64,000 nt of DNA from Eledone cirrhosa. Its lineage: Eukaryota. The notes below the pieces were generated by a model, which had not been told where the DNA came from, did no database searches, and saw nothing but the letters and a program-made list of their open reading frames with translations. The stretch spans positions 30,070,001 through 30,134,000 of the forward strand of contig OZ024752.1 of assembly GCA_964016885.1 (NCBI GenBank), written 5' to 3'. Shown here piece by piece: positions 1-64,000 of this stretch. How positions within the stretch are numbered: position 1 is the first letter of the stretch; every line of letters starts with the position of its first letter. Both the position numbers and the translations under genes were made by a program.

Positions 1-2529
1 TTTCAAAATCTCATAGATTCGATATTATGTGAGATAATTATGTAAGATAAAGCCTTTACCATGAAAATATAATAGTATAAATAGAGTAATGTGAATGCTA
101 AAGAGTTAAATGTTATTCCAGACAGTCAACAACAACAAAAAGAACTGCACCATTGATAATACTGTGAAATAAAAATACTAAACTTGAAAGATAATATAGA
201 ATAGAAATGAAACATACAGTGTGGGCTGGGCTATTTTTGTTGTGACACCTACACAACCACTTTACAGTGTGGACTGGACGCTTTTTATTGTGATATCTAC
301 AGTGTAGACTGGGAATTTTTTATTGTGACTCCTACATGACCACTTTACAGTGTGGACTGGGTTTCTTTTCAAGGACTATGTTGGAAAATAAACCTTATTT
401 GGTCATTCTGTGAGAGTATCTTGGTCAGTTTATGAAGAAGTGATGCTAGAGGTGTGAAATCTTGGATGCATTAATTTCAACTCTTCCTATTAATAACTGC
501 ATTGTTTCTTTCCAGGGACTATGTTGAAAAATAAACCTCATTTGGTCATTCCATGAGAGTATCTTGGTAAGCCTATGAACTTTTCAGCCGATCCTCATAT
601 AATAACTGCATTGTTTCTTTCCAGGGACTATGCTGAAAAATAAACCTGATTTGGTCATTCCATGAGAGTGTATTAGTCAGCCAACCGTCATAGACCAAAC
701 CTCTCTGTGGAAAACTAATGTAATGACCATCCTTATTGAACTGTAAGGAATTGCAATTTTAGGCAAAGAGCAAACTCAACCAATCCATTATCCACTACAT
801 TTATTTGACATCTTTTGATCTTCTATAAATGGACAGCATGGCAGAAATGATACAATATGATGCACTTTAATCCACATTGCTATCCATTGTATTGTGGAAT
901 GTACATTATGGTTTGGAAGAAAATTGAAATATGTTTATCATAAATATAAGACTCGACCGTTTCTCCTGAATATCTAGTTATTGATTTCCGGTAGTTAACT
1001 AGCAAGGTCATTAGAACATAGAACAAAATGCCTTGTAGTATTTATTTAAACTTTCCACATTCTTCAGTTGAAATCATGTTTAAGTTGACCTTATTTTTGT
1101 TTTTTTGCTTTTTTGTAAGATCAATAAAATAAAGTAGCAGACTATGGAGGTGGATAAGTGAAATTGTTAATGTTGGATGAAATTCCTTGCAGTATTTGTC
1201 CTAGCTCTTTATGTTTAGAGTTCAAATCCTCCTGTGGCCTACATGAGCGGTAGCCTTAATCTGTTATCCAGTTTAACATGACCATCTGACCCACAAATGC
1301 TTGTAGCTAAGTCTACTATGTTACAAGCATTTGAGCGAGAATTCCAATTTGAGGATATTTTTCTTTCTCCTCCTCCTCAAAAAGGTCTTGCGCACTACCC
1401 TATGTCCCTAACTAAACAGTAAAAAAAGAAAAGTTTTCTTGAGCAGGTCTGATAATAGTAACTCTACAGCAACAACATGCTAATGAGAAAGCTGCCATGC
1501 AATCAGTTATTCTGCTCGACATTGTAGCAAGATTTCCCTCAAACTACACTATACCATTGTAAAAAAAGGAAGGACATAGTGAACATCATAAATAGATGGG
1601 ATAGTCATGGTTGGAATGCTGTTGGTCATTATGCTGCTTCATCAGTCCTGACCTGGGGCTAAATAACAATATAATGACAGTTGCAAAGTTTGAACACACA
1701 TTATGATTCAGATACTAACGCTTTAACCACAAAGAAATTGTTCCATATATAAATATAGGCATATTATTTATTCAAGATATATACTGAACAACACTTTAAA
1801 TACTCTTTAACAACACAATATAACCTAATTCTTTATCAAATTACAGTTATTAATGATGAAAATAAGTGAAAACTTATTAATTGAAGAATATTTTAAAAGT
1901 GTTAATTTGTCAATATGGAATTCAAATATATAATGGTAGAGAGACACAAAAACGCTTGCAACTTTTACGAACAAATAACATTGACTTTTGAAAAGCAATT
2001 ATGAAAACAAATTTTCAAAATGTCAATAGCATAAAAAAAAGACATAAAATTTACTTATATAAATAATTATTATTGAAAAACCAATCAATTTAAGAATTGC
2101 AAAGGTCAAATTTAATACATAGGTTGTATAAAATAAAATAACAATAAAAAATTTCTTTCTAAAAAAATTATTTCACAAAACATTTTCTGAAGAAAAGTAT
2201 AAATTTATCTGCTTTATTTACCTTAAGTTATATAGCTTATTTGCCTGAATTAATATAATTTATGTACCTGAAGAAAAGCATAAAGTTAGCTGGATTATTT
2301 ACCTTAATTAATTGTAATATGATATTTGGATATCCATTGTGAGCTGTCAGGTGTATTGAACAATGACCTAGGAATAGAATTAAAATCATTGAGTTTAATT
2401 AATAATTTTAAAAGAAAATATGTTGAAATAATCAACCTGGAAAAAGACTTGATAAACAGTAGATCTATATCTAGAATTATCCAGAGAAGTTACTAAGAAT
2501 GGCATTTTCTTTTGTGAACGACTTTTCTG

Positions 2530-2720
2530 AAGTAAAATGGGAAAATATGAAGAAGTTCAGAATTAAAGTTTGAATAAGAATTTCTTAGACCAGAAAAAGA
2601 TTAGAAATTTATAGAGGCTGACTGCTGGGTGAAGAAGTGCCAAGTAATACCAGTGGAAAGAGGCCATAGTAGAAGAAGACCAAGGAAGATTTGGATGGAA
2701 GTCTACATAGACCAAGTCAG
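2530..2720 (+). mobile_element. Decayed RTE-like LINE ORF C-terminus
   Basis: Translation VKKCQVIPVERGHSRRRPRKIWME resembles the end of the RTE ORF at 56617 (ITKCRAIKIDGSHGIGRPRKTWDE). Confidence 0.55.
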
Positions 2721-3227
2721 TACTGAAATGGTGGCTACTGATCTCCTATACAAGCTAGGGATCTGTTGTCTCACTTATGTATGGTCTCATCTTCTACTGA
2801 GTGTACAGGGAAGGGTGTCATGTCTTTGACAAAAATACAGCAGTGTAATCTGCACAATAATTAAAATCTTAGGATTTTTTACAATATTATTATTTTGGAT
2901 CCCTAGTTAAGAATTAAAAAAAATGAAAGTAAGAAAGCTATTATTAAGTTGGGACCAATTTTATATGGATGGAATGGGTTTCCAATAGCTTCTAATGTAG
3001 AGCATTGCTGTGAGCTTATAAAGACAAACTGTTGACAGAAGGGCCTTTAATGCACTTGTTATTGAAATGGTCAGCAGCAAAGGCACTTCTGGTGTAACAA
3101 GTAACAAGATGGAGACTTTGGGGGTAAATCACTTCTTCTTATATTTGTAAATGTTTGTCGTGCAATAAACAACAGTTCAACAAGTCACCATTTGTTGTTA
3201 TTTTGCATATCGCTTAACTAAAACTAT

Positions 3228-3490
3228 AACATTTAAACCAGCTGTATCCAGCCAGAATTCTCTCACCTCTTTCTGTTCAAACTGGCCATAACTGGCCACT
3301 CATACTTATGTTAAGGTATTGTTCTCAAAATCAATAATATCAAAATCTCATAGATTCGATATTATGTAAGATAAAGTGTTTACCATGAAAATACAATAGT
3401 AATGTAAATACAATAGTAATGTAAATACAATAGTAATGTAAGTACAATAGTAATGTAAATACAATAGTAATGTAAATGCTAAAGGGTTAA
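3228..3490. mobile_element. Probable MITE remnant with piggyBac-like end; related copy at 1-110
   Basis: Ends AAATGCTAAAGGGTTAA (AGGG terminus plus TTAA). TCAAAATCTCATAGATTCGATATTATGT and the end motif recur at 1-110. Internal 18-bp tandem AATACAATAGTAATGTAA. Confidence 0.4.
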
Positions 3491-4247
3491 TAATGTTTTC
3501 CATAACTTTCTTCCTTAGTTTCATACCTTCATACCACATTCTATTGTCTCCTCATGATATATATTCCTGAACTTCTCAACATGTAGTCGTCTATTCTATG
3601 AACCAGAATACATTTTTATATCTTTCTTCCTTTTTAAATCAAACCCTAAAATAAAAATATATTCTCCCAATGCAGGTGCCATTTTCTATTTCTTTTTTTT
3701 TCATCTTTGAAGTTCTTAACAAAAGAGAAGATTTGTAGGTGAAAATAAAAATATATTCAAAGTAAAATAAGTAGACACAGAAGTAGTCTTCACTTATTCT
3801 GCTTCGTTGACAAGGTATAGCTGTGAGAAAATAAAGAGAGAACTATTGAGAGAGGAGGAGAGAGAGAAACAGAGAAAGAAAAGAAAAAGCATGGTTGTTT
3901 GTTGTGCCTCTTGGGATTACTTTCAGGGAGATTGGGATAAATGCGCTAAGTACAAATGTGAAGGTACATTTATATAGATACGATACAAAAATAGTTCAGT
4001 ACACTGATACACTTTCTTCTCACTTTCTTCGCTTGCTGATAGTAAAATGTACAGTTATGCTTGCAGTGAATATCTTTTGAAAGAAATAGGATTGAGAAGT
4101 TAGAAGAAAAATGGTTTGAAAAGATGGATTATTCTTGAGAAAACAGCTGCTTACTGATGCTTGTAACAATACGTTTGGAGATCTTAGAAAGCAAACATAG
4201 AAGAGAACAATTCAAAGTAGTTTAAGATATTCTTTTTATATATGTAT

Positions 4248-4293
<46 letters not shown>

Positions 4294-5012
4294 TCAGCTT
4301 AAAATGATATACAAAGAGACATTTGCAAGGTAAATAATGAATGAAAGGACAGGTGAAAAAACAATGCAATGTTTTGGGCCAAGTAGAAAAGATCTTTATT
4401 TGTTTTTATTGATTGATGTTTTGGAATTTTCTTCTTTTCGGATTCATATTCTTGTAATAATAGCAGCTTTTCAAATACATCTCGTGTGAAATGATACAGT
4501 AAAGTTTCTCTTTGAAGCTGTAAAAGAGCTATAATGATGTGGAAAGTGGGGGATAAAATATGTAGATATATATCTCTTATAGAATAATTCCCTTGTTAAC
4601 AGCTACTAAAAATAACTTATTGAGAAATATACTCCAAATAGGCACAGAAATGGGTGTGTAGTTAAGAAGTTTGATTCACAACTTTGTCGGTTTGCGTTCA
4701 ATCCCACTCTGCAGCCCTTTCAGTAAGTAGTATCTTCTATCATAGTCTCAAGTTGACCAAATCATTGGGAGTGAAATTTGGTAGACAGAAACTGTGAGAA
4801 TGCCCACTACCCACTGGAGGAAACACTCAGTTTAAGGAGGTAGAGTAGACTTAATCTGTTTTCTAGATTACCATTAACATCACTAGACTCCTATGCACCT
4901 TTAACTGAGTATACTTGGTTGAAAGCATTCAGGCCAAGTTCATTGTTTGATGATAACCTCCTCCAGTCTACCCACCCTTCTTAGAAGCCTTACACTCACA
5001 CACACACACACG

Positions 5013-5053
<41 letters not shown>

Positions 5054-5055
5054 GT

Positions 5056-5437
5056 GGAGGCACATGGCTTAGTGGTTAGATCATTGGCCTTGCAATTGAA
5101 AGGTTGTAAGTTCAATTCTCAGACCAGGTGATGTGTTGTTTCCTTGAGCAAGACACTTTATTTCACATTGCTCCAGTTTACTCAGCTGTAGAAATGAGAT
5201 GATAGGGACTGGGGTCCCAGTCTCTATCATTCCACTGCAAAGTGGTCGTGGAGGTGCCACGGCAAAAAAAACACCCAGCACACACAGTAAAGTGGTCGTG
5301 GAAGTGCCACGGTAAAAAAGCACCCAGCACTCACTGTAAATGAGGTTGGTGTTAGGAAGGGCATCCAGCTGTAGAAATCACGCCAGAATCAGTTCCCGTC
5401 CCACCCTTGCAAGCAGGGAAAAAGCAGACGTAAAATG
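5056..5437 (+). mobile_element. tRNA-derived CORE-type SINE (family 1) with RTE-like 3' tail
   Basis: A box TGGCTTAGTGG and B box AGTTCAATTC. CORE-like CCTTGAGCAAGACACTT...CAGTTTACTCAGCTGTAGAAATGAG. ATGAA/ATG tail. Multiple near-identical copies in the window. Confidence 0.85.
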
Positions 5438-5970
5438 AAATGAATGAAATGAATGAAATGATGATATATATATATATATATATATACATATATATACAAA
5501 TACATATATATACATACATATATATACAAATACACATACATACATACATGGTGGCTGCCAACTCGTTTTCGAGTACGGCCACTACTTTATATCCATGTAG
5601 GAGAACCCCTACCGATGCGCTGAACGAGTGTGACTTTTTAGTCCAGCCAGCGACTTGAAAACTCTGGTACAAACACTACACTTGTGACAATTATTGACAC
5701 ATAGTGCTGGGCCCATGGTACCATGTGACGACAAGTGCAGAGAGATCTCCAGATATAAAGCAATGCCTGTGCCGTGAAGCTTTTATAGTGAGCAAAGGCA
5801 CTGCACAAAGCCAGTCCCACTCTCTTAACCAAGATGATATTTACAAAAAGGAAGAACAAGTCAACATCATTGGATACCATCAGGGTTGCAGGTGTTATAT
5901 CAGAGTTTTCCTTCTCCTAGAATTCTGCCTTGACAAAGGGTAAGGGGTCATCTCTACATACGTACATACA

Positions 5971-6135
5971 TTTGTTAGACTATATATATGTGTTTATATC
6001 TATATCATATCTGTATTTTTGACCGTTGGTCATTCAATGGTAAAGATTGAGGACCGAATGAATTAACTGTGGAGATATAAATGATACAGAAGCAAAAACC
6101 AACCAAACAGTGAGTGTGTTCTGTTATTATTTTGA
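5971..6135 (+). mobile_element. Penelope-like pLTR fragment
   Basis: Reverse-complement homology to 61575-61740 and 38200-38350 (CAGAAGC..AAACCAACCAAACAGTGAGTGTGTTCTGTTA). Confidence 0.7.
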
Positions 6136-6270
6136 AAATTTGGACTGTGAACAACAATTATAATTGAGTGGCTGCTATTTGCAGTATAGAAATATAAGGT
6201 TGCACTTACCAATGAAATGGTCGTAAATACCTGGATAAAATCCTTCTCTTAATGCTTACCTGTGTTTTCA
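6128..6270. repeat. Unclassified dispersed repeat; inverted copy at 62870-63010
   Basis: Near-identical reverse complement; both give the ORF text KTQVSIKRRILSRYLRPFHW. Both copies lie next to PLE fragments. Confidence 0.7.
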
Positions 6271-6441
6271 CTTTTATACTATATATATATATATACATAT
6301 ATATATACATATATATATACATATATACATATATACATATATAATGTAGGAGGTGAGTTTTATTGTAGTACAATAAAGCAATGCAGATATCGGATAAGAA
6401 GCACTCTACAGTTTGTAGGACTGGAGTATACATAATATATA

Positions 6442-6490
<49 letters not shown>

Positions 6491-6747
6491 GGTTTGTGGT
6501 TCACCACTGTATAGAGCTGTTCTATTCCGTATGGTCAATCGTAATGTAATAATATAGAGAGTACTCAACGTAAAGCAGTTCAACCGTCTTTGTTTTTGTA
6601 GTTGGTGGTGCTATTACGGAGTTAAATATTATAATGAAATGACAGGAGGCTGGATTTGTGTAAATCCTTGAAAGGTTTATTATACTCTGATCATTTCAAT
6701 GACCGGGTTCCATATGAATCCGGTGATATCATCAGGTATTCGAAATA

Positions 6748-6930
6748 TAATTGTTTCTACTTTAGGCACAAGGCCAGCAAATTACCCAGTGCATTACTGG
6801 TACTTTATTTTATCGACCCCGTAAGGATGAAAGGCAAAGTCAACCTCGGCGGGATTTGAACTCAGATCATAAAGGGACGTAACTATGCTGGAAAGCATGG
6901 CGTCCGACCCTCTACCGATACTGCCAATAG
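6748..6930 (-). mobile_element. tRNA-derived SINE family 2 (Meta-domain-like)
   Basis: Minus strand has B box GAGTTCAAATCCC followed by GCCTTTCATCCTTACGGGGTCGATAAAATAAAGTACCAG. Repeated about 7 times in the window. Confidence 0.8.
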
Positions 6931-6997
6931 ATAAAATCCATGGGGCTGAAAATCGAGGACCCGAGGGCAACTGCTATCTTGCACCCTCTATCTTATA

Positions 6998-7580
6998 CTT
7001 ACATATACACATATATATATATATACATATATATACATATATATATATACATATACACATATATATATATATACATATATATACATATATATATATACAT
7101 ATACAAATATATATATATATACATATATATACATATATATATACATATATATATATATATACATATACAAATATATATATATATATACATATATATTCAT
7201 ATATATATATATACATATATACGTTATTCCGGGTTGAATCGGAGGTAACCACAGTAAGTAAGGTACTTATATATACATATATATATATACATATATATTC
7301 ATATATATATATATACATATATATATATACATATATATACATATATATATATACACACATATATATATATACATATATATATATATACATATATATACAT
7401 GTACAAATATATATATATATACATATATATATACACACATATATATATATACACATATATATATATACACACATATATATACACACATATATATATATAT
7501 ACACATATATATATATATACACACATATATATACACACATATATATATATACACATATATATATACACACATATATATAC

Positions 7581-7633
<53 letters not shown>

Positions 7634-7707
7634 TATACATACACACATATATATATATATACGTATATATACATACATATATATATATATACACATATAT
7701 ATACATA

Positions 7708-7745
<38 letters not shown>

Positions 7746-7846
7746 CATATATATATATACATATATACACATATACATATATATACATATATATACATAT
7801 ATATATATACATATATATACATTTACTAAACATATATATATATATG
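6998..7846. repeat. (TA)n/(CATA)n compound microsatellite
   Basis: Direct inspection. Confidence 0.95.
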
Positions 7847-8094
7847 CAATTATACTAGAAAAAGGAAAATAACATTAGTTAACTAATATATTGTTTTACC
7901 AAGATATATCATTTCCTTTCCAATATTTAGTCTTCTCTGCTCTACTTACAGTGATCAGCTCTTACATTGTTATCTGAAGTAGCAAACTAATGTTTTAATT
8001 CATGTTACTTTTAAAACAAATTGTAACATGACGTATCATCATCATCATCATGACTTGCTTGGATTCCTGTTGGAATGTAAGCTTTCCGTGTAAG

Positions 8095-9435
8095 CGCTCC
8101 ATGTAGGCTCTCCATGTATCCTCTCCATGTAGGCTCTCCATGTAGGCTCTCCATGTATCCTCCACATAAGACTCTCCATGTATCCTCCCCACAGAAGACT
8201 CCATGTATCCTCGCCATGTAGGCTCACCATGTAGCCTCCACATAAGACTCTCCATGTATCCTCCCCACAGAAGACTCTCCATATATCCTCTCCACAGAAG
8301 ACTCCATGTATCCTCTCCACAGTAGACTCTCCACAGAAGACTCTCCATATATCCTCTCCAGAGTAGACTCTCCATATATCCTCTCCAGAGTAGACTCTCC
8401 ATATATCCTCTCCACAGAAGACTCCATGTATCCTCTCCACAGAAGACTCTCCATATATCCTCTCCACAGAAGACTCCATGTATCCTCTCCACAGAAGACT
8501 CTCCATATATCCTCTCCACAGAAGACTCTCCATATATCCTCTCCAGAGTAGACTCTCCATATATCCTCTCCAGAGTAGACTCTCCATATATCCTCTCCAC
8601 AGAAGACTCCATATATCCTCTCCACAGAAGACTCCATGTATCCTCTCCACAGAAGACTCTCCATATATCCTCTCCAGAGTAGACTCTCCATATATCCTCT
8701 CCACAGAAGACTCCATGTATCCTCCCCACAGAAGACTCTCCATATATCCTCTCCACAGAAGACTCTCCATATATCCTCTCCACATAAGACTCTCCATGTA
8801 TCCTCCCCACAGAAGACTCCATGTATCCTCTCCACAGAAGACTCTCCATGTATCCTCCCCACAGAAGACTCCATGTATCCTCTCCACAGAAGACTCTCCA
8901 TGTATCCTCTCCACAGAAGACTCTCCATATATCCTCTCCACAGAAGACTCTCCATGTATCCTCTCCACAGAAGACTCTCCATATATCCTCTCCACAGAAG
9001 ACTCTCCATGTATCCTCTCCACAGAAGACTCTCCATATATCCCCTCCACAGAAGACTCTCCATATATCCTCTCCACAGAAGACTCCATGTATCCTCTCCA
9101 CAGAAGACTCCATGTATCCTCTCCACATAAGACTCTCCATGTATCCTCTCCACAGAAAACTCTCCATGTATCCTCTCCACAGAAGACTCTCCATGTATCC
9201 TCTCCACATAAGACTCTCCATGTATCCTCTCCATGTAGGCTCTCCATGTAGGCTCTACATGTATCCTCACCATGTAGGCTCTCCATGTAGGCTCTACATG
9301 TATCCTCACCATGTAGGCTCTCCATGTATCCTCTCTATGTAGGCTCCCCATGTAGGCTCTACATGTATCCTCACCATGTATGCTCTCATTGTATCCTCAC
9401 CATGTAGGCTCTCCATGTACCCTCTCCATGTAGGC
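8095..9435. repeat. Minisatellite, 24-26 bp unit CCATATATCCTCTCCACAGAAGACTCT
   Basis: Tandem copies with degenerate CCATGTAGGCTCT edges; explains the MESLLWRGY ORFs. Confidence 0.95.
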
Positions 9436-9479
9436 ATTCTATAGTAGTCTTCTCTGCTCTATTGTATGCTTTTCTTCTT

Positions 9480-9670
9480 ACTCGATTCCATGTCATCCGT
9501 GTCACCTTCAATTCCTCATATGTTGATCTATGCCAGGTGATCCTGGGCTATACTGCTTCCTAACAACCCCACCCACAAATTCCAATCCAAGGCTTGCCTT
9601 GCCAAACATCTGTCTGGTCTTCTTAACATATGGCCTATGTAGCTCCACCCACATCTTACTATCTTGTTGA
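9480..9670 (-). mobile_element. Decayed RTE-like LINE C-terminal fragment
   Basis: Translation [26 protein letters not shown] matches the W.GH..R...AL.W pattern of RTE ORF ends. Confidence 0.6.
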
Positions 9671-9671
9671 C

Positions 9672-9735
9672 GTCACACACACACATACTTGTTGGCATTA
9701 TATGTACGTATGTGTGAGTGTGTATGTGTGTGTAA

Positions 9736-9772
<37 letters not shown>

Positions 9773-10157
9773 TACATATTTGTATATATATATACATATA
9801 TATATATATATACACATGTACATACATATATATACATATATATATATATACATATTCATATATATATATATGTATGTACATATATACATATATATATACA
9901 TATACATACATATATATATATATGTGCATACATATATACATATATATATACATATACATATATATGTGCATACATATATACATATATATATACATATACA
10001 TATATACATATATATATACATATACATACATATATATATACATACATATATATATATATACATACATATATATATACATACATATATGTATATATATTCA
10101 TGCATATCTATATACATACATACATATTTATATACATACATACATGTATATGTATAT

Positions 10158-10231
<74 letters not shown>

Positions 10232-10252
10232 ACATATGTACATATATACACA
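9672..10252. repeat. (TA)n/(CATA)n microsatellite
   Basis: Direct inspection. Confidence 0.95.
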
Positions 10253-11109
10253 CAAGTCTATCAAACAAATTCTTCTTCTAAAGGAGAAACAAGTTGATGT
10301 GATATTTATTGTGTTTGTTTGGTAACTTTTGTTTGACTGATCAAGCAGCTTTGCCAAGAGGAAATAGTATGAAGCAAATGCAACTATAACATACCACCAT
10401 ACCACAATACCAAAAAAAATACAGTTTATTTCTCATCAATATGTTAACAGCTTGAGGGTGGTGTGATGGTGAAAATTCTCTAAACCTCATTAGGATTTGA
10501 ATTCAGAAGTTTAAGCCAGTAAAGTATTTGCCAATCATATTATCAATCTTGTATTCTTTCACCAATATATCAGTCTTTTGTTCTGAGTAGTAGTAAACTT
10601 AAGTTGATAAATAGCTTAGCTTAACATTTTTTTTTTTTTTTTGTAGTTCTGATGTCACAAGAAGAGATATATGAGCGTATTGAAGCAATTGAATAGCATT
10701 CTATTAGTTTAACAAACAACAATACTATATGGCGCAGCAGATAACTATTATATTTGCTACATTACAAGAAACTCGTGTAGAGGTTTAAATTCTTTTATTC
10801 TTTTGTTAGTTTCAGTCATTAGACTGCGACCATGCTGGGGCAACATCTGAAAGTTGATCATATCAAGTCCAGTTCTGATTTTATCAATCTATTACTGAAC
10901 CACTAAGTTATTGGATACACAAACACAGACACAAATGTAATGTAAAAACAGACATGGTCCTTGTTGATATTGTTGTTGTGATGATGTGACAGAAACAACA
11001 CCAGTTTAAATACTATACAGCATTCAGTCTACCAAAAAAGGTTTTGACTATCATGTTCTTGGAATAATAATCATAACAACAACAACAACAATATTGTCAT
11101 GTTGTTATA

Positions 11110-11570
11110 GTGCTAGTCTCCGCCCCCTGCCATGCTTCTCTCAACAAGATTGTAAAGCATGGCCTGGATGCTGCAGGCTTCCCTTCCCAGCTCGAGCCAG
11201 TGGGGCTGGACTGAGGCGATGGCATCAGGCCAAATGGCATGACAATTTTCTCGTTCTGGGATGCCACATGTTGTTACACCTTTTCTAGTGGCAACCTGGT
11301 TCAGCTATCAGCCCAGGCTTTGTTGCCCTCCAGATCGATGAGGGCAAACTGTTAAAGTATCGGCCACTCTCTCATAGGGTTTGTGGTTGAGCCTGTGGTA
11401 GTGGAGACTTCTGGTTTTCTTTGTCCCTGGACCCCATTCCTGCTCACTGTTATCAGAGTGGAGTTCGCTACCTACAAGTGTGAGCTATGCAAGATGAAGT
11501 GGCTATTCCAGCATGTCTCCCTCACCATCCTCTGGGGCAATGTCTTCTCCATCCTGTCTACAGGGATCAT
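11110..11570 (+). mobile_element. Decayed CRE-like non-LTR retrotransposon, restriction-like endonuclease (RLE) domain
   Basis: Frameshifted translation DGIRPNGMT...WDATC...KLLKY..L...VEPVVVETSG...WLFQHVSLTILWGNVFSIL matches the RPDG/WD/K..KY/P...ET.G/QR.S.....GN pattern. Confidence 0.7.
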
Positions 11571-12199
11571 GAGGCAGGCTGACCCTTAATCTGCATTGCT
11601 AAACTTGAAGATAGTTACACCAATGTCATTATTTAATGTCATCATGTTCTTAAGCAAGACACTCCATTTCATATTGCTCGAGTACACTCAACTGAAAATG
11701 AGTACTATCAAACAGTAGTTTTTTAAGTACTTCCATCCATTCCTGTTAGATGTATTATCTACTAGCCATAATATTAACAGAAGAAAACTATACATAACAT
11801 ATTGGAAACTTAAACAAAACTCAAAGATATTTGCTGCAACTAAATATCTATATAAAAATTAAAAAGACCAACTAAAATTGGTTACGGGTGAATCAATCTT
11901 AAAATATGACATCATAAAACTGAAATATTTGAAGAAACTTTGAAAGAAATATCAGAACAGGAAGTGTAAAATTAACAAGAGATTCAATTTTCCAAAACTT
12001 AGGGACAACACCCAAATAGTTTTTATAATTTCAGTCTCCAGAGAAGTAGAAAAATATGTTTACTTTCAGAAATATGTAATCTGTAATTAAAATGTTAACG
12101 CTAACTCTAAAATAGTTTTGGTATGGAAAAGATCATACAAATCCCTTTGGTGTTAGATTTAGTAAATTGTTCAAAAATTTATTATCCTTTTCTTTACAA

Positions 12200-12745
12200 T
12201 TGAAATCATCAGTTCCAATGATAAATGTTCCAGTTGTTTGATCAATAGAACAGGTTGCTCATGAAATTAACATGGCTGAGCATTCCACAGACATGTATAC
12301 CCTTAATATAATTTTCAGAAAGATTCAGTATGACACAGTCCCTCTTCTTTTTCTTGAGCCCAGAGACTCATCAGGTCAGTGCATATCCTGGTTAAACGTG
12401 GAATTAAGTGACTGAAAGTACAAGACTCTCCCTGAACAAGATGCCAGTCTATCACAAGGTTAAACCCTCAGCTACTTCTGCTACTCATTTTCAGCTGAGT
12501 ATACTGGAGCAATGTGAAGTAAAGTGTTTTGCTCAAGAACACAATGCATAACCCAGTCAAGGAATCAAACCCATGACATTATGATCATAAGTTGAATACC
12601 CTATAACACAGTGTAGGTACAACTATTCCTTTTTTTTCAGCTGAGTAGACTAGAACAGCGTGAAGTAAAATATCTTGCTCAATGACAGAATGTGCTGCTA
12701 AGAATTAAGCTCCAAACACTCTAACCACTACATCATGTGCCTTCA
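12200..12745 (-). mobile_element. Cluster of older CORE-SINE fragments
   Basis: CAGCTGAGT..ACTGGAGCAATGTGAAGTAAAGTGT..TGCTCAAG occurs twice. 12200-12335 is the reverse complement of the 16570-16700 tail. Confidence 0.6.
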
Positions 12746-13039
12746 CACACACACATGCACACACACACACACACAGAGAGGGTAGATGGAAAAAAAGTTA
12801 GGCCTTCTTGCTGGCCATTCATGTAGACCTCAATGGCCCGGCCAATATTCTGGAAATTGGACATTAAGCCAAGTTACAGGTAGCACATGCATGAGGTCAT
12901 AGATGTTGTTCCAAGTGTTCACAGTAGGCCAAATGTTATAAGTAATTTTCAATAGGGAGTTTCTTTCCACCCCTACCCTGTACTTTCCTTGGATCCTACA
13001 GTAGCTTTTGAATTTCTGACATTAATATCATCATCATCA

Positions 13040-13377
13040 TCATTTTACGTCCACTTTTCCCTGCTTGCAAGGGTGGGACGGGAACTGATTCTGGCTTGAT
13101 TTCTACAGCTGGATGCCCTTCCAAACACCAACCTCATTTACAGTGAGTGCTGGGTGCTTTTTTTCCGTGGCGCCTACACGTCCACTTTACAGTGTGGGCT
13201 GGGTGCTTTTTTTGCCGTGGTACCTCCACGACCACTTTGCAGTGGGATGATAGGGACCCCAGTCCTATCATCTCATTTCTACAGCTGAGTAAACTGGAGC
13301 AATGTGAAATAAAGTGTCTTGCTCAAGGAAACAACAAGGATTGCAAGGCCAATGCTCTAACCCCTAAGCCATGTGCC
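13040..13377 (-). mobile_element. CORE-type SINE family 1 (internal deletion in head)
   Basis: Reverse complement of the 5056 element, with (CAT)n tail at left. Confidence 0.85.
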
Positions 13378-15789
13378 TAATATAGGCTACAATATTGTTA
13401 GGGAAGTGTTCTTGATGGTTATTTTATTGACCTTTGTGGTATGAAAGGCAGCTAACACCTAGGTGTTAGAATATAGAAGGATGAAATTGAATATTACTTG
13501 GCTTTCTATGGATTCTGTCATTTCTAGTGGAATATGAATACAAGTTCTATTGCATAATATTATAACTATTTGATGAAATGATTACCAGCCAGCTTTAGAA
13601 TTACCTGCTGTGAACATTTGAAAATTAAAACTTCCCAATTTATACTAATATCGTTTTACCTGTCAGAAATTATTATTTCATTATTGGCCACGAGGGCCGA
13701 TTATACAATTATTTTGTCAGAAATTATACAATGAAATATGAGAAGTGGATGTAGAAAACCGTCTGTATTGAAAGAATATAAAAGATAATTGGAAATATAT
13801 ATATATTTTTTTTAAACATGAGAAAGGTTTATTTAGAGAAATATTTATATAAAGTAGTAAGAAAACGAAGAATAGAAGAAAAAGAAAAGAAATAAAATGG
13901 AAGAAGAAATTAAACAACGAAAGGAAGAGAAGATGGGGGAGGGGATGACATTCTACACCTCCAGCCTGAGCGGTATCTCTCCATTGTGTCCTGCAGCCAA
14001 AATGGAAATAAATGTGAAGAGGTAAAACTAAACTGAGTCCAGTTTCCCTAATTGGAAATCATAAGAAACAAGAGATTGTTCACAAGAAAAACAAACAAAA
14101 AAAAGAAAGAAAAATGGCAGTAAAAATTGGAGGACATATAATGAAATTAAGTTATGAGATACGGAGATATAATATCGTGAGTTGAGAGGGTTTATATGAT
14201 AAAGAGAAGGTAGAAAATATGTTATAAGTAATCTAAGAGAGTTAGGGGAGGGGGTGACTGGAGAACAAAGACTAAGTAGGAATAATTATGCATACCTATC
14301 CAACACCTATTATCTTTGGAAAAGAATAATTGGAGATCGAGTAGGTTTGATAGGTTATTTCACTTATTCTTATAATAAATATATTAGTCTTTTAAAATAT
14401 TTTTTCTTTAAAATATATTTTGATTTAGGATATTAAAGAATTTTATATATCTTTCTATCTTTTATATACCTTTCTATCCATTCTTAGAGATAATTAATGA
14501 GAAATGTTGATTTCCATACTAGAATAATTGATGAAATTATTTATTTTAAAAAAGACAGTTTGCTATTTTTGTTCCTTAACTTTCTAGCCTATTAACCTTT
14601 CAGGTCATGTGATGAGATTAGATTAGACTTTCATTGAACGTGATTTTGATTGGCCAACATTTGTGAAAATAGATAAATCTTTCTAATTATCTACTTATGT
14701 CCTGGGATTCCGATATTCAGATATCAAATATACACATAACCACTTGAAGTGATAAGACTAACACATCTAACAGCAAGAAATCTATGAAGAATGATAGCTT
14801 TGAAAAAAGGAAAACTAGTAGAAAAAGTAGTAAAACTCCCCAACATACTGTACAGCTAACTCTTTTTTTGGGTCAGTGTATTTCTTCAGTTATACCAACA
14901 CACACATCTAACCTTGCCAGAACTTTCTCTCTCTCTCTTTCTCATGAAATTATATGATTGTTTAGGTGACAGATTTGATGTAAGCTTTCATTTTGCCTCA
15001 TTAAACAAGTATAAACATTTTAATTATCGTTAGAACAAGTTAACTATTGTTTAAAATAAGTGTTATCTTGAATGTGTAACAAAGATACAGAATAAAAGTA
15101 ATTCATAGAGGCAGTTTTCAACATAAGATGGTAACAAAAATCTGTTTTTAATTTAAATCCAATGATCTTAAATAGCTATGTTTATAATTTAATATGTCTA
15201 AAGATTGCAAAATTATACAGATGGTAAACATTTGTGTAAAACACACATATGTAGTATTCTTTCTCCTCTTACATTGATACAAGTTTTAAACTGAGTAATG
15301 GAAGAATGTAGACTGGTAGTCATTTTATCAACCTTGGGAGAATAAAAAGCAAAGTGAATCCTAGCAGGATTTGAACTCAGAATATAAAAACAATATATAT
15401 AAGATAAGGACAGGTTAATAAGATGTTATTTTCAATTATATAAAAATTAAAACAGTTTGAAAAAGTACAGAAAACTAATTCATAAACATAACCTTAGTAG
15501 TTAGCAATTTTAGAGTTGCAGCTACATAAACTCAGAGACGTTGAACTAGTCAGCAGAAAATGGACTTCAAGTGCAGCAGGTAACAGGACCTGGACTTCAG
15601 GGGTAGATCACTCTTTCTTACATTTGTCAATGTTTGTCATCCAATAAATAAGAATTCAACAAATTACAGAGTTTGTTGTTATTTTGTATATAATTTAACT
15701 AAAGCTATATATGTATATATATAGGTTAACTAAAGCTGTGTGTGTCTGTGTATATGCGTGTGTGTGTATATATATATATATATATATTT

Positions 15790-16045
15790 CGTTTCTGAAT
15801 TTGTTTAGCAAGATTCTTTATCTGAAAACATGTGTTGAAAACGATATTGTTATACTTTGGGAGGGTCATGTTGCCAATAAGAAACACACGCACCAGTTGT
15901 TTCACTTCAATTTATTATAATAAATTTATAAATTTAGGAATTTATAAATTTCCGGTTGGTTGGTTGGTTCCACAACCAGATGGTTGTTTATATATTGTCA
16001 AAGTTCTTTCGTTACACATTCTGTGACCTCTTCAGTGACTGGGGA
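15790..16045 (-). mobile_element. Penelope-like pLTR fragment with hammerhead
   Basis: Shares TTGTTATACTT.GGGAGGGTCAT and the HHR motif with the 38110-38390 and 61540-61777 regions. Confidence 0.6.
15997..16039 (-). ncRNA. Minimal type I hammerhead ribozyme
   Basis: GTCA-CTGAAGA-G-GTCACA gaatg TGTAAC-GAAA-GAAC-TT-TGAC; stem I is GTCA/TGAC. Confidence 0.65.
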
Positions 16046-16403
16046 TTCTTTTCTTTGTTTTTGTGCCTCTCCTTTGTTCTGTCCTATCCTACACCATCTT
16101 GTTTTTGTGTGACACAAAGTATAACAATATATATATATAGTTTAACAAAAATTATATATATAGTTTAAATAAAGCTATACCTGAATAAAGAAGGTGTGGT
16201 AAGATACCAGGTGGACCATAACACACCAGAGTACTCAATACTTAGGGTAGTAGAGTGGGTGATAGGAAAAGAGTCAGGACCCCGACGGCTGAGCTCCAGC
16301 TGTTTCGACGGCTAGATCCGAAGATATAGATTTAGAGTTTCACTAAAGATGTACCTGAAAATATATACATATATATATATATATATGTGTATATATATAT
16401 AGT

Positions 16404-16720
16404 GAAGGCGCATGTCCTTATGGTTAGGGTATTCAGCTTACAATCATAAGGTTGTGAGTTTGATTCCTGGTGGTGCATTGTGTCCTTGAACAAGATACTT
16501 TATTTTCACGTTGCTCCAGTTTACTCAGCTGGTAAAAATGAGTTGTACCTGTTGTTTGAGTAGCCAGCCTTCTCACATTATGTGTCATGATGAATCTCCC
16601 TGAGAACTATGTTAAGGGTATGCATGTCTGTGGAATGCTCAGCCACTTGCATGTTAATTTCATGAGCAGGCTGTTCCATTGATCAGGTGAACTGGAACAC
16701 TCATAGTCATAACAGACAGA
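16404..16720 (+). mobile_element. CORE-type SINE, older subfamily with a different 3' tail
   Basis: tRNA-like head plus CCTTGAACAAGATACTT...CTCCAGTTTACTCAGCTG. Confidence 0.7.
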
Positions 16721-16904
16721 GTATTTCAGTCAGTTATATACATATATATATATATAGTTTAACTAAAGCTATACATGCATATATGTATAGTTTTATTAAA
16801 GCTATATATATATGCATATATATATATGTATAGTTTAACTAAAGCTATACATGTATATATGTATAGTTTAATTAAAGCTATATACGCATATATATATATA
16901 TATC

Positions 16905-17263
16905 TAAGGCGGGTAAAATTCCTGAGATCCATGGACGAGTTTTCTCCAGCGGTCTCTGTCCCTCATTATAGCTGCCATGTCCTGTGTCCCCAACAGACCA
17001 GTGTCTGTCCTTAGGGCATCAACATACGTTAACCTTGGTCTTCCTCTTCTAGTGTGTCCATGTAGGGGCTCCTACAGGAGCACTGAGTGCAATGTCAACT
17101 CTGGATGTCGGTCAGCATGTCCAGCTAACCTCAGTCTCCTCTGTGTCACTTTTGAGCTGACTTTTGGGAGGCTCCCATACAGCTCTGAGTTTTTCATCCT
17201 CAGTGTATACTGAGTCATCCTCAGAGCCATCCTCAGCATTCTCGTGTAGCACCCATCCACCAT
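16905..17263 (-). mobile_element. RTE-like LINE 3' fragment; 3' end also at 62758-62856
   Basis: Translation DGCYTRMLRMAL...LYGSLPKVSSKVTQRRLRLAGH..RHPE. Confidence 0.7.
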
Positions 17264-18243
17264 TTAGTTTAACTCAAGCTATATATGCATATATATATAT
17301 AGTTTAACTAAAGCTACAAAGGAAAGTATGAGATAGGGAATACTGAGGATCTGGAATTGATGTAAAGTTGTTATCCCAATTGTAGGAAATAGTTTGTCAA
17401 AGATATTGGATATAGAGTGGGGGTGGGGAGAGATTTGTTGATTCTACAGAAAGCTTGTTTGATTTGCTGATTCTACAGAAAGCTGGTTTGATTTGCTGAT
17501 TCTACAGAAAGCTGGTTTGCTTGTCACAAGCAAGCAAGAACCATAAGAAATGTGCCAGATAGCTAAAGCTGTGAGATGCAGCTTGCTATCTAGCAAACCA
17601 ATACTGCCAGAATAACAATGAAATACTGAGTGAATAAAGAAATGATGATGATGATGGTATTATTATTGTTGTTGTTAATAATAAGGATATTATTATTATT
17701 ATTATTATTATTAATAATAATAATAATAATAATAATGAAAATAATAACAATAATGATAATCAATAGAAACTGAAAGTAACAGATTCTTATCAACGATCTT
17801 TATATGCAAAATTTTATTGATTCAAAATTTCATATTCTGTTGTATATATTTGCAAACAGATAGAAAGAAAAGAAAAAAAGGAGGGGGTGAGGGAGAAAAA
17901 AAAAATAAAGACAGAAAGAGGAATAACGAAGGAGGGGTGGAAACTACACTCTTGGCTAGGTGGTACATCTCAGCTGTGTCCCACAAACAAGATGGCGGAA
18001 ATATTCTTGTGGAGAAGAAGCAATGTTAGACCTGCTAGATTACATATTCTACCAGATGGGGTTCCTTCCTAAGGAAACATGTCCTTCCAGTGCTGGACAT
18101 ACGTATAAGCTAGATAAGCCATAGCTGAGGGCCACACACCTTCAGGAGCATAATTTAAAAAAATATATTTTGATTTTATCATTAGTTTATATTCTTTAAC
18201 ACTAAATCATAAAAAAATTATATAAATCTAATTTCCCATTCTT

Positions 18244-18279
18244 TCTTCTGATGAAGGACTATCGTCTGAAACATTAAGA
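18244..18279 (+). ncRNA. Minimal hammerhead ribozyme (slightly decayed)
   Basis: TCTT-CTGATGA-A-GGAC tatc GTCT-GAAA-CA-TT-AAGA; paralogue at 27765. Confidence 0.55.
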
Positions 18280-18549
18280 CCCTCTTCCTGCTATTTCAAG
18301 CATTAACGTAATATATTCTTTCCATATACTGTAGAGATTGTGTTGTTATTTCTGTTTACTTTTCACACACACATACATATATATCATCATCATCATCGTT
18401 TAATGCTCATTTTCCACACTAGCATGGGTTATTAGTCTTTATCATTAACATTAATATAAAAAATAATAATCATGTATCATTACTTTAATGTTCTTTAACC
18501 CAAATCTTTTTGGAGAAAGGACTCAAATTTCATATTTCTTAGGGCCTCA

Positions 18550-18775
18550 GTAGGTGAGAGTCTGGCACTCTCTACTTCTCCCAATTTTGTAGAGGAAAAT
18601 GGCAGACTGGGCAGTGAGGGCACAGGAAGTCTTGATGGCAACTGGCAAAGGAAGGAAATGGTCAGTCAAAGCCCAATGTTTGGTCATTTTCTGTTCCTCT
18701 GGGTTACAGCTGTCAGTGCTTGGGTTTTGTGGCCAAAACAATGAGATTGGCACCCAGAACATGTTACATGTAGTA
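18550..18775 (-). mobile_element. CRE-like RLE fragment adjoining the 117-bp array
   Basis: Translation EEQKMTKHWALTDHFLPLPVAIKTSCALTAQSAIFLYKIGR is homologous to the 11340-11450 region. Confidence 0.6.
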
Positions 18776-19810
18776 TCCTAGATGAGTGACATATGCCTGC
18801 CCATTAAACAGGAAACAGGTCATCACCTGTGAGCACCTACCATCACCATGATTGAGGCTGACAGGCTCCAATTATAACATGCGGCATCCTAGATAAGTGA
18901 ATAACCCTACCCCTCAAATGGGAAAAGGGTCATTTCATCTGGACACCTACCATCACCATGGTTGAGTCTGCCAGGCTCCAGTTGTAACATGTGGCATCCT
19001 AGATTAGTGATATATGTCTGCCCATCAAACAAGAACAGGGTCATTCCATCTGGTCACCTATTATTACCATCACAATGGTTGAGGCTGACAGGCTCCAATT
19101 GTAACATGTGGCATCCTAGATTAGTGACATATGTCTGCCCATCAAACAAGAACAGGGTCATTCCATCTGGTCACCTATTATTACCATCACAATGGTTGAG
19201 TTTGACAGGCTCCAATTGTAACATGTGGCATCCTAGATGAGTGACATATGTCTGCCCATCAAACAAGAACAGGGTCATTCCATCTGGTCACCTATTATTA
19301 CCATCACAATGGTTGAGGCTGACAGGCTCCAATTGTAACATGTGGCATCCTAGATTAGTGACATATGTCTGCCCATCAAACAAGAACAGGGTCATTCCAT
19401 CTGGTCACCTATTATTACCATCACAATGGTTGAGTTTGACAGGCTCCAATTGTAACATGTGGCATCCTAGATGAGTGACATATGTCTGCCCATCAAACAA
19501 GAACAGGGTCATTCCATCTGGTCACCTATTATTACCATCACAATGGTTGAGTTTGACAGGCTCCAATTGTAACATGTGGCATCCTAGATGAGTGACATAT
19601 GTCTGCCCATCAAACAAGAACAGGGTCATTCCATCTGGACACCTATTATTACCATCACAACGGTTGAGGCTGACAGGCTCTCACAGGCTCCAATTGCAAC
19701 ATGTGGCATCCTAGATGAGTAACATATGCCTACCCATCAAATAAGAACAGGGCCATTCCATCTGGACACCTACCATTACCATCATAATGGTTGAGGCTCC
19801 AATTGTAACA
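18765..19810 (-). repeat. 117-bp tandem repeat, about 9 copies, derived from RLE coding sequence
   Basis: Period 117 (19081 to 19198). Minus strand reads LEPVSLNHCDGNNR*PDGMTLFLF and ...GATGCCACATGT (DATC). Confidence 0.85.
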
Positions 19811-20647
19811 AATTACAACAAGAAATATCTATGTTGATTATGGTTGCTGAATGGAATAGATATTTTAGTTACTTAGCCGGATTGAAAAGCAATTCATTTA
19901 TTATTCAGAAATAATTTACAACACCAAAACCAATATCACTTCAATACATAATAATTATTGAACACTGTTTGATTCTGTTCCAGGCAAACGATATGAAATG
20001 GGGAAAATGAATTCACTAATAAGTACAAATGAATCAATAATTAGCAGAGCCACAAATGATTTATCAAAAGAAAGACGTAGAGAAATGTCTAATTTTGTTG
20101 TTGTTGTTCAGCCTTGGTCAACTCTGAGTTAGTAGATTTTTTCAAAAGTATTTCAGTTGTGACCATCTGTTTTTTTTCTTTCAGTTACAGTATATGGTTT
20201 GGTTCTGTAACTACTGATGGAGTGTTTCTAAGGCATTTTAAAACCTAATGGAGCTCATCTCCTCTCCAGGCCTGAATAGAACAGATGTCTTCCAGAGAAG
20301 GATAGAGAGTGATAGAAAAGAAGTAAGAGAAATATATAGAGGAAGAATCAACTCCCAGTTGAAGACTGGTACTTTTTTTATCAACCCTGAAAGGACAAAA
20401 GGCAAAGTTGACCTCAGTATATGTAAGACTGCCTTATCTAAATGTGCCTTCCATTTTTAAGACAGGTGCAATTTGAGGGAGATTTGGTTGCTATTTTTAA
20501 CATTTTGAACAAACAGGTAGAAGCTCCTTTATAGGCTTGCCTCATTTATTTTTTATTATTACAGTGATAAATAGCAAAAAGAGAATATGAGATATAGAGA
20601 TATCTGTGTATATAGACACAATGAGATGAAAGCAAAAAGACAGCTAT

Positions 20648-21240
20648 ACCTCTCTCTCCCTCACATCCTTCCTCTCTCCCTCATTTCCTCTCTCTCTCTC
20701 CCTCACATTCTCCCTCTCTCCTTCACTTCCTCTCTCTCTCTCTCCTTCACCACCTCCTCTCTCCTTCACTTCCACTCACTCTCTCCTTCGCATCCTCTCT
20801 CTCTCCTTCACCCCCTCCCCTCTCCTTCACTCCCTCTTCTCTCTGTCACTTCTTCTCTCTCTCCTTCACCTCCTCCCTCTCTCCATCACACCCTCTCTTA
20901 CATCATCTCTCCCTCCTTCACTCCCTCCTCTCTCCGTCACTTCTCTCTCTCCTTCACCTCCTCCCTCTCTCCATCACACCCTCTCTTACATCATCTCTCT
21001 CTCCTTCACTCCCTCCTCTCTCCGTCACTTCTTCTCTCTTACCTTCACCTCCTCCCTCTCTCCATCACACCCTCTCTTACTTCATCTCTCTCTCCTTCAC
21101 TCTCTCCCCTCTCCTTCACCTCCTCCCTCTCTCCATCACACCCTCTCTTACATCATCTCTCTCTCCTTCACTCCCTCATCTCTCCATCACTTCTTCTCTC
21201 TCTCCTTCACCTCCTCCCTCCCTCTCTCCCACTCTCTTTC
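20648..21240. repeat. CT-rich low-complexity minisatellite
   Basis: CTCTCTCCTTCAC repeats. Confidence 0.9.
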
Positions 21241-21372
21241 AATTTATCAATCAGTTTCAGGCATTCAGTGAAGATCCATAAAACATTAAAAACTAAACAA
21301 AAAAAACCCCAGCCTTTAAATCCCCAAGGGAGATAATTTACCTGTTGTCCATTGTGTACTTAACTGAAATAA

Positions 21373-22645
21373 GGACATACATAGTAATATGGACACACAC
21401 ATACACACACATGGTAATATGGACATATATATACACACACATACACACACAGGGTAATATGGACATATATATACACACACATGGTAAAATGGACATATAT
21501 ATACACACACATACTCACACAGGGTAATATGGACATATACACACACATACACACACAGTAATATGGACATATATATATACACACACATACACACACATGG
21601 TAATATGGACATATACACACACATACACACACGGTAATATGGACATATATATACACACACATACATACATAGTAATATAGACATATATATACACACATAC
21701 ACATACATAGTAATATGGACATATATATACACACACATACACACACACGGTGATATGGACATATATACACACACATACACACACATAGTAATATGGACAT
21801 ATATATATACACACATACACACACATGGTAATATGGACATATATACACACACACATACTCACACATGGTAATATGGACATATATACACACACACACATAC
21901 TCACACACGGTAATATGGACATATATACACAGACACATACTCACGCACGGTAATATGGACATATATATACACACACATACACACACATAGTAATATGGAT
22001 ATATATACACACACATACACACACATGGTAATATGGACATATACACACACATACACACACGGTAATATGGACATATATATACACACACATACATACATAG
22101 TAATATAGACATATATATACACACATACACATACATAGTAATATGGACATATATATACACACACATACACACACACGGTGATATGGACATATATACACAC
22201 ACATACACACACATAGTAATATGGACATATATATATACACACATACACACACATGGTAATATGGACATATATACACACACACATACTCACACACGGTAAT
22301 ATGGACATATATACACACACACATACTCACACACGGTAATATGGACATATATATACACACACATACACACACATAGTAATATGGATATATATACACACAC
22401 ACATACACACACATGCTAATATGAACATATATACACACACATACACACACATAGTAATATGGACATATATACACACACACATACACACACATAGTAATAT
22501 GGACATATATATACACACACATACACACACATAGTAATATGGACATATATACACACACACACATACACACACATAGTAATATGGACATATATACACACAC
22601 ACATACATATACATACACACACACATATAACAGATATATGGACAT
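21373..22645. repeat. Minisatellite, about 30-34 bp unit GTAATATGGACATATATACACACACATACACAC
   Basis: Direct inspection. Confidence 0.95.
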
Positions 22646-22894
22646 ATATGTAAACAAACATACACATGCACATACATACATAACAGTGTTATGGACATAT
22701 ATGTACATATATGTACATATACACATACACAACAGAGAAATATATACATGTAAACAAAAATACATAAACATACATAACGGAAATATGGACATACATATAT
22801 GTAAGCACACACATACATAACATAGTCTTACACATAGATACACAAACATAACAGAAATGTGGACATGCATGTAAACACACATACATAATATATG

Positions 22895-23482
22895 TTTCTT
22901 TATTAGCCACAGGGGCACAAAAGAAGGGGACAAATACAAAGGGGGAAGTTTACATACAATAAAAACGTGTAAAATACTATCACAAATGCAATTTAAAAAT
23001 TAATCGATTTTCCCCAATAGGGAGAGAGACATTACATATGGGTAACACATACCCCCGAAAAAATGTGCAACCCTCATCTCCAGGAGTACGAAGAGTTTGT
23101 ACCCCGTTCCTCTTTTCCTCAACCTACAGGCTGATATAGAGAGAAGGCCCATTCACTCGGGCCATTCTCGCCACTTTCACCCACCTTTCATAAAACTTGC
23201 TGGGGTACAGCACCTCTCTCTCTCCTTCCTGATTCTTCTTCCAAAGTGGTATTTGAAAAAAAGGATCAGTTGTTGGCTGGAGAGAAAGGTGTCTGACCTC
23301 AGCCCTTTTAACCTCGTCCACCATACAACCTCTTTCGCCATAGCTATCACACAGAGGAAAACCACCTCACCTTCGCTTTTGAAGGAGGGTGGCGGTTTGA
23401 TCATGACAATAGACTCGGTGGTCAACCGGATTGGTCCCACCCGCGACAATAGTCATTCTACATAGCCCCACAGGTCGGTAAC
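22895..23482 (-). mobile_element. L1/Tx1-like LINE 3' fragment
   Basis: Translation FLCVIAMAKEVVWWTRLKG...FFKYHFGRRIRKER...FYERWV matches the K..IW..R...F...W pattern of Tx1-like ORF2 ends. Confidence 0.5.
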
Positions 23483-24627
23483 ATACATGTAAAAACACAC
23501 ATAGATAATATAGATGTATAAACATACATGTAAAAACACATATACATAATATAGATGTATAAACATACATGTAAACACATATATATAGTATAATGTATAT
23601 GTATAAACATATATGTATAAACATGGAGGCACATGGCTTAGTGGTTAGAGCATTGGGCTTGCAATCGAAAGGTTGTGAGTTCAATTCTCAGACCGGGTGA
23701 TGTGTTGTTTCCTTGAGCAAGACACTTTATTTCACATTGCTCCAGTTTACTCAGCTGTAGAAATGAGATGATAGGGACTGGGGTCCATATCATTCCACTG
23801 CAAAGTGGTCGTGGAGGGGCCACGGCAAAAAAGTACCCAGCACTCACTGTAAATGAGGTTGGTGTTAGGAAGGGCATCCAGCTGTAGAAATCAGGCCAGA
23901 ATCAGTTCCCGTCCCACCCTTGCAAGCAGGGAAAAAAGCGGACGTAAAATGATGATGATCATGATGATGATACATGTATAAACATACATGTAAACACATA
24001 TACATAGTATAATGTATAAACATACATGTAAACACATATATATAGTATAATGTATAAACATACATGTAAACACATACATAGTATAGATGTATAAACATAC
24101 ATGTAAACACATATACATAGTATAATGTATAAACATACATGTAAACACATATACATAGTATAGATGTATAAACATACATGTAAACACACATAACAATAGT
24201 ATAGATGTATAAACATACATGTAAACACACATACATAGTATAGATGTATAAACATACATGTAAACACACATAACAATAGTATAGATGTATAAACATACAT
24301 GTAAACACACATACATAGTATAGATGTATAAACATACATGTAAACACACATAACAATAGTATAGATGTATAAACATACATGTAAACACACATACATAGTA
24401 TAGATGTATAAACATACATGTAAACACACATATATAGTATAATGTATAAACATACATGTAAACACATATACATAATATAGATGTATAAACATACATGTAA
24501 ACACATATACATAGTATAGATGTATAAACATACATGTAAACACACATACATAATATACATAATATAGATGTATAAACATACATGTAAACACATATACATA
24601 ATATAGATGTATAAACATACATGTAAA

Positions 24628-24658
<31 letters not shown>

Positions 24659-24660
24659 CA
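23482..24660. repeat. Minisatellite (GTATAAACATACATGTAAACACA) interrupted by a SINE
   Basis: The same unit lies on both sides of the 23625 SINE. Confidence 0.9.
23625..23952 (+). mobile_element. CORE-type SINE family 1
   Basis: Near-identical to the 5056 copy; (ATG)n tail. Confidence 0.85.
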
Positions 24661-24730
24661 GTACATATTTTCACAGCTGCCTTTCATCCCGTTGCAAAGC
24701 AAACGCTTCAAGGACAGAAACATCCTCTTT

Positions 24731-25022
24731 ATCATCATCATCATCATCATCATCACTGTCATCATCATCATCATCATCACTGCCATCATCATCATCACTG
24801 TCATCATCATCATCATCACTGTCATCATCATCATCATCATCACTGTCATCATCATCATCATCATCATCATCACTGTCATCATCATCATCATCATCATCAT
24901 CACTGTCATCATCATCATCATCATCATCATCACTGTCATCATCATCATCATCATCATCACTGCCATCATCATCATCATCACTGTCATCATCATCATCATC
25001 ATCACTGCCATCATCATCATCA
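24731..25022. repeat. (CAT)n microsatellite with CACTGT interruptions
   Basis: Direct inspection. Confidence 0.95.
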
Positions 25023-25104
25023 ACATCAAGCACCCTCTTTTCCACACTGTCATGGGTTCTAACCCATGACAGTGATTTACAACTAGATTAGACACTCTCT
25101 CACG

Positions 25105-26625
25105 TGTACACACACACACATCACACATGCAACGCACACACCACATTTACAAACACACACACCACATTTACAAACACACACACCACATTTACAAACACAC
25201 ACACCACATTCACAAACACACACCACACATTCACAAACACACACATCACACATTCACAAACACACACACCACATTCACAAACACACACCACACATTCACA
25301 AACACACACCACACATTCACAAACACACACACCACACATTCACAAACACACACACCACACATTCACAAACACACACCACACATTCACAAACACACACAAC
25401 ACATTCACAAACACACACACAACACATTCATAAACACACACACACACCACACATTCACAAACACACACACCACACATTTACAAACACACACACCACACAT
25501 TCACAAACACACACACCACACATTTACAAACACACACACCACACATTTACAAACACACACCACACATTCACAAACACACACACAACACATTCATAAACAC
25601 ACACACACACCACACATTCACAAACACACACACCACACATTCACAAACACACACACCACACATTCACAAACACACACACCACACATTTACAAACACACAC
25701 CACACATTCACAAACACACACACCACACATTTACAAACACACACCACACATTCACAAACACACACCACACATTAACAAACACACACACCACACATTTACA
25801 AACACACACACACCACACATTTACAAACACACACACCACACATTCACAAACACACACACCACACATTCACAAACACACACCACGCATTCACAAACACACA
25901 CCACACATTCACAAACACACACACACACCACACATTCACAAACACACACACCACACATTCACAAACACACACCACACATTCATAAACACACACACACACC
26001 ACACATTCACAAACACACACCACGCATTCACAAACACACACCGCACATTCATAAACACACACACACCACACATTCACAAACACACACACCACACATTCAC
26101 AAACACACACACAACACATTCATAAACACACACACACACCACACATTCACAAACACCACTCATTCACAAACACACACCACGCATTCACAAACACACACAC
26201 CACACATTCACAAACACACACACCACACATTCACAAACACACACCACGCATTCACAAACACACACACACACACCACACATTCACAAACACAAACACCACA
26301 CATTTACAAACACACACACACACACAACACATTCACAAACACACATACACATTCACAAACACACATCACGCATTCACAAACACACACACACACACCACAC
26401 ATTCACAAACACACACACCACACATTCACAAACACACACACCACACATTTACAAACACACACAAACACCACACATTCACAAACACACACACAACACATTC
26501 ACAAACACACATAGACATTCACAAACACACACAACACATGCAACACATGGATCACACACACACCACACGGACACAAACACACACCACACATGCAAAACAT
26601 ACAACAAACACACACAACACAAACA
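25105..26625. repeat. CA-rich minisatellite (CACCACACATTCACAAACACA)
   Basis: Direct inspection. Confidence 0.95.
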
Positions 26626-26653
26626 TATTTACCATTATCATTATTACTCCCAT

Positions 26654-27241
26654 ATCCCGCCGAGGTTAACTTTGCCTTTCATCCTTACGGGGTCGATAAA
26701 ATAAAGTACCAGTAATGCACTGGGTAATTGCTGGCCTTGTGCCTAAAGTAGAAACAATTATTTAAACACAGGGCGGTGCATTGGCAGTATCGGTAGAGGG
26801 TCTGACGCCATGCTTTGCAGCAAAGAGTTACGGCCCTTGCCATTCTGAGTTCAAATCCCGCCGAGGTTAACTTTGCCTTTCATCCTTACGGGGTCGATAA
26901 AATAAAGTACCAGTAATAATTGCTGGTCTTGTGCCAAAAGTAGAGACAATTATTTAAACACATTTGTATAGATTTACCAGGAGGTTTACAATATATTTCT
27001 TTAGACTTATTAATCTTATATGAGAGGCAGTGAGTTGGCAGAGTCATTAGAATGTCAGATATAATTGTTTCTACTTTTGGCACAAGGCCAGCAATTAACC
27101 AGTGCATTACTGGTACTTTATTTTATCGACCCCGTAAGGATGAAAGGCAAAGTTAACCTCGGCAGGATTTGAACTCAGACCGTAAAGGGATGTAACTATG
27201 CTGGAAAGCATGGCGTCCGACTTTCTAATGATACTGCCAAT
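26654..27241. mobile_element. Three SINE family 2 copies: 26654-26761 (+), 26770-26952 (+), 27062-27241 (-)
   Basis: GCCTTTCATCCTTACGGGGTCGATAAAATAAAGTACCAG and its reverse complement. Confidence 0.8.
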
Positions 27242-27764
27242 AATGCTTTGTGGTATTTGTTCTGGTTCTCCGCTCTCTAAGGTCAAATCCTGCTGAGATC
27301 AACTTTGCCTCTCATTCATTCAAGATTGATAAAAATGTACTGATCTTGTAATGGTGCTGACTTTTCCTCTATATCTCTTTCTTATGCCCTCTCATTCTCC
27401 CTCTCCTTCTTCCTTTCTAGAAGAAATTCGCTGTGTTCGGCTCTAGAGAAGAGTGGGCTCTGCCAGATTGAAAATGCCTAGGACACATCATATGTCACTG
27501 CAGCACCCTCGAGACTCCATCAATAGTTACAGATCCATACATAGTACCAGTCAAGTACTGGGGGGGGGGGGAGTCGATTCTTACTACTCTATATCTCTTT
27601 CTCACATCTCTGTCACTCTCTATCTTTCTCTGGAAGAAATCTGCTGTATAGTTCCAAGAGATGATGAAATGAATAGACCTGCTTTTTCTCCAACAAATTT
27701 GTTTCGTTTCTGCCCCTGGGCACTCTCCTCTATCTTTCCATTTCTTTAATTTCTTCTCATTCTA

Positions 27765-27799
27765 TTTTCTGATGAAGGACTAGTGTCGAAACGTTAAGA
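27765..27799 (+). ncRNA. Minimal hammerhead ribozyme
   Basis: TTTT-CTGATGA-AG-GAC tagt GTC-GAAA-CG-TT-AAGA; palindromic AACGTT stem III. Confidence 0.55.
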
Positions 27800-27953
27800 C
27801 ACTTGTCCTACAATATCATATGTAAAACGGATCTTGTTACCCGGAGATTTACCCATTTGCATTGTCGAGGCTTCCAAACGACTTAAAGATGTTTAACTAA
27901 TATATTTCTTCATTGTACTGTTGTTTGCTTTGTTATTTCTGTTTATGTTTTGC

Positions 27954-27990
<37 letters not shown>

Positions 27991-28733
27991 GGAAGAGAGA
28001 GGAAGAAAGAAGTTTCCTTCGTCAGCTGTAAATGTATCCCGAACCGATGTTTCGGCGCTGAATTACAGGACATCGGTGTAGTTCGGGTGTGCCCGAGGCC
28101 TTTTATTAATCAAAAGGCCAGGTGGAAAAGGAGAGAGAAAAAGAGAGAACAAAAGGAGAGAGAAAAGGAAAGAGAGGGAAAGGAGGAAAAACGTGGGGGG
28201 GGGAAAGAGGTAGAGGGGGAAAATAGGAAAGGAATGGAAGAAAAAAAGTGTACAGATCCCATCGTGGGAAGACACAGGTGAAAGAAACATGCAGCCCATG
28301 TCCCTCTCTCACTTTCTCCTGTCTATATGATAGGCAGCATGATTATACCAGCTCTGAGTCGTAGCTGACCCCCAGGCTAAAGTCTCCCAGGCTGGCCACA
28401 AATTACTTTCCCTATTTTTCCACGGTTACTTTTTTGCATGTTTCTTTCATCTGTGTCTTCCCACGATGGGATCTGTACACGTTTTTTTCTTCCATTCCTT
28501 TCCTATTTTCCCCCTCTACCCCCCCCCCCCCGTTTTTCCTCCTTTCCCTCTCTTTCCTTTTCTCTCTCCTTTTGTTCTCTCTTTTTCTCTCTCCTTTTCC
28601 ACCCGGCCTTTTGATTAATAAAAGGCCTCGGGCACACCCGAACTACACCGATGTCCTGTAATTCAGCACCAAAACATCGGTTCGGGATACATTTACAGCT
28701 GACGAAGGAAATTCTTTTCTTCCTCTCTCCTCC
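27991..28733. mobile_element. ~300-bp inverted repeat (27991-28293 / 28435-28733), PLE-terminus-like
   Basis: Arms are reverse complements with few mismatches around a ~140-bp spacer; flanked by (TA)n. Confidence 0.8.
28016..28087 (-). ncRNA. Candidate non-circularly permuted hammerhead ribozyme
   Basis: ACCGATG-TC-CTGTAA ttcagcg CC-GAAA-CATCGGT tcgggatacat TTACAG-CTGACGA-A-GG. All core nucleotides and three stems are present but in reversed segment order. Confidence 0.6.
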
Positions 28734-28817
28734 TGTTCCATCCTAACCACCATCCTAAACCTTGTTTTTCGTAACCACACAGCTCCTTTCGTTTCATAAC
28801 TTTATATATATATATAT

Positions 28818-29143
28818 GGAGGCACATGGCTTAGTGGTTAGAGTATTGGCCTTGCAATCAAAAGGTTGTGAGTTCAATTCTCAGACCGGGTGATGTGTTG
28901 TTTCCTTGAGCAAGACACTTTATTTCACATTGCTCCAGTTTACTCAGCTGTAGAAATGAGATGATAGGGACTGGGGTCCATATCATTCCACTGCAAAGTG
29001 GACGTGTAGGCGCCACGGCAAAAAAGCACCCAGCACTCACTGTAAATGAGGTTGGTGTTAAGAAGAGCATCCAGCTGTAGAAATCAAGCCAGATTCAGTT
29101 CCTGTCCCACCCTTGCAAGCAAGGAAAAAGCGGGCGTAAAATG
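28818..29143 (+). mobile_element. CORE-type SINE family 1
   Basis: Near-identical to the other copies. Confidence 0.85.
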
Positions 29144-29360
29144 GAAATGAAAAATAAAAAATATATATATATATATAGTTCAAGGAAACAACAAGACAGT
29201 ACAAAAAGTCTTATTAGTTTCATGCTTTATATGGAAAAAAGAGGAAAGAAAGTTTGATGTGTTGGGCTTTAGCCCTTCTTCAGGAGTACAAAAACTAGAG
29301 ACAGGATCACAAGGAATAGATACAGAAAATAAAAAGTAGTCCATAGTAAAAATACGAAAA

Positions 29361-29616
29361 TAATTGTTTCTACTTTTTGGCACAAGGCCAGCAATTACCC
29401 AGTACATTACTGGTACTTTATTTTATCGACCCCGTAAGGATGAAAGGCAAAGTCAACCTCGGCGGGATTTGAACTCAGACCGTAAAGGGACGTAACTATG
29501 CTGGAAATACGAAAATAATGAGAGTAGACAAGACCAGCCATTAAGGTAGTGTTGGTAAAATATATATATACTTATGTATGAATATATATATATATTTGCT
29601 CTACAGGTATATATAC

Positions 29617-29664
<48 letters not shown>

Positions 29665-29887
29665 TATACACACTAGAAGAGTTATCTAACAGTTATTAAG
29701 CGAAATAAAGCATTTCAAATATTTTAAAATAATAATTGTTTCTACTTTTGGCACAAGACCAGCAATTATCCCAGTGCATTACTGGTACTTTATTTTATCG
29801 ACCCCCGTAGGAATGAAAGGCAAAGTGAACCTCGACGCAGACCGTAAAGAGACATAACTATGCTGGAAAGCATGGTGTCTGACTCTC
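29361..29887 (-). mobile_element. Two SINE family 2 copies (29361-29507, 29733-29887)
   Basis: CTGGTACTTTATTTTATCGACCCCGTA.G.ATGAAAGGCAAAGT in both. Confidence 0.8.
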
Positions 29888-29974
29888 TATTGATATTTTA
29901 AAATATTTAAAAATAATAATGAAGCACAGACAAGCAAGCAAGCAAAATATATATACTTTGTAAATATTTAAAAG

Positions 29975-31930
29975 TATGTGTGTGAGGGTGTATCTGCCTC
30001 TCTGAGCATGTGTGAGTGTGTCTCTGCCTCTCTGTGCATGTGTGAGTGTGTCTCTGCCTCTCTGTGTGTGTTGGTGCATGGGTGTTTGTGTGAGTGTGTC
30101 TCTGCCTCTCTGTGCATGTGTGAGTGTGTCTCTGCCTCTCTGTGCATGTGTGAGTGTGTCTCTGCCTCTCTGTGTGTGTTGGTGCATGGGTGTTTGTGTG
30201 AGTGTGTCTCTGCCTCTCTGAGCATGTGTGAGTGTGTATCTGCCTCTCTGTGTGTGTTGGTGCATGGGTGTTTGTGTGAGTGTGTCTCTGCCTCTCTGTG
30301 TGTGTTGGTGCATGGGTGTTTGTGTGAGTGTGTCTCTGCCTCTCTGTGCATGTGTGAGGGTGTATCTGCCTCTCTGAGCATGTGTGAGTGTGTATCTGCC
30401 TCTCTGTGTGTGTTGGTGCATGGGTGTTTGTGTGAGTGTGTCTCTGCCTCTCTGTGTGTGTTGGTGCATGGGTGTTTGTGTGAGTGTGTCTCTGCCTCTC
30501 TGAGCATGTGTGAGGGTGTATCTGCCTCTCTGAGCATGTGTGAGGGTGTATCTGCCTCTCTGTGTGTGTTGGTGCATGGGTGTTTGTGTGAGTGTGTCTC
30601 TGCCTCTCTGTGCATGTGTGAGGGTGTATCTGCCTCTCTGTGTGTGTTGGTGCATGGGTGTTTGTGTGAGTGTGTCTCTGCCTCTCTGTGCATGTGTGAG
30701 GGTGTATCTGCCTCTCTGTGTGTGTTGGTGCATGGGTGTTTGTGTGAGTGTGTCTCTGCCTCTCTGTGCATGTGTGAGTGTGTCTCTGCCTCTCTGTGTG
30801 TGTTGGTGCATGGGTGTTTGTGTGAGTGTGTCTCTGCCTCTCTGTGCATGTGTGAGTGTGTCTCTGCCTCTCTGTGTGTGTTGGTGCATGGGTGTTTGTG
30901 TGAGTGTGTCTCTGCCTCTCTGTGCATGTGTGAGGGTGTATCTGCCTCTCTGTGCATGTGTGAGGGTGTATCTGCCTCTCTGTGCATGTGTGAGTGTGTA
31001 TCTGCCTCTCTGTGTGTGTTGGCGCATGCGTGTTTGCGTGAGTGTATCTCTGCCTCTCTGAGCATGTGTGAGTGTGTATCTGCCTCTCTGTGTGTGTTGG
31101 TGCATGCGTGTTTGCGTGAGTGTATCTCTGCCTCTCTGAGCATGTGTGAGTGTGTATCTGCCTCTCTGTGTGTGTTGGCGCATGCGTGTTTGCGTGAGTG
31201 TGTCTCTGCCTCTCTGAGCATGTGTGAGTGTGTATCTGCCTCTCTGTGTGTGTTGGTGCATGGGTGTTTGTGTGAGTGTGTCTCTGCCTCTCTGTGCATG
31301 TGTGAGGGTGTATCTGCCTCTCTGTGTGTGTTGGTGCATGGGTGTTTGTGTGAGTGTGTCTCTGCCTCTCTGTGCATGTGTGAGGGTGTATCTGCCTCTC
31401 TGTGTGTGTTGGTGCATGGGTGTTTGTGTGAGTGTGTCTCTGCCTCTCTGTGCATGTGTGAGTGTGTCTCTGCCTCTCTGTGTGTGTTGGTGCATGGGTG
31501 TTTGTGTGAGTGTGTCTCTGCCTCTCTGTGCATGTGTGAGGGTGTATCTGCCTCTCTGTGTGTGTTGGTGCATGGGTGTTTGTGTGAGTGTGTCTCTGCC
31601 TCTCTGTGCATGTGTGAGGGTGTATCTGCCTCTCTGTGTGTGTTGGTTCATGCGTGTTTGCGTGAGTGTGTCTCTGCCTCTCTGTGCATGTGTGAGGGTG
31701 TATCTGCCTCTCTGTGTGTGTTGGCGCATGCGTGTTTGCGTGAGTGTGTCTCTGCCTCTCTGAGCATGTGTGAGTGTGTATCTGCCTCTCTGTGTGTGTT
31801 GGTGCATGCGTGTTTGCGTGAGTGTGTCTCTGCCTCTCTGAGCATGTGTGAGTGTGTATCTGTCTCTCTGTGTGTGTTGGTGCATATGTGAGTGTGTCTC
31901 TGCCACTGTGTGTGTGTGTGGCATTGTTTG
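29975..31930. repeat. Compound minisatellite of ~28-bp and ~44-bp units (TCTGCCTCTCTGTG core)
   Basis: Direct inspection; source of the 547-688 aa spurious ORFs. Confidence 0.95.
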
Positions 31931-32370
31931 TGTCTGTGCCTCAGTGTCTGTATCTATGTTTTATCTCTGTCAATATATGCAAACATAAGGAAAACATAGA
32001 ATACAATTAATAATAATTTCATTGAAATGCAGTAATGCAGACCACAGCGTAATGATAATTTATCTCAGTTTTAATTGATCTTATATACGTATACATACAT
32101 ACATACATTATATATATATATATATATATATATATAACCCATGCTAGCATGGGAAAATGTTAAATGGTGATGATGAATGAATATATATATATATGTATAT
32201 ATATACACACATAATATACATATATACATAATATATATATACATGCATAATATACATATACATGCATAATATACATACATACATAAATAAATATACATAT
32301 ATGTTTATATATATATATATATACACACACATAAAAACACATATACACACACACACATAAAAACACATAT

Positions 32371-32440
<70 letters not shown>

Positions 32441-32766
32441 GGAGGCACATGGCTTAGTGGTTAGAGCATTGGCCTTGCAATCGAAAGATTGTGAGTTCAA
32501 TTCTCAGACCGGGTGATGTGTTGTTTCCTTGAGCAAGACACTTTATTTCACATTGCTCCAGTTTACTCAGCTGTAGAAATGAGATGATAGGGACTGGGGT
32601 CCATATCATTCCACTGCAAAGTGGTCATGGAGGTGCCACGGCAAAAAAGCATCCAGCACTCACTGTAAATGAGGTTGGTGTTAAGAAGGGCATCCAGCTG
32701 TAGAAATCAAGCCAGCATCAGTTCCCGTCCCACCCTTGCAAGCAGGGAAAAGTGGACGTAAAATGA
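32441..32766 (+). mobile_element. CORE-type SINE family 1
   Basis: Near-identical to the other copies; follows (TA)n. Confidence 0.85.
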
Positions 32767-33369
32767 AATGATGATGAAATGATGATGATATACACGTACA
32801 TATAAACACATATACATATATACATACATATATATATTCACACATACACAAGGTGGAGAGAGACTGTGCTGGTGAAGAAGGATCTAAACATGCAAGCATA
32901 GACAGACAGGCATTAAATGCTGATGGTGATGATGATATGTATATATTATATTGTTTTTCTAGCAAATTTTCTTATTAAATTCATTAATTATATTTTATTA
33001 ATTAAATATTTTGGTTGTTTGTTGTTTACAATGTGTGTGTATATATGGGGTGGGGAGTAGGAGGTTAGCTTATAAAGGGATGTGTTGAAATCTAAACTCT
33101 GAAGTGTATGTTGGCGGCAGTAGGGTGGGGGTGGGGATCAACACAAATAGTATTTAGTAAAATAAGAAATAAGTAATGTAGAATATGGTATCTATTGCTG
33201 GATTCCCTTCTTAATACCAGTGATGATACAAACTCAACAAAAAACTGTAATTACTTTTTATTTCACATGTTAACTTCATATTGATTAGAAAAAAAAAGAA
33301 AAAAAAGAAAGAAATTGTCTTAAATTTGAATTTAAACAGAAGTTTCTCTCCAGTTTTGGAAAGAAACTT

Positions 33370-33575
33370 CTGGATTTTATGGGCAAAACCAACCAGCAGG
33401 AGACTCAGGGTAGACCCCAAGCAAGATGGTCAGATAATATCCATGAGGTTGGCTGGTCTCGCTTAAGGATCCAGCTGGATCAGTTGGAGATGGTTGCTTC
33501 TGACAGGATCTGTTGGCAGGAGTGTTTGGGGACTCTGCCCACACAACCCTCTCAGGAATAAGTGGATGAAGAAGA
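33370..33575 (+). mobile_element. RTE-like LINE 3' end fragment
   Basis: Translation ILWAKPT..RR / GRPQARWSDNI...ASDRICWQ followed by a GAAGAAGAA tail. Confidence 0.55.
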
Positions 33576-33749
33576 AAATGATCAAGAAGTTCTGCAACAG
33601 GCAGAAAGCTATTACAAAGTTAAAGCAAATATTTGATATTTAAAATATATGGTGTTATATATGTAGGTGCCACGACAAAAATACCACCCAGGGCACACTG
33701 TAAATATAACTGATGCAAGAAATTTCAACAGTGAGATTAATTCTTAGTT

Positions 33750-34065
33750 ATCATCATCATCATAGTCATCATCATTTAACGTCCGCTCTCCTGGCTAGTA
33801 AGGGTTTCACAGGTTTTCACAGACCGAGTCTCTACTGAAGTGGGGCCACTGACTGCATAGACAGGCTGGGGGTTTGCATCTCACTTACATGTGGTTTCAT
33901 GTTCTACTGAGTGCATTTTATCATGGCACCTGCACAAGAGAGATTGTTATGTCTCTGTTACATCTGAAGAGTCCTCCCAAACTTTTGTTTGGCAAGTTTT
34001 CTATGGCTGGATGTCCTTCCTACTACCAACCACTTTACAGCATGTACTGGGTGCTTTTATCATGT
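33750..34065 (-). mobile_element. Old RTE 3' UTR fragment
   Basis: (CAT)n, TTTAACGTCCG and TTTCTATGGCTGGATGTCCTTCCTACTACCAACC resemble 56240-56390. Confidence 0.5.
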
Positions 34066-34683
34066 AGATCACCGACACCAGGGAGCGAAGTAAGCGTGTG
34101 TATGTCTGTCTATTGATAAGAGATGGTAAAACCAGTGCATTGAATGAAAATACCCGGTGGCATATTGATCTAAGCCAATCACTTCACTTTCCATCTAGTC
34201 AACTTTATATTTCATTTGTCTCCAAGGATGGTAGAGAAAGTACTAGACAAAGTTCATATAAACATAGAACGAAGCAGTGAAAGAGTAAAAAAATATATTA
34301 TTCGTAATTGAATATATTTTTCAATACTTAATAATATCTTAATATCTAAAAGAAACTGTGTTGCTATGCTATTTGCTGAACGAGTTTCTATTGCAGTTAG
34401 TCTCACTTTCAGATTTTAAATATACTTCATAGCTTAAATATACTTCATAGCCTGCTCAATATATAAAATATAAAATAAAACTGAGCAACATATTTCATGT
34501 CTAAACAACTTGTCATAAAGGAAATCTTTATGAAAGAAATAGTAACTTTTTGTAGTAATCATTAACAATGATCTATCAGGGTTATTAGGGGGAAATATCT
34601 AGCTATCAAAGCCAGCACCAGACCAACATATTTAGTACTCTAATTTAGCCTTACTATTTGTTCATGCTTCTTTGTGTTATGTG

Positions 34684-34983
34684 CAAGGTTGGATTTAGAC
34701 CTTGGGGGATCCCGGGGCACTTCAGGTTTTTTGGGGGGTGGCGGCGGGGGGGGGGGGGGGGGGGGGGCACTCATACACAAAAAAATTAGAATACACAGCA
34801 AACCCCACAATTTTACATATTAGTTAGCTTGGTGCAAGTAATTGGAATTGAAAGTTATACATACAGATATTAAATTAAAAAAATTCTAACCATCCTAAAA
34901 ATCCCAGCTGACGGCACAAATAAATTGTTACGGTTGTCGCTGGTGGGGCCAGGGGCAATTGGCCCCCATTAAATCCAGCCCTA
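34684..34983. mobile_element. hAT-type MITE
   Basis: Imperfect TIRs CAAGGTTGGATTTA / TAAATCCAGCCCTA with 8-bp TSD GTTATGTG at 34676-34683 and 34984-34991. Confidence 0.8.
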
Positions 34984-35507
34984 GTTATGTGTCCCATTCT
35001 CCCAAATAAAAAAGTTCAACTTACATTTGGTAAGCTGAAGAACTTAGCTTTTGAGACTTCTTTCTCTGACCAGACAAACAAGAATTACTAAGCCTCCATG
35101 TTTTACTACACAGTTCACACTCAACTATGCCAAATCATGTGACAGTTCAAAAGATCATATGACCCTTCACACCACTTTGAATATTTCCACAATTCTGCTA
35201 TACAGTAAAGATGGTTCATAATTTATTTATTGATTGCAGGAAATTATTATATATTTTAGTGGTGGTGCTGATGATGATTTTTACCTTCCCAGAGGCAATA
35301 ATTTCTGAGATAAATGAGGAAAAATTCAAAGAATCAATTAAACAAACATGACAAAAACAGTGGCATCTAAGATTTTGGTGGTTAGAAAGAATGATGGAAG
35401 CTGGGGGAAAAGGAGAAAGAAATATAGAGCATAAACACAGACACATACACATATATATAGATATGGGTGAATCTTTGCATATCTCTCCCTCTCTCTCCCT
35501 CTCTCTC

Positions 35508-35510
35508 TCT

Positions 35511-35568
<58 letters not shown>

Positions 35569-35607
35569 TATATATATATACACACATATATATATATATA
35601 TACACAC

Positions 35608-35638
<31 letters not shown>

Positions 35639-35819
35639 TATATATATATATACACATATACATACATATATACATACATATATATATACACATACATATA
35701 TATATATACACATATACATATATATATACACATATACATATATATATACATATATATATACACATATACATATATATATACACATATACATATATATATA
35801 TATATACCTATACATATAT

Positions 35820-35864
<45 letters not shown>

Positions 35865-35907
35865 CATATATATACATATACATATATATATACATACATA
35901 TATATAC

Positions 35908-35944
<37 letters not shown>

Positions 35945-36553
35945 CATATAAATATATATATATACATGCACATATAATATATATATACATATACATACAT
36001 AGATATATATATATACATGCACATATAATATATATATATACATATACATACATACATTCATATATACATATACATATGCATATGTATGTATATATATGTA
36101 TATATGCATATGTATGTATATATACATATATATGTGTGTGTGTGTACATATATATGTATGTGTGTGTATATATATATATATTTGTGTGTATGTATATATA
36201 TATTTGTGTGTATGTATATATATATATGTATGTATATGTATACATATATGTATGTATATGTATACATATATGTATGTATATGTATACATATATGTATGTA
36301 TGTATACATATATGTATGTATGTATACATATATGTATGTATGTATACATATACATAGATACATATATGTATACATACATACATATATGTATACATATACA
36401 TACATATATGTATACATATACATACATATATGTATACATATACATACATATATGTATACATATACATACAGATATATATATACATATACATACACACATA
36501 TATATATATACACACACATATATATATATACACACACATATATATATACACAC

Positions 36554-36596
<43 letters not shown>

Positions 36597-36925
36597 CACA
36601 CACACACATATATATATATGTGTATACATACATATGCATATATACATATATATATACATACATATGCATATATACATATATATATACATACATATGCATA
36701 TATACATATATATATACATACATATGCATATATACATATATATATATACATACATATGCATATATACATATATATATACATACATATGCATATATATATA
36801 CACACACACACATATATACATATATATACACACACACAGATATATACACACACACATATACACACACATACACACACACATACACACACATATATACACA
36901 CATACACACACACATATATATATAT

Positions 36926-36957
<32 letters not shown>

Positions 36958-36958
36958 G
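35508..36958. repeat. (TA)n/(CATA)n/(TATG)n compound microsatellite
   Basis: Direct inspection. Confidence 0.95.
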
Positions 36959-37332
36959 AGATAGATACCAGCTTCTTAGCTTGCAGGTCATTACTCAACA
37001 TATCACTTTTCAATTAGGTGAAAACTATATGCCCTTGCAATTTAGGGTTAGATAACCAAGGAAGACAGACATTCAGTAGTTTTTTTCCAGACAAAAATTT
37101 ATGTAATATTCATGGTTTGAGAATTTACAGTAAGACGTAGTTGAACAGTAAATGAGAACATGTGAAATGCTGAACAGAGAACATATGATATATGCATACA
37201 TATTTATATCCAAATGTGTGATTTCTGCTTTTTTTGATGTGCTTAAATGTGCAAACCCATATGACATTAGAAATTATATGTACATACATAAACACATACA
37301 CACAAGCACACACATTATATAAATATATATAT

Positions 37333-37925
37333 ATGGCTTAGTGGTTAGAGCATTGGCCTTGCAATCGAAAGGTTGTGAGTTCAATTCTCAGACCAGGTGA
37401 TGTGGTGTTTCCATGGAGGCACATGGCTTAGTGCTTAGAGCATTGGCCTTGCAATCGAAAGGTTGTGAATTCAATTCTCAGACCAGGTGATGTGGTGTTT
37501 CCATGGAGGCACATGGCTTAGTGCTTAGAGCATTGGCCTTGCAATTGAAAGGTTGTGAGTTCAATTCTCAGACCAGGTGATGTGGTGTTTCCATGGAGGC
37601 ACATGGCTTAGTGCTTAGAGCATTGGCCTTGCAATCGAAAGGTTGTGAGTTCAATTCTCAGACCGGGTGATGTGTTGTTTCCTTGAGCAAGACACTTTAT
37701 TTCACATTGCTCCAGTTTACTCAGCTGTAGAAATGAGATGATAGGGACTGGGGTCCATATCATTCCACTGCAAAGTGGTCATGGAGGTGCCACAGCAAAA
37801 AAGCACCCAGCACTCACTGTAAATGAGGTTGGTGTTAGGAAGGGCATCCAGCTGTAGAAATCAAGCCAGAATCAGTTCCCGTCCCACCCTTGCAAGCAGG
37901 GAAAAAGCGGACGTAAAATGAAATG
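37333..37925 (+). mobile_element. CORE-type SINE family 1 with four tandem 90-bp tRNA-like heads
   Basis: ATGGCTTAGTG starts at 37333, 37423, 37513 and 37603; only the last continues into body and tail. Confidence 0.85.
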
Positions 37926-38109
37926 ATGAAATGATGAAATGATATATAGTAATAATAATAAATGTGAAGACTAAAATCCAAAGAGAGCTCGATAAGGATA
38001 AAATATACATCAAATATATAAGAACCATAGAGCAAATATTTATTAAAATAACAGATTAAAGCAGTGATTCTTTGCTTAAACTTTAATCTGTTATTTTAAT
38101 ATATATATA

Positions 38110-39040
38110 TATATTTGTTTTGCAAGGTTTTTTATATGAAATCTTGTGTCGAAACAAATATTGTTATACTTGGGGTGGGTCATATTGTTGTAATATTGCC
38201 AGAAATAATAACAGAACACACTCACTGTTTGGTTGGTTTTTGCTTCTGTATCTTTTATATCTCCATATTTAATTTATTTAGCAATCAATGTTTATCATTG
38301 ATTGACCAGCGGTTAAAAATACAGATATAAATATATATATATAGTCTATCAAAGTTCTTTCATTGCACATCTGCAACATCATCAGTGGTACATTTATGTT
38401 TCCTCCTGTTGTATTGTATGTCTACACCATTTTTATTTTTATTTATTTCTTTATTTCTTCTTGTCTCTGTCTCAGTTCATGCGTTTGTGTGTGTGTATAG
38501 TGTTTGGTGTATGTGTTCGCATTTGAGTGTATGGGTTTTTGTTTTTATATTCTATTTTTGTTCACTAGTGTGTGTTTATATGTGTTTGTTGTTATTGTAC
38601 TCGTGTATATATTTATTCATCTATTTATATTTCCCTTAAGTCAGTATTGTTTGTTTGGGTATGGTTGTTGTTATTCCATTCGTTTTTTTTCTGTTTAACT
38701 TCGGTATTCTTAGCTCTATCTCAGTTGCTTCTCTGATTTGTCTACCTGTAGAGTCATTTCTATACTTAGATAATATTCTAATTTCTATGTTGTCTATATT
38801 ACCGTCATGTCTTTGTCTGGTATATTCATATAGTACCGAACCATTTTTGTCCTTTTAGTTCCCCCCAGTGTTGGTCTATTCTTTCTCCTATGTTGTCTCA
38901 CCTATGTATGACGTTGTCATGTTTCTGCAAGTACCCTCTGTACATCTTATGCTATAGACTACATTTCTAGTTTTACAGTTTATCTGGGGGTTCATTCTAC
39001 ATATAACACATTTCTAATTTGTACAGTGGGTTTTCTTAAA
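38110..39040 (-). mobile_element. Penelope-like element 3' part (decayed GIY-YIG plus pLTR with hammerhead)
   Basis: Homologous to 61540-62450; minus strand reads CKTRNVVYSIRCTEGTCRNMTTSYIGET. HHR at 38347-38390. Confidence 0.8.
38347..38390 (-). ncRNA. Minimal hammerhead ribozyme in PLE pLTR
   Basis: TACCA-CTGATGA-T-GTTGCA gatg TGCAAT-GAAA-GAAC-TT-TGATA. Confidence 0.6.
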
Positions 39041-39213
39041 CTATCCTAAGTATTTCAATGTATGAGGATTCAACAGTTTTCTCAGTTCATTTTTTATGGT
39101 TATGCCTCAAATGGCACTGTAGTCCAGCTGCTGATTTAAACATCAAGCTACATTTAGTGCAGATGCTACACACATACATGCATGACCTGATTATATCATT
39201 ACATTTTAACTAT

Positions 39214-39381
39214 CAGGGTCGGACGCCATGCTTTGCAGCAAAGAGTTACGGCCCTTTATGATCAGAGTTCAAATCCCGCCGAGGTTAACTTTGCCTTTCA
39301 TCCTTACGGGGTCGATAAAATAAAGTACCAGTAATACACTGGGATAATTGCTGGCCTTGTGCCAAAAGTAGAAACAATTAT
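39214..39381 (+). mobile_element. SINE family 2
   Basis: B box GAGTTCAAATCCC plus Meta-like domain. Confidence 0.8.
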
Positions 39382-39974
39382 ATTTTATGAGTTTAGTGAT
39401 CTAAACATGAATTCATTTCATGTTTCTTGAGCTCTTATCAACTATGTGATGGCTTAAATGAAAAAAATTATTTTCATTAAATTTAGTCAATTTATTTTTC
39501 AATTATTGCTACATGTGTGTATATGTACATTACATGTATGTTTACACATGCACATATATAAGTTTCACTGATAACAGACAGTTTGAGAAGGTTTTATCAA
39601 GGATAACTCAAACTAACATTTGGTGTGTGTTACTCTAAAATAAATTCTTAGTTCCTTCTTGTTATTGAGTATTTTTTCTCAATTAATATAGTAATGTCCT
39701 TTGAAGTTTTTACTTTTTTAAAAAACATCTTCACCTAATATATATGCGGTGCCCCAGCATGGCCTCAGCCGGATGGCTGAAACAGGTAAAAAAAAAAATA
39801 AAAAAAAAATAAAAATAATATATATATGTATATATATGTGCATATCTATATACATATATATATACATATATAATTATAAATATAAGCTATCGCCGTATTA
39901 TGAAATTAAAGAAATATTTAGCCTGATAGTGGGGTTAAGAACCCCCGGAGAAATGGAAAAAGATGAGTATTGAC

Positions 39975-40066
39975 GTACATATATATATATATACATATAT
40001 ATAAATATACACATATAGATATACATATATAGATATACACATATATATTTACATACATATATATAC

Positions 40067-40103
<37 letters not shown>

Positions 40104-40122
40104 CATATATATATATACATAC

Positions 40123-40169
<47 letters not shown>

Positions 40170-40340
40170 CATATATATACATACATATATATACATATAT
40201 ATACATACATACATAAATATACATACATATATATACATACATACATAAATATACATACATATATATACATATATATACATACATATATATACATATATAT
40301 ACATACATATATATACATATATATACATACATATACATAC

Positions 40341-40409
<69 letters not shown>

Positions 40410-40418
40410 CATATATAC

Positions 40419-40465
<47 letters not shown>

Positions 40466-40513
40466 CATACATATATATACATATATATATATATGTACAT
40501 ATATATACATATA

Positions 40514-40548
<35 letters not shown>

Positions 40549-40550
40549 AC
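39975..40550. repeat. (TA)n/(CATA)n microsatellite
   Basis: Direct inspection. Confidence 0.95.
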
Positions 40551-40694
40551 AAAAAAAAATACCTATATGACACATGCTATTTACTTCATAATTTTAACAT
40601 TTGAAACTAAATATTAATTAATCACACTAACCTTACCCTGCTATTGCCCCATATGTCAATGCCTACATCTAAATGGAATATCAGTTGTGGAGTT

Positions 40695-40903
40695 GTACGT
40701 GGCCGTGTAGGTAACACGGTAAAAACCTCCCAGTTCCACACTGTAAATGTGGTTGGTGTTAGGAAGGGCATCCAGCTGTAGAAAACACGCCAGACAGTCC
40801 TATGCGAGCAAGACAACCACTCTTGCCTCAAGTGGGAAAACTCCCGTCCAAACCCATGCGAGCGTGGAATATGGATGTTAAACGAGGCTGATGATGATGA
40901 TGA
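40695..40903 (+). mobile_element. RTE LINE 3' terminal fragment
   Basis: Close reverse-complement match to 56230-56430; ends in (GAT)n. Confidence 0.8.
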
Positions 40904-40922
40904 TATATATATATATATACAG

Positions 40923-41475
40923 GTAAGTATGCATGTATGTATACGTACATACATATATATATATATACAGACGTACAGTAGTATGTATATATATACATAC
41001 ATGCACACATATATATATGTATGTATCGGTTTATCGTTTTCGGTGCGCCCAATCGACTAAACTCACTCGATATGCAAATTAGGCTGCTCAGCCGTTAATA
41101 TGCATAAGGAAAGTATATACTTTCAGACGTTCAACCATCTGGCAGGAAGGTATACGATGCTGACGATAGCTAATAAGCTTGAAACTAGTACATCGTTCCT
41201 GTGTCAGTGTTGAACAAAAAGGTGACATGGTTGCCTAAACACTGTACGGCGTAATTCGGGCTGTTTGTTTGTTTACAAACAAACAAAGCGAGCATTATAA
41301 TAAATGTTCGGTAAACCGATACGTGCATATATATATGTGTGCATGTATGTATATATATACATACTACTGTACATCTGTATACATATATGTATGTACGTAT
41401 ACATACATGCATATTACATTTAAGTAACTGCCGTACTAAGAGTGAGAAATGAAATTTCGTTTCATTCTATTCTAT
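40923..41475 (+). mobile_element. Diverged single retrozyme-like monomer with inverted partial copy at its 5' side
   Basis: 41030-41475 aligns to the 466-bp unit. 40923-41036 is the reverse complement of 41309-41417. HHR at 41154-41196. Confidence 0.8.
41154..41196 (+). ncRNA. Type I hammerhead ribozyme (diverged copy)
   Basis: ACGATG-CTGACGA-T-AGCT aata AGCT-T-GAAA-CTAG-TA-CATCGT. Confidence 0.85.
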
Positions 41476-41511
41476 ATATATTCTATTCTATATATATACA
41501 TATATATATAC

Positions 41512-41574
<63 letters not shown>

Positions 41575-41583
41575 CATATATAT

Positions 41584-42408
41584 ATAAATTGAAACAAAAT
41601 GAAAACGAAATTTCATTTCTCACTCTTAGTATGGCACTTACTTAAATGTAAGTATGCATGTATACGTACATACATATATGTATACAGACGTACAGTAGCA
41701 TGCACATATATATATATATATATACATATATACATACATATGCATACAGGTACACATACATATATGCACGTATCAGTTTAGCGGCGCTAACGTCGCTTTG
41801 TTCGTTTGTAAACAAACTGAACAGCCTGAATTTATGCCATACGGTATTAAGGCAACCACGTCACCTTTTTGTTCAACACTGACACAGGAACGATGTACTA
41901 GTTTCAAGCTTGTTAGCTATCATCAGCACCGTTTACCCATCTGCCAGATAGTTGAACGTTCGAAAGTATATACTTTCCTTATGAAAATTAACGGCTGAGC
42001 AGCCTAATTTGCATATTGAGTGAGTTAAATCGGTCAGGCATACCGAAAACGATAAATTGAAACAAAATGAAAACGAAATTTCATTTCTCACTCTTAGTAT
42101 GGCACTTACTTAAATGTAAGTATGCATGTATACGTACATACATATATGTATACAGACGTACAGTAGCATGCACATATATATATATATATATACATATATA
42201 CATACATATGCATACAGGTACACATACATATATGCACGTATCAGTTTAGCGGCGCTAACGTCGCTTTGTTCGTTTGTAAACAAACTGAACAGCCTGAATT
42301 TATGCCATACGGTATTAAGGCAACCACGTCACCTTTTTGTTCAACACTGACACAGGAACGATGTACTAGTTTCAAGCTTGTTAGCTATCATCAGCACCGT
42401 TTACCCAT
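41584..42408 (-). repeat. Inverted ~1.8 units of the 466-bp hammerhead repeat (HHRs at 41891-41931 and 42359-42399)
   Basis: Reverse complement of array units; junction microhomology CAT at 42406-42408. Confidence 0.92.
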
Positions 42409-42507
42409 TTAAGTAAGTGCCATACTAAGAGTGAGAAATGAAATTTCGTTTTCATTTTGTTTCAATTTATCGTTTTCGGTATGCCTGACCGATTTAACTC
42501 ACTCAAT

Positions 42508-42515
42508 ATGCAAAT
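42508..42515 (+). promoter_or_regulatory. Octamer motif ATGCAAAT (one per unit; also 41072-41079)
   Basis: Perfect octamer about 110 nt upstream of the HHR cleavage site, retained in the diverged copy. Function is inferred only. Confidence 0.4.
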
Positions 42516-42588
42516 TAGGCTGCTCAGCCGTTAATTTTCATAAGGAAAGTATATACTTTCGAACGTTCAACTATCTGGCAGATGGGTA

Positions 42589-42633
42589 AACGGTGCTGAT
42601 GATAGCTAACAAGCTTGAAACTAGTACATCGTT
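42589..42633 (+). ncRNA. Type I minimal hammerhead ribozyme (first of 24; last at about 53315-53359)
   Basis: AACGGTG-CTGATGA-T-AGCT aaca AGCT-T-GAAA-CTAG-TA-CATCGTT. Stem I is 7 bp with one G.U. Predicted cleavage after GUA at 42626. Confidence 0.88.
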
Positions 42634-45600
42634 CCTGTGTCAGTGTTGAACAAAAAGGTGACGTGGTTGCCTTAATACCGTATGGCATAAATTCAGGCTG
42701 TTCAGTTTGTTTACAAACGAACAAAGCGACGTTAGCGCCGCTAAACTGATACGTGCATATATGTATGTGTACCTGTATGCATATGTATGTATATATGTAT
42801 ATATATATATATATGTGCATGCTACTGTACGTCTGTATACATATATGTATGTACGTATACATGCATACTTACATTTAAGTAAGTGCCATACTAAGAGTGA
42901 GAAATGAAATTTCGTTTTCATTTTGTTTCAATTTATCGTTTTCGGTATGCCTGACCGATTTAACTCACTCAATATGCAAATTAGGCTGCTCAGCCGTTAA
43001 TTTTCATAAGGAAAGTATATACTTTCGAACGTTCAACTATCTGGCAGATGGGTAAACGGTGCTGATGATAGCTAACAAGCTTGAAACTAGTACATCGTTC
43101 CTGTGTCAGTGTTGAACAAAAAGGTGACGTGGTTGCCTTAATACCGTATGGCATAAATTCAGGCTGTTCAGTTTGTTTACAAACGAACAAAGCGACGTTA
43201 GCGCCGCTAAACTGATACGTGCATATATGTATGTGTACCTGTATGCATATGTATGTATATATGTATATATATATATATATATGTGCATGCTACTGTACGT
43301 CTGTATACATATATTTATGTACGTATACATGCATACTTACATTTAAGTAAGTGCCATACTAAGAGTGAGAAATGAAATTTCGTTTTCATTTTGTTTCAAT
43401 TTATCGTTTTCGGTATGCCTGACCGATTTAACTCACTCAATATGCAAATTAGGCTGCTCAGCCGTTAATTTTCATAAGGAAAGTATATACTTTCGAACGT
43501 TCAACTATCTGGCAGATGGGTAAACGGTGCTGATGATAGCTAACAAGCTTGAAACTAGTACATCGTTCCTGTGTCAGTGTTGAACAAAAAGGTGACGTGG
43601 TTGCCTTAATACCGTATGGCATAAATTCAGGCTGTTCAGTTTGTTTACAAACGAACAAAGCGACGTTAGCGCCGCTAAACTGATACGTGCATATATGTAT
43701 GTGTACCTGTATGCATATGTATGTATATATGTATATATATATATATATGTGCATGCTACTGTACGTCTGTATACATATATGTATGTACGTATACATGCAT
43801 ACTTACATTTAAGTAAGTGCCATACTAAGAGTGAGAAATGAAATTTCGTTTTCATTTTGTTTCAATTTATCGTTTTCGGTATGCCTGACCGATTTAACTC
43901 ACTCAATATGCAAATTAGGCTGCTCAGCCGTTAATTTTCATAAGGAAAGTATATACTTTCGAACGTTCAACTATCTGGCAGATGGGTAAACGGTGCTGAT
44001 GATAGCTAACAAGCTTGAAACTAGTACATCGTTCCTGTGTCAGTGTTGAACAAAAAGGTGACGTGGTTGCCTTAATACCGTATGGCATAAATTCAGGCTG
44101 TTCAGTTTGTTTACAAACGAACAAAGCGACGTTAGCGCCGCTAAACTGATACGTGCATATATGTATGTGTACCTGTATGCATATGTATGTATATATATAT
44201 ATATATATGTGCATGCTACTGTACGTCTGTATACATATATGTATGTACGTATACATGCATACTTACATTTAAGTAAGTGCCATACTAAGAGTGAGAAATG
44301 AAATTTCGTTTTCATTTTGTTTCAATTTATCGTTTTCGGTATGCCTGACCGATTTAACTCACTCAATATGCAAATTAGGCTGCTCAGCCGTTAATTTTCA
44401 TAAGGAAAGTATATACTTTCGAACGTTCAACTATCTGGCAGATGGGTAAACGGTGCTGATGATAGCTAACAAGCTTGAAACTAGTACATCGTTCCTGTGT
44501 CAGTGTTGAACAAAAAGGTGACGTGGTTGCCTTAATACCGTATGGCATAAATTCAGGCTGTTCAGTTTGTTTACAAACGAACAAAGCGACGTTAGCGCCG
44601 CTAAACTGATACGTGCATATATGTATGTGTACCTGTATGCATATGTATGTATATATGTATATATATATATATATGTGCATGCTACTGTACGTCTGTATAC
44701 ATATATGTATGTACGTATACATGCATACTTACATTTAAGTAAGTGCCATACTAAGAGTGAGAAATGAAATTTCGTTTTCATTTTGTTTCAATTTATCGTT
44801 TTCGGTATGCCTGACCGATTTAACTCACTCAATATGCAAATTAGGCTGCTCAGCCGTTAATTTTCATAAGGAAAGTATATACTTTCGAACGTTCAACTAT
44901 CTGGCAGATGGGTAAACGGTGCTGATGATAGCTAACAAGCTTGAAACTAGTACATCGTTCCTGTGTCAGTGTTGAACAAAAAGGTGACGTGGTTGCCTTA
45001 ATACCGTATGGCATAAATTCAGGCTGTTCAGTTTGTTTACAAACGAACAAAGCGACGTTAGCGCCGCTAAACTGATACGTGCATATATGTATGTGTACCT
45101 GTATGCATATGTATGTATATATGTATATATATATATATATATGTGCATGCTACTGTACGTCTGTATACATATATGTATGTACGTATACATGCATACTTAC
45201 ATTTAAGTAAGTGCCATACTAAGAGTGAGAAATGAAATTTCGTTTTCATTTTGTTTCAATTTATCGTTTTCGGTATGCCTGACCGATTTAACTCACTCAA
45301 TATGCAAATTAGGCTGCTCAGCCGTTAATTTTCATAAGGAAAGTATATACTTTCGAACGTTCAACTATCTGGCAGATGGGTAAACGGTGCTGATGATAGC
45401 TAACAAGCTTGAAACTAGTACATCGTTCCTGTGTCAGTGTTGAACAAAAAGGTGACGTGGTTGCCTTAATACCGTATGGCATAAATTCAGGCTGTTCAGT
45501 TTGTTTACAAACGAACAAAGCGACGTTAGCGCCGCTAAACTGATACGTGCATATATGTATGTGTACCTGTATGCATATGTATGTATATATGTATATATAT

Positions 45601-48600
45601 ATATATATGTGCATGCTACTGTACGTCTGTATACATATATGTATGTACGTATACATGCATACTTACATTTAAGTAAGTGCCATACTAAGAGTGAGAAATG
45701 AAATTTCGTTTTCATTTTGTTTCAATTTATCGTTTTCGGTATGCCTGACCGATTTAACTCACTCAATATGCAAATTAGGCTGCTCAGCCGTTAATTTTCA
45801 TAAGGAAAGTATATACTTTCGAACGTTCAACTATCTGGCAGATGGGTAAACGGTGCTGATGATAGCTAACAAGCTTGAAACTAGTACATCGTTCCTGTGT
45901 CAGTGTTGAACAAAAAGGTGACGTGGTTGCCTTAATACCGTATGGCATAAATTCAGGCTGTTCAGTTTGTTTACAAACGAACAAAGCGACGTTAGCGCCG
46001 CTAAACTGATACGTGCATATATGTATGTGTACCTGTATGCATATGTATGTATATATGTATATATATATATATATGTGCATGCTACTGTACGTCTGTATAC
46101 ATATATGTATGTACGTATACATGCATACTTACATTTAAGTAAGTGCCATACTAAGAGTGAGAAATGAAATTTCGTTTTCATTTTGTTTCAATTTATCGTT
46201 TTCGGTATGCCTGACCGATTTAACTCACTCAATATGCAAATTAGGCTGCTCAGCCGTTAATTTTCATAAGGAAAGTATATACTTTCGAACGTTCAACTAT
46301 CTGGCAGATGGGTAAACGGTGCTGATGATAGCTAACAAGCTTGAAACTAGTACATCGTTCCTGTGTCAGTGTTGAACAAAAAGGTGACGTGGTTGCCTTA
46401 ATACCGTATGGCATAAATTCAGGCTGTTCAGTTTGTTTACAAACGAACAAAGCGACGTTAGCGCCGCTAAACTGATACGTGCATATATGTATGTGTACCT
46501 GTATGCATATGTATGTATATATGTATATATATATATATATATGTGCATGCTACTGTACGTCTGTATACATATATGTATGTACGTATACATGCATACTTAC
46601 ATTTAAGTAAGTGCCATACTAAGAGTGAGAAATGAAATTTCGTTTTCATTTTGTTTCAATTTATCGTTTTCGGTATGCCTGACCGATTTAACTCACTCAA
46701 TATGCAAATTAGGCTGCTCAGCCGTTAATTTTCATAAGGAAAGTATATACTTTCGAACGTTCAACTATCTGGCAGATGGGTAAACGGTGCTGATGATAGC
46801 TAACAAGCTTGAAACTAGTACATCGTTCCTGTGTCAGTGTTGAACAAAAAGGTGACGTGGTTGCCTTAATACCGTATGGCATAAATTCAGGCTGTTCAGT
46901 TTGTTTACAAACGAACAAAGCGACGTTAGCGCCGCTAAACTGATACGTGCATATATGTATGTGTACCTGTATGCATATGTATGTATATATGTATATATAT
47001 ATATATATATATGTGCATGCTACTGTACGTCTGTATACATATATGTATGTACGTATACATGCATACTTACATTTAAGTAAGTGCCATACTAAGAGTGAGA
47101 AATGAAATTTCGTTTTCATTTTGTTTCAATTTATCGTTTTCGGTATGCCTGACCGATTTAACTCACTCAATATGCAAATTAGGCTGCTCAGCCGTTAATT
47201 TTCATAAGGAAAGTATATACTTTCGAACGTTCAACTATCTGGCAGATGGGTAAACGGTGCTGATGATAGCTAACAAGCTTGAAACTAGTACATCGTTCCT
47301 GTGTCAGTGTTGAACAAAAAGGTGACGTGGTTGCCTTAATACCGTATGGCATAAATTCAGGCTGTTCAGTTTGTTTACAAACGAACAAAGCGACGTTAGC
47401 GCCGCTAAACTGATACGTGCATATATGTATGTGTACCTGTATGCATATGTATGTATATATGTATATATATATATATATGTGCATGCTACTGTACGTCTGT
47501 ATACATATATGTATGTACGTATACATGCATACTTACATTTAAGTAAGTGCCATACTAAGAGTGAGAAATGAAATTTCGTTTTCATTTTGTTTCAATTTAT
47601 CGTTTTCGGTATGCCTGACCGATTTAACTCACTCAATATGCAAATTAGGCTGCTCAGCCGTTAATTTTCATAAGGAAAGTATATACTTTCGAACGTTCAA
47701 CTATCTGGCAGATGGGTAAACGGTGCTGATGATAGCTAACAAGCTTGAAACTAGTACATCGTTCCTGTGTCAGTGTTGAACAAAAAGGTGACGTGGTTGC
47801 CTTAATACCGTATGGCATAAATTCAGGCTGTTCAGTTTGTTTACAAACGAACAAAGCGACGTTAGCGCCGCTAAACTGATACGTGCATATATGTATGTGT
47901 ACCTGTATGCATATGTATGTATATATGTATATATATATATATATATGTGCATGCTACTGTACGTCTGTATACATATATGTATGTACGTATACATGCATAC
48001 TTACATTTAAGTAAGTGCCATACTAAGAGTGAGAAATGAAATTTCGTTTTCATTTTGTTTCAATTTATCGTTTTCGGTATGCCTGACCGATTTAACTCAC
48101 TCAATATGCAAATTAGGCTGCTCAGCCGTTAATTTTCATAAGGAAAGTATATACTTTCGAACGTTCAACTATCTGGCAGATGGGTAAACGGTGCTGATGA
48201 TAGCTAACAAGCTTGAAACTAGTACATCGTTCCTGTGTCAGTGTTGAACAAAAAGGTGACGTGGTTGCCTTAATACCGTATGGCATAAATTCAGGCTGTT
48301 CAGTTTGTTTACAAACGAACAAAGCGACGTTAGCGCCGCTAAACTGATACGTGCATATATGTATGTGTACCTGTATGCATATGTATGTATATATGTATAT
48401 ATATATATATATGTGCATGCTACTGTACGTCTGTATACATATATGTATGTACGTATACATGCATACTTACATTTAAGTAAGTGCCATACTAAGAGTGAGA
48501 AATGAAATTTCGTTTTCATTTTGTTTCAATTTATCGTTTTCGGTATGCCTGACCGATTTAACTCACTCAATATGCAAATTAGGCTGCTCAGCCGTTAATT

Positions 48601-51600
48601 TTCATAAGGAAAGTATATACTTTCGAACGTTCAACTATCTGGCAGATGGGTAAACGGTGCTGATGATAGCTAACAAGCTTGAAACTAGTACATCGTTCCT
48701 GTGTCAGTGTTGAACAAAAAGGTGACGTGGTTGCCTTAATACCGTATGGCATAAATTCAGGCTGTTCAGTTTGTTTACAAACGAACAAAGCGACGTTAGC
48801 GCCGCTAAACTGATACGTGCATATATGTATGTGTACCTGTATGCATATGTATGTATATATGTATATATATATATATATGTGCATGCTACTGTACGTCTGT
48901 ATACATATATGTATGTACGTATACATGCATACTTACATTTAAGTAAGTGCCATACTAAGAGTGAGAAATGAAATTTCGTTTTCATTTTGTTTCAATTTAT
49001 CGTTTTCGGTATGCCTGACCGATTTAACTCACTCAATATGCAAATTAGGCTGCTCAGCCGTTAATTTTCATAAGGAAAGTATATACTTTCGAACGTTCAA
49101 CTATCTGGCAGATGGGTAAACGGTGCTGATGATAGCTAACAAGCTTGAAACTAGTACATCGTTCCTGTGTCAGTGTTGAACAAAAAGGTGACGTGGTTGC
49201 CTTAATACCGTATGGCATAAATTCAGGCTGTTCAGTTTGTTTACAAACGAACAAAGCGACGTTAGCGCCGCTAAACTGATACGTGCATATATGTATGTGT
49301 ACCTGTATGCATATGTATGTATATATGTATATATATATATATATGTGCATGCTACTGTACGTCTGTATACATATATGTATGTACGTATACATGCATACTT
49401 ACATTTAAGTAAGTGCCATACTAAGAGTGAGAAATGAAATTTCGTTTTCATTTTGTTTCAATTTATCGTTTTCGGTATGCCTGACCGATTTAACTCACTC
49501 AATATGCAAATTAGGCTGCTCAGCCGTTAATTTTCATAAGGAAAGTATATACTTTCGAACGTTCAACTATCTGGCAGATGGGTAAACGGTGCTGATGATA
49601 GCTAACAAGCTTGAAACTAGTACATCGTTCCTGTGTCAGTGTTGAACAAAAAGGTGACGTGGTTGCCTTAATACCGTATGGCATAAATTCAGGCTGTTCA
49701 GTTTGTTTACAAACGAACAAAGCGACGTTAGCGCCGCTAAACTGATACGTGCATATATGTATGTGTACCTGTATGCATATGTATGTATATATGTATATAT
49801 ATATATATGTGCATGCTACTGTACGTCTGTATACATATATGTATGTACGTATACATGCATACTTACATTTAAGTAAGTGCCATACTAAGAGTGAGAAATG
49901 AAATTTCGTTTTCATTTTGTTTCAATTTATCGTTTTCGGTATGCCTGACCGATTTAACTCACTCAATATGCAAATTAGGCTGCTCAGCCGTTAATTTTCA
50001 TAAGGAAAGTATATACTTTCGAACGTTCAACTATCTGGCAGATGGGTAAACGGTGCTGATGATAGCTAACAAGCTTGAAACTAGTACATCGTTCCTGTGT
50101 CAGTGTTGAACAAAAAGGTGACGTGGTTGCCTTAATACCGTATGGCATAAATTCAGGCTGTTCAGTTTGTTTACAAACGAACAAAGCGACGTTAGCGCCG
50201 CTAAACTGATACGTGCATATATGTATGTGTACCTGTATGCATATGTATGTATATATGTATATATATATATATATGTGCATGCTACTGTACGTCTGTATAC
50301 ATATATGTATGTACGTATACATGCATACTTACATTTAAGTAAGTGCCATACTAAGAGTGAGAAATGAAATTTCGTTTTCATTTTGTTTCAATTTATCGTT
50401 TTCGGTATGCCTGACCGATTTAACTCACTCAATATGCAAATTAGGCTGCTCAGCCGTTAATTTTCATAAGGAAAGTATATACTTTCGAACGTTCAACTAT
50501 CTGGCAGATGGGTAAACGGTGCTGATGATAGCTAACAAGCTTGAAACTAGTACATCGTTCCTGTGTCAGTGTTGAACAAAAAGGTGACGTGGTTGCCTTA
50601 ATACCGTATGGCATAAATTCAGGCTGTTCAGTTTGTTTACAAACGAACAAAGCGACGTTAGCGCCGCTAAACTGATACGTGCATATATGTATGTGTACCT
50701 GTATGCATATGTATGTATATATGTATATATATATATATATGTGCATGCTACTGTACGTCTGTATACATATATGTATGTACGTATACATGCATACTTACAT
50801 TTAAGTAAGTGCCATACTAAGAGTGAGAAATGAAATTTCGTTTTCATTTTGTTTCAATTTATCGTTTTCGGTATGCCTGACCGATTTAACTCACTCAATA
50901 TGCAAATTAGGCTGCTCAGCCGTTAATTTTCATAAGGAAAGTATATACTTTCGAACGTTCAACTATCTGGCAGATGGGTAAACGGTGCTGATGATAGCTA
51001 ACAAGCTTGAAACTAGTACATCGTTCCTGTGTCAGTGTTGAACAAAAAGGTGACGTGGTTGCCTTAATACCGTATGGCATAAATTCAGGCTGTTCAGTTT
51101 GTTTACAAACGAACAAAGCGACGTTAGCGCCGCTAAACTGATACGTGCATATATGTATGTGTACCTGTATGCATATGTATGTATATATGTATATATATAT
51201 ATATATATGTGCATGCTACTGTACGTCTGTATACATATATGTATGTACGTATACATGCATACTTACATTTAAGTAAGTGCCATACTAAGAGTGAGAAATG
51301 AAATTTCGTTTTCATTTTGTTTCAATTTATCGTTTTCGGTATGCCTGACCGATTTAACTCACTCAATATGCAAATTAGGCTGCTCAGCCGTTAATTTTCA
51401 TAAGGAAAGTATATACTTTCGAACGTTCAACTATCTGGCAGATGGGTAAACGGTGCTGATGATAGCTAACAAGCTTGAAACTAGTACATCGTTCCTGTGT
51501 CAGTGTTGAACAAAAAGGTGACGTGGTTGCCTTAATACCGTATGGCATAAATTCAGGCTGTTCAGTTTGTTTACAAACGAACAAAGCGACGTTAGCGCCG

Positions 51601-53599
51601 CTAAACTGATACGTGCATATATGTATGTGTACCTGTATGCATATGTATGTATATATGTATATATATATATATATGTGCATGCTACTGTACGTCTGTATAC
51701 ATATATGTATGTACGTATACATGCATACTTACATTTAAGTAAGTGCCATACTAAGAGTGAGAAATGAAATTTCGTTTTCATTTTGTTTCAATTTATCGTT
51801 TTCGGTATGCCTGACCGATTTAACTCACTCAATATGCAAATTAGGCTGCTCAGCCGTTAATTTTCATAAGGAAAGTATATACTTTCGAACGTTCAACTAT
51901 CTGGCAGATGGGTAAACGGTGCTGATGATAGCTAACAAGCTTGAAACTAGTACATCGTTCCTGTGTCAGTGTTGAACAAAAAGGTGACGTGGTTGCCTTA
52001 ATACCGTATGGCATAAATTCAGGCTGTTCAGTTTGTTTACAAACGAACAAAGCGACGTTAGCGCCGCTAAACTGATACGTGCATATATGTATGTGTACCT
52101 GTATGCATATGTATGTATATATGTATATATATATATATATGTGCATGCTACTGTACGTCTGTATACATATATGTATGTACGTATACATGCATACTTACAT
52201 TTAAGTAAGTGCCATAATAAGAGTGAGAAATGAAATTTCGTTTTCATTTTGTTTCAATTTATCGTTTTCGGTATGCCTGACCGATTTAACTCACTCAATA
52301 TGCAAATTAGGCTGCTCAGCCGTTAATTTTCATAAGGAAAGTATATACTTTCGAACGTTCAACTATCTGGCAGATGGGTAAACGGTGCTGATGATAGCTA
52401 ACAAGCTTGAAACTAGTACATCGTTCCTGTGTCAGTGTTGAACAAAAAGGTGACGTGGTTGCCTTAATACCGTATGGCATAAATTCAGGCTGTTCAGTTT
52501 GTTTACAAACGAACAAAGCGACGTTAGCGCCGCTAAACTGATACGTGCATATATGTATGTGTACCTGTATGCATATGTATGTATATATGTATATATATAT
52601 ATATATATGTGCATGCTACTGTACGTCTGTATACATATATGTATGTACGTATACATGCATACTTACATTTAAGTAAGTGCCATACTAAGAGTGAGAAATG
52701 AAATTTCGTTTTCATTTTGTTTCAATTTATCGTTTTCGGTATGCCTGACCGATTTAACTCACTCAATATGCAAATTAGGCTGCTCAGCCGTTAATTTTCA
52801 TAAGGAAAGTATATACTTTCGAACGTTCAACTATCTGGCAGATGGGTAAACGGTGCTGATGATAGCTAACAAGCTTGAAACTAGTACATCGTTCCTGTGT
52901 CAGTGTTGAACAAAAAGGTGACGTGGTTGCCTTAATACCGTATGGCATAAATTCAGGCTGTTCAGTTTGTTTACAAACGAACAAAGCGACGTTAGCGCCG
53001 CTAAACTGATACGTGCATATATGTATGTGTACCTGTATGCATATGTATGTATATATGTATATATATATATATATGTGCATGCTACTGTACGTCTGTATAC
53101 ATATATGTATGTACGTATACATGCATACTTACATTTAAGTAAGTGCCATACTAAGAGTGAGAAATGAAATTTCGTTTTCATTTTGTTTCAATTTATCGTT
53201 TTCGGTATGCCTGACCGATTTAACTCACTCAATATGCAAATTAGGCTGCTCAGCCGTTAATTTTCATAAGGAAAGTATATACTTTCGAACGTTCAACTAT
53301 CTGGCAGATGGGTAAACGGTGCTGATGATAGCTAACAAGCTTGAAACTAGTACATCGTTCCTGTGTCAGTGTTGAACAAAAAAGGTGACGTGGTTGCCTT
53401 AATACCGTATGGCATAAATTCAGGCTGTTCAGTTTGTTTACAAACGAACAAAGCGACGTTAGCGCCGCTAAACTGATACGTGCATATATGTATGTGTACC
53501 TGTATGCATATGTATGTATATATGTATATATATATATATATGTGCATGCTACTGTACGTCTGTATACATATATGTATGTACGTATACATGCATACTTAC

Positions 53600-53790
<191 letters not shown>

Positions 53791-53923
53791 TAGATAAATC
53801 TACCAAGAGTTTACGGTAGTGTCCAATCCGTATGAAGAACTCAATGTAATCCGGATATCATGGAAAGAAGAGATGCAATGAAAAATCACTTTCGGTGAAA
53901 GATAAACGGAATACAGAGTCAAG

Positions 53924-54242
53924 ATAAAATATTAAAAAAATAATGAATAAAACAATGAAACAGTTCCTTATATTAAACAAAAAAAGTTCATTATTTAACG
54001 ATCGTTTCTAGGATATATATGTGGGATTATTTCTGAAGACGGCATATATATGTGTTGGTATGTATATTTAATTTTGATAGTTTGTATAATTTTGTATAAT
54101 TTTGTACATAGATCTGTTGAATATGCATGCCAATTCTAACACACATATATATCCTAGAAACGATCGTTAAATAATGAACTTTTTTTGTTTAACATAAGGA
54201 ACTGTTTCATTGTTTTATTCATTATTTTTTTTAATATTTTAT
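53924..54242. mobile_element. ~100-bp inverted repeat (53924-54023 / 54142-54242) with hammerhead
   Basis: Arms are near-perfect reverse complements. Confidence 0.75.
54026..54175 (+). ncRNA. Type I hammerhead with very long stem II
   Basis: ATTATTT-CTGAAGA-[~117-nt hairpin]-GAAA-CGATCG-TT-AAATAAT; 7-bp stem I and palindromic stem III. Confidence 0.65.
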
Positions 54243-54267
54243 ATACATATATATACATATATATATA

Positions 54268-54299
<32 letters not shown>

Positions 54300-54310
54300 C
54301 ATATATATAC

Positions 54311-54343
<33 letters not shown>

Positions 54344-54344
54344 C

Positions 54345-54397
<53 letters not shown>

Positions 54398-54502
54398 CAT
54401 ATATATATACATATATATACATATACATATATATATACATATATATACATATATATATACATATATATATACATATATATACATATATACATATATATAT
54501 AC

Positions 54503-54551
<49 letters not shown>

Positions 54552-54588
54552 CATATATATATACATATATATATATACATATATATAT

Positions 54589-54659
<71 letters not shown>

Positions 54660-54670
54660 CATATATATAC

Positions 54671-54733
<63 letters not shown>

Positions 54734-54735
54734 TA
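54240..54735. repeat. (TA)n/(CATA)n microsatellite
   Basis: Direct inspection. Confidence 0.95.
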
Positions 54736-55163
54736 AATTGGTAAAAGGAAAAGAAAATGCTGATAAATTGTTCCCAGTGAAAAATAGTTTAATTCGGAAT
54801 AAGTAAAAATTAGTAATAAGTATTGGTTAGTATTCAGTTTTGGTTTTAAGTTTTTACCAGTTGCGCATTTCTAATGCTTTTCAAAAATAATGATGTTTGC
54901 TCTAATCTGATTAGTTTTGGAAATTCTACCTGTTTTATGTGAAAAAAGTGGCTCTAGATGTATTAAAATAAGTTTCGCGCCAATTCGTGTTGCAAAAATT
55001 CTTGTGGTCAATACAATTTTGATTGGTCGGTAGAGGTCATGTGAATGTTAAAATACATACACATATATATATATACATATATATATATATACATACATAT
55101 ATATATATATACATATATATATAGAATTCACAAGAATCAAAGCTATGTTCAAAGCATTTATTA

Positions 55164-55208
55164 ACTTACAATTGTTTCATCCAAACCTAGGCTTGAAGTC
55201 TTCGGAGC
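55164..55208 (-). ncRNA. Hammerhead-like motif with U4C core change
   Basis: GCT-CCGAAGA-C-TTCAAGC ctag GTTTGGA-T-GAAA-CAATTG-TA-AGT. Confidence 0.45.
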
Positions 55209-55495
55209 ATTTTTCAATGTTTGTACACATGATTGACCTCCTTTCCAACGCAAGAGACATACAGATACATATGTATATATTGATGTACAGTGGAGTGACA
55301 TATATTATATTATATTACTTCCGTAAAGCAATTCAAATTCAAAGTCAAGATCAATATCAAAATTAAAACAAAATTAAAATTAAAACAAAACAAAACTAAA
55401 ATACATTCGGCAGTTAACATGTTTGTTAGTCAGATGTAGTAGTTATTGTATGCGTTAGTTATGTGTGTCTCATTTATATATGGTTATTGTGTGGC

Positions 55496-55686
55496 AGGGT
55501 GTTACATGTAATACAAGTACTCTTACTTACCCACGTAAAGTGCTTGTATTACATGTAACACCCTTAATTGCCTTATGTTGTTTATTACATAACTATATAA
55601 ATACATATATAGTTATGTAATAAACAACATAAGGCAATTATTTCATTTACCAGTGGGTCTTGAAAGCAAACAAATTTTGCTTTCAA
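55496..55686. other. Three closely spaced near-perfect hairpins
   Basis: 26-bp arms at 55496-55564, 35-bp arms at 55565-55640 and 11-bp arms at 55660-55686. Confidence 0.85.
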
Positions 55687-56214
55687 TCATCAGAATGAAA
55701 AAATCCTGGTGTATTTATTGACATTGGATTTTAAAAACAAAAATATAATCTATATGAAAGTGAGGCTGGAAAAGGAAGAAGGAAAGGAAAAATAAACACA
55801 CATGCACACACACACACACACAATTACATACACACACATATATACATACACACATATATATATATACATACATACACACACATATATATATCAACATATC
55901 CATACATACACATAAATACACAAACACACACATACATGTATATATATATATATACATACATACACACAATGATACATATATACACACGTACATACATATA
56001 TACACGCATACATACGCATGCACAAATATAGATCTATGTACACACACCTACATACGCACACACACAAATAATTATAAGAAAAAATATAATAAAAATACCG
56101 TTACATAAGAATAAAAATAAATGTAAAATTATTATAAAGTTGACAGCGATACAGGCAACAAATAAATGAACAAACACACGTGGTACGCAATACACACAAT
56201 TGCACATACACATA

Positions 56215-58341
56215 CATCATCATCATCATCATCATCATCAACGTTTAACGTCCGTGTTCCACGCTTGCATGGGTTTGGACGGGGGTAGTCCCACTTGAGG
56301 CAAGAGTGATTGTCTTGCTCGCATAGGACTGTCTGGCAGGTTTTCTACAGTTGGATGCCCTTCCTAACACCAACCACATTTACAGTGTGGGTCTGGGAGG
56401 TTTTTACCGTGTTGCCTACACGGCCACATTACAGCGTGGACTGTGTGTTTTTTGTCGTGACACCTACACGATCTCATTTGTTTCGGCCTGGATGGCGCGG
56501 CACCAACATAACTTTACATAGAACGGGGTGCTGTGGATGGGGTGGGGGTGGTGGTGGTGGGACGGGGTGTATTTTGTTAGAGATGCCTACTGGCTGTAGT
56601 AGGTTTTACGATGTATTTAGGTAAGGCGGGTCTTCTCTGTTACTGAGTACCGCCAAACGTCTTGGTCCAGTGACATTGTCTTGGAGAGGTGTAAGTGTGT
56701 GAGGTCGGAGTTTATCAGCTCGTCCCAGGTTTTTCTAGGTCTGCCTATTCCGTGGCTACCGTCTATCTTTATTGCCCTGCACTTTGTTATACAGCTATCA
56801 ACTTTCATGCGCATCACGTGTCCATACCAACGTAGCCTTCTCTCGAGTAAACAACATCTGATCCCTCTTATTTCTAATTTTTTCCTTAGTTCGTTTATGC
56901 TTTGCCGTTCACGTATATTACTGTTACACATCCAGCGGAGCATGCAAGCTTCCTTCCTCTCTAGTCTGCGTATATCCTCTGCACACAATGCCCAGGTCTC
57001 ACTCCCATGCAACATTGCTGTTCGTATGCAGGCATCGTACAACCTGCCTTTCATTTTTAGGGAGAACCCTTTAGCAGCTAATAGTGGTATAAGCTCTCTG
57101 AACTTTTTCCAACCAGTTCTGACTCTAGCTACTGTACTTTCAGAGCACCCTCCCCCACTGCTGATTTTGTCGCCCAGGTAACGGAAGCTGTCCACTATTT
57201 CTATAGAACCCTCTGCGCAATTGAAAGAGCTAGTATTTTGTGGGCACTTGCTGCTACTTATTGCACCAGAGCACCGGCCACATGTAAAATCTATGTTCTT
57301 AGTTAGCTTACCTGTGATCCCACTACATCTTTTATTCACCCATACTTTGCATTTAGGACATAAAATGGAGTTTCTACCTACGCCTTTCCTACACACCGAG
57401 CACGACCATTTCCCAGAAGGGACCGCCGCCTTGTTTTCTTTCCTACAAACTAGTACTTTGGTCTTAGCCAGGTTAATTTTAAGTCCTTTTGACTCTAGGC
57501 CGTGCTTCCATGTTTGGAATTTCTTCTCTAGCTCAGCCATTGATTCCGCTATGAGTGTCAGGTCGTCTGCGTATAGGAGTTCCCATGGGCAGCCAGTCTT
57601 GAACTCCTCTGTTATAGCCTGAAGGGCAATAATAAATAGTAGGGGGCTGAGAACAGAGCCCTGATGGACGCCAACTTTTACGCTAAACTCTTCACTATAT
57701 TCGTTGTTAATTCTAACCTTGCTGACTGTTTCTTTATACATGGCTTGTATAGCTCTCACAAGCCATTCGTCAACACCTAGTTTTCTAAGAGCCCACCAGA
57801 TAATGGAATGGGGGACTCTGTCAAAGGCTTTCTCCAAGTCGACAAAAGCTAAGTAGAGGGGTTTACCTTTAGCTAGGTACTTCTCCTGTAGTTGTCGTAC
57901 AATGAAAAGAGCGTCTGTGGTACTTTTGCCTGACACAAACCCGAACTGCATTTCATCTAGGTCTATTCTCTCTCTGATTAGTTGCGCTATTACTTTTTCC
58001 GTGACCTTCATGACCTGGTCGATTAATTTAATGCCTCTATAGTTACTCCTATCTAGGGCATCTCCTTTACCCTTATAACAGTTAACGATGATGCTGCTAT
58101 GCCAGTCCTTCGGAACAACCGCTTTCTGTACGACTTGGTTAACTATGCGGGTGACCATGGTGTGTCCCACTGTGTCAGATGCCTTCAGCATCTCGGCAAC
58201 TATTTCCGAAGGCCCAGCCGCCTTACCCGTCTTCATATCCTTGATTGCCTTACTTATTTTACTCCCCTCGACTAACACTGCTGGTCCCTCTATTGGGTCG
58301 ATGTGGGGTAGACTGTCTTTCTCCCATTTATTCTCCTCATA
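56215..58341 (-). mobile_element. 5'-truncated RTE-clade LINE with 3' UTR and (GAT)n tail
   Basis: RT ORF followed by a 400-bp UTR ending in (CAT)n on the plus strand. The 5' end abuts a CA/TA microsatellite. No APE domain is present. Confidence 0.9.
56617..58341 (-). CDS. Non-LTR (RTE) reverse transcriptase, N-terminally truncated, with Cys-rich PHD-like insertion
   Basis: About 575 open codons with KAAGP, NYRGIKL, QFGF, FVDLEKAFD, GVHQGSVLSP, YADD, FRYLG, RRLRWYGHV and GRPRKTW. The ORF's first ~57 aa are microsatellite. Confidence 0.9.
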   Translation of the reverse strand, partial: YEENKWEKDSLPHIDPIEGPAVLVEGSKISKAIKDMKTGKAAGPSEIVAEMLKASDTVGHTMVTRIVNQVVQKAVVPKDWHSSIIVNCYKGKGDALDRSNYRGIKLIDQVMKVTEKVIAQLIRERIDLDEMQFGFVSGKSTTDALFIVRQLQEKYLAKGKPLYLAFVDLEKAFDRVPHSIIWWALRKLGVDEWLVRAIQAMYKETVSKVRINNEYSEEFSVKVGVHQGSVLSPLLFIIALQAITEEFKTGCPWELLYADDLTLIAESMAELEKKFQTWKHGLESKGLKINLAKTKVLVCRKENKAAVPSGKWSCSVCRKGVGRNSILCPKCKVWVNKRCSGITGKLTKNIDFTCGRCSGAISSSKCPQNTSSFNCAEGSIEIVDSFRYLGDKISSGGGCSESTVARVRTGWKKFRELIPLLAAKGFSLKMKGRLYDACIRTAMLHGSETWALCAEDIRRLERKEACMLRWMCNSNIRERQSINELRKKLEIRGIRCCLLERRLRWYGHVMRMKVDSCITKCRAIKIDGSHGIGRPRKTWDELINSDLTHLHLSKTMSLDQDVWRYSVTEKTRLT

Positions 58342-59139
58342 ACATAAAAATAAATACATACACACACACACACATACAAACACATACACACACATATACA
58401 TACACACACACACACACACATATACATATATACATATATATACACACACACATACATACAAATACATACACACACATGTATGTGTGTAAAACTCATTCTT
58501 AGATGTATTCATTTGAACCTTGTTTAACTCTTAAATTATATATAAACATACACACATATATATATACATATATATATATACATATATATGCAAAAGTTCT
58601 ATTTAAATTGTTGGGATACAACAAGCAAATATTTTTATAACTGGTATAAAGCACTCGACAAGTATTTGGAGTAAATATACGATATTAACAAATGGAAACT
58701 ATATTTATAAAACCATATCTATTTTATTATACATATTTCAAGGATACAATGTTAAATTATGGTATGCTTTCATCAGACAAAATACAATATATACCAGTTT
58801 TATAAATAAATATTGACATACCCTTTCAAGATGCAACCGTTACTTTTGGAAGACATCAGGGATAGTGGATTTGTTTACTTATATTAGTAAGTCGTTGTGT
58901 TACGGAGAAGGAAAAAGACGGAGAGAGAGAGAGAAAAGCGGAGAGAGAGAAAAGGGAGAAATAAAGAAAGAAAAAGTAAAAGAGAAAAACGAGAGAGAGA
59001 TATCAAAACACCAGACAGAGAGAAAAAAACCGATAATAATATAAAAACTAACCATAATAATAACAATTGTAACTATGGTAACAATTTTAACAACTATAAT
59101 AGAAAACCTTACAATAATTCCGAAAGCCGAAAAATAAAT

Positions 59140-59822
59140 AGAACTAGGAACATAGTATGGTTCGCTCCTCCTTTCTCACTAAATATTAAAACCCCTATTG
59201 CTAAACTATTCTTTAAAGCTCTTGACAAACGCTTCCCTAGAACACAGATATTACTCAATTTTTAATAGACATACTATAAAATTAACTTACTCTTCCACCA
59301 AAAATTTAGCGCAAAATATTAATAGAATTAATAATAGAAATTTAAAACTTAACCAAAATACCAATAATAACCCAAGCAATATTCAATCGAATAATTGTAA
59401 CTGTAGAAATAAATCCAACTGTCCGTTAAATAACAATTGCTTAGCTCAAAATGTAGTTTATAATTGTAATGTAAAAACTAATTTAAATTCATTTAATTAT
59501 GTCGGATCTACCCCCACAGAGTTTAAATCCCGCTTCAATAATCATAAAAATTCTTTTACAGATCCAAACAAAAAATCTTCAACTTCGCTATCTAGCCTAT
59601 TATGGGACCTAAAACGAGAATATTGAATATTCGCTGATTTGGAATATTATTTCAAAAGCTACTCCTTTTAATTCTTCTTCAGAAAATTGCGATCTTTGTA
59701 TAGAGGAAATATTCTTTATATTAAAGACCAAAAATTCCCTGAATTTAAGGAATAATTTATTCAGTTGCTGCAGACATAGATTGAACTCAACGTTTAAATA
59801 TAAATATAAATTTAAAATGTAG
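59140..59822 (+). pseudogene. PLE thumb/GIY-YIG endonuclease fragment (frameshifted)
   Basis: RNIVWFAPPFS, IFNRHTIKLTYSS, CNCRNKSNCPLNNNC, VVY..YVGST..FKSRFNNHKNSF, CDLCIEE..LNLRNNLFSCCRHR. Confidence 0.85.
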
Positions 59823-61236
59823 TATATAATTAATTAAGTAATTTGGTTAATATATGAAACCTGTCGATAAATCATTAGATTCCTTCATCTTTTTCATTTT
59901 CTTTGATTAAGTACTCAAGTATAAATAAATTTTCCTCCTAAATATAAATATAAATATAATAAACTATTCTAGAGAAATATATTGAGAGCTCTTGAAAGGA
60001 GAAAATATTTCCTATTTCTTATTTTTTATATTTTTTATATTTTATTTATTTTTTATTATGTTTGCTTTTATTCTGATATTTTTATTCTGATAGCTTCTCA
60101 CAATTTTCGAAAGTTTATCCTTTCAATATCTTGAGTAAAATATACGTAAGATAAATTTCTATACTAAATCTATTAAACATATTATTTTAACTTAAAATAT
60201 TTTAATATTTTAGAATTCTTTTGTTTTTAAAATTATATTGATATAATTATATTTCCAAAATATAATCCTTTTGTATTTTAGGTACTCAATTATAATGTAC
60301 TATAGTGATGTATACTTATCTCTATACGTGTATGTATGTATATGTGGATATTAACATACATATACATGTTATTATATGCATTTTTATGAATATATGTCTG
60401 TCTGTATATATGCATGCGTGACGCGTGTCTACCAATTGGCTGAGGATGCACACACATGTTTATATATGTATATGTAAGAATTGTGTGTGTACATGTGTAC
60501 CCATACAATTTGATTGCAGATAGACATAATTAACAGCCATAAATGCATGACAGCTAATCCTATGTATTTATATATATGTATTAATTTTGTTTATTTAATA
60601 ACACAAAGGATGTATAACATTAATAAAAAAAAATCATTTATGTTTTGTATGTATATATTATATACGGGGGTAGATATGATGTGTACTTTGTGAGTGTGCG
60701 TATATATATTTTTATGTGTATTTTTTGCGTGTGTGTACGTGGTATATAATATGTAATTTCTCTAGCAATATATAGATTTCTTAATGTTTAAATTCCAATT
60801 TTTAATATATTGATCTCAATTTTTAAACTAAATATCTAATCATAGTTAAACAATGATTAATTTCTCATATTATATATGTACATTCCATTCATGAATATAA
60901 ATATTTCTAATTTTATTTATTCATTTCATCTTAATTGTTAACTTAACTTAATATGACATGACTTAAGGTTTTCGTTCTCTCCCCCTCTCTCTATCTCTAT
61001 ATTTCTCTCTCTCAGTTTTTTCTCTCTGTCTGGTGGTTTGATATCTCTCTCTCGTTTTTCTCTTTTTCTTTCTTTATTTCTCCCTTTTCTCTCTCTCTCC
61101 GTCTTTTTCCTTCTCCGTAACACAACGACTTACTAATATAAGTAAACAAATCCACTATCCCTGATGTCTTCCAAAAGTAACGGTTGCATCTTGAAAGGGT
61201 ATGTCAATATTTATTTATAAAACTGGTATATATTGT

Positions 61237-61299
61237 ATTTTGTCTGATGAAAGCATACCATAATTTAATATGGTATCCTTGAAATATGTATAATAAAAT
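61237..61299 (+). ncRNA. Type I hammerhead in PLE pLTR (inverted copy at 58721-58783)
   Basis: ATTTTGT-CTGATGA-AAGcATACCATA attta a TATGGTATcCTT-GAAA-TATGTA-TA-ATAAAAT. Confidence 0.7.
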
Positions 61300-61539
61300 A
61301 GATATGGTTTTATAAATATAGTTTCCATTTGTTAATATCGTATATACATATATATATATACATACACACACACACATATATATAAGAAAATACATAAATA
61401 TTATATATATATAAAAATAAAAAGTTGGGAATACGACAAATAATAAATAAATAAATAATTAGAAAAGGGTATAAATGTTTATAGCTGATTTAGAGCACTC
61501 AACAAGTTCCTAAATACACATATATATATATATATAGTT

Positions 61540-62740
61540 ATACTTGGGGAGGGTCATATTTGTGTAATAATATTGCCAGAATTACTAACAGAACACACTC
61601 ACTGTTTGGTTGGTTTTCGCTTCTGTGTCCTTTATATCGGTTAATTTAATTTATTCGGTCCTCAATGTTACCATTGACTGACCAACGATAAAAAATACAG
61701 ATACAATATAGACACAAACACATATATATAGTCTAACAAAGTTCTTTCGTTGCACATCTGCAACATCGTCAGTGGTGCTATTATGTTTCCTCCCGTTGCA
61801 TTGTATGCTTACGCCATCTTTATTTAGTCTGTTTATTTATTTATTTGTTTATTTTTTGTCTTCTCTGCGCATGCGTTTGCGTGTGTGTATAGTGTTTTGT
61901 TTGATGTGTGTTCGTATTTGGGTGACTGTGTATTGGTTTTTGTATTCTATCTTAGTTTACTAGTGTGTGTTTATATGTGTTTGTTGTTATTGTGCTTGTG
62001 TATGTATTTATTTATTTATTTATTTATACTCACTTCTCTTAGGTCAGTGTTGTTTGTTTGGGTATTGTTGTTATTCCATTCATTTTTTTCTGTTTAGCCT
62101 TGGCCTTCTAAGTTCTATTTCACTGGCCTCTCTGATTTGCCTATCTGCTGGGTCATTTTTATGTTTAGATATTATTCTAATTTCTATGTTGTCTATGTTA
62201 CCGTCATGTTGTTGTCTGGCATGTTCGTATAGTACTGAACCGTTTTTTCATCCTTTTAGTTCCCCCCAGTGTTGGTCTATCCTTTCGCCTATGCTTCAAG
62301 CTGTCTCGCCTATGTATGTTGTTGTCATGTTTCTGCAAGTACCCTCTGTACATCTTATGCTATAGACTACGTTTCTAGTTTTACAGTTTATCCGGGGGTT
62401 TATTTTACATATGATACATTTCCTATTAGTACAGTGGGTTTTCTTAAAAGGGTAGGTTTTGCTGATCAGGATTTTATGGTGGTTCCTGGCTTTTCTACCA
62501 CCTTAATCTTTAAGTGGATCTTTTTCAGGGCCTTTCTACACTGGTTAGCTAATTTCCCTCCAGGGGTAGCGTCCACAAACATGACTCTCTGGTTGTAGTA
62601 CCATGAGGTGGCTTTCCCTATCTTATGTCTAGTCCTATCTAAGCTATTCCATGATTTGCTCCTGTATAATGGGCAAATTCCTTTCATGTCCAGTTCTATG
62701 AGGGTCTTATACTTCTCTGTGGCTCCTTCGTATACTCTTT
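61540..62740 (-). mobile_element. Penelope-like element 3' part (GIY-YIG plus pLTR)
   Basis: Minus strand reads VMFVDATPGGKLA...IKVVEKPGTTIKS...CIIC...CKTRNVVYSIRC...YIGET...IGERIDQH...RQIREA..I...LNRKNEW. Confidence 0.85.
61734..61777 (-). ncRNA. Minimal hammerhead ribozyme in PLE pLTR
   Basis: CTGACGA-T-GTTGCA gatg TGCAAC-GAAA-GAAC-TT; perfect 6-bp stem II, weak stem I. Confidence 0.6.
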
Positions 62741-63302
62741 GTATATATATATATATCTAGGGCGGGTAAAATTCCCGAGATCCATGGACGAGTTCTCTCC
62801 AGCGGTCTCTGTCCCTCATTATCGCTGCTATGTCCTGCATCTCCAACAGACCAGTGTATATATAAAAGAGAAAACACAGGTAAGCATTAAGAGAAGGATT
62901 TTATCCAGGTATTTACGACCGTTTCATTGGTAAGTGCAACCTTATATTGCTATACTGCAAATAGCAGCCACTCAATTATAATTGTTGATCAAGTCCAAAT
63001 TTTCAAAATAGTGAGTAAGTTACTCTTGAAATAGTTCTTAATATATAGAGAAAAACATTTTATTTTAAATTGTATTTACTAGTATAGAGAGAGAGGAAGA
63101 GGAATTAGAAGGTGAGGGGACAAACAGAATAGTATAGAGAGAGAGGAAGGGGAGAAGTGTTAGGAAGTAGAGTGACAAACTGAGCTGGAGGGAGGGATAG
63201 AGGTGGAAGGATTCCTTGATCAGTTTTGATATGTAGACTTCACGAACTGGATGACAATAAGCAATTTTCTGCTTTCCTAACTATATCATTTCATCATCAT
63301 TT

Positions 63303-63627
63303 CATTTTACGTCCACTTTTCCCTGTTTGCAAGGGTGGGACGGGAACTGATTCTGGCTTGATTTCTACAGCTGGATGCCCTTCCTAACACCAACCTCATT
63401 TACAGTGAGTGCTGGGTGCTTTTTTGCCGTGGCACCTCCACAACAACTTTGCAGTGGAATGATAGGGACCCCAGTCCCTATCATCTCAATTCTACAGCTG
63501 AGTAAACTGGAGCAATGTGAAATAAAGTGTCTTGCTCAAGGAAACAACACATCACCCGGTCTGAGAATTGAACTCACAACCTTTCAATTGCAAGCCCAAT
63601 GTTCTAATCACTAGGCCATGTACCTCC
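63303..63627 (-). mobile_element. CORE-type SINE family 1
   Basis: Reverse complement of the 5056 element. Confidence 0.85.
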
Positions 63628-63753
63628 ATATATATTTATATATATGTGTGTGTCTGTGTGTGTGTCTCTATGTGTGTCTCTATATATATATATATATATC
63701 CGAGCTGAGGATCCGCTAAGGTGAAACAAGGTGAACTAACTGTTGTGAAACCA

Positions 63754-63787
<34 letters not shown>

Positions 63788-63922
63788 GGAAAAATTTGAA
63801 CAGGAACAAAACAGAGAGGCAGTACAACGAATGTTTATTAATTTCACGCTATAGAGAGAGAGAGAGAGTGTTCCCAAAGTTAGCTACATATTTAAATGTC
63901 ATCATGGGATGTGATGTTTGTG

Positions 63923-64000
63923 ATGGCACATGGTTTAGTGGTTCAAGTATTAGGTTTACAATCGTGAGGTTGTGAGTTTAATTCCCAGACTGGGTGGTGT
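63923..64000 (+). mobile_element. SINE tRNA-like head, cut by the window end
   Basis: GGCACATGGTTTAGTGGTT...AGGTTGTGAGTTTAATTCC. Confidence 0.65.

Follow-up and report, generated by a model that had tools for sequence, protein, structure and literature searches.

A young hammerhead repeat unit in Eledone cirrhosa, from a family likely copied in trans by a Penelope-like element and probably shaped by selection on RNA folding

Two insertions in one TA-rich tract

The window analysed here is a stretch of 64,000 nucleotides from the cephalopod Eledone cirrhosa (assembly GCA_964016885.1, contig OZ024752.1, positions 30,070,001 to 30,134,000), whose 3.0 Gb genome carries many AT microsatellites. 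Two insertions of one hammerhead repeat family lie on either side of a common TA-rich tract (Table 1), a diverged insertion with a single full unit of subfamily s12 and a long array of subfamily s1, and a motif search finds 27 hammerhead motifs in the two together. Each has one tailed and one tail-less outer end. In the diverged insertion it is the inverted arm that has the short 3' end without a tail, next to a TA run, and in the array it is the outer end of the tandem arm that lacks the tail and is followed by a TA run. The unit measures ~450 bases with a GC content of about 36% and has neither coding capacity nor an LTR layout; the only frames are stop-to-stop frames of at most 186 aa that run through microsatellite stretches.

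Table 1. Parts of the two insertions, in window coordinates
Feature	Positions	Strand	Basis
Inverted, 5'-truncated arm of the diverged insertion	40923..41033	-	aligned to unit; end census
One full s12 unit, terminating at the tail-type 3' end	41030..41475	+	
Octamer ATGCAAAT	41072..41079	+	5' strand of predicted hairpin
TATA-containing hairpin	41109..41124	+	predicted fold
Extended stem with the hammerhead at its tip	41129..41215	+	predicted fold
Type I hammerhead	41154..41196	+	motif and fold
Hairpin	41221..41235	+	predicted fold
UUUA-loop hairpin, two-sided change at two pairs	41262..41285	+	
Final core hairpin, two-sided change at three pairs	41286..41312	+	
Tail of ~60 nt spanning the two fixed 3' ends; hairpin at 41446-41463	41415..41475	+	
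TA-rich tract, common target of both insertions	41476..41584	.	
Inverted arm of the array insertion, about 1.8 units, subfamily s1, outer end tailed	41585..42409	-	
24 near-identical 466-bp tandem units, subfamily s1	42406..53601	+	

Some of the predicted helices vary within the family. The TATA-containing hairpin is partly deleted in subfamily s3 and has a longer hairpin in its place in the sister family described below. All three differences between consensuses in the hairpin at 41221..41235 preserve pairing on the + strand (judged by eye from the consensus rows), and the s12 window copy has a G.G mismatch at one of the two-sided-change pairs of the final core hairpin.

Size of the family and age of the unit

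The family is dispersed genome-wide, from monomers to multimers. A 16-nt anchor placed outside the ribozyme has 32,848 exact matches in the genome (2 for the reversed control), putting the family at 32,848 copies at least, and the tail pattern has 32,012. The ribozyme signature of the s12 unit is matched exactly 3,010 times, that of the array type 10,652 times and a third stem I type 10,945 times. A profile search gave 253 matches in 99 merged loci. From these, 137 near-full-length units, a set from which all window units except two were excluded, cluster as five large groups, one small group that forms a bridge and ten scattered ones with 1-2 units each. Two rootings of the subfamily tree disagree, as longer terminal branches place the root among the scattered groups and the sister family as outgroup places it near s11, with support of 60-77 and a long branch. 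Units of different groups are mixed at 8 of the 81 loci with full units, so the pairing of subfamilies seen at the window locus is not rare.

An earlier note on this DNA had described the unit as an older diverged monomer, which is not borne out. Between the unit and the consensus of its subfamily there are 4 differences in 296 sites, and the unit has 97-98% identity to 39 other places among the 40 scored of 1,613 candidates; by sequence, the s12 window monomer is an ordinary young dispersed copy of its subfamily. The note's suggestion of two subfamilies at one locus holds, in the form of two separate insertions (s12 and s1) in one TA tract. Its suggested difference in age between the subfamilies finds no support in the sampled divergence from the group consensus, which is 3.7% for s12 (n=19) and 3.2% for s1 (n=16; P=0.67), a comparison blurred by sub-lineages. 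At the locus itself, the diverged unit has ~88% identity to the adjacent array, and 285 nt of an array unit are matched at 100% on another contig; judged from that match, the array is probably the later arrival, and hence the more recent of the two window insertions.

The ribozyme and neighbouring hairpins

Stems I and II of the hammerhead measure 6 and 4 bp; stem III, of 2 bp, is part of a palindromic ACUAGU, and cleavage is predicted after the GUA at 41190. It is recognised by motif and fold, since an Rfam scan of the window at gathering thresholds returned only a tRNA-like match and no hammerhead. The earlier note correctly counted three differences from the array in these 43 nt. One turns a stem I G.U pair into A-U (41157), one changes U to C at position 7 (41164) and one lies in loop II (41174). 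Position 7 and the loop are sites at which hammerheads tolerate change, and the stem I pair singled out in the note occurs across the family as U.G, A-U and G.U. A fourth change, at 41153 just outside the ribozyme, abolishes the array's seventh stem I pair. The octamer of the unit is intact, again as claimed.

Taken alone, the window pair gives no significant excess of ribozyme conservation over the rest (3/43 vs 32/237 columns changed, P=0.32), and the probability of finding none of the 12 core sites changed is 0.20. Unit and array also share identical blocks of 30, 22 and 52 nt that lie wholly or partly outside the ribozyme. In the two directions of comparison, 4.9 vs 10.1 and 7.3 vs 12.6 expected base pairs are broken, both uncalibrated values.

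The other hairpins reported as retained fared less evenly. The 5' hairpin does fold in both copies (-2.7 vs -4.3 kcal/mol), but long-range pairing competes with it. Whole-core folds and the sister family favour the long-range pairing, RNAalifold keeps the local hairpin without any two-sided change, and the two letters special to the window copy occur in only 3/34 and 4/34 s12 units. On the 3' side, where one hairpin was thought to have replaced another, the array form drawn in the note has a loop of 1 nt and differs from the predicted fold, in which the array, paired in another register, forms a hairpin homologous to the diverged one.

Probable selection on the folded RNA of source copies

After insertion, the catalytic core mutates as freely as its surroundings. 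Private mutations at 69 loci fall on the 12 core sites and the flanks at equal rates (9/828 vs 176/14,276, P=0.87), with 5/384 vs 109/6,494 at the 32 loci that were found via the non-ribozyme anchor. Among six subfamily consensuses, counting substitutions only, the core varies less, with 0 variable sites out of 12 compared with 59 out of 221 elsewhere (P=0.04); 4 of the 43 ribozyme sites vary (P=0.018). The earlier note had proposed that equal mutation of core and flanks across the family would speak against structural selection, and the answer is therefore divided between the two levels. Common variants in four public sequencing runs, which are contigs of unrecorded kind covering 41030-41329 only and one of which, X1, may have served to build the assembly itself, occupy 31 positions, 0 in the core, and low-depth runs of organisms B and C contain only variant types already seen. 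Exact genome-wide counts of 128 for a mutant at one core site and 276 at one non-core site are not a clean comparison, because the latter includes propagated variants and sister-family matches.

Pairing was assessed by counting the ensemble base pairs broken by substitutions between consensuses and comparing them with random placement of the same changes. On the ribozyme strand 15.2 pairs are broken against 31.5±2.2 expected, and on the other strand 22.8 against 29.9±2.0 (P=0.0005), whereas private mutations break 104.3 against 105.3±5.3, a neutral value. As this statistic is biased under neutrality, it was calibrated by 40 neutral simulations, which give a broken/expected ratio of 0.84±0.06 (minimum 0.66) compared with 0.48 for the data and 0.51 when the ribozyme is left out. 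In 29 natural copies near the consensuses, 97.1% of cells are paired in a structure drawn from those same sequences, and 8 pairs show a two-sided change. Of 500 shuffles, 68 reach that number, and the shuffles also yield more further pair types than the natural copies do, so this covariation tool cannot decide the matter by itself. There are few compensatory events, and they were inherited along a single tree.

Since the consensuses keep their pairing and private mutations are neutral, selection appears to act on source RNAs across the whole fold and not on the window copy. The claim of selection on RNA structure thus stands at the level of the family, for source elements and the whole ~290-nt fold, of which the ribozyme is only a part, but it does not extend to the copy in the window. 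Differences between subfamilies likely reflect selection on the folded RNA of a few source copies; the inserted copies decay neutrally.

A sister family and the octamer

A pattern that excluded the main family led to a sister family with a 470-bp tandem unit (L292:1790-2259; G000:C1, about 163.576 Mb), which has 40 scored matches at 97-100% among 1,828 candidates. It is identical to the main family at 300 of 434 aligned sites (69%) and has the same predicted helix series in new sequence, together with the same two insertion ends. The core pattern is present in 23 of 25 sister loci and the octamer in 22 of 25, some of these loci overlapping, and 2 of 3 aligned copies have GUC in place of GUA at the cut site.

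In an alignment of 11 sequences, five two-sided changes fall in stems I and II and not one in the octamer helix, whose octamer strand is fixed while three partner sites vary. The octamer is unchanged across the subfamily consensuses and in the sister family. As a lead only, this constancy beside a varying partner strand suggests a function tied to the sequence itself, possibly as a promoter site in the DNA; private mutations in the octamer occur at the background rate. Newt satellite 2 has an octamer-containing promoter of the snRNA type.

Structure of the insertions

Insertions of the family consist of an inverted, 5'-truncated copy beside tandem copies. Their outer ends take one of two fixed positions, separated by about 60 nt, and a TA run follows 129 of 157 scored ends (67/79 tailed and 62/78 short). 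One scorable end per strand is available at 35 two-armed loci (the other 103 of 138 could not be scored in this way), and 33 of these 35 combine one tailed with one tail-less end.

The 5' ends of the arms are evenly spread, and arms run across the cut site. In a census of 167 ends, 4 lie within 9 nt of the predicted cut site, which is no enrichment, and 2 at the unit start; a 5'-end hot spot at either place, suggested by loci selected by BLAST, does not appear in this census. The even spread and the arms that run across the cut site make a linear self-cleaved monomer an unlikely template, and a circle or an uncut multimer both fit the arm pattern.

Individual loci add some detail. In L072-L077 and L082-L085, all units within one multi-unit insertion share variants absent from the other loci shown, as would follow from a single copied template. 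A single insertion at L002:1199-2245 mixes units with and without the same position 3 core change, so that its template or its later history was mixed. At the merged loci C1_5539158 and C6_69579926, the flanks past both TA runs are near-identical and inverted, as if the target region were itself an inverted repeat.

Penelope-like elements in the genome and window

A young Hydra-type PLE (Penelope-like element) family, found using the window fragment 59393-59626, is present in the genome with open frames of 743-816 residues, among them intact 743-aa ORFs with Hydra motifs (DKT, CxCX5C, CxxC, CxH and RWK-like). The ORF has no Pfam match and no solved relative. In the 4 ends scored, the elements terminate in TA in two forms about 90 nt apart. 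Comparison of the unit with 18 Hydra-type loci of one PLE family found no shared sequence (best E 0.1), and the family is therefore a candidate partner only.

The window itself contains a broken Hydra-type PLE at 58592-61355, in which an endonuclease fragment (59183-59626) lies between inverted repeats with one hammerhead-like motif each (58776 on the - strand and 61244 on the + strand); close relatives elsewhere have intact ORFs (48,042 candidates). Further hammerhead-like core motifs at 18248, 27769 and 63705 (+) and at 16035, 38385 and 61772 (-) apparently belong to other repeat families. A long open frame at 56617-58330 (-), of 637 aa stop to stop to 58530, has by eye the look of a LINE reverse transcriptase fragment. 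A tRNA-like 90-bp unit is present in 3.9 tandem copies at 37333-37682, with a related single tRNA-like match at 23634-23691, and these units are probably the head of a tRNA-derived SINE.

Origin of the unit

The reading that we regard as well supported is that the window unit is a young copy of a hammerhead repeat family, likely copied in trans by a PLE, and that the subfamily differences likely reflect selection on the RNA fold. A tandem source would be transcribed, and neighbouring hammerheads would pair via the palindromic stem III and excise monomers of ~450 nt, possibly circular, as suggested by work on other hammerheads (PMC7229834, PMC4209133). A PLE protein would then nick (TA)n and begin reverse transcription internally, at two sites separated by ~60 nt, as the two fixed ends suggest, and the outcome would be the observed pattern of a tandem arm and an inverted, 5'-truncated arm. 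Only RNAs keeping the fold and the catalytic core would found new subfamilies, a step with statistical support, and the copies, once inserted, would undergo the neutral decay seen in private mutations. The window copy has one hammerhead on its strand and would therefore release no monomer by itself. Several results weigh against this reading: the comparison with 18 Hydra-type loci gave no autonomous element that shares sequence with the unit, arm 5' ends show no enrichment at the predicted cut site, hammerhead mutants left insertion unchanged in the one PLE assayed in vitro (PMC11167929), and most Xenopus retrozyme dimers did not cut in vitro (bioRxiv 10.64898/2026.07.22.740005).

A competing account departs from this in the template step only, and has a substantial though minority chance of being right. 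The same non-autonomous PLE would use an uncut multimeric transcript, with no circle, and the hammerhead would be kept for RNA turnover, for late protein-assisted cutting or as a protein-binding shape. Arms that cross the cut site from evenly spread starts agree with such a template, but a circle fits them equally; unprocessed RNA is the main substrate in vitro (PMC11167929), but related animal retrozymes accumulate as circles (PMC7229834). The account sits less easily with the retention of 12/12 catalytic positions in the six consensuses and of the core pattern in nearly all sister loci (23/25), or with a palindromic stem III, also kept, that suits dimer cleavage.

A bolder proposal, tentative and on balance unlikely, is that the whole ~450-nt RNA is a viroid-like structured replicon under selection whose fold, and not its sequence, would be read by a Hydra-type PLE reverse transcriptase on a circle, the octamer being an internal DNA promoter by which each tandem would transcribe itself.

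The compensatory pattern might instead come from correction of hairpins at the DNA level, through template switching or conversion in quasi-palindromes, with no selection on RNA. Inverted repeats abound in the unit, and the opposite strand too keeps its pairing beyond the simple null (22.8 vs 29.9, P=0.0005), yet the effect is stronger on the strand where wobbles are G.U. Moreover, G.U pairs persist, G.G and U.U mismatch states occur between paired states, one two-sided change (helix 2) spans about 200 nt, unpaired catalytic bases are kept as well and private mutations show no such bias, all of which makes the correction account improbable. Least probable is the literal reading of the earlier note, an old array copy kept under selection at this locus: its ~88% identity to the adjacent array, its intact core and the probably more recent array, with a 100% match on another contig, can be cited for it, but the reading is refuted by the 39 matches at 97-98% identity elsewhere and the 4/296 sites of distance from the subfamily consensus, single copies mutate neutrally, and the insertion comes with an inverted arm and two ends of its own.

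Relation to known retrozymes and Penelope-like elements

The preferred reading, copying in trans by a PLE with selection on the RNA fold, places the family among elements already described. [quoted passage not shown] Metazoan non-LTR retrozymes have units of 150-450 bp, and PLEs are named for their mobilisation only as a strong candidate (Cervera and de la Pena 2020, PMC7229834). The family resembles them in its non-coding, low-GC tandems with one type I hammerhead per unit, from dimers to long multimers, in its predicted self-paired fold and in the presence of PLEs in the same genome, and its short stem III is akin to the dimer-dependent axolotl type. It differs in a unit of 430-500 nt, at or above the upper size limit, with an internal AT microsatellite-like stretch, and in its 5' inversion and one-sided tail in (TA)n; the word "inverted" is absent from the main text of PMC7229834. 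Xenopus retrozymes have been proposed to derive from PLEs as non-autonomous elements (Li, Clavereau and Pollet 2026, bioRxiv 10.64898/2026.07.22.740005), and likewise occur as hammerhead monomers, dimers and multimers with a proposed dependence on PLEs. That proposal is based on co-occurrence and pLTR homology, whereas the case made here is based on the insertion signature and the conservation of the fold, no homologous pLTR having been found. In vitro, 8/9 Xenopus retrozyme dimers showed no cleavage.

The pattern described for PLEs combines (TA)n targets with tails on one side and inverted copies truncated at the 5' end (PMC8557442; Craig et al. 2021), and the tail has been traced in vitro to two internal reverse-transcription starts in Poseidon PAc (PMC11167929; Frangieh et al. 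2024). Mutants of the hammerhead had no effect on insertion in the one PLE tested in vitro in the latter work. The family shares with EN+ PLEs, notably the Hydra clade and Poseidon PAc, partial tandems, an inverted 5'-truncated copy, a hammerhead in the repeat, a tail at a single end and (TA)n targets, but has no ORF and a tail of ~60 nt in contrast to the 30-40 bp described for PLEs; the Hydra-type family of this genome has a tail of ~90 nt. Non-autonomous PLEs with head-to-tail copies are noted in the text of those papers only for Chlamys (MRC1). The ribozyme agrees with canonical metazoan type I hammerheads (PMC4209133) in a 6-bp helix I, 4-bp helix II, 1-2-bp helix III with palindromic loop and an extra base between positions 9 and 10.1. 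Compensatory changes within a PLE hammerhead motif have already been reported (Cervera and de la Pena 2014, PMC4209133); those concern the ribozyme, whereas in the present family the remainder of the ~290-nt core keeps its pairing as well.

Literature searches found no paper on this hammerhead repeat family, and the main text of an octopus repeat annotation (PMC13282606) mentions neither hammerhead nor ribozyme, although its repeat libraries may hold the family unnamed. Neither conservation of a fold beyond the ribozyme nor a tail signature on a retrozyme appears in the text of the retrozyme and PLE papers compared, in which it is also left open what mobilises retrozymes in animals and for what reason a hammerhead persists in PLE-type repeats. 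The family bears on both questions, as it carries the PLE signature of tail and inversion directly and as the whole fold of its source RNA appears to be selected while inserted copies are neutral. If the replicon proposal were true, two families at 69% identity would form a natural structure-function series for the mobilisation of animal retrozymes. Very young copies, a distant sister family and candidate partner ORFs that are intact all occur in one genome, and the model is therefore testable.

Follow-up and report, generated by a model that had tools for sequence, protein, structure and literature searches.

How did two dozen nearly identical repeats, each with a complete hammerhead ribozyme, come to lie side by side in the genome of the octopod Eledone cirrhosa, and by which machinery were they put there? 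On the evidence of the DNA sequence, we give a probability of roughly three in four to the answer that the array is a retroelement, non-coding and non-autonomous, that was inserted recently: a non-LTR retrozyme, for which we propose a route through Penelope-like elements (PLEs) and circular RNA.

Structure of the locus

In the window, that is, the whole stretch of 64,000 nucleotides that was analysed, TRF reports a period of 466 in 24.0 copies with 99% matches at 42406-53601, and exact ribozyme cores occur 24 times on the forward strand (42596 to 53322) and twice on the reverse strand (42394 and 41926). This confirms the claim of an earlier note that 24 tandem units of about 466 bp (460-470 bp) each contain one hammerhead, a complete one of type I. 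The array has a GC content below 45% and is non-coding: the frames inside it reach at most 135 aa and run through a microsatellite, in agreement with the earlier verdict that there is no credible protein ORF. Fourteen of the 24 units are identical and the others vary in the length of one TA run; apart from that, all 24 together show two substitutions and one single-base insertion. The sole length-variable part is an AT/GT microsatellite (42745..42858, forward strand, in unit 1) whose fold is a long hairpin. The fold z-score of the unit (-8.5) derives mostly from this hairpin and was rejected as a sign of function, and all Rfam miRNA matches in the hairpin are under the cut-off.

What the earlier note overlooked is an inverted arm of 1.75 units with two hammerheads (41584..42407, reverse strand), which meets the direct arm (42406..53601, forward strand) head to head, and the (TA)n target flanks on the left (41464..41586) and on the right (53602..53790), within which target-site duplications are unreadable. 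The direct arm has its 3' end at what we call site A (unit position 466), the inverted arm at site B, which lies 65 nt further on, and each end is followed by (TA)n. The 65 nt between these two recurrent 3' ends form a 'tail' with a hairpin and T-runs (42406..42470, forward strand, in unit 1). Immediately to the left is an older, separate insertion of the same retrozyme family (40921..41466, forward strand, 80-87% identity), in which a short inverted piece (40921-41030, reverse strand) ends at site A and the direct piece, on the forward strand, carries the promoter motif discussed below (41071), a hammerhead core (41160) and a tail. The array and its inverted arm are a single insertion of a dispersed family. 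This insertion is very young, since a single difference separates it from a locus that lies on a different chromosome.

A hammerhead under selection

In unit 1 the predicted type I hammerhead (42582..42638, forward strand; core at 42596) comprises a distal stem, internal loop 1, a 6-bp stem I, a U.U followed by a 4-bp stem II, a 2-bp palindromic stem III and the GUA triplet. The core elements CUGANGA, GAAA and UH with three stems and an open helix I are all present, and on this model the earlier prediction of cleavage after 42626 appears correct. The 7-bp stem I that had been proposed stands in part: its conserved portion has 6 bp with one G.U (A-U in the older insertion), and the seventh pair is U.U in older subfamilies. 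The motif matches the description of the canonical metazoan type I hammerhead (PMC4209133), not the 'minimal' type I that had been suggested, and the proposed search of Rfam yields no hammerhead at the gathering score, the best match being HH9 with 18.5 bits against a cut-off of 52. When 20,000 dinucleotide shuffles of the unit were searched with an equally stringent descriptor (stem I at least 6, stem II at least 4, stem III at least 1), none matched. Across the family, both sides change in 8 of 18 stem pairs, with 47 covariation cells, compared with 18.9 after shuffling and no more than 6 in slid controls, figures that are inflated by the relatedness of the sequences; since the alignment rows were gathered by the core pattern, the invariance of the core is built in, and stem III is invariant through the same selection of rows. 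This covariation of the stems indicates that the hammerhead fold is under selection. In a paralogous family, stems I and II are swapped with the core and loop 2 retained. A single ribozyme is predicted to prefer a register that hides the core (probability 0.0 for stem III, 0.18-0.29 for the inner stem I). On balance, the sequence features argue that the ribozyme is very probably active in self-cleavage.

A dispersed family with two fixed ends

The genome contains 23,477 exact ribozyme cores (the reversed-pattern control gives 0), belonging to a dispersed family that ranges from monomers to multimers in a layout without LTR. Among the 113 arms at 66 loci, 99 stop at site A or B, 65 nt apart, and 88 run directly into (TA)n. 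There are 33 head-to-head pairs; both ends could be classified in 24, and 23 of these combine A with B. Every arm consists of unit sequence, and an ORF with reverse transcriptase (RT) and GIY-YIG is absent from the unit and from the arms. The coding PLE families of this genome show the same two-end pattern in (TA)n, a pattern described as unique to PLEs (PMC11167929; PMC8557442). The earlier proposal of a non-LTR retrozyme mobilised by a Penelope-like RT is thereby supported: the two fixed 3' ends with the tail between them, the 5' truncation, the inverted 5' copy and the microsatellite target are the PLE signature of ends, inversions and targets (PMC11167929; PMC8557442), and integration of the PLE type is, on these sequence features, highly probable.

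What was the template? The 5' ends at the 66 loci are scattered over all unit segments and do not accumulate at the cut site; therefore, the template exceeded one linear monomer. Given this scatter, we rejected the idea that the start of the inverted arm at the predicted start site is meaningful. Furthermore, a T at unit position 271 is common to 26 of 26 copies in both arms, most other young units having C, and in two more arrays (L160 and L171) array-private changes are common to all full units, which together point to one source monomer. Several arrays are mixed in sequence, with up to 15 differences between units, which is compatible with age or with multimeric templates.

A survey of sequencing runs found no RNA run among the 24 listed runs with unit sequence. 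Unit words occur in 20 runs under 15 organism labels and one metagenome; of four runs examined, one is variant-rich and two have low-depth contigs only. Among the raw reads of a run that shares its organism label with one of the unit-containing runs, 0 of 12.8 million records matched, which does not amount to a test. Horizontal transfer was not adopted as the explanation, sample carry-over being simpler, if unproven.

Is the partner in sight?

The earlier note drew on PLE remnants with hammerheads on both sides of the array. The remnants are present (38113-39040, 54732-55046, 58700-59800 and 61529-62738), and the left hammerhead-like motif (about 38345-38390, reverse strand) has a poor stem I. 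Their nearness carries no weight because these families are abundant (15,000-21,000 search candidates each in the genome), have a (TA)n target too and show no significant sequence similarity to the unit; on this comparison, they are best regarded as unrelated neighbours.

The genome also holds intact PLE frames of 1215, 1243 and 784 aa, representing two sister Neptune-like families and a third one; the 784-aa frame matches RVT_1 and GIY-YIG, and the other two, without a Pfam match, were assigned via motifs read by eye. No whole-element homology was found between the unit and the three intact families. When tails were compared with six PLE ends, 16 of 18 comparisons were at chance; one reached 12/400 shuffles, and one, which concerns the paralogue and not the array's family, 1/400. 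A likeness of the tail to the end of the third PLE family was discarded for lack of significance (57/400 and 60/400 shuffles), the tail-like stretch being, moreover, offset from the real ends of that family. The tail measures 65 nt against about 60 and about 40 in the PLEs examined in this genome.

A candidate promoter of the U6 type

In unit 1, an octamer-containing element (42507..42518, forward strand) matches the upstream motif of the host U6, U6atac and RNase MRP genes; a TATA-like box (42550..42556, forward strand) begins 43 nt after the start of the motif, and transcription is predicted to start at 42580-42586. The element sits 77-79 nt before the ribozyme stem and the predicted start. 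The motif scores 20.6 bits in the unit against 17.4-20.8 bits in five host Pol III genes, has a background of 0/102,372 positions and is intact in the paralogous family. A Pol II snRNA promoter was rejected: the U1 and U2 upstream regions carry different motifs, and upstream of 30 U1/U2 loci this motif reaches at most 5.8 bits. The likeness to the U6 promoter is confined to the 12-14-nt element, and the upstream region as a whole, aligned with gaps to a U6 promoter, gave no significant match (55/500 shuffles). Moreover, the spacing from motif to TATA is 43 in the unit and about 44 in the paralogue, as opposed to 47-49 in the host genes, such that the TATA of the unit is 4-6 nt too close for the spacing of the host's type 3 Pol III genes. 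The T-run in the tail of unit 1 is T4; runs of T5-T8, about 10 nt before site B, occur in 83 of 129 fetched units and should halt most Pol III transcripts ahead of the promoter segment and the next ribozyme, which argues against simple Pol III multimers. Taken together, the unit seems to carry a host U6-type promoter, and we see the chances that Pol III uses it as even.

A scenario and its competitors

Under the proposed scenario, the unit would be transcribed from its own U6-type promoter or by read-through; transcripts spanning two ribozymes would be cut, probably as ribozyme dimers, into monomers of about 466 nt, and a host ligase would close these into circles. A Penelope-like RT-endonuclease would then nick both strands of a (TA)n, cDNA synthesis would start from internal positions of the RNA, site A for one strand and site B for the other, and the RT, running round the circle, would leave head-to-head tandem arms, here of 24 and 1.75 units. 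That monomers and circles formed at this locus is what we infer. Because such a template includes the upstream promoter, new arrays would keep an external promoter that an ordinary SINE loses. The scenario in its fullest form, namely a retrozyme lineage with a captured U6-type Pol III promoter, kept by circular copying, in which the PLE RT primes both strands and rolls for over 11 kb, is offered tentatively. Two published observations run counter to the preferred explanation: PAc inserts in vitro without need for the ribozyme (PMC11167929), and eight of nine Xenopus dimers were uncleaved (bioRxiv 10.64898/2026.07.22.740005).

The strongest competitor keeps the element and the PLE machinery and replaces the circle with a long, uncut read-through RNA made by Pol II or by leaky Pol III, the ribozyme being a bystander or acting late. 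Uncut RNA is the main substrate of PAc in vitro (PMC11167929), coding PLEs in this genome form tandems of three units of about 4.1 kb, the scattered 5' ends are equally compatible, and the core-hiding register of the single ribozyme fits as well. Such a template, however, requires that a source array exist with 24 or more uniform units that all carry the rare T271, and none appeared among the 40 of 114 candidates scored; the covariation of the stems also indicates selection on the fold. We consider the read-through version unlikely, with a circular template somewhat favoured over long linear RNA.

Could a short PLE-type insertion have grown to 24 units later, by slippage or unequal crossing-over, or could the assembly have inflated the copy number? 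A satellite-birth model has been proposed by Li et al. (bioRxiv 10.64898/2026.07.22.740005), 24 units far exceed the at most 8-9 found at other loci, and near-identity of units is also expected from recent expansion or a collapsed assembly. Yet tandem units are already present in each arm, the integration ends are exact on either side, the TA-length variants lack a higher-order pattern and the insertion is very young; besides, later growth would account for the copy number only, not for the family, and we regard it as improbable. Finally, that the unit is the pseudo-LTR (pLTR) of an autonomous PLE, amplified as truncated copies, is very improbable even though type I hammerheads and tails do occur in PLE pLTRs (PMC4209133) and our PLE searches scored the best candidates only, in three or four families, given that consecutive units have no ORF between them, all arms are unit sequence and the pLTRs of the three intact families lack the U6-type motif and any homology to the unit.

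Relation to known systems

The promoter of newt satellite 2 is of the snRNA type, with an octamer and a PSE, and that of schistosome SM-alpha has internal boxes; the candidate promoter here differs in consisting of a host U6-type upstream element and a TATA. Both resemble the array: they are tandem hammerhead repeats whose units each drive transcription of the following one, by Pol III in SM-alpha and by Pol II in satellite 2 (reviewed in PMC6765202).

The array belongs to an already described kind, the metazoan non-LTR retrozyme (PMC7229834; bioRxiv 10.64898/2026.07.22.740005). Like those of coral, mussel and axolotl, in the available portion of PMC7229834, it has non-coding tandem units of low GC with one type I hammerhead, in dimers to 62-mers and thousands of copies there, and, as in axolotl HHR_Amex2, its helix II has a U.U at the base and its helix III is short. 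That same portion gives RNAs of 170-400 nt and repeats of up to 450 bp, against a unit of 466 bp here, and demonstrates RNA, cleavage and circles for elements of a kind that we know here from DNA; it describes no tail, inversion or promoter and merely proposes PLEs as mobilisers. The vertebrate retrozymes interpreted as PLE derivatives (Li, Clavereau and Pollet 2026, bioRxiv 10.64898/2026.07.22.740005) likewise co-occur with PLEs; our element falls under their definition of an active retrozyme and its unit within their range of 51-972 bp. Their link rests on pLTR homology (in Xenopus) and co-occurrence, and their 35 species include no mollusc, whereas here the link is the integration signature, homology having not been found. 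With PLEs themselves (PAc, Frangieh 2024, PMC11167929; Neptune and Naiad, Craig 2021, PMC8557442) the family shares two internal RT start sites with an optional tail, 5' truncation, the inverted 5' copy, AT-rich or (TA)n targets and a hammerhead upstream of the tail; it differs in that the unit lacks an ORF, the tail has 65 nt against their 30-40 and the whole unit is repeated. The two-site PLE end signature and the host U6-type upstream element go beyond the cited retrozyme literature in its available parts.

Implications

In the portions of PMC7229834 and bioRxiv 10.64898/2026.07.22.740005 available to us, two questions stand open: which enzyme moves retrozymes, and whether rolling-circle copying or subsequent satellite expansion gives rise to the arrays. 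Seen over dozens of insertions, the geometry of the ends favours PLEs as the movers and leans to a rolling-circle origin of the arrays, and it names two exact start sites, A and B, for the PLE in vitro system that is already established. The family, with its more than 23,000 cores, makes up a visible share of the genome that Rfam misses, and the common upstream element specifies this octopod's Pol III promoter, of use for small-RNA expression in cephalopods. Should the reading with a captured promoter and a circular template be true, it would constitute direct sequence-level proof of the mover of animal retrozymes and would provide both a substrate for tests of PLEs on circular RNA and a portable cephalopod Pol III promoter.

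Structure of the insertion

As the earlier note claimed, a tandem array occupies 42406-53601 (plus strand; period 466, 24.0 copies, 99% matches), and each of its units carries a hammerhead, with 24 exact plus-strand cores. Of the units, 14 have one and the same sequence; the remainder vary in the length of one TA run, beyond which the whole array shows two substitutions and one inserted base. The array is, however, only part of the insertion: overlooked were an inverted arm of 1.75 units, head to head with the array (41584-42407, minus strand), the (TA)n that adjoins both outer ends and, at 40921-41466, an older family member. Together, array and inverted arm form a real insertion, a young one, of a non-LTR retrozyme (a non-coding retroelement with a hammerhead ribozyme), whose RNA expression, cleavage and circular form are predictions. 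The family is widely dispersed: exact matches to a 33-nt core pattern number 23,477 across the 3.0-Gb genome, against 0 for the control.

The hammerhead ribozyme

At equal stringency, the hammerhead descriptor gave 0 matches in 20,000 shuffles. In helix I, an internal loop separates six conserved pairs from a distal stem; helix II has 4 bp above a U.U, and helix III has 2 bp with a palindromic loop. The full type I motif stands, but with six conserved pairs in stem I rather than seven, and it matches the motif that Cervera and de la Pena term canonical metazoan, not a minimal one; this motif is thought to cleave in dimeric form (PMC4209133). The predicted fold of a lone unit prefers a register that conceals the core, in agreement with dimer- or protein-dependent cutting. 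Rfam did not call the hammerhead in the unit. Among 53 distinct variants (of 55 found, two cut by junctions being left out), both sides change in 8 of 18 stem pairs, and 47 cells were observed, compared with 18.9 after shuffling and no more than 6 for slid controls; given rows chosen by core and a signal largely from subfamily splits and three rows of a paralogous family, this covariation is to be read as support for the predicted stems, not as a probability.

Arm ends and integration

Arms were mapped in 66 loci, namely the window, the 11 best hits of a genome search and 54 loci drawn in order from the first 100 core matches on one contig (C1). With arms at locus edges left out, 113 remained. 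Site A (unit position 450-466) is where 45 of them terminate, site B (50-68, mostly 65) accounts for 54, and the other 14 stop at different places; 88 of the 113 run directly into (TA)n. There are 33 head-to-head pairs, two like ones coming from a single locus (L193), and in 23 of the 24 classable at both ends one arm ends at A and the other at B, the lone A+A pair actually extending into the tail, the 65 nt between the sites.

Frangieh et al. showed that the protein of one Penelope-like element (PLE) nicks and extends both target strands and begins synthesis at two neighbouring sites within the RNA, leaving a tail termed unique to PLEs (PMC11167929); Craig et al. report for PLEs a tail, a 5' copy in inverted orientation and a bias towards microsatellites (PMC8557442). 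The A and B ends, the A+B pairs and the (TA)n match this signature and so provide strong evidence, at the level of sequence, for PLE-type integration of the family. Two ends in (TA)n also occur in coding PLE families of this genome. The proposal that a PLE was the mover is therefore sustained by the arm ends but not by the PLE remnants beside the array, which are neighbours by common target choice.

Template of the array

Arrays cross ribozyme and promoter repeatedly and their 5' ends ignore the cut site (they spread over every unit segment, with 4 in the cut-site bin and a first bin raised by a mapping artefact), which implies a circular or multimeric template. Unit position 271 is T in all 26 copies of both arms and C in most other young units, except hits picked for likeness to the window; C also prevails in the richest sequencing run examined. 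Similarly, two other arrays (L160, L171) have changes common to all their own full units and absent elsewhere among 20 compared loci. These shared changes favour a single monomer as the source, that is, putative rolling-circle copying. A homogeneous source array could still have been the template, the search for one having scored the best 40 of 114 candidates, and some later expansion, or inflation of copy number by assembly, may have contributed.

A candidate U6-type promoter element

Five host genes, namely three U6 genes with unrelated promoters, RNase MRP and the best U6atac gene, have in common an element located at -77 to -79, as well as a TATA at -30. The element is absent from several further U6 hits and from five further U6atac hits, which may be pseudogenes. 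The score of the unit's element, at 42507, is 20.6 bits, compared with 17.4-20.8 in the five genes; the background gave 0 in 102,372 positions, and the regions upstream of 30 U1/U2 loci at most 5.8 bits. The start predicted from the element (42584-42586) or the TATA (42580) lies just 5' of stem I. Each unit thus appears to carry a host U6-type element, a candidate promoter. Two facts count against this reading: the element-to-TATA spacing is 43, as opposed to 47-49 in the host genes, and T5-T8 occurs in the tail of 83 of 129 units (T4 in the window), so that most Pol III transcripts should end about 10 nt before site B and any productive template has to be a read-through product. This element includes an octamer, and it may serve Pol II instead.

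In a common subfamily (L149, L155, L165, L187 and others), the stretch from TATA to ribozyme is 8 bp shorter, so that a start set by the TATA would fall on the first base of stem I. The U1/U2 upstream regions (L118-L147) are without the U6 element; they carry distinct motifs at about -92 and -56, together with a TATA-like box around -30: polymerase choice may be set by different upstream elements rather than by presence of a TATA. Six U6 copies of the C19 cluster (L104, L105, L107-L110) have lost the upstream element, with repeat-like sequence in its place up to the TATA.

PLE and related hammerhead families

Three PLE families fetched from the genome have intact frames of 1215, 1243 and 784 aa, and none has significant sequence in common with the unit or tail; the remnants that flank the array derive from these three and from other families. 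A neighbouring PLE protein shares 69% identity with one assigned to Octopus vulgaris, which points to an octopod host. The first two are sister Neptune-like families (L062:2094-5738; L095:957-4685) without Pfam hits in either frame, the 1215-aa one with a long Asn-rich insert; the hammerhead in the pseudo-LTR is clean in one and degenerate in the other. The third is young (L229:4999-8648), its 784-aa RT plus GIY-YIG frame overlapped by a 455-aa frame; its tail is about 40 nt, and a scan of the 1.2-kb 3' region found no hammerhead. In the window, a Penelope-type GIY-YIG remnant (58700-59800 and 61140-61340) carries one hammerhead on the minus strand (58776) and one on the plus strand (61244) and has no relation to the array. 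Also present are a LINE reverse transcriptase (637-aa open frame, 56617-58530, minus; RVT_1, E 1e-33) and two tandems, a 90-bp tRNA-like SINE head x3.9 (37333-37682) and a 117-bp repeat x8.2 (18838-19798).

A paralogous retrozyme family (unit ~470 bp; L084:290-850, L077, L143:60-610) aligns with the unit over ~315 nt (score 160, best shuffle 40) and retains the U6-type element exactly. Its stems I and II are swapped, with loop 2 and stem III the same, and it has a B-type end in (TA)n. A further tandem hammerhead family of period 310 bp (L069:8760-9901, minus) has U.U at the stem II base and terminates in (TA)n; nothing matching the U6-type element was seen in it. At 54020-54185, a hammerhead-like motif with a 7-bp stem I, palindromic stem III and stem II of ~120 nt lies inside an inverted repeat.

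Relation to known systems

Newt satellite 2 has an snRNA-type promoter. Self-promoting repeat units have older precedents in SM-alpha (Pol III) and newt satellite 2 (Pol II), according to PMC6765202. For the non-LTR retrozymes of coral, mussel and axolotl, RNA, cleavage and circles have been demonstrated and PLEs put forward as movers (PMC7229834). In Xenopus, Li et al. describe retrozyme/PLE co-occurrence and pseudo-LTR homology, and suggest that arrays arise by local amplification (bioRxiv 10.64898/2026.07.22.740005). In the literature listings searched, no cephalopod retrozyme appeared, nor any retrozyme with reported tail geometry or with a promoter of U6 type; Dfam, Repbase or subscription papers may already have a name for the family, and the supplements of the retrozyme papers may list cephalopods. 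Accordingly, two features were not found described, the family-wide PLE tail geometry and the host U6-type promoter element, whereas the Eledone cirrhosa element itself is of a known kind, a non-LTR retrozyme.
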